DNA from: Chrysomallon squamiferum
Lineage: Eukaryota > Animalia > Mollusca
Direction: 5' to 3'
Assembly (NCBI GenBank): GCA_012295275.1
Contig: CM022673.1
Span: forward strand, 868,001 to 932,000
Length of the DNA stretch: 64,000 nt
Of this stretch, positions 1 to 64,000 are shown in pieces; the stretch's first letter is position 1; every line of letters begins with the position of its first letter. The position numbers and the translations under genes are program-made. The notes under the pieces are model-generated. The model was given only the letters and a program-made list of their open reading frames with translations. It was not told the origin of the DNA and searched no databases.

Positions 1-190
1 TTGAAATTTATTTTATCCTGACCTAGCAGTAACCAAGTTTTATTTATTATACTTAAATATATATATAATGGATATATGAAGTGAACTGAATTCACTGAAT
101 GCTACATCCACTTTTTAATTAATGTATTTTATAGTTTTGAGCTAGATGTGAAATAAAATATAAAATTAAATATGATTCTAGTTTCATTTC
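1..190 (+). other. 3' UTR/polyadenylation region of an additional upstream paralog (copy 0); its CDS lies outside the window
   Basis: Matches the 3' UTRs that follow the stop codons of copies 1-5, closest to copy 3 (25504 onward, sharing 'ccactttt' and 'atagttttgagc'). AATAAA at 152-157. Confidence 0.8.
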
Positions 191-250
191 TATATAATTC
201 TTCTTCTCCTTCTTCTTCTTCTTATTATTATTATTATATAATGTCTTTGC

Positions 251-302
<52 letters not shown>

Positions 303-442
303 TGTCTGTCTCTCTGTATGTATGTATGTACGTATGTAAGTATCTTTCTGAAACCCTATGTTTGTATATGTCTGTTTTAGTGTGCATGTTTATGTAATAA
401 TAACAACCACAAAACAAGACTCCTAGAACTGCTACTACTACA

Positions 443-493
<51 letters not shown>

Positions 494-500
494 CATAATC

Positions 501-534
<34 letters not shown>

Positions 535-760
535 TAGTAACAACAAAATTAACAATGATAATAATAATAATAAAATTAATAATAATAAAATGAGCATTAC
601 CAGTATTCAGATAAAATGCTTATTCGTTTTTCTCCGTGTTCAACGGTAATTCAGGGCAGATAAATGACGAACTTCTATACCCGGTTTAACAGTAGTCTCC
701 TTCTGCATTAGAATCTAAGAAGCTATTATTGTGTCTTTAGTGTCCAAATTAGTTTCGAAA

Positions 761-801
<41 letters not shown>

Positions 802-2852
802 CAGTATAAAAAAATTAAGCTTACATGTATCTGACATTACCCACTGCTATCATACAGTTCTGTTAAAACCCGATCGTATTACACAGAACTGTATGGCCAG
901 CTTTAATCGACTATGTTTAGTTAATACTGTATCACGTGGAATCATCCTTGACCTGATTCGTGATATTTAATGTCTTGTTTCATGTGTAATATGCCACTAG
1001 ACGTTTTTTATTTGTTGTTGTAACTGCATTGGTTAATTTAGATAATGAATATATTTAACATGTACTGCAAATTTTAGATATCGATGAGACTTAATTACAA
1101 TCTGAGCTATCAGAACATGTACAAAAATGGTTAAAGATCCATTTAAGCGGATTTTGTTTTTGTTTGTTAATTCAGTTTATGTACAAAATGCAAGAGTAGT
1201 GTATTATAAGGTAAAGGTGACATTAAATTAGTTTTAACTGATTTAATTGTTTAAGAACAAAGAATTTCAATTGCTTTTACACTGTCTGCTGGCGATTAAT
1301 TACCGTATCAAATAGGTTAAAATAAAAGTAATTTTATCACAGAAAAGTTAACAGAGATTATTTTTCTTTAACTTAACAAATGACCTTTTCTGAACTTCAA
1401 GAGCAACAGCATATCCAGTTTAAAAGAACAAAACAATGAAGTACAAGTCAGTGTTTTCTAAAGGAAAAGCTACAAACTAATAAATATTTCCAAATTTGTT
1501 TCTCATCTTGTCTTAATAAGATCATGTTGTATTACCGAAAATAGAATTCGAGACAGACTTCGAATTATATTTTCAGTTTCATACACAAAACATTTAGCTT
1601 CCATTTGAGGACCTTCAACATTGCATATTTAAAATGTTCTTTTAGATAATAATGATTAATTGACTGACAATGCGTTTTGATCATGTACAGATCCCGGCCT
1701 AGTGTCATTACGTCATCTTGCGACATACATTTCACGTATCGTCCGTCCGTCATCTTTCATTTCATCAGATTTGTTCCTCAGCCTTCTCTCACTCTCTCAT
1801 ATCGAGACAATATTAACAAATATTGAACTATAACCAAATGTAATCATCGCTTTCGACAAAGCACGCCATTCTTTAGCAAAATAAGAAAAACATAACCAGG
1901 TCTCGTGTATATGCATATATATATCTATAAATGTATGTATGTATGTATGTATGTATGTATGTGTGTATGCGTGTATGCATACATGCATGTATGTATTTAC
2001 ATAAACATCTATGTATATATGTACATACGTACGTAAATTAACCTGCATGTTTATGAACTTGCATTTATGCACAGACTGACATAACTGTTTGCTGCATATG
2101 CTTTGAATATATTTTTTAACTCAGATGTTATTCTAAAGAACCCACAGGGAAGACCTGGTTTAATATTCACTGTGTATGTGTTTATCATATGTGCATGCAC
2201 ATATATATGGAGGTATGTGTGTATATATGTATGTATGTAAATATGTATACTGTTCATATTTTACCCAATTCATAGAGAGGAAGAAACAAAAAAAAAAGAT
2301 TTACTTTATTGAGGAACCTTTTATTATTTGGGAATTAATTTAAATAAAGTACAAGAATTTTGTGTAATTTCTGTACTGAAGATTAGTACACTTGCTCCAG
2401 GTTATTCCGACCTAACTTAATTATTATTTAAGGGAGTTAATTCGGTACACCAGTCTGTTATCAGCCTTTGAAAGAAACACACAAAATGTATTGCATCATT
2501 ACACTAGCACAAAAGTGTTACCTGTAAAGGAAAAAACCCTCGATATTGAGTGAAATAAACGTCCTATGCATGCGATTTTTTAAAGAACTTATTTAGAAAA
2601 CGCTTTTATAAGCGTGTTGCCATCAAATATAAATGAAAGAACACAAAACACTCTCTTGCAGCTGTATTCTATTTGATCTTTTCTCTCTATTCCGTAACGT
2701 GTCAAAAGTTTTATATATTATTTGTTTGTTATTTATGAAAAGTTTGCGCATGTTGATCACTTTTCCTCCAGTCAGTATTTTCGTCTAACACAGCTACCAC
2801 CTGACACTTTGCTGTTTATTTACACGTTGCCAAACAATCTTTAAAAGAAATC

Positions 2853-2990
2853 AATATTACGTACCACCTCTTGACGATAATAATTTTGTTTTGGCAACAG
2901 AGCTGTATAAATGGGTAAAACTGAGATACACAAATCATACCACGGACACATTTCAAGACGGTGGAAGGAAAAGCCAAGAAGAAGTCAAAG
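2853..2990 (+). promoter_or_regulatory. Core promoter/5' UTR of copy 1 (TATA box 2906-2911)
   Basis: GCTGTATAAATGG lies about 80 nt before the ATG, at the same spacing in copies 2-6. The upstream motif AATATTACGTACCACC and the 5' UTR motif GGAAGGAAAAGCCAAGAA are also kept in diverged copy 6. Confidence 0.7.
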
Positions 2991-5969
2991 ATGAAAGCCT
3001 TGTTTCTGGTCGTTGTTCTAGCAGGTTAGTTTATTGTACATATGTGTAATGCACATGTCTGACTGTATATTATCATTATATTTGCATCGTAGTATTAAAA
3101 TTCTTATTTTAATATTAATAATTATATTCCATAAATTACTATACCAATGAATAGCAGTAATTTACTACGAGAATATTTTGCTCAATACAACCGTCTGACT
3201 GCATCTGCTCATTTTCGACTGTATTTACTATTGCAGTCGTGTTGTTGTTTTTTCACAAATAATAGAGTAGATAGAAAAGTGAAATTTTAGTTTTTCTGTT
3301 CTAAACCGAGACGATTCATCTTAGATGTCACCCATAAAATCGGTTCATAAATGTTATTACTATTATTCCTATTATTATTGTTGTTATTAATATTATTATT
3401 AGTAGTAGTAGTATACTTCTTGTGCATCACAGGGATTCTTAGTAAAGAGAAATAACTCAAGATATCCTTTTGTGAACAGATTTTAATGTATCTGATGTAC
3501 AACATACTGATCAAGTGATATTATTTATTTTTCTTCTTTCGTTCTCCAATTTAGTTCTTACTGGATCAGTACAGTCAGAGACGACAACCTGTAAGACTTG
3601 TTATGACACTTTCGCGGCTGCAATTGTTGTATCTTTGGACAGGTGCACGTACGTCTTTCTATTTTCATCATTTACAAACATGTTTTTACGATAATCTGTG
3701 TATGTATATCGTGGGTCTTATTATGTTCGTTTCTAATTTAATAATTTCTTTTACTATAATTATTTGTTTTTAAATTAACATGTAAAATGTCCCGTCTATT
3801 CAGATAATATATTTTTCTAAATAACAGAAATATTAGTATATCCTTTTGCTAAATAATCAAAATAACCCTCTAAAAAAAAAAGTAAAAAAAGAAAGAAAAT
3901 AAATTGTTCATGAATTATTATGTATGTACATTTTAGATGTCATCTTTTATATTTCGTACTAATAATTCCGCGCTATTATACACAAAGGCACGCAAGCACG
4001 CACAGATGTGCAGTCAGACACATAGACACTCTAAAACGTGTATTGGTAATTATGTAACATCTGTTCATACTGACAGAACTTCACAGAGAAAATCTGGCAA
4101 CCTTCTATTAAATAATTTTTCGTTTCTTTCTCAGAGCGGCTACAACAGCTGCTACGTGTCTTCTTGCTGGAACTGATGCCACTTTGTACTGGACAATCAA
4201 CCAACACTGCTGAAAAACAGTTAAAAGAGGGCAGCGGCACAGTGTACAGCATTGCAAAAACTCAAAATTGTGGTAAAATATCACAGAAAAATTACATAAA
4301 TCATTGTTTTGCCTCTTCCTTATCGTCACCATATTAAGTCTTATCAGTCATCAGATGTCCTTAAATTAATATCATTTTTTTATTCAGATAACAATGCGTT
4401 TTATAATGTAAATTAAATGAAAAATAATAATATTGTTTTCAGTAATCCTTTCCATAATCATCATCTTCACTTTTATGATCATATAGTCATGCTTGATCAC
4501 GCTGTTATGGGAATCATCATCATTATTATTAAGACCATACGGTCATCATCAATTTCTTCATTACCACGATCATACTCTCTTGATCATACCGTCTTCATCA
4601 TCATTTTCATTATCATGATCATACCGTTATCATCATCATCATCTTCTTCTTCTTCTTCTTTATAATGATCATGCGTCTTCGTCATCACCATCACAAACCG
4701 TTTTGATTATCCTTATCATTTTATGTTAAGTAACATACATTTTATATTGAAAATTAAATGAAAAATAATAACATCTTCATTTTCATAATCATATAGTCAT
4801 GATGATCATGATGATTATTACGATCACACCGTTTTGATCATTGTTATCATCACTGTTATTATTTTGCGTTACAGATCCTGGAATAACTGATTTGTGTTCA
4901 TGTCAAGGAGAATATGCTACTAAGGTGGCATCCAGAACAAACACGACACCAAAAGAGACTAAATGCACGTAAGAAGATTTTATTTTACGCTGACTGTTTA
5001 TTTCTTTATCTGTCTGTCTATCTCTCTGTATATCTGTATAATCACTATAATAATTTAAATTACTAATTTCTAAAAAACGATAATTTTTGTTTTCCCAACT
5101 CAGCAATATATAAACACACAGAGAAACATTCCTACATACATATATACATACGTACATACCTATATACATACATTGATACATAAATATGTACATAACTGTG
5201 CGAATAAATGCATGTAAACATGGGTGTGTGAAGTTGTTATTGTTTCATGTGTGCCAATCACGAACAGAAAATACTACAAGATATGTGTCTGTGTTATATA
5301 TGTATAAATACATATAATCATATTTTTTATATGGGGATGTTGCTGATAACAAACAAATAATGTTAGCTGTATTGTTTTATGTTTTCTTCATTCAGCGAAG
5401 CAAAAGCCTACAAGACCTGTGTAGCTGGAAAAGATGTCGCCATGAAAGCCTGTGATGGAAAAACACTGCAGCCTGCTATTAAAACTGAAGCCGAGGCAAA
5501 GGTTACAGAATTATGTAAGTATTAGTGTTAGCATAATTCTGTGCTGTTTTATTCATACATTCAAAATTAATAATTTATTTATAGTACATTAGTCCAAAAT
5601 GAAATAAGTTATTTATTCCGAGGCAAAGGTTTCAGAATTTTGTAAGTATTTATTTATTTATTGATCGATTGATTTAATTAGTTTTCCACTGAAAAAGATT
5701 TCCTGTCAGATAAATCTAATTTTAAAAATTAAAATAAAATCTGTTGATAGAAATCTGATATTTATATTGTAAATTAGTATATGCCATCTCAGTATATTAA
5801 ACTAAGTCTTTTTTTTTAAACTGCAACACACATATCTGACTGGTTATTAAGTCATTTTCACTTTTCTGTTTTGTTTTCAGGTAATAAAGGAATCTCTGTC
5901 GTTGTTGGAGTCAAACAGTTTCTGCTGATGATCACTTTGGCTCTGTTTCAGAACTATTTGAAATATTAA
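2991..5969 (+). pseudogene. Copy 1: six-exon secreted, GPI-anchored-type Cys-rich protein gene with a +1 frameshift in exon 3 (pseudogene or assembly error)
   Basis: Exons 2991-3024, 3555-3648, 4135-4272, 4875-4968, 5396-5514, 5881-5969, all GT-AG. Exon 3 is 138 nt versus 137 nt in paralogs (ACTTTGT versus ACTTGT at 4181-4187), giving TGA at 4211-4213. Corrected protein: MKALFLVVVLAVLTGSVQSETTTCKTCYDTFAAAIVVSLDRCTAATTAATCLLAGTDATCTGQSTNTAEKQLKEGSGTVYSIAKTQNCDPGITDLCSCQGEYATKVASRTNTTPKETKCTEAKAYKTCVAGKDVAMKACDGKTLQPAIKTEAEAKVTELCNKGISVVVGVKQFLLMITLALFQNYLKY. Confidence 0.8.
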
Positions 5970-6219
5970 TGTTTGTCCTGATACGTCAAACTGACGAACT
6001 CTTATCTTTGTGAAACTCAGAGTTTCTGTTTTGACATCTGTTTCTAATCATGAACCAATAGACGGGTTTTTCAATTTATTTTATCCTGACCTAGCAGTAA
6101 CCAAGTTGTATTTATTATACTTACATATATATTTAATGGATATATGAAGTGAACTGAATTCCCTGAATGCTACATCCATTTTTTAATTAATGTATTTTAA
6201 AGTTTTAAGCTAGATGTGA

Positions 6220-6225
6220 AATAAA
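6220..6225 (+). terminator. Candidate polyadenylation signal of copy 1
   Basis: AATAAA about 250 nt after the stop. The same position carries it in paralogs (16906, 25656, 31745, 43164). AT-rich background weakens this evidence. Confidence 0.5.
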
Positions 6226-6262
6226 ATATAAAATTAAATATGATTCTAGTTTCATTTCTATA

Positions 6263-6306
<44 letters not shown>

Positions 6307-6775
6307 ATTATTATTATATAATGTCTTTGCGTATATATATATACATATTGTCTGTTTCTCTGTATGTATGTATGTATGTACGTAAGTATCTTTCTGTAAG
6401 CCTCTATTTGTATATGTGTGTTTTAGTGTGCATGTTTATGTAATAATAACAACAACAAAAACAAGACTACTAGTACTGCTACTGCTACTATTAATAATAA
6501 TAATAATAATCATAATAATAATAATAATAATAAAATTAATAATAACAAAATGTGGATTACCAGTATTCATATAAAATGCTGGTTCTTATGTAAATTTATT
6601 CCGGTTAGGAATGTTCGTTTATCTCCGTGTTCAACGGTCATTACAGCTGCGTAATTCAGGGGAGATAAATAACGAACTTCTATATTCCGTTTAACAGTAG
6701 TCTCCCTTCTGCATTAGAATCTAAGAAGCCATAATTGTGTCTTGAGTGTCGAAATAAGTTTCGAAATAATAATAA

Positions 6776-6823
<48 letters not shown>

Positions 6824-7582
6824 CAGCAGCAAAAATTAAGCTTACATGTTTCTGACATTACCCACTATCATACAGCTCTGTTAAAACCGGATCGTATTAC
6901 ACAGAACTGTGTGGCCAGCTTTAATCGCCTAAGGTAAAGGTGACATTAAATTAGTTTTAACTGATTTAATTGTTTAAGAACAAAGAATTTCAATTGCTTT
7001 ACACTGTCTGCTGGTGATTAATTACCATATCAAATAGGTTCAAATAAAAGTAATTTTATCACAGAAAAGTTAACAGTGATTATTTTTCGTTAACTTAACA
7101 AATGACCTTCCTCAATTTCAAGAGCAACAGCATGTCCAGTTTAAAAGAACAAAACAATGAAGTACAAGTCAGTGTTTTCTAAAGGAAAAGCTACAAACTA
7201 ATGAATATTTCCAAAAAAATTTCTCATCTTGTCTCAATAACATCATGTTGTATTACTGAAAATAGAATTCGAGACAGACAGACTTCGAATTATATTTTCA
7301 GTTTCATACTAAACGTTTTAGCTTCTATTTGAGGACATTCCACATTGCATATATAACATTTTATTTCAGATAATAATGATTAATTTACTGCCATTGCGTT
7401 TTGATCATGTACAGATCCCGGCCTAGTGTCATTACGTCATCTTGCGACATACATTTCACGTATCGTCCGTCCGTCTATCTTTCATTTCATCGGATTTCTT
7501 CATCAGCTTTCTCTCACTCTTCTCTATGACTTTTCTTCGTTTTTGAGATAAAATTTATCCTCTACTTTTCTAACCATTAAAA

Positions 7583-7583
7583 C

Positions 7584-7629
<46 letters not shown>

Positions 7630-7643
7630 GCAGAGAGAGAGAC

Positions 7644-7719
<76 letters not shown>

Positions 7720-8132
7720 GAAGAGAGATTTAACAAACTAAGGGAAATAACTCCCAGTGGAAAACAGTTTAAAACTATTTATCTTCCTCAATCTGTTTGC
7801 ATTTTAGTGTCTAAAGTGTTTAATTTTTACATATTTAATAGGTAATGACCGTATTTGTATGTCCATGTAGGTTTGTATTTATTTATGTATGCATATATTC
7901 ATGTATGTATGTATGCATGTATGTATGTATGCATGTATGCATGTATGTGTGTATGTATCCATGTATGTATGTATGTATGTATGCATGTATGTATGCATGT
8001 ATGCATGAGTGTGTGTATGTATCCATGTATGTGTGTATGTATGTATGCATGTATGTATGTATGCATGTATGCATGTATGCATGTATGCATGTATGTGTGT
8101 ATGTATCCATGTATGTATGTATGTATGTATGT
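7583..8132. repeat. Compound microsatellites (AAT)n, (GA)n and degenerate (TATG/CATG)n
   Basis: Read directly from the sequence; paralogous block at about 33410-33835. Confidence 0.95.
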
Positions 8133-8232
8133 ATTTTAGAATTTGAATATTCTCTGTATTAGACTCTAGTCATAGACAATATTCGGGAACCACTGTAAAA
8201 GTTCCAATCACGACCTCACAGACTGCTCTCAG

Positions 8233-8300
8233 ATGCCGCTGACGAGACTCGAACGTATGGCACCCATTCGTCAAGAGTTACCGTTCGGTCACCAAGATAA
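8233..8300 (-). mobile_element. tRNA-derived SINE-like head (Pol III A/B box remnant)
   Basis: Minus strand reads TGGTGACCGAACGGT (A-box-like) ... GTTCGAGTCTCGTCAGCGGCA (B box GTTCGAGTC at 8246-8254). No clear complete cloverleaf. Confidence 0.5.
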
Positions 8301-9533
8301 CGTTAAAAAAAATATATGTATATGTATGTATGTATGTATTTATGTATGTATGTACATACAAACATACATAGCCAACAACTTTCTAAAGTGAATCGTGTTT
8401 ATTATGAATATATTTCAAAATACGTATCACATAACAATCACATCAATATAAAGTTACTTTTGTTCATGTTTTGTGTCCTATAAAATTGACAAACCAGATA
8501 CACAAGTATAGAAAAACCAGATATACACACAAACATACATGCATACAGATTTAGTGCTTTTCAATAAGATACAATATAACGTTTCGATATAACGACAAAT
8601 ATTCAGCCATCTATTGAATTAATGCGATGATGCAAGAACATAAATAAGAAGAAAAAGAATTATATTGGGCAAATAAGACGTAACTTTAGGGTCGATTTTG
8701 TTTCCATTCAAATCCGCAAAATCAATAGAATTTTATTTTTGTTTTTATTTATTTGTGAGTTTCTTTTTGTTCTTTTTTTTCTTTTGTTTTGTTTTTTGTT
8801 GTATTTATGGTATTTTTCTTACATCATTCTAAATGGAAAGTAGTAAAACTAGGTGCTTTTTGTAAATGTATTAAAAATATATATGCAGTTTTAAAATATT
8901 ATGCCCGACATTTTGAAATATTTTGACAAAACAACTACAGTATCAAACATTTCTGCCCTTCATTCTGAATACAGCAATATGATTACTGTATTTAAATCCA
9001 GTAACCTATATTCTGAGTATTAAAATATAGTGTCGAAAATTCTGAAATATTATAACAATATGAATACTGTATAATCCAGTATCCTATATTTTGAAACTAT
9101 TCAACCAATATAACTAGAATATTAAAATCTAATATCCAAAGTTATTATATATGTTAACAGTATGGGTGCATTAGGTATGAGGTTCTACATGTTGAATATT
9201 TTGAAATGAAAGAATACATTACTAATTAACAAAAATCTTATATTCTGACACTACTTTAACTACTATAGAAGATTAACAGTATGAATACAATATTAAAATC
9301 TTATGTCCAGTATATATAGGGTTCTATGTGTTTTGAAAACATTGTAACTACAGAAGGTTACAATTCCGTGTTGTCTTATCTTTCTGGCTGAAAAGGAGTT
9401 TAGCAAAAGAGCAAAACCAGCTATCATCGATGACATTCACTGAATCAAGTCAGTACACGATTTTTTCGCTTATTTTTTTCATCACCTGCAGCTATATGCA
9501 TTTTACATATATGTATCTTTTTTTGTATGTATG

Positions 9534-9565
<32 letters not shown>

Positions 9566-10764
9566 TGTATGCGTATGAATATTAGATCTGTAAAATAAGA
9601 TGTACAAATCTGAATATTACTAGTGAAATAATAATAATAGTAATAATAATAATAATAATAATAATTGCAGTAACTATAGATTCAAACACTGTTTGTCACT
9701 GCTATGGTTACCGTCTTTGTCACTGTAGTTGACGCTGCAGCGTTTGTTGTTATTATATATTTATTACCTGCATTTATGCACTGACAGACATAACTCTTTA
9801 CTGGATACGCTCTGAATATTTTGTTTAACTGAGATGTTATTGTAATGAACAGTTCGTTGCTAAAATACATTAAAAATAAAAAATAATTAAAAATTAAAGA
9901 AAATAAATCCAAGAGAGAAGACTTTGTTTAATATTCTCTATGTATGTAGTTTAGGATTTTGAATATTCTCTGTCTTATGCACGTCTGAATAGACTCTGCA
10001 CACAGACAATATTAGAGAACGGAATGGCGCAGGAGGACAAAGTCCAGTCACGACTTCACATATATGTTTATATGTATGTATGCGTGTATGTATGTATTTA
10101 AGTATGTATGTATGTATGTATCTTTATATGTATGTATGTATGTACGTATGTATGTATGTATGTATTTAAGTATGTATGTATGTATGTACGAATGTATATA
10201 CGTATTTATGTATGTATGTATGCATGTTTATATGTATGTATGTATGTACGTATGTATGTATGCATGCATGCATGCATGTATGTATGTATGTATCTATGTA
10301 TTTAAGTTTGTATGTATGTATGTTTTCTGAGGAATGTTTTATTATTTTAATAAACTTCTGTATTGAAGTTTAGTACACTTGCTCCAGGTCACACCGAAGG
10401 AATCGAAATTAAAATATTAATCAGCCTTTGATAGCAATACACAAAACGTATTGCTTCAGTTCACTAGCACAAAAGTGTTACGTGTAAAAGAAGAACGACA
10501 CGATATTGAGTGAAATGAACGTCCTAGGTGAGCGATTTTGTAAAGCTGCTTATTTAAAAAACACTTTTGAAGCGTGTTGCCATCAAATATAAATGAAAGA
10601 ACACAAAACACTCTCTTGCAACTGTATTCTATTTGATCTTTTCTCTCTATTCCGTAACGTGTCAAAAGTTTTATATATTATTTAAATTCTGATCAAATTT
10701 CAGAGTTAATTTTGAAAGCTATTAACAGCCTAGATGATAACAACAACTCAAAAAATAAATCAAT

Positions 10765-10823
<59 letters not shown>

Positions 10824-11891
10824 ATATAACAAACGTTAATAAACAGGAAAAAGGTGATAGCAGCGGAATGTCGTGAAAATCAAGCAATACTTTTAACTTT
10901 ACTTATTGACTGTAAGCCTCTATGAATTGTCTTAATTACGATAAACAAATCAATGAAAGGTGAATGTATAAATAAGTTGCTTCATCATTTACACAGCAGA
11001 AAGCTGCATTACGTAAAGAAAAACATTTTTCAAACACTCTGTTATCACAGAGGCCTTTCTTTCGTTTCATTATTTTATTTATTTGTAGAGACTAATAAAG
11101 AATAAATAGCTCAACACAGAATAGATCTTTTGAAAAGGTTTAGACTCAGGAACATCTGTGAACTGTCTGGTGTTGGCTTTTCAACTATGTACGGCTGGTA
11201 GTTTCCAGTTTATTTGTGCACTATATTAAAATTTGAAAAAAAGGTAAATTCCATTCGTCGGCACGCCACTGCCCCCAAAGATGCCGATTCTCGGAAAATT
11301 TTACATACATACATACATGGGTCTGTGTGTGTGTTTGTGTGTTGTGTGTAAAAATAAAGTGATGACAATGATGAAGATAACAACAGTAACAACAATAAGA
11401 ACAACAACAATAATAATAATAAGAAGAAGAACAACAACAACAACAACATAATGGGATATTGCTAAAAATATATAAGGAAACATTCAAATATATTCATCAC
11501 CGATTTTGTATATTGTTTTAAGAAGGCTTTTTGAAAAAAGATTCTTCTGGCATTGCCTGCAATGGGAACACGAACCAGATAAAACATGTTTATTTTATTT
11601 ATTGATTTTTTAAAAAATGTTTACACTTTCTACGAATTACCTTTGTCAGTAACGATTCTTACAATCGATTTGATGCTAGCTGAAACATATCAACAGATAT
11701 CTATCTGTTTCGTTTCAGTGACCTAGATATTTTCATTTATACTAATATTATTAATACTCATAACACTGTGAATAATTATATTACTTATAATAATAACAGC
11801 AGCAGGACATTTTTAAATATCAAACTGAAACTGATATTAATATAACGTGTTTAAGCAAGATCAATACCAATGAGGCTTTAAGGTGAAAAAG

Positions 11892-12676
11892 GACGTGATG
11901 ACACTAAGCCGGGATCTGTACATGATGAAAATACAATGTCAGTAAAAGCTGGTAAAAATTATCTTAAATATGTCACTGTTATGTGAAAGAAATGTTTAAA
12001 TATGCCAATAGAAGCTAAATATTTAGTATGAAACTGACAATAATATGTAAGATATATCATTTGACGTCCATCTTTCTCTAATTATTATTATTTTTTTAAT
12101 TGCTGATGAAAAATTGGGCAGTAATTATTAGTTTATAGTTATTCCGTTAAAATATGTTGGCTATTGCTTTTGAAATTCAGAAAGAAGAGATGTTAGATAA
12201 ACGAAATATTAATACGTAAAAGAATAGTTGTGAAAAAAATGTAGCATAGATCCCGCCACAGTGTCGTCCATGGCTATAAAAAATAAAAAATAAATTAGCA
12301 TACAGCCGCCCCTTAACATTTCTGTTCACAGTGTCGTCCATGGCTACCATCAGACTCAGACAATGAAGTAACTGATAGCTGCTCCCATTACTAACTCTAC
12401 CATTGGTGGTTTGTTATTTATGGAAAGTTTGCGCATGTTCATCACTTTCTCCTTCAGTCAGTGTTTTCGCCTAATAGAGATACTATCTGATACTTTGTTG
12501 TTTTCGTCGAATTATATTTCCTATATAAATTATATTTCAGTTTCATACTAAACATTTAGCTTCTATTTGAGGACATTCCACATTGTATTTTTAAAATTTT
12601 CTTTCAGATAATAATGATTAATTTACTGCCATTGCGTTTTGATCATGTACAGATCCCGGCCTAGTGTCATTACGTC
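11892..12676. mobile_element. Foldback/MITE-like element with ~145 bp imperfect inverted arms
   Basis: 11892-12040 (GACGTGATGACACTAAGCCGGGATCTGTACATGA...AGTATGAAACTGA) is the reverse complement of 12533-12676 (TCAGTTTCATACT...TCATGTACAGATCCCGGCCTAGTGTCATTACGTC). No target-site duplication identified. Confidence 0.55.
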
Positions 12677-13758
12677 ATCTTGCGACATACATTTCACGTA
12701 TCGTCCGTCCGTCTATCTTTCATTTCATCAGATTTCTTCCTCAGCTTTCTCTCACTCCTCTCTAAGACTTCGTTTTTGAGATATAAATTATCCTCCACTT
12801 TTGTAACTATTAAATATATATATGTCTGTAGGTATGTATGTATGTACGTATGTATGTATGTGTGTGTGTATGCGTGTATGCATACATGCATGTATGTATT
12901 TATATAAACATCTATGTATATATGTACATACGTACGTAAATTAAGCTGCATGTTTATGAACTTGCATTTATGCACAGACTGACATAACTGTTTGCTGCAT
13001 ATGCTTTGAATATCTTTTTTAACTCAGATGTTATTCTAAAGAACCCACAGGGAAGACCTGGTTTAATATTCACTATGTATGTGTGTATCATATGTGTATG
13101 CATATATGTATGTAGGTATGTGTGTATGTAAATATGTATACTGTTCATATTTTACCCAATTCATGGAGAGGAAGAAACAAACAAAAAGACTTATTTTATT
13201 GAGGAACTTTTTATTATTTGGGAATTAATTTAAATAAAGTACAAGAATTTTGTACAATTTATGTACTGAAGATTAGTACACTTGCTCCAGGTTATTCCGA
13301 CCTAACTTAATTATTATTTAAGGAATTTAATTCGGTACACCAGTCTGTTATCAGCTTTTGAAAGAAATACACAAAATGTATTGCATCAGTACACTAGCAC
13401 AAAAGTGTTACATGTAAAGGAAAAACCTGCTTAAAGCTGTTTATTTAAAAAACGCTTTTGAAGCGTGTTGCCATCAAAATATAAATGAAAGAACACAAAA
13501 CACTCTCTTGCAATTGTATTCTATTTGATCTTTTCTCTCTATTCCGTAACGTGTCAAAAGTTTTATATATTATTTGTTTGTTATTTATGAAAAGTTTTCG
13601 CATGTTCATCACTTTTTCCTCCAGTAAGTATTTTCGTCTAACACAGCTACCACCTGACACTTTGTTGTTTATTTACACGTTGCCAAACGATCTTTAAAAG
13701 AAATGAATATTACGTACCACCTCTTGACGATAATAATTTTGTTTTGGCAACTCAGCTG

Positions 13759-13764
13759 TATAAA
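13759..13764 (+). promoter_or_regulatory. TATA box of copy 2
   Basis: GCTGTATAAATGG, 80 nt upstream of ATG 13844, as in paralogs. Confidence 0.7.
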
Positions 13765-13843
13765 TGGTTATAACTGAGATACACAAATCATACCACGGAC
13801 ACATTTCAAGACGTTGGAAGGAAAAGCCAAGAAGAATTCAAAG

Positions 13844-14241
13844 ATGAAAGCCTTGTTTCTGGTCGTTGTTCTAGCAGGTTAGTTTATTGTACATATGTGT
13901 AATGCACATCTATGACTGTATATTATCAATATATTTGCATCGTAGGATTAAAATTCTTATTTTAATATTAATAATTATATTTCATAAGTTACCATTCCTG
14001 TGAATAGCAGTAATCTACTACGAGAATATTTTGTTAATACAACCGTCTGAATTCATCTGTTCATTTTCGACTGTATTTACTATTGCAGTCGTGTTGTTGT
14101 TTTTTCACAAATAACAGAGTAGATAGAAAAGTGACATTTTAGTTTTTCTGTTCTAAACCGAGTCGATTCATATGAGATGTCACCCATAAAATCGGTTCAT
14201 AAATGTTATTACTATTATTATTAGTAGTAGTAGTAGTAGTG

Positions 14242-14273
<32 letters not shown>

Positions 14274-16653
14274 TGTAGTAGTATACTTCTTGTGCATCAC
14301 AGGGATTCTTAGTAAAGAGAAATGACTCAAGATATCCTTTTGTGAACAGATTTTAATGTATCTGATGTGTAACATACTGATCAAGCCATATTATTTATTT
14401 TTCTTCTTTTGTTTCTCCAATTTAGTTCTTACTGGATCAGCACAATCAGGCACAACCTGTGAGTCTTGTGTTACCACCCTCAGTGGTGCAAGTAAAGATA
14501 ATATGTGCAAGTACGTCTTTCTATATTCATCATTTACAAACCCTCTAAAAAAAAAAGTAAAAAAAAGAAGAAAATAAATTGTTCATGAATTATTATGTAT
14601 GTACATTTTAGATGTCATGGTTTATATTTTGTACTAATAATTCCGCGCTGTTATATACAAACGCACGCACGCACGCACGCACAGATGTACAATCATACAC
14701 ATATATACTGTAAAACACGTATTTGTAATTATGTAACATCTGTTCATACTGACAAAACTTCACAGAGAAAATCTGGCAAGCTTCTATTAAATAATTTTTC
14801 GTTTCTTTCTCAGAGCGGTTACAACAGCTGCTACATGTCTTCTTGTTGGAACTGATGCCACTTGTACTGGACAATCAGCCAACACTGCTGAAAAACAGTT
14901 AAAAGATGGCACAGTGTACATGGTTGCACAAAATGAAAATTGTGGTAAAATATCATAGAAAAATTACATAAATCATTGTTTTTCCTCTTCCTTATCATCA
15001 TCATATTAAGTCTTATCAGTCATCAGATGTCCTTAAACTAATATCATTTTTTATTAAGATAACAATGCATTTTATAATAAAAATTAAATGGAAAATAACA
15101 ATATTGTTTTCAGTAATCCTTCCCATAATCATCATCTTCATTTTTACAATCATATAGTCATGATTGATCACGCTGTTATGACGATCATCATCATTATTAT
15201 TAAGACAATATGGTCATCATCAATTTCTTCATTATCTTGATCATACCGTCTTGATCATTATTTTCATTATCATGATCATACCGTTATCATCATCATCATC
15301 TTCTTCTTCTTCTTTATAACGATCATGCGTCTTCGTCATCATCATCTCAAACCGTTTTGATTATCCTTATCGTTTTATGTTAAGTAACATACATTTTATA
15401 ATGAAAATTAAATGAAAAATTATAATATTGTTTTCAGTAATCCTTCCTATAATCATCATCTTCACTTTTATGATCATATCGTCATGATGATGATGATCAA
15501 TATTACTATCACACCGTTTTGATCATTCTCATCATAACTGTGATTATTTTGCGTTACAGATACTCACAATAACTTTTCTTGCTTTGTGTTCATGTCAAGG
15601 AGAATATGCTACTAAGGTGGCTTCCAGAACAAGCACGACATCAAAGGAAACTAAATGCACGTAAGAAGATTTTATTTTACGCTGACTGTCTGTTTATTTC
15701 TTTATCTGTCTGTCTGTCTGTCTCTCTGTATGTCTGTATAATCACTATAATAATTTAAATTACTCATTTCTAAAAAATGATAATTTTTGTTTTCCCAACT
15801 CAGCGATATATAAACACACACAGAAACATTCCTACATACATATATACATACATGCATACATAAATATACACATAACAGTACGAATAAATGCATGTAAACA
15901 TGTGTGTAGTTATTGTTTCATGTGTGCCAATCACGAACACAAAATACTACAAGACATGTGTCTCTGTTATAGATGTATAAATACATATAAGCATATTTTT
16001 TATATGGGGATGATGCTGATAAAAAACAGATAACGTTAGCTCTATTGTTTTATGTTTTCTTCATTCAGCGAAGCAAAAGCCTACAAGATCTGTGTCTCTG
16101 AAAATGATGCCGCCATGAAAGCCTGTGATGGAACAAAAGAGCAGCCTGATATTAAAACTGAAGCCGAGGCAAACGTTACAGAATTTTGTAAGTATTAGTG
16201 TTAGCACAATTCTGTGCTGTTTTATTCATACATTCTAAATTAATAATTTATTTATATTACATTAGTCCAAAATGAAATAAGTTATTCCGAGGCAAAGGTT
16301 ACAGAATTTTGTAAGTATTTATTTATTTATTATTTATTTATTTATTGATCGATTGATTTAATTAGTTTTCCACTGAAAAAGATTTCCTATCAGATAAATC
16401 TAATTTTAAAAATTAAAATAAAATCTCTTCTTAGAAATCTGATATTTATATTATAAATTAGTATATTCTATCTCAGTATATTAAACTAAGTCTTTTTTTT
16501 TAAACTGCAACACACATATCTGACTGGTTATTAAGTCATTTTCACTTTTCTGTTTTGTTTTCAGGTAATAAAGGAATCTCTGTCGTTGTTGGAGTCAAGC
16601 AGTTTCTGCTGATGATCGCTTTGACTCTGTTTCAGAACTATTTGAAATATTAA
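13844..16653 (+). pseudogene. Copy 2: paralog with a frameshift at the start of exon 4
   Basis: Exons 13844-13877, 14426-14510, 14814-14944, 15560-15660, 16069-16187, 16565-16653. Exon 4 is 101 nt versus 94 nt (+7), giving DTHNNFSCFVFMSRRICY then TAA at 15613-15615. Domain 1 is intact (GTTCESCVTTLSGASKDNMCKAVTTAATCLLVGTDATCTGQSANTAEKQLKDGTVYMVAQNENC). Exons 5-6 remain open. Confidence 0.8.
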
Positions 16654-16954
16654 TGTTTGTCCTGATACGTCAAACTGAAGAACTCTTTTCTCTCTGAAAC
16701 TCAGAGTTTCTGTTTTGTCATCTGTTTCTAATCATGAACCAATAGACGTGTTTTGAAATTTATTTTATCCTGACCTAGCAGTAACCAAGTTTTATTTATT
16801 ATACTTAAATATATATATCTAATGGATATATGAAGTGAACTGAATTCACTGAATGCTACATCCATTTTTTAATTAATGTATTTTAAAGTTTTAAGCTAGA
16901 TGTGAAATAAAATATAAAATTAAATATGATTCTAGTTTCATTTCTATATAATTA

Positions 16955-17000
<46 letters not shown>

Positions 17001-19291
17001 GTAATGTCTTTGCGTATATATATATTTTGTCTGTTTCTCTGTATGTGTGTATGTATGTACGGAAGTATCTTTCTGTAAGTCTCTATTTGTATATATGTGT
17101 TTTAGTGTGCATGTTTATGTAATAATAACAACAACAAAAACAAGACTCCTAGTACTGCTACTACTACTGCTACTACTACTACTACTACTACTACTAGTAC
17201 TAATAATAATAATAATAATAATAGTAACAACAAAATTAACAATGATAATAATAATAATAAAATTAATAATAATAAAATGTGCATTACCAGTATTCATATC
17301 AAATGCTGGTTCTTATGTAAATTTATTCCGGTTAGGAATGTTCGTTTTTCTCCGTGTTCAACGGTCATTATAGCTCCGTAATTCAGGGGAGATAAATAAC
17401 GAACTTCTATATCCCGTTTAACAGTAGTCTCCCTTGTGCATTAGAATGTAAGAAACCATAATTGTGTCTTGAGTGTCTAAATAAGTTTCGAAATAATAAT
17501 AATAATAGTAATAGTAATAATAATAATAATAATAATAGTAATAATAATAATAATAATAATAGTAATAATAGTAATAATACCAGTAGCAAAAATTAAGCTT
17601 ACATGTATCTGACATTACCCACTGCTATCATACAGTTCTGTTAAAACCGGATCGTATTACATAGAAGTGTATGGCCAGCTTTAATCGCCTATGTTTAGTT
17701 AATATTGTATCACGTGGAATCATCCTTGACCTGTATCGTGATGTTTAATGTGAGGTTTCACGTGTAATATGCCAATAGATGTTTGTATTTGTTGTCGTAA
17801 CTGCACTGATTAATTTAGATAATGAATATATTTAACATGTACTGCAAATTGTAGATATCGATGAGACTCAATTACAATCTGAGCTATGTGAACATGTACA
17901 AAAAAATGGTTAGAGATCCATTTAAGCGGATTTTGTTTTTGTTTGTTAATTCAGTTTATGTACAAAATGCAAGAGTAGTGTATTATAAGATAGAGGTGAC
18001 ATTAAATTAGTTTTAACTGATTTAATTGTTTAAGAACAAAGAATTTCAATTGCTTTACACTGTCTGCTGGCGATTAATTACCATATCAAATAGGTTAAAA
18101 TAAAAGTAATTTTATCACAGAAAAGTTAACAGAGATTATTTTTCATTAACTTAACAAATGACCTTTCTGAATTTCAAGAGCAACAGCATGTCCAGTTTAA
18201 AAGGACAAAACAATGAAGTACAAGTCAGTGTTTTCTAAAGAAAAAGCTACAAACTAATGAATATTTCCAAATGTTTTTCTCATCTTGTCTTAATAAGATC
18301 ATGTTGTATTACCGAAAATAGAATTCGAGACAGACGGACGTCGAATTATGTTTTCAGTTTCATACTAAACATTTAGCTTCTATTTGAGGACCTTCCACAT
18401 TGCATATATAAAATTTTCTTTCAGATAATAATGATTAATTTACAGACAATGCGTTTTCATCATGTACAGATCCCGGCCTAGTGTCATTACGTCATCTTGC
18501 GACATACATTTCACGTATCGTCCGTCCGTCTATCTTTCATTTCATCAGATTTCTTCCTCAGCTTTCTGTCACTCCTCTCTAAGACTTCGTTTTTGAGATA
18601 TAAATTATCCTCTACTTTTCTCACCATTAAATATATATATATGTATGTATATAAGTATGTATGTATGTATGTATGTATGTATGTATGCGTGTATTCATAC
18701 ATGCATGTATGTATTTATATAAACATCTATGTTTATATGTACATACGTACGTAAATTAACCTGCATGTTTATGAACTTGCATTTATGCACAGACTGACAT
18801 AACTGTTTGCTGCATATGCTTTGAATATCTTTTTTAACTCAGATGTTATTCTAAAGAACCCACAGAGAAAACCTGGTTTAATATTCACTATGTATGTGTG
18901 TATGATATGTGTATGCATATATGTATGTAGGTATGTGTGTATATATGTATGTATGTAAATATGTATACTGTTCATATTTTACCCAATTCATAGAGAGGAA
19001 GAAACAAACAAAAAGACTTACTTTATTGAGGAACCTTTTATTATTTGGGAATTAATTTAAATAAAGTACAAGAATTTTGTATAATTTATGTACTGAAGAT
19101 TAGTACAGTTGCTCCAGGTTATTCCGACCTAACGTAATTATTATTTAAGGAATTTACTCATGCATTTTACATATATCTATCTTTGTTTGTTTGTTTGTAT
19201 GTACGTATGTATGTATGTATGTATGTATGTGTATGAATAATAGATCTGTAAAATAAGATGTACAAATATGAATATTACTAGTGAAATAATG

Positions 19292-19338
<47 letters not shown>

Positions 19339-22294
19339 TGCAGTAACTATAGATTCAAACACTGTTTGTCACTGCTATGGTTACCGTCTTTGTCACTCTA
19401 GTTGACGCTTCAGCGTTTGTTGTTATTAGATATTTATTACCTGCATTTATGCACTGACAGACATAATTCTTTACTGGATACGCTCTGAATATTTTGTTTA
19501 ACTGAGATGTTATTGTAATGAACAGTTCGTTGCTAAAATACATTAAAAATAAAAGATAATTAAAAATTAAAGAAAATAAATCCACGAGAGAAGACTTTGT
19601 TTAATATTCTCTATGTATGTAGTTTAGGATTTTGAATATTCTCTGTCTTATGCACGTCTGAATAGACTCTGCACACAGACAATATTAGAGAACGGAATGG
19701 CGCAGGAGGACAAAGTCCAGTCACGACTTCACATGTATGTTTATATTTATGTATGTATGTATATATGTATGTATCTATGTATGTATGTAAGTATGTATGT
19801 ATGTATGTATGTATGTTTATGTGTATGTATGTATGTACATATGTATGTACGTACGTATGTATGTATGTATGCATGCATGCATGTATGTATGTATGTATGT
19901 ATGAATGTGTGTATTTAAGTTTGTTTGTATGTATGTTTTCTGAGGAATGTTTTATTTTTTGGAAACTGATTTTAATATACTTCTGTATTGAAGTTTAGTA
20001 CACTTGCTCCAGGTTACACCGAAGGAACCGAAATTAAAATATTAATCAGCCTTTGAAAGAAATACAGAAAACGTATTGCTTCAGTTCGCTAGCACAAAAG
20101 TATTACGTGTAAAAGAAGAACCACACGATTTTGAGTGAAATAAACGTCTCACGTGAGCGATTTTGTAAAGCTGCTTATTTAAAAAAAAACGCTTTTGAAG
20201 CGTGTTGCCATAAAATATAAATGAAAGAACACAAAACACTCTCTTGCAACTGTATTCTATCTGATCTTTTCTCTCTATTGCGTAACGTGTCAAAAGTTCA
20301 CTGTTATCTGTTTAATATTCACTGTGTATGTGTTTATCATATGTGTATGCATATATGTATCTAGGTATCTGTGTATATATGTATGTATGTATACATATTT
20401 TACCGAATTCATACAGAGGAAGAAACAAACAAAAAGATTTAGTTTATTGAGGAACATTTAATTATTTGGGAATTAATTTAAATAAAGTACAAGAATTTCT
20501 GTACTGAAGATTACTATACTTGCTCCAGGTTATTCCGACCTAACTTAATTATTATTTAAGGAATTTAATTCAGTACACCAGTGCTGTTATCAGCCTTTGA
20601 AAGAAATACACAAAATGTATTGCATCAGTTCACTAGCACAAAAGTGTTACCTGTAAAGGAAAAAACCCTCGATATTGAGTGAAATAAACGTCTCACATTG
20701 CATGCGATTTTTTAAAGCTGCTTATTTAAAAAACGCGTTTTTAAGCGTGTTGCCATCAAATATCAAAGGACACTAAGCTTGGATCTATAAAAGATAAAAA
20801 ATCACTATCAGTAAAAGTTAATAAAGAATATGTTCAATAAGTCATTCTTTTCTGAAAGAAATTTTTAAATATGTAGTGTCGAAGGTCCTCAGATAGAAGC
20901 TGAATGTTTACTATTAAACTCTCATATAATGTCTTTCACAATAATTTATCTCAACATGCGTTTTTCTAGATACGCTTTCTTTAATAAAATATGATCTTAT
21001 TAAAAGCTGATGAGACAGAAATAAGCCAGTATATATCAGTTTGTAATTCTTCCTTTAAAATATGTTGGCTATTGCTTTTGAAATTCAGAAAGAAGAGATG
21101 TTAAGTAAACGAAATATTAATACGAAAAAGAATAGTTGTGAAAAAAATGTAGCATAGATCCCGCCACCCTTGGCATCTGTGTTTACACAGTGTCGTCCAT
21201 GGGTATGAAAAATAAAAACAAAATTAGCATACTCCCGCCCCTTAACATTTCTGTTCACAGTGTCATCCATGGCTACCATCAGTCTCAGACAATGAAGTAA
21301 CTGATAGCTCCTCCCATTACTAACTCTACCATTGGTCGTTTGTTATTTATGAAAAGTTTGCGCATGTTCGTCACTTTTTCCTTCAGTCAGTATTTTCGGC
21401 TAATAGAGATACTATCTGATACTTTGTTGTTTTCGTCGAATTATATTTCCTATATAAATTATATTTCAATTCATAGAGAGGAAGAAACAAAAAAAAGATT
21501 TAGTTTATTGAGGAACCTTTTATTATTTGGGAATTAATTTAAATAAAGTACAAGAATTTTGTATAACTTCTATACTGAAGATTAGTACACTTGCTCCAGG
21601 TTATTCCGACCTAACTTAATTATTATTTAAGGGATTTAATTCAGTACACCAGTGCTGTTATCAGGCTTTGAAAGAAATACACAAAACGTATTGCATCAGT
21701 TCATTAGTACAAAAGTGTTACATCTAAAGGAAAAACACACGATATTGAGGTCCAAGGTGAGCGATTCTTTAAAGCTGCTTATTTTAAAAACGCTTTTGAA
21801 GCTTGTTGCCATCAAAATATCAAATCACACTAAGCGGGAATGTGTACATGATAAAAACTTTCTGTCAGTAAAAGTTAAGTAAACGAAATATTAATACGAA
21901 AAAGAACAGTTGTGAAAAAAATGTAGCATAGATCCCGCCACCCTTGGCACCTGTCTTTACACAGTGTCGTCCTTGGCTATGAAAAATAAAAACGAAATTA
22001 GCATACTCCCGCCCCTTAACATTTCTGTTTACAGTGTCATCCATGGCTACCATCAGACTCAGACAATGAAGTAACTGATAGCTGCTCCCATTTTTATCTC
22101 TACCAATCGTGGTTTCTTATTTATGAAAAGTTTGCGCATGTTCATCACTTTTTCCTCCAGTCAGTATTTTCGCCTAATAGAGATACCACCTGACACTTTG
22201 CTGTTTATTTACACGTTGCCAAACGATCTTTAAACGAATTGAATATTACGTACCACCTCTTGACGATAATAATTTTGTTTTGGCAACAGAGCTG

Positions 22295-22300
22295 TATAAA
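22295..22300 (+). promoter_or_regulatory. TATA box of copy 3
   Basis: GCTGTATAAATGG, 80 nt upstream of ATG 22380. Confidence 0.7.
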
Positions 22301-22379
22301 TGGTTATAACTGAGATACACAAATCATACCACGGACACATTTCAAGACGTTGGAAGGAAAAGCCAAGAAGACGTCAAAG

Positions 22380-24596
22380 ATGAAAGCCTTGTTTCTGGTC
22401 GTTGTTCTAGCAGGTTAGTTTATTGAACATATTTGTAATGCACATCTATGACTGTATATTATCATTATATTTGCATTGTAGGATTAAAATTCTTATTTTA
22501 ATATTAATAATTATATTAATAAGTTATCATTCCTGTGAATAGCTGTAATTTACTACGAGAATATTTTGTTCAATACAACCGTCTGACTGCATCTGCTCAT
22601 TTTCGACTCTATTTACTATTGCAGTCGTGTTGTTGTTTTTTCACAAATAATAGATAGAAAAGTGAAATTTTAGTTTTTCTGTTCTAAACCGAGTCCATTC
22701 ATTTTAGATGTCACCCATAAAATCGGTTCATAAACGTTATTACTATTATTACTATTATTATTAGTAGTAGTAGTACTAGTAGTATTAGTATTAGTATTAG
22801 TACACTTTTTGTGCATCACAGGGATTCTTAGTAAAGAGAAATGACTCAAGATATCCTTTTGTGAACATATTTTAATGTATCTGATGTACAACACACTGAT
22901 CAAGCGATATTATTTCTTTTTCTTCTTTTGTTTCTCCAATTTAGTTCTTACTGGATCAGCACAATCAGAGACGACTACCTGTGAGGCTTGTATTAAAACT
23001 TTCACTGGTGCAACTGCTGATAAGAAGTGCACGTACGTCTTTCTATTTTCATCATTTACGAACATGTTTTTATGATGCTCTGTGTATGTTTCTGCTGAAA
23101 TAATTATATATATATGTATAAATCGTAGGTCTTATTATCTACGTTTCTAATTTAATAATTTCCTTTACTATAGTTATTTGTTTTTAAATGAACATGTAAA
23201 ATGTCCCGTCTATACAGATAATATATTTTTCTATATAACAGAAATATCAGCATATCCTTTTGCTAAATAATAAAAATAACCCTCTAAACAAAATAAAATA
23301 AAATAAAATAAAATAAATTGTTCACGAATTATTATGTATGTACATTTTAGATGCCATCGTTTATATTTTGTACTAATAATTCCGCGCTATTATACAGAAA
23401 CGCACGCACGCACGCACAGATGTACAAGCATACACATATACACGCCAAAACACGTATTGGTAATTATGTAACATCTGTTCATACTGACAGAAATTCACAG
23501 AGAAAATCCAACAAGCTTCTATTAAATAATTTTTCATTTCTTTATCAGAGCGGTTACAACAGCTGCTACATGTCTTCTTGCTGGAACTGATGCCACTTGT
23601 ACTGGACAATCAACCAACACTGCTGAAAAACAGTTAAAAGATGGCACCGACACAGTGTACAAAATATCACAAACTAAAACATGTGGTAAAATATCATAGA
23701 AAAATTACATAAATCATAGTTTTTCCTCTTACTTATCGTCATCATATTAAGTCTTATCAGTCATCAGATGTCCTTAAACTAATATCATTTTTTATTAAGA
23801 TAACAATGCGTTTTATAATGAAAATTAAATGGAAAATAATAATATTGTTTTCAGTAATCCTTCCCATAATCATCATCTTCAGTTTTACAATCATATAGTC
23901 ATGCTTTATCACGCTGTTATGACGATCATCATCATTATTATTAAGACCATATGGTCATCATAATTTCTTCATTATCTTGATCATACCGTCTTGATCATTA
24001 TTTTCATTATCATGGTCATACCGTTATCATCATCATCATCATCATTTTCTTCTTCTTCTTCTTTATAACGATCATGCGTCTTCGTCATTATCATCTCAAA
24101 CCGTTTTGATTATCCTTATCATTTTATGTTAAGTAACATACATTTTATAATGAATATTAAATGAAAAATTATAATATTGCTTTCAGTACTCCTTCCTATA
24201 ATCATCATCTTCACTTTCATGATGATGATGATCATTATTACTATCACACCGTTTTGATCATTCTCATCATCACTGTTATTATTTTGCGTTACAGATCCTG
24301 GAATAACTGATTTGTGTTCATGTCAAGGAGAATATGCTACTAAGGTGGCTTCCAGAACAAGCTCAACATCAAAGGAAACTAAATGCACGTAAGAAGATTT
24401 TAATTTACGCTGACTGTCTGTTTATTTCTTTTTCTGTCTGTCTATCTCTCTGTATATCTGTATAACCACTATAATAATTTAAATTGCTAATTTCTAAAAA
24501 ATGATAATTTTCGTTTTCCCAACTCAGCGATATATAAACACACACAGAAACATTCCTACATACATATATACATACATACATATATACATACATACA

Positions 24597-24629
<33 letters not shown>

Positions 24630-25403
24630 CTAACTGTACGAATAAATGCATGTACACATCGGTGTGTGTAGTTGTTATTGTTTCATGTGTGCCAATCACG
24701 AACACAAAATACTACAAGACATGTGTCTCTGTTATATTTTGTATATGGGGATGTTGCTGATAAAAAACAGATAATGTTAGCTGTATTGTTTCATGTTTTC
24801 TTCATTCAGCGAAGCAAAAGCCTACAAGACCTGTGTAGCTGGAAAAGATGCCGCCATGAAAGCCTGTGATGGAAAAACACTGCAGCCTGCTATTAAAACT
24901 GAAGCCGAGGCAAAGGTTACAGAATTATGTAAGTATTAGTGTTACCATAATTCTGTGCTGTTTTATTCATACATTCTAAATTAATAATTTATTTATATTA
25001 CATTAGTCCAAAATGAAAGAAGTTATTTATTCCAAGGAAAAGGTTACATAATTTTCTAAGTATTTATTTATTTATTATTTATGTATTTACTGATCGATTG
25101 ATTTATTTTGTTTTCCACTGCAAAAAATTTCTTGTCAGATAAGTATAGTTTTAAAAATTAAAATAAAATCTGATATTTAAATTGTAAATTAGTACATGCC
25201 ATCTCAGTATATTAAACTAAGTCTTTTTTTTTTTTTTTAATCTGCAACACACGTAACTGACTGGTTATTAAGTCATTTTCACGTTTCTGTTTTCAGGTGT
25301 TCAAGAGAATCAAGATAACGCAGGAGTTTCTGTCGTTGTTGGAGTCAAGCAGTTTCTTATGATGATCGCTTTGGCTCTGTTTCAGAAATATTTGAAATAT
25401 TAA
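22380..25403 (+). CDS. Copy 3: intact 192-aa signal-peptide, two-domain Cys-rich, GPI-anchored-type protein (unknown family)
   Basis: Exons 22380-22413, 22945-23032, 23549-23685, 24295-24388, 24810-24928, 25297-25403 (579 nt, open, all GT-AG). MKALFLVVVLAVLTGSAQSETTTCEACIKTFTGATADKKCTAVTTAATCLLAGTDATCTGQSTNTAEKQLKDGTDTVYKISQTKTCDPGITDLCSCQGEYATKVASRTSSTSKETKCTEAKAYKTCVAGKDAAMKACDGKTLQPAIKTEAEAKVTELCVQENQDNAGVSVVVGVKQFLMMIALALFQKYLKY. Confidence 0.92.
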
Positions 25404-25503
25404 TGTTTCTCCTTATACGTCAAACTGACGAACTCTTTTTCTCAGTGAAACTCAGAGTTTCTGTTTTGTCATCTGTTTCTAATCATGAACCAATAGACGT
25501 GTT

Positions 25504-25754
25504 TTGAAATTTATTTTATCCTGACCTAGCAGTAACCAAGTTTTATTTATTATACTTAAATATATATATAATGGATATATGAAGTGAACTGAATTCACTG
25601 AATGCTACATCCACTTTTTTAATTAATGTATTTTATAGTTTTGAGCTAGATGTGAAATAAAATATAAAATTAAATATGATTCTAGTTTCATTTCTATATA
25701 ATTCTTCTTCTCCTTCTTCTTCTTATTATTATTATTATTATATAATGTCTTTGC

Positions 25755-25808
<54 letters not shown>

Positions 25809-25949
25809 TGTCTGTCTCTCTGTATGTATGTATGTACGTACGTAAGTATCTTTCTGAAACCCTATGTTTGTATATGTCTGTTTTAGTGTGCATGTTTATG
25901 TAATAATAACAACCACAAAAACAAGACTCCTAGAACTGCTACTACTACA

Positions 25950-26003
<54 letters not shown>

Positions 26004-26010
26004 CATAATC

Positions 26011-26047
<37 letters not shown>

Positions 26048-26272
26048 TAGTAACAACAAAATTAACAATGATAATAATAATAATAAAATTAATAATAATA
26101 AAATGAGCATTACCAGTATTCAGATAAAATGCTTATTCGTTTTTCTCCGTGTTCAACGGTAATTCAGGGCAGATAAATGACGAACTTCTATACCCGGTTT
26201 AACAGTAGTCTCCCTTCTGCATTAGAATCTAAGAAGCTATTATTGTGTCTTTAGTGTCCAAATTAGTTTCGA

Positions 26273-26316
<44 letters not shown>

Positions 26317-29300
26317 CAGTAGCAAAAATTAAGCTTACATGTATCTGACATTACCCACTGCTATCATACAGCTCTGTTAAAACCCGATCGTATTACACAG
26401 AACTGTATGGCCAGCTTTAATCGACTATGTTTAGTTAATACTGTATCACGTGGAATCATCCTTGACCTGATTCGTGATATTTAATGTCTTGTTTCATGTG
26501 TAATATGCCACTAGACGTTTTTATTTGTTGTTGTAACTGCATTGGTTAATTTAGATAATGAATATATTTAACATGTACTGCAAATTTTAGATATCGATGA
26601 GACTTAATTACAATCTGAGCTATCAGAACATGTACAAAAATGGTTAAAGATCCATTTAAGCGGATTTTGTTTATGTTTGTTAATTCAGTTTATGTACAAA
26701 ATGCAAGAGTAGTGTATTATAAGGTAAAGGTGACATTAAATTAGTTTTAACTGATTTAATTGTTTAAGAACAAAGAATTTCAATTGCTTTACACTGTCTG
26801 CTGGCGATTAATTACCGTATCAAATAGGTTAAAATAAAAGTAATTTTATCACAGAAAAGTTAACAGAGATTATTTTTCTTTAACTTAACAAATGACCTTT
26901 CTGAACTTCAAGAGCAACAGCATATCCAGTTTAAAAGAACAAAACAATGAAGTACAAGTCAGTGTTTTCTAAAGGAAAAGCTACAAACTAATAAATATTT
27001 CCAAATTTGTTTCTCATCTTGTCTTAATAAGATCATGTTGTATTACCGAAAATAGAATTCGAGACAGACTTCGAATTATATTTTCAGTTTCATACTAAAC
27101 ATTTAGCTTCCATTTGAGGACCTTCAACATTGCATATTTAAAATGTTCTTTTAGATAATAATGATTAATTGACTGACAATGCGTTTTGATCATGTACAGA
27201 TCCCGGCCTAGTGTCATTACGTCATCTTGCGACATATATTTCACGTATCGTCCGTCCGTCATCTTTCATTTCATCAGATTTGTTCCTCAGCCTTCTCTCA
27301 CTCTCTCATATCGAGACAATATTAACAAATATTGAACTATAACCAAATGTAATCATCGCTTTCGACAAAGCACGCCATTCTTTAGCAAAATAAGAAAAAC
27401 ATAACCAGGTCTCGTGTATATGCATATATATATCTATAAATGTATGTATGTATGTATGTATGTATGTATGTGTGTATGCGTGTATGCATACATGCATGTA
27501 TGTATTTACATAAACATCTATGTATATATGTACATACGTACGTAAATTAACCTGCATGTTTATGAACTTGCATTTATGCACAGACTGACATAACTGTTTG
27601 CTGCATATGCTTTGAATATCTTTTTTAACTCAGATGTTATTCTAAAGAACCCACAGGGAAGACCTGGTTTAATATTCACTGTGTATGTGTTTATCATATG
27701 TGCATGCACATATATATGGAGGTATGTGTGTATATATGTATGTATGTAAATATGTATACTGTTCATATTTTACCCAATTCATAGAGAGGAAGAAAAAAAA
27801 AAAGATTTACTTTATTGAGGAACCTTTTATTATTTGGGAATTAATTTAAATAAAGTACAAGAATTTTGTGTAATTTCTGTACTGAAGATTAGTACACTTG
27901 CTCCAGGTTATTCCGACCTAACTTACTTATTATTTAAGGAATTTAATTCGGTACACCAGTCTGTTATCAGCCTTTGAAAGAAATACACAAAATGTATTGC
28001 ATCATTACACTAGCACAAAAGTGTTACCTGTAAAGGAAAAAACCCTCGATACTGAGTGAAATAAACGTCCTATGCATGCGATTTTTTAAAGAACTTATTT
28101 AGAAAACGCTTTTATAAGCGTGTTGCCATCAAATATAAATGAAAGAACACAAAACACTCTCTTGCAGCTGTATTCTATTTGATCTTTTCTCTCTATTCCG
28201 TAACGTGTCAAAAGTTTTATATATTATTTGTTTGTTATTTATGAAAAGTTTGCGCATGTTGATCACTTTTCCTCCAGTCAGTATTTTCGTCTAACACAGC
28301 TACCACCTGACACTTTGCTGTTTATTTACACGTTGCCAAACAATCTTTAAAAGAAATGAATATTACGTACCACCTCTTGACGATAATAATTTTGTTTTGG
28401 CAACAGAGCTGTATAAATGGGTAAAACTGAGATACACAAATCATACCACGGACACATTTCAAGACGGTGGAAGGAAAAGCCAAGAAGAAGTCAAAGATGA
28501 AAGCCTTGTTTCTGGTCGTTGTTCTAGCAGGTTAGTTTATTGTACATATGTGTAATGCACATGTCTGACTGTATATTATCATTATATTTGCATCGTAGTA
28601 TTAAAATTCTTATTTTAATATTAATAATTATATTCCATAAATTACTATACCAATGAATAGCAGTAATTTACTACGAGAATATTTTGCTCAATACAACCGT
28701 CTGACTGCATCTGCTCATTTTCGACTGTATTTACTATTGCAGTCGTGTTGTTGTTTTTTCACAAATAATAGAGTAGATAGAAAAGTGAAATTTTAGTTTT
28801 TCTGTTCTAAACCGAGACGATTCATCTTAGATGTCACCCATAAAATCGGTTCATAAATGTTATTACTATTATTCCTATTATTATTGTTGTTATTAATATT
28901 ATTATTAGTAGTAGTAGTATACTTCTTGTGCATCACAGGGATTCTTAGTAAAGAGAAATAACTCAAGATATCCTTTTGTGAACAGATTTTAATGTATCTG
29001 ATGTACAACATACTGATCAAGTGATATTATTTATTTTTCTTCTTTCGTTCTCCAATTTAGTTCTTACTGGATCAGTACAGTCAGAGACGACAACCTGTAA
29101 GACTTGTTATGACACTTTCGCGGCTGCAATTGTTGTATCTTTGGACAGGTGCACGTACGTCTTTCTATTTTCATCATTTACAAACATGTTTTTACGATAA
29201 TCTGTGTATGTATATCGTGGGTCTTATTATGTTCGTTTCTAATTTAATAATTTTTTTTACTATAATTATTTGTTTTTAAATTAACATGTAAAATGTCCCG

Positions 29301-30347
29301 TCTATTCAGATAATATATTTTTCTACATAACAGAAATATTAGTATATCCTTTTGCTAAATAATCAAAATAACCCTCTAAAAAAAAAAGTAAAAAAAGAAA
29401 GAAAATAAATTGTTCATGAATTATTATGTATGTACATTTTAGATGTCATCTTTTATATTTCGTACTAATAATTCCGCGCTATTATACACAAAGGCACGCA
29501 AGCACGCACAGATGTGCAGTCAGACACATAGACACTCTAAAACATGTATTGGTAATTATGTAACATCTGTTCATACTGACAGAACTTCACAGAGAAAATC
29601 TGGCAACCTTCTATTAAATAATTTTTCGTTTCTTTCTCAGAGCGGCTACAACAGCTGCTACGTGTCTTCTTGCTGGAACTGATGCCACTTGTACTGGACA
29701 ATCAACCAACACTGCTGAAAAACAGTTAAAAGAGGGCAGCGGCACAGTGTACAGCATTGCAAAAACTCAAAATTGTGGTAAAATATCACAGAAAAATTAC
29801 ATAAATCATTGTTTTGCCTCTTCCTTATCGTCATCATATTAAGTCTTATCAGTCATCAGATGTCCTTAAATTAATATCATTTTTTTATTCAGATAACAAT
29901 GCGTTTTATAATGTAAATTAAATGAAAAATAATAATATTGTTTTCAGTAATCCTTTCCATAATCATCATCTTCACTTTTATGATCATATAGTCATGCTTG
30001 ATCATGCTGTTATGGGAATCATCATCATTATTATTAAGACCATACGGTCATCATCAATTTCTTCATTACCACGATCATACTCTCTTGATCATACCGTCTT
30101 CATCATCATTTTCATTATCATGATCATACCGTTATCATCATCATCTTCTTCTTCTTCTTCTTCTTTATAATGATCATGCGTCTTCGTCATCACCATCACA
30201 AACCGTTTTGATTATCCTTATCATTTTATGTTAAGTAACATACATTTTATATTGAAAATTAAATGAAAAATAATAACATCTTCATTTTCATAATCATATA
30301 GTCATGATGATCATGATGATTATTACGATCACACCGTTTTGATCATT
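25504..30347 (+). repeat. Near-identical segmental duplication, partner of 1-4842
   Basis: Collinear with the window start. Near-identity ends in intron 3 of copy 4. Confidence 0.9.
28412..28417 (+). promoter_or_regulatory. TATA box of copy 4
   Basis: GCTGTATAAATGG, 80 nt upstream of ATG 28497. Confidence 0.7.
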
Positions 30348-31492
30348 CTCATCATAACTGTGATTATTTTGCGTTACAGATCCTGGAATAACTGATTTGT
30401 GTTCATGTCAAGGAGAATATGCTACTAAGGTGGCTTCCAGAACAAGCACGACATCAAAGGAAACTAAATGCACGTAAGAAGATTTTATTTTACGCTAACT
30501 GTCTGTTTATTTCTTTTTCTGTCTGTCTATCTCTCTGTATATCTGTATAACCCCTGTAATAATTTAAATTGCTAATTTCTAAAAAATGATAATTTTCGTT
30601 TTCCCAACTCAGCGATATATAAACACACACAGAAACATTCCTACATACATATATACATACATACATACATATATACATACATACATACATAAATACATAC
30701 ATACATACATACATATATACATACATAACTGTACGAATAAATGCATGTACACATGGGTGTGTGAAGTTGTTATTGTTTCATGTGTGCCAATCACGAACAC
30801 AAAATACTACAAGACATGTGTCTCTGTTATATATGTATAAATACATATAAGCATATTTTGTATATGGGGGTGTTGCTGATAAAAAACAGATAATGTTAGC
30901 TGTATTGTTTTATGTTTTCTTCATTCAGCGAAGCCAAAGCCTACAAGACCTGTGTAGTTGGAAAAGATGCCGCAATGAAAGCCTGTGATGGAAACACACT
31001 GCAGCCTGCTATTAAAACTGAAGCCGAGGCAAAGGTTACAGAATTGTGTAAGTATTAGTGTTAGCATAATCCTGTTTTGTTTTATTCATACATTCTAAAT
31101 TAATAATTTATTTATATTACATTAGTCCAAAATGAAACAATTTATTTATTCCGAGGAAAATTTTCTAAGTTTCATTTATTTATTATTTATGTATTTACTG
31201 ACCGATTGAGTTATTTAGTTTTCCACTGCAAAAGATTTCTTGTCAGATAAGTATAGTTTTAAAAATTAAAATAAAATCTGATATTTAAATTGTAAATTAA
31301 TATATGCCATCTCAGTATATTAAACTAAGTCTTTTTTTTTAAACTGCAACACACATAACTGACTGGTTATTAAGTCATTTTCACTTTTCTGTTTTGTTTT
31401 CAGGTAATAAAGGAATCTCTGTGGTTCTTGGAGTCAAACAATTTCTGATGATGATCGCTTTGGCTGTGTTTCAGAACTATTTGAAATATTAA
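28497..31492 (+). CDS. Copy 4: intact 188-aa paralog
   Basis: Exons 28497-28530, 29061-29154, 29641-29777, 30380-30473, 30929-31047, 31404-31492 (567 nt, open). Exons 1-3 are as copy 1 without the frameshift, then DPGITDLCSCQGEYATKVASRTSTTSKETKCTEAKAYKTCVVGKDAAMKACDGNTLQPAIKTEAEAKVTELCNKGISVVLGVKQFLMMIALAVFQNYLKY. Confidence 0.92.
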
Positions 31493-31785
31493 TGTTTGTC
31501 CTGATACGTCAAACTGACGAACTCTTTTCTCTGTAAAACTCACAGTTTCTGTTTTGTCGTCTGTTTCTAATCATGAACCAATAGACGTGTTTTGAAATTT
31601 ATTTTATCCTGACCTAGCAGTAACCAAGTTTTATTTATTATACTTAAATATATATATCTAATGGATATATGAAGTGAACTGAATTCACTGAATGCTACAT
31701 CCATTTTTTAATTAATGTATTTTAAAGTTTTAAGCTAGATGTGTAATAAAATATAAAATTAAATATGATTCTAGTTTCATTTCTA

Positions 31786-31839
<54 letters not shown>

Positions 31840-32315
31840 GTAATGTCTTTGCATATATATATATTTTGTCTGTCTCTCTGTATGTACGTATGTATGTATG
31901 TATGTACGTACGTAAGTATCTTTCTGAAACCCTATATTTGTATATGTGTGTTTTAGTGTGTATGTTTATGTAATAATAACAACAAAAACAAGACTCCTAG
32001 TACTGCTACTACTACTATTAATAATGATAATAATAATAATAATAATAGTAACAACAAAATTAACAATGATAATAATAATAATAAAATTAATAATAATAAA
32101 ATGAGAATTACCAGTATTCATATAAAATGCTGGTTCTTATGTAAATTTATTCCGGTTAGGAATGTTCGTTTATCTCCGTGTTCAACGGTCTTTACACCTC
32201 CTTAATTCAGGGGAGATAAATAACGAACTTCTATACCCAGTTTACCAGTAGTCTCCCTTCTGCATTAGAATCTAAGAAGCCATAATTGTGTCTTGAGTGT
32301 CTAAATAACTTTCGA

Positions 32316-32352
<37 letters not shown>

Positions 32353-33465
32353 GTAATACCAGTAGCAAAAATTAAGCTTACATGTATCTAAGATTATCCA
32401 CTGTTATCATACAGTTCTGTTCAAACCGGATCGTATTACACAGAATTGTATGGCCAGATTTAATCGCCTATGTTTAGTTATTACTGTATCACGTGGAATC
32501 ATCCTTGACCTGTATCGTGATGTTTAATGTCAGGTTTCACGTGTAATATGCAATTAGACTTTTTATTTGTTGTTGTAACTGCATTGGTTAATTTAGATAA
32601 TGAATATATTTAATATGTACTGCAAATTTTTGATATCGTTGAGACTTAATTACAATCTGAGCTATGTGAACATGTCCAAAAATAGTTAGAGATCCATTTA
32701 AGCGGATTTTGTTTTTGTTTGTTAATTCAGTTTATGTACAAAATGCAAGAGTAGTGTATTATAAAGTAAAGGTGACATTAAATTAGTTTTAACTGATTTA
32801 ATTGTTTAAGAACAAAGAATTTCAGTTGCTTTACACTGTCTGCTAGCGATTAATTACCGTATCAAATAGGTTAAAATAAAAGTAATTTTATCACAGAAAA
32901 GTTAACAGTGATTATTTTTCGTTAACTTAACAAATGACCTTTCTGAATTTCAAGAGCAACAGCATGTCCAGTTTAAAAGGACAAAACAATGAAGTACAAG
33001 TCAGTGTTTTCTAAAGCAAAAGCTACAAACTAATGAATATTTCAAAACAAAATTCTCATCTTATCTTAATAAGATCATGTTGTATTACCGAAAATAAAAT
33101 TCGAGACAGACAGACTTCGAATTATATTTTCAGATTCATACTAAACATTTAGCTTCTATTTGAGGACATTCCACATTGCATATATAAAATTTTCTTTCAG
33201 ATAATAATTATTAATTGACTGACATTGCGTTTTGATCATGTACAGATCCCGGCTTAGTGTCATTACGTCATCTTGCGACATACATTTCACGTATCGTCCG
33301 TCTATCTTTCATTTCATCAGATTTCTTCCTCAGCTTTCTCTCACTCCTCTCTATGGCTTTTCTTCCTTTTTGAGATATAATTTATCCTCTACTTTTCTAA
33401 CCATTAAAACAATAATAATAATAATAATAATAATAATGGTAACAATAATAATAATAATAATAATA

Positions 33466-33555
<90 letters not shown>

Positions 33556-33945
33556 AAACTAAGGAAAATAACTCCCAGTGGAAAACAGTTTAAAACTATT
33601 TATCTTCCTCAATCTGTTTGCATTTTAGTGTCTAAAGTGTTTAATTTTTACATATTTAATAGTAATAACCGTATTTGTATGTCCATGTAGGTTTGTATTT
33701 ATTTATGTATGCATGTATTCATGTATGTATGTATCCATGTATGCATGTATGTGTGTATGTTTGCATGTATGCATGTATGTATGTATGCATGTATGTGTGT
33801 ATGTATGCTTGTATGCATCTATGTATGTATGCATTTGAGAATTTGAATATTCTCTGTGTTATGTACTTTTTATTAGACTCTAGTCATAGACAATATTCGG
33901 GAACCACTGTACAAATTTCGATCACGACCTGACAGACCGCTCTCA

Positions 33946-34015
33946 GATGCCGCTGACGAGACTCGAACGTATGGCGCCCATTCGTCATGAGTTACCGTTC
34001 GGTCACCAAGATAAC
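33946..34015 (-). mobile_element. Second copy of the tRNA-derived SINE-like head
   Basis: Paralog of 8233-8300 inside the duplicated spacer, with B box GTTCGAGTC on the minus strand. Confidence 0.5.
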
Positions 34016-34606
34016 CTTAAAAAAATATATGTATATGTATATATGTATGTATTTCTGCATGTATGTATGTATGTATTTATGTATGTATGTACATACAAAC
34101 ATACATAGCCAACAACTTTCAAAAGTGAATAGTGTTTATTATGAATATATTTGAAAATATGTATCACATAACTATCATATAAATATAAAGTTACTTTTGT
34201 TCATGTTTTGTGTCCTATAAAATTAACAAACCAGATACACAAGCATAGAAAAACCAGATATACACACAAACATACATGCATACAGATTTAGTGCTTTTCA
34301 ATAAGATACAATCAGAACTACGTTAGGGATAAACACGGTGAAAAATACATAAAAAATCTTCATTGTTATTTTTCTTTGATTTGTTCAGAAAATCATTGTA
34401 CTTCGTCACTCCTTACTGCGTTTCGATATAACGACAAATATTCAGCCATCTATTAAATTAATGCGATGATGCAAGAAGATAAATAAGAAGAAAAAGGAAA
34501 AGAATTATATTGGGCAAATAATACGTAACTTTAGGGTCGATTTTCTTTCCATTCAAATCCGCAAAATCAATGGATTTTTTTTTTTATTTATTTATTTATG
34601 AATTTC

Positions 34607-34644
<38 letters not shown>

Positions 34645-35404
34645 TTATGGTACTTTTCTTACATCATTTTAAATGGAAAGCAGTAAAACTAGGTGCTTTT
34701 TGAAAATGTATTAAAAATATAAATGCAATTTTAAAATATTATGCCCGACATTTTGAAATATTTTGACGAAACAACTACAGTATCAAACTTTTCTGCCCTG
34801 CATTCTGAATACAGCAATATGATTACTGTATTTAAATCCAGTAACCTATATTCTGAGTATTAAAATCTAGCGTCGAAAATTCTGAAATATTTTAACAATA
34901 TGAATACTGTAAAATCCAGTATCCTATATTTTGAAACTATTCAAGCATATTAAAATCTAATATCCAAAGTTATTATATATGTTAACAGTATGGTTGCATT
35001 AGGTATCAGGTTCTATATGTTGAATATTTTGAAATGAAAGAATACATTACTAATTAACGAAAAATCTAATATTCTGACACTACTTTAACTAGTATAGAAG
35101 ATTAACAGTAAGAATACAATATTAAAATATTATGTCCAGGATATATAGGGTTCTATGTATTTTGAAAACATTGTAACTATAGAAGGTTACAATTCCGTGT
35201 TGTCTTATCTCACAGGCTGAAAAGGACTTTAGCAAAATAAGAGTAAAATAACCAGATCTCGTGTAATAACCAGCTATCATCGATGACATTCACTGAATCA
35301 AGTCAGTACACGATTTTTTGTCTTATTTTTTCATCACCTGCAGCTATATGCATTTTACATATATGTATCTTTGTTTGTTTGTATGTATGTATGTATGTAT
35401 GTAT

Positions 35405-35604
35405 NNNNNNNNNNNNNNNNNNNNNNNNNNNNNNNNNNNNNNNNNNNNNNNNNNNNNNNNNNNNNNNNNNNNNNNNNNNNNNNNNNNNNNNNNNNNNNNN
35501 NNNNNNNNNNNNNNNNNNNNNNNNNNNNNNNNNNNNNNNNNNNNNNNNNNNNNNNNNNNNNNNNNNNNNNNNNNNNNNNNNNNNNNNNNNNNNNNNNNNN
35601 NNNN
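35405..35604. other. Assembly gap (200 N)
   Basis: Run of N starting within a (TATG)n tract. Confidence 0.99.
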
Positions 35605-36309
35605 TAGACTCTGCACATAGACAATATTTGAGAACGGAATGGCGCAGGAGGACAAAGTCCAGTCAAGTCTTCACATATATGTTTATATGTATGTATGTAT
35701 GTATGTATGTTTATCTGTATGTATGTATGTATGTTTTTAAGTATGTATGTATGTATGTATGTAAGTATGTATGTATGTATGTATCTATGTAGGTATGTAT
35801 TTAAATATGTATATATGTATGTATGTTTATGTGTATGTATGTATGTATGTATGTATGTATGTTTTCTGAGGAATGTTTTATTATTTTAATAAACTTCTGT
35901 ATTGAAGTTTAGTACACTTGCTCCAGGTTACACCGAAGGAACCGAAATTAAAATATTAATCAGCCTTTGATAGCAATACACAAAACGTATTGCTTCAGTT
36001 CACTAGCACAAAAGTATTACGCGTAAATGAAGAACGACACGATATTGAGTGAAAAAAACGTCCTAGGTGAGCGATTTTGTAAAGCTGCCTATTTGAAAAA
36101 CGCTTTTGAAGCGTGTTGCCATAAAATATAAATGAAAGAACACAAAACACTCTCTTGCAACTGTATTCTATTTGATCTTTTCTCTCTGTTCCTGTCTATA
36201 AACTTGTCAGAACTTTTATATATTATTTAAATTCTGATCCAATTTCAGAGTTAATTTTGAAAGCTATTAACAGCCTAGATGATAACAACAACACAACAAA
36301 GAAATCAAT

Positions 36310-36352
<43 letters not shown>

Positions 36353-36867
36353 AAAGATGCACACACTGATACACATATAACAAACGTTTATAACAGAAAA
36401 GATGTGATAGCAGGGGAATGTGGTGAAAATCAAGCAATACTTTTAACTTTACTTATTGACTGTAAGCCTCTATGAATTGTCTTAATTACGATAAATGAAA
36501 GATGAATGTATAAATAAGTTGCTTCATCATTTACACAGCAGAAAGCTGCATTACGTAAAGAAAAACATTTTTCAAACACTCTGTTATCACAGAGGCCTTT
36601 CTTTCGTTTTATTATTTTATTTATTTGTAGAGACTAATAAAGAATAAATAGTTCAAGACAGAATAGATCTTTTGAAAAGGTTTAGACTCGGGAACATTTG
36701 TGAACTGTCTGGTGTTGGCTTTTCAACTATGTACGGCTGGTACAGTTTCCAGTTTATTTGTGCACTATATTAAAATTTGAAAAAAAGGTAAGTTCCATTC
36801 GTCGGCACGCCACTGCCCCCAAAGATGCCGATTCTCGGAAAATTTTACATACATACATACATGTGTG

Positions 36868-36898
<31 letters not shown>

Positions 36899-37459
36899 TT
36901 GTGTGTTGTGTCTAAAAATAAAGTGATAAGAGTGATGAAGATAACAAAAGTAACAACAATAACAGCAATAATAAAAATAAGAAGAAGAAGAAGAACAACA
37001 ACAACAACAACAACATAATGGGATACTGCTAAAAATATATATAAGGAAAAATTCAAATATATTCACCACCGATTTTTTGTAGTGTTTTTAGTAGGCTTTT
37101 TGAAGAAAGATTCTTCTGGCATTGTCTGCAACGGGAACACGAACCAGATAAAACATGTTTCTTTTATTTATTGATTTTTTAAAAAATTTTACACTTTCTA
37201 CGAATTACCTTTGTCAGTAACGATTCTTACCATCGATTTGATGCTAGCTGAAACATATCAACAGATATCTATCTGTTTCGTTTCAGTGACGTAGATATTT
37301 TCATTTATACTAATATTATTAATACTCATAACACTGTGAATAATTATATTACTTATAATAATAACAGCAGCATGACATTATTAAATATCAAACTGAAACT
37401 GATATTAATATAACGTGTTTAAGCATGATCAATACCAATGAGGCTTTAAGGTGGAAAAG

Positions 37460-38199
37460 GACGTGATGACACTAAGCCGGGATCCGAACATGATGAAAAT
37501 ACAATGTGAGTAAAAGCTGGTAAAGAATATCTTAAAGATGTCACTGTTATGTGAAAGAAATTTTTAAATAAGCTAAATATTTAGTATCAAACTGACAATA
37601 ATATGTAAGAAATATCATTTGACGTCCATCTTTCTCTAATTATTATTTTTTTTTAATTGCTGATGAAAAATTGGGCAGTAATTATTAGTTTGTAGTTATT
37701 CCGTTAAAATATGTTGGCTATTGCTTTTGAAATTCAGAAAGAAGAGATGTTAGATAAACGAAATATTAATACGAAAAAGAATAGTTGTGAAAAAAATGTA
37801 GCATAGATACCGCCACAGTGTCGTACGTGGCTATGAAAAATAAAAAATAAATTAGCATACTCCCGCCCCTTAACTTTTCTGTTTACAGTGTCGTCCATGG
37901 CTACCATCAGACTAAGACAATGAAGTAACTGATAGTGCTCCCATGAAAAGTTTGTGTATGTTCATCACTTTTTCCTTCAGTCAGTATTTTCCCCTAATAG
38001 AGATACTATCTGATACTTTGTTGTTTTCGTCGAATTATATTTCCTATATAAATTATATTTCAGTTTCATACTAAACATTCAGCTTCTATTTGAGGACATT
38101 CCACATTGCATATATAAAATTTTCTTTCAGATAATAATGATTAATTGACTGACATTGCGTTTTCATCATGTACAGATCCCGGCCTAGTGTCATTACGTC
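37460..38199. mobile_element. Second copy of the foldback/MITE-like element
   Basis: Same inverted arms as 11892-12676. Confidence 0.55.
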
Positions 38200-39817
38200 A
38201 TCTTGCGACATACATTTCACGTATCGTCCGTCCGTCATCTTTCATTTCATCAGATTTCTTCCTCAGCTTTCTCTCACTCCTCTCTAAGACTTTTCTTCGT
38301 TTTTGAGATATAAATTATCCTCCACTTTTCTAACCATTAAATATATATATGTATGTATATAAGTATGTATGTATGTAGGTAGGTATGTATGTATGTATGT
38401 ATGTGTGTGTGTATGCGTGTATGCATACATGCATATATGTATTTATATAAACATCTATGTATATATGTACATACGTACGTAAATTAACCTGCATGTTTAT
38501 GAACTTGTATTTATGCACAGACTGACATAACTGTTTGCTGGATGTGCTTTGAATATCTTTTTTAACTCAGATGTTATTCTAAAGAACCCACAGAGAAGAC
38601 CTGGTTTAATATTCACTATGTATGTGTGTATGATATGTGTATGCATATATGTATGTAGGTATGTGTGTATATATGTATGTATGTAAATATGTATACTGTT
38701 CATATTTTACACAATTCATGGAGAGGAAGAAAAAAAACAAAAAGATTTAGTTTATTGAGGAACTTTTTATTATTTGGGAATTAATTTAAATAAAGTACAA
38801 GAATTTTGTGTAATTTCTGTACTGAAGATTAGTACACTTGCTACAGGTTATTCCGACCTAACTTAATTATTATTTAAGGGATTTAATTCAGTACACCAGT
38901 CTGTTATCAGCCTTTGAAAGAAATACACAAAATGTATTGCATCAGTTCACTAGCACAAAAGTGTTACATGTAAAGGAAAAAACCCTCGATATTGAGTGAA
39001 ATAAACGTCCTATACATGCGGTTTTTTAAAGCTGCTTATTTAAAAAACGCTTTTGAAGCGTGTTGCCATAAAATATCAAATGACACTAAGCTTGGACCTG
39101 TACATGATAAAAACTCACTGTCAGTAATAGTTAATAAAGAATATGTTAAATAAGTCATTCTTTTCTGAAAGAAAATTTTTAATATGTAGTGTGGAAGGTC
39201 CTCAGATAGAAGCTGAATGTTTAGTATTAAACTCTCATAAATTTTTTTCACAATAATTTATTTCGACATGCATCTTTCTAGAATACGTTTTCTTTAATAA
39301 AATATGATCTTATTAAGAACTGATGAGACAGAAACAAACCAGTATATATTAGTTTGTAATTCTTCCTTTAAAATATGTTGGCTATTACTTTTGAAATTCA
39401 GAAAGAAGAGAAGTTAAGTAAACGAAATATTAATACGAAAAAGAATAGTTGTGAAAAAAATGTAGCATAGATTCCGCCACCATTGTCATCAGTGTTTACG
39501 CAGTGTCGTTAAAAAAGAAATTAGCATACTCCCGCCCCTTAACATTTCTGTTCACAGTGTCGCCCATGGCTAACATCAGTCTCAGACAATGAAGTAACTG
39601 ATAGCTCCTCCCATTACTAACTCTACCATTGGTGGTTTGTTATTTATGAAAAGTTTGCGCATGTTCATCACTTTTTCCTCCAGTCAGTATTTTCGCCTAG
39701 GACAGATACCACCTGACACTTTGCTGTTTATTTACACGTTGCCAAACAATCTTTAAAAGAAATCAATATTACGTACCACCTCTTGACGATAATAATTTTG
39801 TTTTGGCATCAGAACTG

Positions 39818-39823
39818 TATAAA
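39818..39823 (+). promoter_or_regulatory. TATA box of copy 5
   Basis: ACTGTATAAATGG, 80 nt upstream of ATG 39903. Confidence 0.7.
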
Positions 39824-39902
39824 TGGGCAAAACTGAGATACACAAATCATACCACGGACACATTTCAAGACGTTGGAAGGAAAAGCCAAGAAGAAGTCAA
39901 AG

Positions 39903-42884
39903 ATGAAAGCCTTGTTTCTGGTCGTTGTTCTAGCAGGTTAGTTTATTGTACATATGTGTAATGCACATCTATGACTGTATATTATCATTATATTTGCATT
40001 GTAGGATTAAAATTCTTATTTTAATATTAATAATTATATTTCATAAGTTACCATTCCTGTGAATAGCTGTAATTTACTACGAGAATATTTTGTTCAATAC
40101 AACCGTCTGACTTCATCTGCTCATTTTCGACTGTATTTACTATTGTAGTCGTGTTGTTGTTTTTTCACAAATAATAGAGTAGATAGAAAAGTGAAATTTT
40201 AGTTTTTCTGGTCTAAACCGAGTCTATTCATCGTAGAATTCACCCATAAAATCGGTTCATAAATGCTATTACTATTATTATTATTATTATTATTATACTT
40301 CTTATGCATCACAGGGATTCTTAGTAAAGAGAAATGACTCAAGATATCCTTTGTGAACAGATTTTAATGTATCTGATGTACAACATACTGATCAAGCGAT
40401 ATTATTTATTTTTGTTCTTTTTTTCTCCAATTTAGTTCCTACTGGATCAGCACAATCTGGCAAACCCTGTGAGGCTTGTGTTAAAGCTTTCACTGATGCA
40501 GCTGATGCTAACAAGTGCACGTACGTCTTTCTATTTTTTGTCATTTACAAACAAGTTTTTACGATGATCTGTGTATGTTTTTGCTGAAATATTTAAATAT
40601 ATATATCGTAGGTTTTATTATCTTCGTTTCTAATTTAATAATTTCTTTTACTATAATTATTTGTTTTTAAATTAACATGTAAAATGTCCCATCTATACAG
40701 GTAATATATTTGTCTAAATAACAGAAATATCACCAAATCCTTTTGCTAAATAATAAACATCTCTGAAAAAAAAAAGTAAAAAAAAAAAGAAAATAAATTC
40801 TTCATGAATTATTATGTATGTACATTTTAGATGTGATCTTTTATATTCTGTACTAATGATTTCAGCGCACATATACACAAGCACACGAACTCACGCACAG
40901 ATGTACAATCATACACATATACACTCTAAAACACGTATTTGTAATTATGTTACATCTGTTCATACTGACAGAACTTCACAGAGAAAATCTGGCAACCTTC
41001 TATTAAATAATTTTTCGTTTCTTTCACAGAGCGGCTACAACAGCTGCTACATGTCTTCTTGCTGGAACTGATGCGACTTGTACTGGACAATCAGCCAACA
41101 CTGCTGAAAAACAATTAAAAGATGGCACCAACACAGTGTACAAAGTATCACAAACTAAAACATGTGGTAAAATATCATAGAAAAATTACATAAATCATTG
41201 TTTTTCCTCTTCCTTATCGTCATCATATTATGTCTTATCAGTCATCAGATGTCCTGAAACTATTATCTTTTTTATTAAGATAACTATGCGTTTTATAATG
41301 AAAATTAAATGGAAAATAATAATATTGTTTTCACTAATCCTTCCCATAATCATCATTTTCATTTTTATAATCATATAGTCATGCTTGATCACGCTGTTAT
41401 GACGATCATCATCATTATTATTAAGACCATATGGTCATCATCAATTTCTTCATTACCACGATCATACTATCTAGATCATACGGTCTTGATCATCATTTTC
41501 ATTATCATGATCATACCATTATCGTCATCATCATCATCTTCTTCTTCTTCTTTATAACGATCGTGCGTCTTCGTCATCATCATGTCAAACCGTTTTGATT
41601 ATCCTTATCATTTTATGTTAAGTAACATACATTTTATAATGAAAATTAAATGAAAAATAATAATATTGTTTTTAGTAACCCTTCCTATAATCATCATCTT
41701 CACTTTTATGATCATATCGTGATGATGATGATCATCATTATTACGATCACACCGTTTTGATCATTCTCATCATCATTATTTTGCGTTACAGTTCCTGGAA
41801 TAACTAAGTTGTGTTCATGTCAAGGACAATATGCTACTAAGGTGGCTTCCAGAACAAGCTCAACATCAAAAGAAACTAAATGCACGTAAGGAGATTTTAA
41901 TTTACGCTAACTGTCTGTTTATTTCTTTTTCTGTCTGTCTATCTCTCTGTATATCTGTATAACCACTATAATAATTTAAATTGCTAATTTCTAAAAAATG
42001 ACAATTTTCATTTTCCCAACTCAGCGATATATAAACACACACAGAAACATTCCTACATACATATATACATACATACATACATAACTGCACGAATAAATAC
42101 ATGTACACATGGGTGTGTGAAGTTGTTATTGTTTCATGTGTGCCGATCACGAACACAAAATACTACAAGACATGAGTCTCTGTTATATATGTATAAATAC
42201 ATATAAGCATATTTTTATTTGGGGATGTTGCTGATAAGAAACAGATAATGTTAGCTGTATTGTTTTATGTTTTCTTCATTCAGCGAAGCAAAAGCCTACA
42301 AGACCTGTGTAGTTGGAAAAGATGCCACCATGAAAGCCTGTGATGGAAAAACACTGCAGCCTGCTATTAAAACTGAAGCCGAGGCAAAGGTTACAGAATT
42401 TTGTAAGTATTAGTGTTAGCATAATTCTGTGCTGTTTTATTCATACATTCTAAATTAATAATTTATTTATATTACATTAGTCCAAAATGAAATAAGTTAT
42501 TTATTCCTAGGCAAAGGTTACGGAATTTTGTAAGTATTTATTTATTTATTATTTATTTATTTATTGATCGATTGATTTAATTAGTTTTCCACTGCAAAAG
42601 CTTTCCTGTCGCATAAATCTAATTTTAAAAATTAAAATAAAATCTGTTGGTAGAAATCTGATATTTATATTGTAAATTATTATATGTCATCTCAGTATAT
42701 TTAACTAAGTTTTTTTTTTTTTTTTAAACTGCAACACACGTAACTGACTGGTTATTAGGTCATTTTCACTTATCTGTTTTCAGGTCCTCAAGAGAATCAA
42801 AATAATCAAGAGAATCAAGATAATCAAAGAATCAAGATAACGCAGGAGTTTCTGTCGTTGTTGGATTCAAGCAGTTTCTGTTGA
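39903..42884 (+). CDS. Copy 5: 189-aa paralog; a last-exon frameshift replaces the GPI-type tail (ancestral stop at 42923-42925)
   Basis: Exons 39903-39936, 40436-40520, 41030-41166, 41792-41885, 42284-42402, 42784-42884. MKALFLVVVLAVPTGSAQSGKPCEACVKAFTDAADANKCTAATTAATCLLAGTDATCTGQSANTAEKQLKDGTNTVYKVSQTKTCVPGITKLCSCQGQYATKVASRTSSTSKETKCTEAKAYKTCVVGKDATMKACDGKTLQPAIKTEAEAKVTEFCPQENQNNQENQDNQRIKITQEFLSLLDSSSFC. Confidence 0.85.
42789..42841 (+). repeat. Coding 9-bp tandem repeat (CAA-GAG/GAT/AAT-AAT) with one 8-bp unit
   Basis: Six units here, two in copy 3 (25302-25319), none in copies 1, 2, 4 and 6. Confidence 0.9.
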
Positions 42885-43215
42885 TGTTCGCTTTGGCTCT
42901 GTTTCAGAACTGTTTGAAATATTAATGTTTGTCCTGATACGTCAAACTGACGAACTCTTTTCTCTGTGAAACTCAGAGTTTCTGTTTCTAATCATGAACC
43001 AATAGACGTGTTTTGAAGTTTATTTTATCCTGACCTAGCAGTAACCAAGTTTTATTTATTATACTTAAATATATATATAATGGATATATGAAGTGAACTG
43101 AATTCACTGAATGCTACATCCATTTTTTAATTAATGTATTTTAAAGTTTTAAGCTAGATGTGAAATAAAATATAAAATTAAATATGATTCTAGTTTCATT
43201 TCTATATAATTATTA

Positions 43216-43258
<43 letters not shown>

Positions 43259-43427
43259 ATGTCTTTGCGTATATATATATATTTTGTTTGTTTCTCTGTA
43301 TGTATGTATGTATGTACGTAAGTATCTTTCTGTAAGCCTCTATTTGTATATATGTGTTTTAGTGTGTATGTTTATGTAATAACAACAACAAAAACAAGAC
43401 TCCTAGTACTGCTACCACTACTATTAC

Positions 43428-43468
<41 letters not shown>

Positions 43469-43770
43469 GTAATAGTAACAACAAAATTAACAATGATAAT
43501 AATAATAATAAAATTAATAATAATAAAATGAGCATTACCTGTATTCATATAAAATTCTGGTTCTTATGTAAATTTACTCCGGTTAGGAATGTTCGTTTTT
43601 CTCCGTGTTCAACAGTCATTGCAGCTCCGTAATTCAGGGGAGATAAATAACGAACTTCTATACCCCGTTTAACAGTAGTCTCCCTTCTGCATTAGAATCT
43701 AAGAAGCCATAATTGTGTCTTGAGTGTCCAAATTAGTTTCGAAATAGTAATAATAATAATAGTAATAATA

Positions 43771-43830
<60 letters not shown>

Positions 43831-45013
43831 GTAATAGTAATAATAATAATACCAGTAGCCAAAATTAAGCTTACATGTATCTGACATTACCCACTGCTAT
43901 CATACAGTTCTGTTAAAACCGGATCGTATTACACAGAACTGTATGGCCAGCTTTAATCGCCTATGTTTATTTAATACTGTATCACGTGGAATCATCCTTG
44001 ACCTGTATCGTGATATTTAATGTCAGGTTTCACGTGTAATATGCAATTAGACTTTTTATTTGTTGTTGTAACTGCATTGGTTAATTTAGATAATGAATAT
44101 ATTTAACATGTACTGCAAATTGTAGATATCGATGAGACTCAGTTACAATCTGAGCTATGTGAACATGTACAAAAATGGTTAAAGATCCATTTAAGCGGAT
44201 TTTGTTTTTGTTTGTTAACTCAGTTTATGTACAAAATGCAAGAGTAGTGTATTATAAAGTAAAGGTGACATTAAATTAGTTTTAACTGATTTAATTGTTT
44301 AAGAACAAAGAATTTCAATTGCTTTACACTGTCTGCTGGCGATTAATTACCATTTCAAATAGATTAAAATAAAAATAATTTTACCACAGAAAAGTTAACA
44401 GTGATTATTTTTATTTAACTTAACAAATGACCTTTCTGAATTTCAAGAGCAACAGCATGTCCAGTTTAAAAGAACAAAACAATGAAGTACAAGTCAGTGT
44501 TGTCTAAAGGAAAAGCTACAAACTAATGAATATTTCCAAATTTGTTTCTCATCTTGTCTTAATAAGATCATGTTGTATTACTGAAAATAGAATTCGAGGT
44601 AAACAGACGTCGAATTATATTTTCAGTTTCATACTAAACATTTAGCTTCTATTTGAGGACATTCCATATCATATTTAACATATTTTCAGTGAACATATTG
44701 ATTTTTGTTTTAACTAACGTTTTTGTTCTGAATACTGGAGACAGATATAACCTTTTACATTATCAGGTAAAAGGGAGGTAATTGTGAAATATTGATAAAA
44801 GTCTGTTTTTCATGTCCCCCGTAATAAGGAAAGTCTAATGAGCATAAAACGAACACGTTTAGAACATGCGTCCTATACAGAATAAATTTACATAAACACT
44901 AAAATTTCATATGAATATTGGTTACGGTATTGGTACTGCTGCAGTTGCCGTAAAGATACATACGTACTTAATACACGCACAAACATACATACCTACCTAC
45001 ATACATACATACA

Positions 45014-45047
<34 letters not shown>

Positions 45048-45437
45048 CATACACACATAAATACATACATACATACATACATATATACATAGATACATAT
45101 ATACATATACATATACATACATATATACACACATACATACATACATATATACATACATATACACATAAATACATACATACATATGTAGACAATGACAGAA
45201 GAATTTTTTTAAAGACACTTAAAACAATGTACAAAGTCGTTGATGAATATAGTTGTATGTTTTCTTATATATTTTTAGCAATATCCCAATATTTGTATTG
45301 TTATTCTTTTTTTCTTTTTCTTCTTCTTCTTCTTATTATTATTATTAATCTTATTGTTATTGTTGTTGTTGTTACTGTTGTTGTTATCTTCATGACTGAC
45401 ATCACTATATTTTTATATATATAAACAATAACAACAA

Positions 45438-45474
<37 letters not shown>

Positions 45475-45629
45475 AATAATAAAAATAATAATAGAAATTG
45501 TATAGAAATGAATGAAAAATCACATTTAATTTCATATTGTTTTATTTTTTCTTCAGATCTAATTTTAAAATAAAAATTGGTGATACCGTTAAATGACTCC
45601 AATACACGTCATATAACCATTACACATAT

Positions 45630-46073
45630 AGCACGGGGTGGACAGAAAGTTACTTTATTGTAATACTATTCTATAAGACACTGATAAAATTTCGGTTCAA
45701 TCACTTTTGAGACAAGACTGTGATTCGGTTGCATAATTTCAAAGAAAATCACTCAGATGCAATATGGTGCAACTCCTCGTTACAATAGGAAAATACGAGA
45801 AATTGTCGATACCACTTTGATTTGCGGACTGAAACAAGAAGTACATACATTTGAGTAGCTTTCATTATCTTCTGATCTTAAGCACTTAGATTTCGCCGTT
45901 CAGAACAAAAAGTTTACAAGGCAATGTCTTAAGGAATTGAAAGAAGGAATAACAGCAGAATTTGAGAAAATGAAAAATGACGAGGCACTGAGAAAAATAA
46001 TTTGCCACTGTGTTTTTAGACTATGCCAACTTTTTTAGGGGAAGAAGGAGACAGTTTTGAACATCTGCTATAA
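45630..46073 (+). mobile_element. Degenerate Tc1/mariner-superfamily transposon remnant
   Basis: Translated pieces LSSDLKHLDF (cf. SPDLxPLDF motif), LKELKEGITAEFEKM and terminal GEEGDSFEHLL* (cf. GGHFEHLL* C-terminus), broken by frameshifts. CACGGGGTGGACAGAAAGT at about 45632 resembles a TIR start. Confidence 0.55.
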
Positions 46074-46192
46074 TTTGATTGATTTATAGGATGTAATTTA
46101 CTGAAAATATTACTTGAGGTATATTTAGTTCAAATTTGATTGTATTAATAAAATAGTATACCAGTAAAGCAACGTTTTGCCTCTCCTTTTTT

Positions 46193-46223
<31 letters not shown>

Positions 46224-46372
46224 ATGTATGTGCATATATATATATATATATATTACAGGATAAATAAGTTTGAAAATACGTCTGTTGTTTCATGTTTCGA
46301 ATCAGACAACAAAACAGGAACTTTGAGTCTCATAAAGACAAGAGTCGTCAGTTTGACGTATCAGGACAAACA

Positions 46373-47166
46373 TTAATATTTCAAATAGTTCTGAAACAGA
46401 GCCAAAGCGATCATCATCAGAAACTGCTTGACTCCAACAACGACAGAGATTCCTTCATTACCTGAAATCAAAATACAAAATTGAATATCGTGTCATAAAC
46501 ATTTATAAAACTTTGGATTAGCTTTCTAAAAACACTTAGTTTATTATACTGAATTCTATATACGAATAAACAATTTAAACGATATAAAATAAAATACCAA
46601 GAATTTTTCTCTTTTTTTGTGAAAACTTAACTATTTTTCTTCGTTTGAAATAGATACATAAGACAGCATGCAAACATATGATTATTCGCAAAAACGAATG
46701 GCATTTACCTACAGAATTTTGTAATATCAGATTCTGTTTTAACAGAAGACTATTAAAAATATGTTGATAAAACAACATAGAATTTTGCTGGCAAATGCCT
46801 CTAATGCTGATATACAGATCCTGCAGACAAACCACCAATAACAGTTTTATTTACTCACAGAATTCTGTAAGCTTTCCTTCGGCTTCAGTTTTAATAGCAG
46901 GCTGCAGTTTTTTTCCATCACAGGCTTTCATTGCGGCATCTTTTCCAACTACACAGGTCTTGTAGGCTTTGGCTTCGCTGAATGAAGAAAACATAAAACA
47001 ATACAGCTAACATTATCTGTTTTTTATCAGCAACATCCCCATATAAAAAATATGCTTATATGCATTTATACATTTAAACACACGCACACATACACACATA
47101 CATAAATACATAGATTCATACATACATCCATACATATATACATACGTATATACATTCATACATATA

Positions 47167-47212
<46 letters not shown>

Positions 47213-48915
47213 ATACACAAATACACACATCTTACATACATACATACGTTCGTTAATATAACAACATATAAATATTCATACTGAAATATTCTTTATATGA
47301 ACATTTGTACAGTATCTTAGTCATATAATTATTTCAGTAGAAACAAATCTACACACTTGCATTTTGTTGCCGTTGATGTCGAGTCTATTCTGGAAGCCGC
47401 CTTGGTAGCATACTCTGCCTGACAGGAACATAAATCAGTTATTCCTGGAACCGTAACAAGAGGAAAATGATAATGATGGACGTGATGATGACAACATCAT
47501 GATGACATCATGATCGCGACAACGTTACGATGACCATGATGATGAGAACTGTGATATGAAAGATGTTGGAAAATTACATTTTAATATATAATCATTATTA
47601 GTCTGAGATTTTACTTTAAATATGAATTTGTCAGAGCTGTTGGTTGTCTGATACTAAACTAATTATTATATTTATGATGACGACGATTAAAGACATTTTA
47701 AAAAAAAATAAAAAAGATTTAGACCGTAAAAAAATTATAAACTCATTGCAGAGGAGTTTTGTATTGTTTTTTTAATAAATATAAAATACAAATTTATCAA
47801 ACATTTTGTTCTTTGCAATACGACGATGATAAGGGGAAAAAAATGATTTATTTAAATTTTCTGTGATGTTTTACCACAGCTTTTAGTTTTTGCAACTTTG
47901 TACACTGTGTCGGTGCCGTCTTTTAACTGTTTCTCAGCAGTGTATTCTGAATCTCCAGTACAAGTGTCATCAGTTCCAGCAAGAAGACATGTAGCAGCTG
48001 TTACAGCCGCTCTGAGAAAGAAACGAAAAAATCATTTAACAGACCCAAACACGTATAGTTCAGTTATCACTTTTCAAAACATTATTGTTGAGAATGTATT
48101 AGCTTTAAGCACCAGTGTCTTGATTTTAATGTATGAATGTTACTATATACTTAATGGCGGCTCCTTTAAAGAATTTATCAGCAATAAGCTGCATTTATAT
48201 TTTTCTTACATATAAATAAAAACACATACACACACACGCACACAAAACAAATACGTACGTGCACTTGTCACCGTCTTCTGCAGCTGAGAACGCAGTAACA
48301 CATTCTGTACAGGTAGACGTTGCTGGTTTTATAGCTACAAAAAATTGTTAGAGAAAAAGTAAACAACAGCAACAGCAACAACAAAAACAAAAATAAAAAC
48401 CTACTAATAATATATATGTAATATATCTTAAAACAAATGTATTATATGCATTGAAAGATGTCATCCTTTTTCTTTGCTGTTCTTAATTCTAAAAGTCGCA
48501 ATACATTAGGCCTAATATATCTGCATTTCATACGCACACGTTCATTGTTAAGTAACAAAACAGAAAGAATTTCTGATGATAAAGTTAGACAATGCCAGTG
48601 AAATATCGAGTTAGTAGATGAGATAAATCTCTGGTATCTTTCTTTATTAATTTTTCAGAGTCTCAGATCTGAGAGGAAACTTTTAATGAAACCTTGAAAT
48701 CGATTCGGAAAATATGTTTAATATAAAACGAAGTAAAAAGAAACAAAATGTAAAGTTAAATTGTTTTAAGCTTTGTTATTTTATGATTTGTACAAAATAT
48801 TTTTAAGAATACGTATCTGACCTTTACTGTCAGTTATGTTTCAAAACTTCTAAACTGTTCAATAAATAAAGAAATACAAACCTTTTAGCAAAACGATCAG
48901 AAATAACGCTTTCAT
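46373..48915 (-). CDS. Copy 6: inverted, more diverged 180-aa paralog
   Basis: Exons (minus) 48915-48882, 48334-48259, 48011-47875, 47444-47357, 46977-46859, 46461-46373 (543 nt, open using the shifted exon-4 acceptor). MKALFLIVLLKAIKPATSTCTECVTAFSAAEDGDKCTAAVTAATCLLAGTDDTCTGDSEYTAEKQLKDGTDTVYKVAKTKSCGITDLCSCQAEYATKAASRIDSTSTATKCNEAKAYKTCVVGKDAAMKACDGKKLQPAIKTEAEGKLTEFCNEGISVVVGVKQFLMMIALALFQNYLKY. Confidence 0.88.
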
Positions 48916-49052
48916 GTTTGACAAATTTCTTGGTTTTTCCTTCCAACTTCTCGAAACGAGTCTCTGGTGTGATTTGAAAATTTGAGCCTTTCTTATTTAT
49001 ACATTAGTATTGCGAAGGTAATTACCACTTTTATGGGTGGTAGATAATATTC
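48916..49052 (-). promoter_or_regulatory. Core promoter/5' UTR of copy 6 (TATA box 48996-49001)
   Basis: TATAAA 81 nt from the ATG. GAATATTATCTACCACC and GTTGGAAGGAAAAACCAAGAA match the copy 1-5 promoter motifs. Confidence 0.7.
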
Positions 49053-49849
49053 ACTTCTCTTTGTCAGTGGTTTATGTCATGTTGTATCATCGAACAGTCG
49101 CCCTTGAACACGTTTGAACAAACACTGGTGCCAAGTAATATTTACGTTAGAAGAAAAAAAAATTTTCAAAGAAAAAAGAAAGAGAGATGCTTTGATGTTT
49201 GATGGATGACGAAAACAACTTTGTTAGAAATAAGGTGTCTGAAATTGATGGTTATTATGGGTAGTATTACCTAAACGAAAAAAAGGAGAAGCCACAGTTT
49301 ATTAATACCGACAACTATTCTATTACTTTAATTTCTTTTTATTCAGCCTGAAAAATATTCGCTTATTTTAATCTCTTTTACTTTCTTTCCATTTTTTTTT
49401 CATTCTTTTAATATGACAATCATTTTTTTTTTTTTCTTTATTGTCAGTTTTCTTTGTACTGAGTTTTCCTTTTTAAAATTTATTTTGACAAATATTCTGT
49501 TTGATCCAGCTGCGTGTTCATTTCGTTTTGTTCATTAACCAGTAAAAATGACTGGACCACCGCAGTGTTTTCTTCTTCTACTCTCTGCTGTCTTCTGGGA
49601 CATAGCCAGTTCTTTCTCTGTTGTTATTCCATCCCTTGTAAGCGACAACAAGACAATAATAATGATAATACATTATGAATAACAAATACGTAAGTAACAA
49701 AAAAAAAATTCTATTAATAATGCAGTTTTTTTTAAAAGAAAATGTTTTTTTTGTGTGTTTTTTTTTCATTTGATCTAAACATAGAAAACATGTTTGGCTG
49801 ATATATACCAAGGGCTGCCGAAATCATGCTTGTATTATTCAAAATCTGT

Positions 49850-49868
49850 ATTATTGTTATTATTATTA

Positions 49869-49909
<41 letters not shown>

Positions 49910-50042
49910 GTTATTATTATTATTATTGTTGTTATTATTATTATTGTTATTGTTATTATTATTATTATTGTTGTTATTGTTATTGTTATTATTATTATTA
50001 TTATTGTTGTTGTTGTTATTATTATTATTATTATTATTATTA
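49850..50042. repeat. (ATT/GTT)n microsatellite
   Basis: Read directly from the sequence. Confidence 0.95.
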
Positions 50043-51877
50043 ACTATTTATCTGTTTATTATTCCAATTGTACACAGTCACAGAAGCTAATTTTGTAATT
50101 TTTCAGTTTATTATATTTTGTAAAGAACATACATTTGATGAAGGATATATCTAAATCATACCATATAGGCAATTTACATATCCCATTTTATTATTATAAT
50201 TATTATTAGTAATAATATTATTATTATTACTACTACAGCTGTTTTATTATTTCTCATTTCTATCTTTTACATTATGTATAAAAGCATTAAATATATATAT
50301 TTAAAAATTACACACGCACAAACATACTGATCACTTTCATCAGCGGTTGGAACGGGATATATCTGAGTTATTATTGGTGACGATAATGAGGATCAATACT
50401 CCTTACTGTCTTTATTCTGTTATATTCGATTTCAAAGAGTAAAAAAAGCAGTCCGTATATAACAGCCACGTTTATCTGGTTTTATTTTCCCTTTTTTCTC
50501 TTTTTTCTTTTTTTATCCTCATTCATTGCTATGATTAGTCAGGAAAGCAAAATGTTTGACATCTAAAAACTCTGAATAATAACGTGTGATGTTTTCATTT
50601 ATTTGTTGTTGTTTTTTTGTTACCTAATTTGTCTTCAACACTTTCACACAGCTGAATGTTCACAGTGTATACACACAAGGTAGGCGACGGACGATTTTGT
50701 ATAAGAATGTCAAAATCAGTGACTTAACAAAACCGTTCAAGCAGAACATCACAATAATTACGTCAACAACAACAACAACAACAACAAAAAATAATAATAA
50801 CAAAAATAATTTTTTAAATTAATAATAATAAAAAATATAAAAATTAAAAATTAATTAATAATAATAATAATAATTATTATTATTATTATTATTTTTTTTT
50901 TTTTTTTTTTTTTTAGTAGAAATGACGTTCAGATAACAGATGAAGGCAATACCCAGTGTTCAAAAACTTTTCAATTATGTAAATAACAAATACAAATTTA
51001 CAAAAACATTTTTACCTAAAACGACCGTATTTACATCCTTTAACATTTTACAAAACGACAACAGTTAATTTAGTCACAAATTCCCCTTGCATTACTTTTC
51101 ATACTGAAATGATCATTCTAAAACCTTAACATATAACAAACATAGGTCATCTGTTGAAAAACCGTTCGACATTAAATTCTGTTTTGTAACTGAAAGACCG
51201 AATTCCTTTTGCTTAATACTTTTAAACTATTACGTCTTATAGTGAACTGCTACTGTTGTAAAAGTATTATTTTACTACATTTATTGTCGCAGTATCTGAA
51301 TGGAAAAGTCAACGTAAATTACTTTGGCCAAAGTATATAAGTGATAAATCCATCTCCATTTTATTCCACATAATATGCAAACCACTCATGCATCGGATTC
51401 AAAGAATTTACGACTACGATTGTCTAACACTGTTTAATGTTAACAGTAATTGTATAATGATATTATCTGGAAGGTCAGTTTGGCCGTTTACCTTTGTATG
51501 AAGTCTTCTAACTGAAAATTAAAAGCAAAAAAGAAAAGACAAAAAGAGAAAAACAAATTGATGATTAAGTCGTTATAAGAACAAATTATCTCTTTGTAGA
51601 AATCTTTTTGGTTTATTCAGTATCAAAATGTAAAACAGATGCCATGATTCATATCTGTAATATCTGTTTTAAAAGAATCGAAGACATTCATTAACGAAAG
51701 GAAATATTTTTCACTTTTTTCTTTTGAGAACTATATCAAAATGTTTTATAAGACTGGGCCGGCATGTAACGTGCCTTGTCGACCCATGTTTATGACAATT
51801 GTAGTAACGTTTATAGTTATTATGGTAAGCATTTTAATATTCAATATAATTAATATAAAGGGAATACTGTTTTCGTG

Positions 51878-53250
<1,373 letters not shown>

Positions 53251-54266
53251 CTCACTCACCTGTCTATCTAATTTGACAAATTATATATAATTCACAAGCT
53301 GCTTACTTTGCCGTGATTACCTGTAACTACACACGCAAACCAGACTTAAGAAAACACGCAGTTATGAGTCATCTAACAATATTATTACGTGTGCAGAGCA
53401 ACCCGCTCACAGAGCCACTTAATAATTTATTTTACCTTTCTACGCTGCGATGATTATATTGAATTAGGGTCGACTTAGTATTAAAATTGTAAATCTTGGC
53501 GAAAAGCAGTCTGTCTTTTATTTTTTTTTAAATAATTAAAAAAAATAAAAAATAAAAAAAAGAATAATAACATTTAGGCAAAAATAGGTGTCTAGTAACA
53601 GCATAAATAATTATTTGAATTTCGATACCTGGGTTTTTTTTTTTGTTGTTGTTTTTTTCTCACTGTTTTATTAAATTAAATATACTTCTATGCCTTGTTC
53701 GTGTCAACCAGGATTGTTAATTTAATAATCATTAATAACACAGGTATTCCCTGCGTAGCGCTCGATCGTTCCTTCAAAGGATACTGCAGCATGTTCGTTC
53801 AAGGATAAAGGAACAGCCTGCAGCTGCAGACTTTCCCAAAGATGTGGTTGAATGGTTTTGATTCTCACAGTGAAAATGATTCTGATGCGCGCAGCTAACA
53901 GACAGAAGAGAAGGAAATATTTTACTTTTTTTTGTTTGTTGGGTAGATTATTCTTTGTGGAATGTCAGCGCATATTTCAAGTGTTGTGGTTGCTATGATT
54001 GCTGATGATGTTATTGCTGTTTTGTTTTTGTTACTGTCATCATCGTCGTCGTCATTGTCATCATTATTTTTTTTTTTTTTTCTGGCATTCTTCTTTTTTT
54101 TTTTTTTTTTGACTGATTCTTTAACCAGTTTTTATGAGTTACACACTTAAGATAATATGCCATTCCAAATTTAATTTTTTTCTTGTTTGTCTAAGGTTAT
54201 ATGAAATATCTCTTGTTGTTAATATACCTTTATATTATTATTATTATCATTATTATTATTATTATT

Positions 54267-54302
<36 letters not shown>

Positions 54303-54829
54303 ATACAATATAATAATAATATTAACAATAAACAAATAAACAACAGTAGTATTAGTAGTAGTAACAGCAGCAGTAGCAGTAATAGTGGCAGTGGTAGTAG
54401 TAGCAGTAGAAGTAATAATAGTAATAGTAATAGTAATAGTAATAATAATTATTATAATTAGAAGAAAGAAAGGAAGAAAAAAAAATTATTTAACAGGTGA
54501 CAACTATTAATAATAAAGTGTTCAAATGTCGCCTAGAAGTGTTTTCTCACTCATCATTCAACGAGTGAACAACAATTTATCTTTGAAATTAATGTTACAT
54601 CGCCTTACGTGTGTGCGTAAATCCTACGTTTATCGTACGTTAGCGCCCTTCTTTTAACTCTAAGCTGTACTTGACGGTTAGTTTGACAGTTTTAACTGAC
54701 AGCAATTTCTTGATGAAAGAAAAAAGCTGTGAATCCGCTAACTTAGATTATGAATCAATAATGTTTCGAGTGTCGGTGAAATAATGTTTCGGTCTTAGAA
54801 TACTACTACTACTGCTGCTGCTGCTGCTT

Positions 54830-54862
<33 letters not shown>

Positions 54863-55134
54863 TTATTATTGTTATTTATTTTTATTTTTTTTATTATTAT
54901 TATTATTAATGATTTTACTATTATTACTAGCATTGGTATTTTTATTATTAACAGTGGTGTAGGCTGCACTTAATATTATGCTTTTGTCCACATAAATGTA
55001 AGGCACAGGATTTGAAATATAATGATAATTCATTAAAAAAAAATCATTATCTGAATATGTATTGAAACACGAATGAATCGGTTAAAGCTATACACTGTTA
55101 AATTGCTAAAAAAAATTATGTATGCTGTTATCAC

Positions 55135-55435
55135 GCTGTTAATGTGATATTTTAATGCAATGAATTAGATATTTTAATGCAATATTCCACATATTTTAAT
55201 ACCATAATTTAATATTTTAATGTTATAAATGAATATATATAAATGCTATGAACTAAATATAATAATGCTATTATTAAGATATTTTTGTGCCATAAATTCG
55301 ATAGTTAAATGCTATAAATCAGATATTTTTATAACGTTAATTAAATAGTTAAATGCTACAAATTAGATAGCTAAATGTTATAAATTAGTAAAATGCTATA
55401 AATCAGATATTTTTAAAGCTGTAAATTAGATATTA
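55135..55435. repeat. Degenerate ~20-22 bp AT-rich minisatellite
   Basis: Recurring unit resembling TTAAATGCTATAAATTAGATA. Confidence 0.7.
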
Positions 55436-55923
55436 TAGTGGTGTACATTACACTGCTGTTTTTGTTGTTTGTTTTTTTCACGGTATAATTCTGACAGTTT
55501 AAACGTGTAAATCAGACAGTTTATGTGTTAAATCCAGTAGAAAACTATTATAAATAAGGATTAGTTTAATTTTTAAATCACGTTGCAACGAGATAATTTG
55601 ACTAATTAATTTGATAGTCTGAGGTAACAGATCAGGTAACTGACTACTGTGAACAGACTAATTTTACTTATTGGGCTTTTCTGGAGAGAGTTACGTCAAC
55701 ACCAACATCTATCTGCCTGATACTCCTACGACAAACACATAAAATATACTCTTTTTTTTCTTTTCTTAAATATCAGCTTATTAACACAGCCACAGCTGAA
55801 AGACATTATTATTGTTTATTTTCACAAACATGCGATATAATCTCCATGTTTGTTTTGCTGAAAATATTTACAACACATTCGTTCTCACCTAGGTTACAGT
55901 CGTTTTTCTCTAACATGCACACA

Positions 55924-55969
<46 letters not shown>

Positions 55970-56781
55970 GCTTTATGGAATCCTAAATCGTTATATACAA
56001 CAACAATAAAAAATAAAAAAAAATAAAAAAAATTATTTGAGAATAATCGATTTCGAATCAAGGTAATGTCCCCATTGACCGTTGTGTAGACTGTTTGCTA
56101 CTGGAGCTACCGTTATTGTTGTAAACCGGACTCCAGTCGATACAAGCTTTTTTTTTTTTTTTTTTTTTTTTCTTTCTTTCTTTCTACTACGGTCACTGTC
56201 ATTTCATTGCGGACAAAAAAAAAAAAAAAACCCTGTTCGGACCTGTATCCCATATGTTACTGGTCGTCAGTGTGTGCAGGCAAGCATGTCCTTTGTCACG
56301 ACAACCCAAAGAGACGGTGTTAAAGAATGTCCCAAACGCGTTCAAGGTCGATCAACGATGCGCAGCCGACTATCATTTACAGAACTCCGAGCTCGCTGCA
56401 CGCAGTCACATAAATAATTGAGGAACACAGAATGTGTTGGCGTCTGTTGTTGTAGGTTTTAAAAAAAATAAAAATAAAAAGTCAGACCATTTAAGATCAC
56501 AGTACGACACGACAAAATATTTTTTCTAGGGGTTTGTTTTTTTTTGTCGGGGAAGATGGTTTATGTGTAAAATATTCGGGGTGACGTATTATGGTTAGGA
56601 TTATACGTTATAACTGGATGGAAGATTGGCGAGGCTCTAGAACTGTCATTTCAAAAAAAAAAAAACCCAGCTGTCATGCTTTGGAAATTTTATAAGTTTT
56701 GACATATTCAAGTGTTAGAACCTGGTTTGTTTAACTGATTTGGCAGTTATTTAGCTTCTGTACAGAAAATAATTTCTATAT

Positions 56782-56839
<58 letters not shown>

Positions 56840-56886
56840 TTTCTTTTTCTTTTGTTATCGTCATGGTAATCATCATTATTATCAAA

Positions 56887-56940
<54 letters not shown>

Positions 56941-57149
56941 TTATTACTATTAGTATGTTTCTTTCTTCTCACTTATTATTATATTTTTATTTTTATTCTC
57001 TAACCAGAATTTTATAAGAAAGATTACATAAGCAATTATTAAAAATCTTATTTGATTTCCAGTGTAATATATATATAAATAAATAAATAAATAAATAAGA
57101 ATAAAGGTGATATTTCGAATGATAACGATAACAACAGTTATGATAAAAT

Positions 57150-57228
<79 letters not shown>

Positions 57229-57339
57229 CACATACACGCACACACACCTTACTAGATATCTTCATTACTATAAACTATTATGAGCTATTTAAAATGAACC
57301 TTATATAACAAATGGCTACATTTGTCCATCAGCTCTTTT

Positions 57340-57405
57340 CACAGACAAGAAAGCACATACCACGGGCTTTGGTGATCCGGTCACGGAACACGGGGTTGGA
57401 ACATG
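57340..57405. mobile_element. Possible SINE internal-domain fragment
   Basis: CACAGACAAGAAAGCACATACCACGGGCTTTG...GGTTGGAAC resembles, from memory only, a common gastropod SINE core (GCACATACCACGGCCTTTG...GGCTGGAAC). Not verified. Confidence 0.3.
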
Positions 57406-58017
57406 AACTTCCGTTGACCTGTAATTGGTATGAAGGTTAGGAAATCGAATTTCATTTTATTATTATTAACAACGCCAGTATCACTATCAACTAGCTTGAA
57501 TGTTTACCCTATTTACCGTCGTGGTCACTTGGTGTCCACTTCAAAGCGGCCGTGGAAATTAAGTATCAGAATAGAATGACGAATAAACAACAAACAATTA
57601 ATTTGCCAACAAGCATTGTCCAGGTTGGCGATGGTGAAGTCAACGTTTTGAACAGAGAGAAAATTTCAATGCATCAACAACAGTTAACTACTGAACGTAA
57701 AATAGAGTTCGCTCACATTTGTGCGTACATGTACTTCTCCACACAAACCCGACACACAAAATAATAGGAGATTATGTTGATGTTTGGCTTTATGCCTATA
57801 TGTATACGATGTGTGAATGTATGTGTATATGTACGTATGATTGTTTGTATGTTCTGTTTTCAATAACGTAGTCAGAAGAAAGGATAGATTTTCTTATTAC
57901 ACTCTGCTGGTATCTGTGCAAATAGAGACGCATAAAGAGAGAAAGAGAGAGACAGAGAAACAGAGACAGAGAGAGAAAGAGATAGGAGGGGTGAAAGGGA
58001 GGAAATTAAAGAGAAAG

Positions 58018-58090
<73 letters not shown>

Positions 58091-58114
58091 AAACAATGTA
58101 CACTGTACCATCAC

Positions 58115-58190
<76 letters not shown>

Positions 58191-59249
58191 ATTATTATTG
58201 TTATTGTTATTATTTATTATTACTGGTGTCATCATCATTATTATTATTATTATTATTGTTGTTGTTGTTGTTGTTATTATTATTATTGTTATTGTTATTA
58301 TTTATTATTACTGGCGTCTTCATCATTATTATTAAAGGTGTATTTATAAAAGCAATCTAAACCATTCCTCTTGGTATGCATGTTGTGCGATGTGACTGGT
58401 TCCATGACTACTTTGTCTGCTATGACAACAGAGACGTACACAAACATATTTACTTCCAAAGAACTGTATTTAAGATAAACAAGTTTACCTTTGTTTGGGG
58501 AAACCTTAAGTTCAGTCAAGTGTTCCGAATCGTCATAATCCATAAATGTTAATTTCAGAAAATAATCAGCAACGTCGATAATGAAACAGCTTTTTTTATT
58601 TTATTTATTTTATTTTTTTTTTATTGAATGACATTAACACGATATTAGCAGCTATATTAAAAATTATAATCTAATTTCTATCTTTTTGTTTACAATACAT
58701 GAAAGTGAATCTAAAATGTGGGGTGTTTTTTTTAATTATATTAATTTACAGATTTGACTGAATTGATTTCTGTGTGATGAATTAACTGTATATACGTGTT
58801 TCTTGTGCTTTTTTTTCATGATTTTTTGATAAATTTGTTCAGTGTCGTAACTGACGATAATGAGACCACTGATACGTTTTGTAGAACTGTCCCGAACTGC
58901 TGGCACCGTCTACCACACCATTTTTATGTCTGTTCTACAGACGCAGGAATAATATAAACAATAGCGAGCTCTTACAATGAGAATCTCATCCACGTGGTCA
59001 GTTAACCCCGAGTTCTTTCAGTGATATCCCTCTATTGTACTGAATTGTTTCTACAGAATCACAAAGGATGTCCTTGTCGATTCAGTCACCCGTGAATGGT
59101 GCCTGAAATGACTGTCAATGAATAAATGACTGACCATAATGACGGCCAGCCGAAGTCGGACATAAACGCCAAGCTATGGCAACAAATAAATGCACGGCCG
59201 TGGACCATGGCAACCGCTTTGTATACTGTCTGCATAGAAACGAAACCTG

Positions 59250-59255
59250 TATAAA
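59250..59255 (+). promoter_or_regulatory. TATA box of copy 7
   Basis: CTGTATAAAT context as in the other copies, 94 nt before ATG 59349. Confidence 0.65.
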
Positions 59256-59348
59256 TAAAATAATTTCTTAACCCAACGCCATCCTTTGCTTTTTCTCTCC
59301 TGGGTAAGGTCAGTGGTGGACACGTTCCTGTTTAAGATCAGATTCAAG

Positions 59349-63963
<4,615 letters not shown>

Positions 63964-64000
63964 AACAACAACCTTTACGGAAGAGATGCCGTATTAAAAT

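Follow-up and report, generated by a model that had tools for sequence, protein, structure and literature searches.

A segment of exon 2 in a tandem array of six-exon genes forms a sharp-edged peak of divergence among copies that evolve in concert, and the amino acid change concentrated there has probably been selected. These genes, which belong to an unnamed family, lie in a window of 64,000 nucleotides, the whole stretch of Chrysomallon squamiferum DNA that we analyzed. The evolutionary pattern itself is well known; the scaffold that carries it appears to be undescribed within the searches made. The explanation we favor, which we consider somewhat better than an even bet, is that the array encodes predicted secreted and probably GPI-anchored proteins with two six-cysteine repeats, with exchange homogenizing the copies and selection favoring amino acid change in two patches: HV1 in exon 2 and HV2 at the end of exon 3.

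The gene array and its predicted products

Self-comparison of the window, which is AT-rich (24-35% GC) with abundant microsatellites, detected five tandem plus-strand copies and one inverted copy of the gene, each with six exons and intron phases 1-2-1-2-1. The GT-AG introns and standard genetic code fit eukaryotic, most likely animal, DNA. The tandem copies are copy 1 (2991-5969; exon 2 at 3555-3648), whose 5' half is near-identical to that of copy 4; copy 2 (13844-16653; exon 2 at 14426-14510); copy 3 (22380-25403); copy 4 (28497-31492; exon 2 at 29061-29154), with an open frame of 188 codons; and copy 5 (39903-42925; exon 2 at 40436-40520). For copy 3, the splice model predicts exons at 22380-22413, 22945-23032, 23549-23685, 24295-24388, 24810-24928, and 25297-25403, giving an open frame of 192 codons. 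A scaffold gap of 200 N (35405-35604) lies at the boundary of copies 4 and 5, across which copy order and number are uncertain. Copy 6 (46373-48915, minus strand; exon 2 at 48334-48259) is the inverted, older paralog: its introns are mostly unalignable to those of copies 3 to 5, and its frame is open only via a non-canonical CGG acceptor at exon 4. We also identified a distant paralog absent from the earlier note, copy 7 (59349-63963, plus strand; exons at 59349-59382, 60986-61082, 61431-61552, 62312-62399, 62980-63092, and 63890-63963), with an open frame of 175 codons and 12 cysteines. It has the intron phases and the 34-nt exon 1 length of the other copies, and its alignment to copy 3 (58 identities in 199 columns) scored 140, compared to a maximum of 54 in 2,000 shuffles.

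Frameshifts interrupt three of the five tandem copies: copy 1 in exon 3, copy 2 in exon 4, and copy 5 in exon 6. Copy 1 carries one surplus base in exon 3, either real or a sequencing error; the copy 2 frameshift falls at the start of exon 4, downstream of a complete domain 1; and that of copy 5 falls in a short repeat in exon 6, past all 12 cysteines, such that the hydrophobic tail would be lost. This 18-nt repeat opens exon 6, with one unit in copy 3 (25297-25330) and about three in copy 5 (42784-42850), where it carries the frameshift; it lengthens the stalk ahead of the hydrophobic tail. All seven paralogs, copies 6 and 7 among them, retain a GTATAAAT box some 85 nt before the start codon, likely a shared TATA promoter. 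Elsewhere in the window, intron 1 of copy 7 begins with a 42-nt tandem repeat of about 11.5 copies (59429-59911), and a GC-richer island behind a poly(A) run (56229-56420) holds a short cysteine-rich frame for which no Pfam match and no acceptor site were seen; it is possibly a fragment of a mobile element.

The gene product starts with a hydrophobic segment, continues with two six-cysteine groups, and closes with a hydrophobic tail (best 19-residue hydropathy of 1.6-2.2) that ends no more than a few residues short of the stop codon. Hydropathy thus predicts a signal peptide and a GPI anchor; small residues follow the last cysteine, where a candidate omega site may lie. Cysteine spacing is 2, 12, 8, 8, 27 in repeat 1 and 1, 20, 8, 10, 20 in repeat 2, with no CC pair. 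Since introns lie one codon past Cys3, Cys6, and Cys9, and at or one codon past Cys12, the two repeats point to an internal duplication. Aligned to each other, they showed no significant sequence similarity; cysteine spacing and intron positions are the grounds for calling them repeats.

Structure models, which cover single exons only, predicted the exon 2 peptide as one helix (pLDDT 70, rising to 82 across residues 11-20); the exon 3 model (pLDDT 48) was unusable. The least variable exon 2 positions are Cys1, Cys2, Phe/Leu, and Ala at i, i+3, i+7, and i+10, a spacing from which we infer that they would form a buried face and leave the variable residues exposed. The predicted fold is helical and disulfide-bonded. 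If each repeat is a three-helix bundle, the cysteines would likely be bonded 1-5, 2-4, and 3-6, tying the HV1 loop to HV2. On this putative bonding pattern, the two patches would sit where domain 1 joins domain 2 rather than at the N-terminal tip. The earlier note had assigned the variable region to a membrane-distal, ligand-binding face; such a face is putative, its membrane-distal position following solely from domain order and a GPI-like tail judged by hydropathy.

Homology searches were conducted with single exons. Word-seeded searches of longer proteins scored none of 5829, 2135, and 7994 candidates; a pattern search returned 598 matches, none confirmed as a homolog; the Atlas search yielded no usable hit; and the Pfam scan gave no match at the cut-off. 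Rfam returned microsatellite matches alone, all below threshold. One further search gave a single hit, P0001 (1743 residues, a repeat protein bearing a bacterial secretion tail), which was rejected as a chance match, as was a PDB match to CpcN/CpcJ, in which a coincidence of 14 residues was summed over repeats. With queries of just 28-47 residues, these negative results carry little weight. A literature search found no description of such a family, though an unnamed one could be missed.

Divergence in domain 1 and variants in other samples

The peptides quoted in the earlier note, six from the Cys1-Cys3 region and four from exon 3, all match the window as written, and the indels it described in exon 2 are in frame (lengths of 94, 85, 88, 94, 85, and 76 nt in copies 1 to 6). 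Exon 1 is identical among copies 1 to 5 (0 of 34 sites differ in 10 of 10 pairs), as had been stated. Exon 2, which in copy 3 (22945-23032) encodes the predicted end of the signal peptide, the mature N-terminus, and Cys1 to Cys3 in an open frame with AG/GT ends, was also confirmed to be more divergent than the flanking introns: across nine pairs, with the near-identical pair of copies 1 and 4 excluded, divergence was 0.165-0.318 in exon 2 versus 0.051-0.078 in intron 1 and 0.067-0.124 in intron 2. Copies 1 and 4 are identical in exon 2 and count as one exon 2 sequence.

In the sliding-window comparison that the note had proposed, the top 45-nt window among 3509 aligned sites was 22983-23027, with a mean pairwise difference of 0.33. 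None of 20,000 site permutations reached this value (maximum, 0.267) under a null that ignores clustering by conversion. The edges are sharp: in 15-base bins, divergence drops to 0.03 at 22930-22959 and at 23035-23049. The divergent tract runs from close to the predicted signal cleavage site as far as Cys3, and the signal peptide codons within exon 2 are spared. An intron 1 microsatellite ranks second; third, and next among the non-microsatellite windows, is 23642-23686, which coincides with the second variable patch that had been reported at the end of exon 3. We designated the two patches HV1 (22983-23027, plus strand, between Cys1 and Cys3 in copy 3) and HV2 (23640-23681, plus strand, at the end of exon 3 just before Cys6). 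Among copies 2 to 5, 13 of 15 codons in HV1 and 10 of 14 in HV2 vary in amino acid. The remainder of domain 1 is nearly invariant, in line with the earlier description (3 of 33 codons vary); in domain 2, 14 of 69 codons do so. Sites with at least three bases among copies 2 to 5 cluster in the same place (8 of 24 within 22986-23026), and seven of these eight sit at first or second codon positions. Minimum numbers of changes in HV1 were 12, 13, and 7 at the three codon positions, the third being the least changed. Cysteine codons were unchanged in all six copies. The total rate of HV1 was 5.6 to 7.8 times that of introns 1 to 3.

Nine sequencing runs from three studies, none of them recorded as RNA, contain the stretch, and four were compared as short-read contigs over 22330-23780; this comparison rests on 32 of 391 pieces and 40 of 224 rows of differences, and one run may be the source of the window. 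Among the pieces listed, a contig of run X2 matched copy 3 over 22917-23056 with no differences. The 11 further exon 2 pieces listed were compared by mismatch and gap count: six fit copies 2, 4, or 5 with at most one mismatch, two equal copy 3 with six differences, one lies near copy 5 (11 differences versus 14 expected), and the remaining two, X3 record 17 and X7 record 26, have 3-7 mismatches beyond any of copies 2, 4, and 5. Depth matching across rows, an indirect criterion, suggests that a Gly-to-Ala change at 23008, within HV1, is present in the copy 3-like pieces from X3 and X7, and that X3 record 17 and X7 record 26 represent one further exon 2 type. A loose end of X3 holds an HV2 type not present in the window. 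Among the pieces listed, then, the exon 2 types of copies 2, 3, 4, and 5 are all reproduced, at least three types occur inside one run, and exon 2 and HV2 types vary from run to run. Because contigs match the window types and carry extra ones, either alleles or paralogs, the variants are genuine and the window captures only part of the repertoire; their recurrence across studies marks them as inherited rather than somatic.

Sequence exchange, tests for selection, and alternative explanations

Informative sites are clustered along the array (33 adjacent-same patterns among 52 informative sites, versus 16.8 expected; 0 of 10,000 shuffles), and the best tree varies by exon. The copies are mosaics of one another, and conversion is at work in the array. 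Copies 1 and 4 differ at 21 sites across 1-4800 (aligned with 25504-30300) and then abruptly at 4-10%, with the switch at the junction of intron 3 and exon 4; this may reflect a recent crossover, a long conversion, or an assembly chimera. Exchange has also reached the older paralog. Exon 5 of copy 6, with about 100 nt of upstream intron, is common to the tandem array (107 of 115), and exon 6 has 3-9 differences in 89, the region of sharing spanning 46373-47090 on the minus strand. In exon 2, by comparison, copy 6 differs from the array at 27-32 of 73-76 sites. Because copy 6 shares exons 5 and 6 yet remains diverged in exon 2, exon 2 resists homogenization that reaches other exons. As a separate observation, exon 5 of copy 2 (16069-16187), which lies downstream of the frameshift in that copy, differs by 10-13% from the other tandem copies, mostly at non-synonymous sites, and is more divergent than its introns; it was possibly imported from a paralog outside the view of the window.

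These exchanges bring forward the strongest competing explanation, which we regard as credible though rather unlikely: that the exon 2 variants are old, either as an island escaping homogenization or as imports from paralogs elsewhere, and that conversion keeps the introns young. Amino acid change need not then outrun silent change; any selection would act against conversions, as for exon 5 of the red and green opsins, or divergence itself would block them. The demonstrated conversion among copies speaks for this explanation, as do the exon-sized exchange of copy 6 with exon 2 escaping, exon 5 of copy 2 likewise outdiverging its own introns, and the exon 2 type in the contigs that the window lacks. 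The candidate donors in view fit it poorly: in HV1, copy 6 is equidistant from all four copies (pS 0.54-0.58), which disqualifies it as the donor, and copy 7 lies much farther away. Conversion from a distant paralog, which the earlier note had named as an alternative, is thus excluded only for the two paralogs in the window, and conversion itself is demonstrated.

We fitted codon models in our own implementation (not codeml) to the four distinct sequences of copies 2 to 5; copy 1 was omitted because it duplicates copy 4 in exons 1 to 3, and HV1 was picked by eye. Site models on one tree gave likelihood ratio test (LRT) values of 33.3 (M1a/M2a) and 33.1 (M8a/M8), with p ~1e-8 and omega ~9 on 14-15% of sites; six of the eight sites with posterior >0.9 fall in exon 2. 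We set this p value aside because it is inflated by rate variation and cannot tell selection from a fast region. Conversion, too, can mimic positive selection (PMC3924837). Allowing a tree per exon lowered the LRT to 17.8 (p 1.3e-4), and masking uncertain copy 4 codons lowered it to 11.7 (p 0.003).

When the fast class was given a silent rate of its own, omega was 2.7-4.0 across six settings (p 0.024-0.054 for omega = 1), and omega = 1 was rejected at p < 0.05 in five of the six. A normal silent rate for this class was rejected in none of them (p 0.19-0.78). When calibrated on introns 1 to 3, the HV1 rate decomposed into a silent factor of 2.0-3.4 and an omega of 2.5-3.6. Exon base frequencies led to rejection of omega = 1 in all six fits (p 0.031-0.042), intron base frequencies in none of six (p 0.075-0.31); a silent factor of 1 was rejected in one of 11 usable fits, one fit at a poor optimum (intron frequencies, first tree, rate fixed at 1) having been excluded. 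By region, omega was 2.9-4.3 for HV1 (p 0.027-0.071 over six alignments) and 3.9 for HV1 and HV2 together (p 0.011); the omega test was not significant for HV2 alone (p 0.12) or for the whole of exon 2 (omega 1.7-2.1, p 0.10-0.24). Neutral simulations on star or per-codon mosaic trees reached the observed pN/pS in 60-185 of 4000 replicates for HV1, 17-58 for HV1 and HV2, and 226-639 for exon 2.

Allowing double-hit mutations for up to 15% of events left the HV1 and HV2 signal in place (p 0.007-0.018), and GC3 is not raised, except mildly in copy 4; neither double-hit mutation nor GC-biased conversion accounts for the patch. Dropping the frameshifted copy 2 gave an HV1 omega of 6.3 (p 0.035). 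Adding copy 6 abolished the signal (HV1 omega 1.4, p 0.44): against this copy, pS in HV1 (0.54-0.58) exceeds pN (0.30-0.50). Codons with silent-only differences number 2 of 13 in HV1 and 3 of 31, 1 of 30, 4 of 38, and 6 of 27 elsewhere, so that HV1 is not unusual in this respect. Diversifying selection on exon 2, as proposed in the earlier note, is upheld in part and at moderate strength: it gives the best fit, with omega ~3-4 and p ~0.02-0.05, but significance is lost when the whole of exon 2 is tested, and the signal does not survive the inclusion of copy 6. The excess is mainly non-synonymous, with modest significance from four sequences.

The same analyses bear on the age of the variants. 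An estimated HV1 silent rate two to three times that of introns, together with silent-only differences at 5 of 26 exon 2 codons, speaks for old tracts, and a share of HV1 divergence may stem from them. However, codon positions 1 and 2 hold most changes, whereas old tracts should saturate third positions first, and a rate-only model was worse than the free model (p 0.02-0.05). A mutation hot spot or hypermutation directed at exon 2, in which exposed residues are less constrained and change brings no benefit, is quite improbable. A neutral fast class was rejected just marginally, and cysteine codons are fixed in six copies, as they are in hypervariable cysteine-rich peptides (PMC4558851); but relaxed constraint alone cannot surpass the intron rate, divergence is back at 0.03 no more than 15 nt away on either side with signal codons of the same exon spared, both top non-repeat windows lie in domain 1, third positions are least changed, and the variants are inherited across studies. 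An assembly or sequencing artefact, or uncollapsed haplotypes taken as copies, is the least credible account: the abrupt switch between copies 1 and 4, the 200-N gap between copies 4 and 5, and single-base frameshifts, which can be read errors, speak for it, but an artefact could alter the copy count and the frameshifts, not the divergence. Short-read contigs reproduce the exon 2 types of copies 2 to 5, with at least three types inside one run.

Under the preferred explanation, selection acting on a homogenizing array, unequal crossover and conversion would homogenize the copies and also create or break them. Selection would favor amino acid change, or block homogenization, over two parts of domain 1, its first helix and loop and the segment leading up to Cys6, and the changed patches would give each copy its own putative binding surface. 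The putative role is recognition of a variable partner; because the repertoire is multi-copy and varies between samples, a microbe or parasite is our first guess, with a self/non-self or gamete partner possible. Lacking a cytoplasmic tail, the predicted protein would bind or capture its partner and not transmit a signal on its own. Soluble forms would come from copies 2 and 5, provided that the frameshifts are genuine and the transcripts persist.

A broader proposal, speculative and unlikely as it stands, is that the family constitutes an undescribed invertebrate recognition repertoire: a small helical disulfide scaffold without Ig or lectin domains, with patches joined by Cys3-Cys6 to make a single binding site, reshuffling by conversion, and soluble frameshifted forms. 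New specificities would arise by point change and be reshuffled among copies and individuals by conversion.

Invertebrate proteins that discriminate partners or parasites have mostly been found via such divergence peaks. Here, the peak marks a scaffold without a detected relative (single-exon queries) and gives a short list of residues for swaps in a binding test. The 64 kb display young converting copies, an older copy sparing exon 2 from exchange, and a distant paralog; comparison of the array with a sister species could separate fast replacement from selection against homogenization.

Comparison with known systems

Two cysteine-rich families were compared with the predicted product. Ly6/uPAR three-finger domains have 8-10 cysteines and end in CC-x-CN; the array genes instead have six cysteines per repeat and no CC, with no Pfam match among single exons. 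Gastropod DUF19/T20D4.11-like helical cysteine proteins presumably share the signal peptide, the GPI-like tail, and Ala/Thr-rich helical segments between spaced cysteines. The Pfam profile for this family did not match the single exons scanned, a weak test given that an intron splits each repeat.

Among characterized systems, the PTC2 and GRC clusters of Biomphalaria (PMC7494358, PMC10875847) offer a looser parallel: like the array, they are clustered, lineage-restricted genes for surface proteins without known domains, and they show presence/absence variation. Their products are single-pass, with ancient alleles and synonymous divergence above non-synonymous, whereas array introns are 90-95% similar, with an excess of non-synonymous change. 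The Mytilus MgCRP-I family and the conopeptides cited with it (PMC4558851) share with the array a conserved signal peptide and a hypervariable, cysteine-framed mature part. MgCRP-I also shows gene duplication, invariant cysteines with preserved codons, and M1/M2 support for positive selection. In contrast to these peptides, which have a dibasic pro-region and a C-C-CC-C-C frame in one exon, the array gene has neither, and each of its repeats is split over two exons; its products are 175-192 residues long with a hydrophobic tail, and the mature protein varies in part only.

Hydractinia Alr2 (PMC8282982) combines N-terminal-domain variation under positive selection with exon exchange involving adjacent pseudogenes, and the array resembles it in both N-terminal variation and exon exchange. 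Alr2 has Ig-like domains, a cytoplasmic tail, allelic variation, and demonstrated binding; in contrast, array variation is mainly between paralogs, and the proteins are predicted. In the array gene, the stop codon closely follows the hydrophobic stretch, so there is no cytoplasmic tail, and the single-exon Pfam scan gave no Ig match. The likeness in divergence pattern extends to exon 5 of the human red and green opsins, which is more divergent than its flanking introns in converting duplicates, an effect attributed in PMC3924837 to selection restricting conversion. In both systems, an exon outdiverges both flanking introns within converting tandem duplicates. The array differs from the opsin pair in that no fewer than five of its copies convert, individual codons have been hit repeatedly, and omega is estimated to exceed 1.
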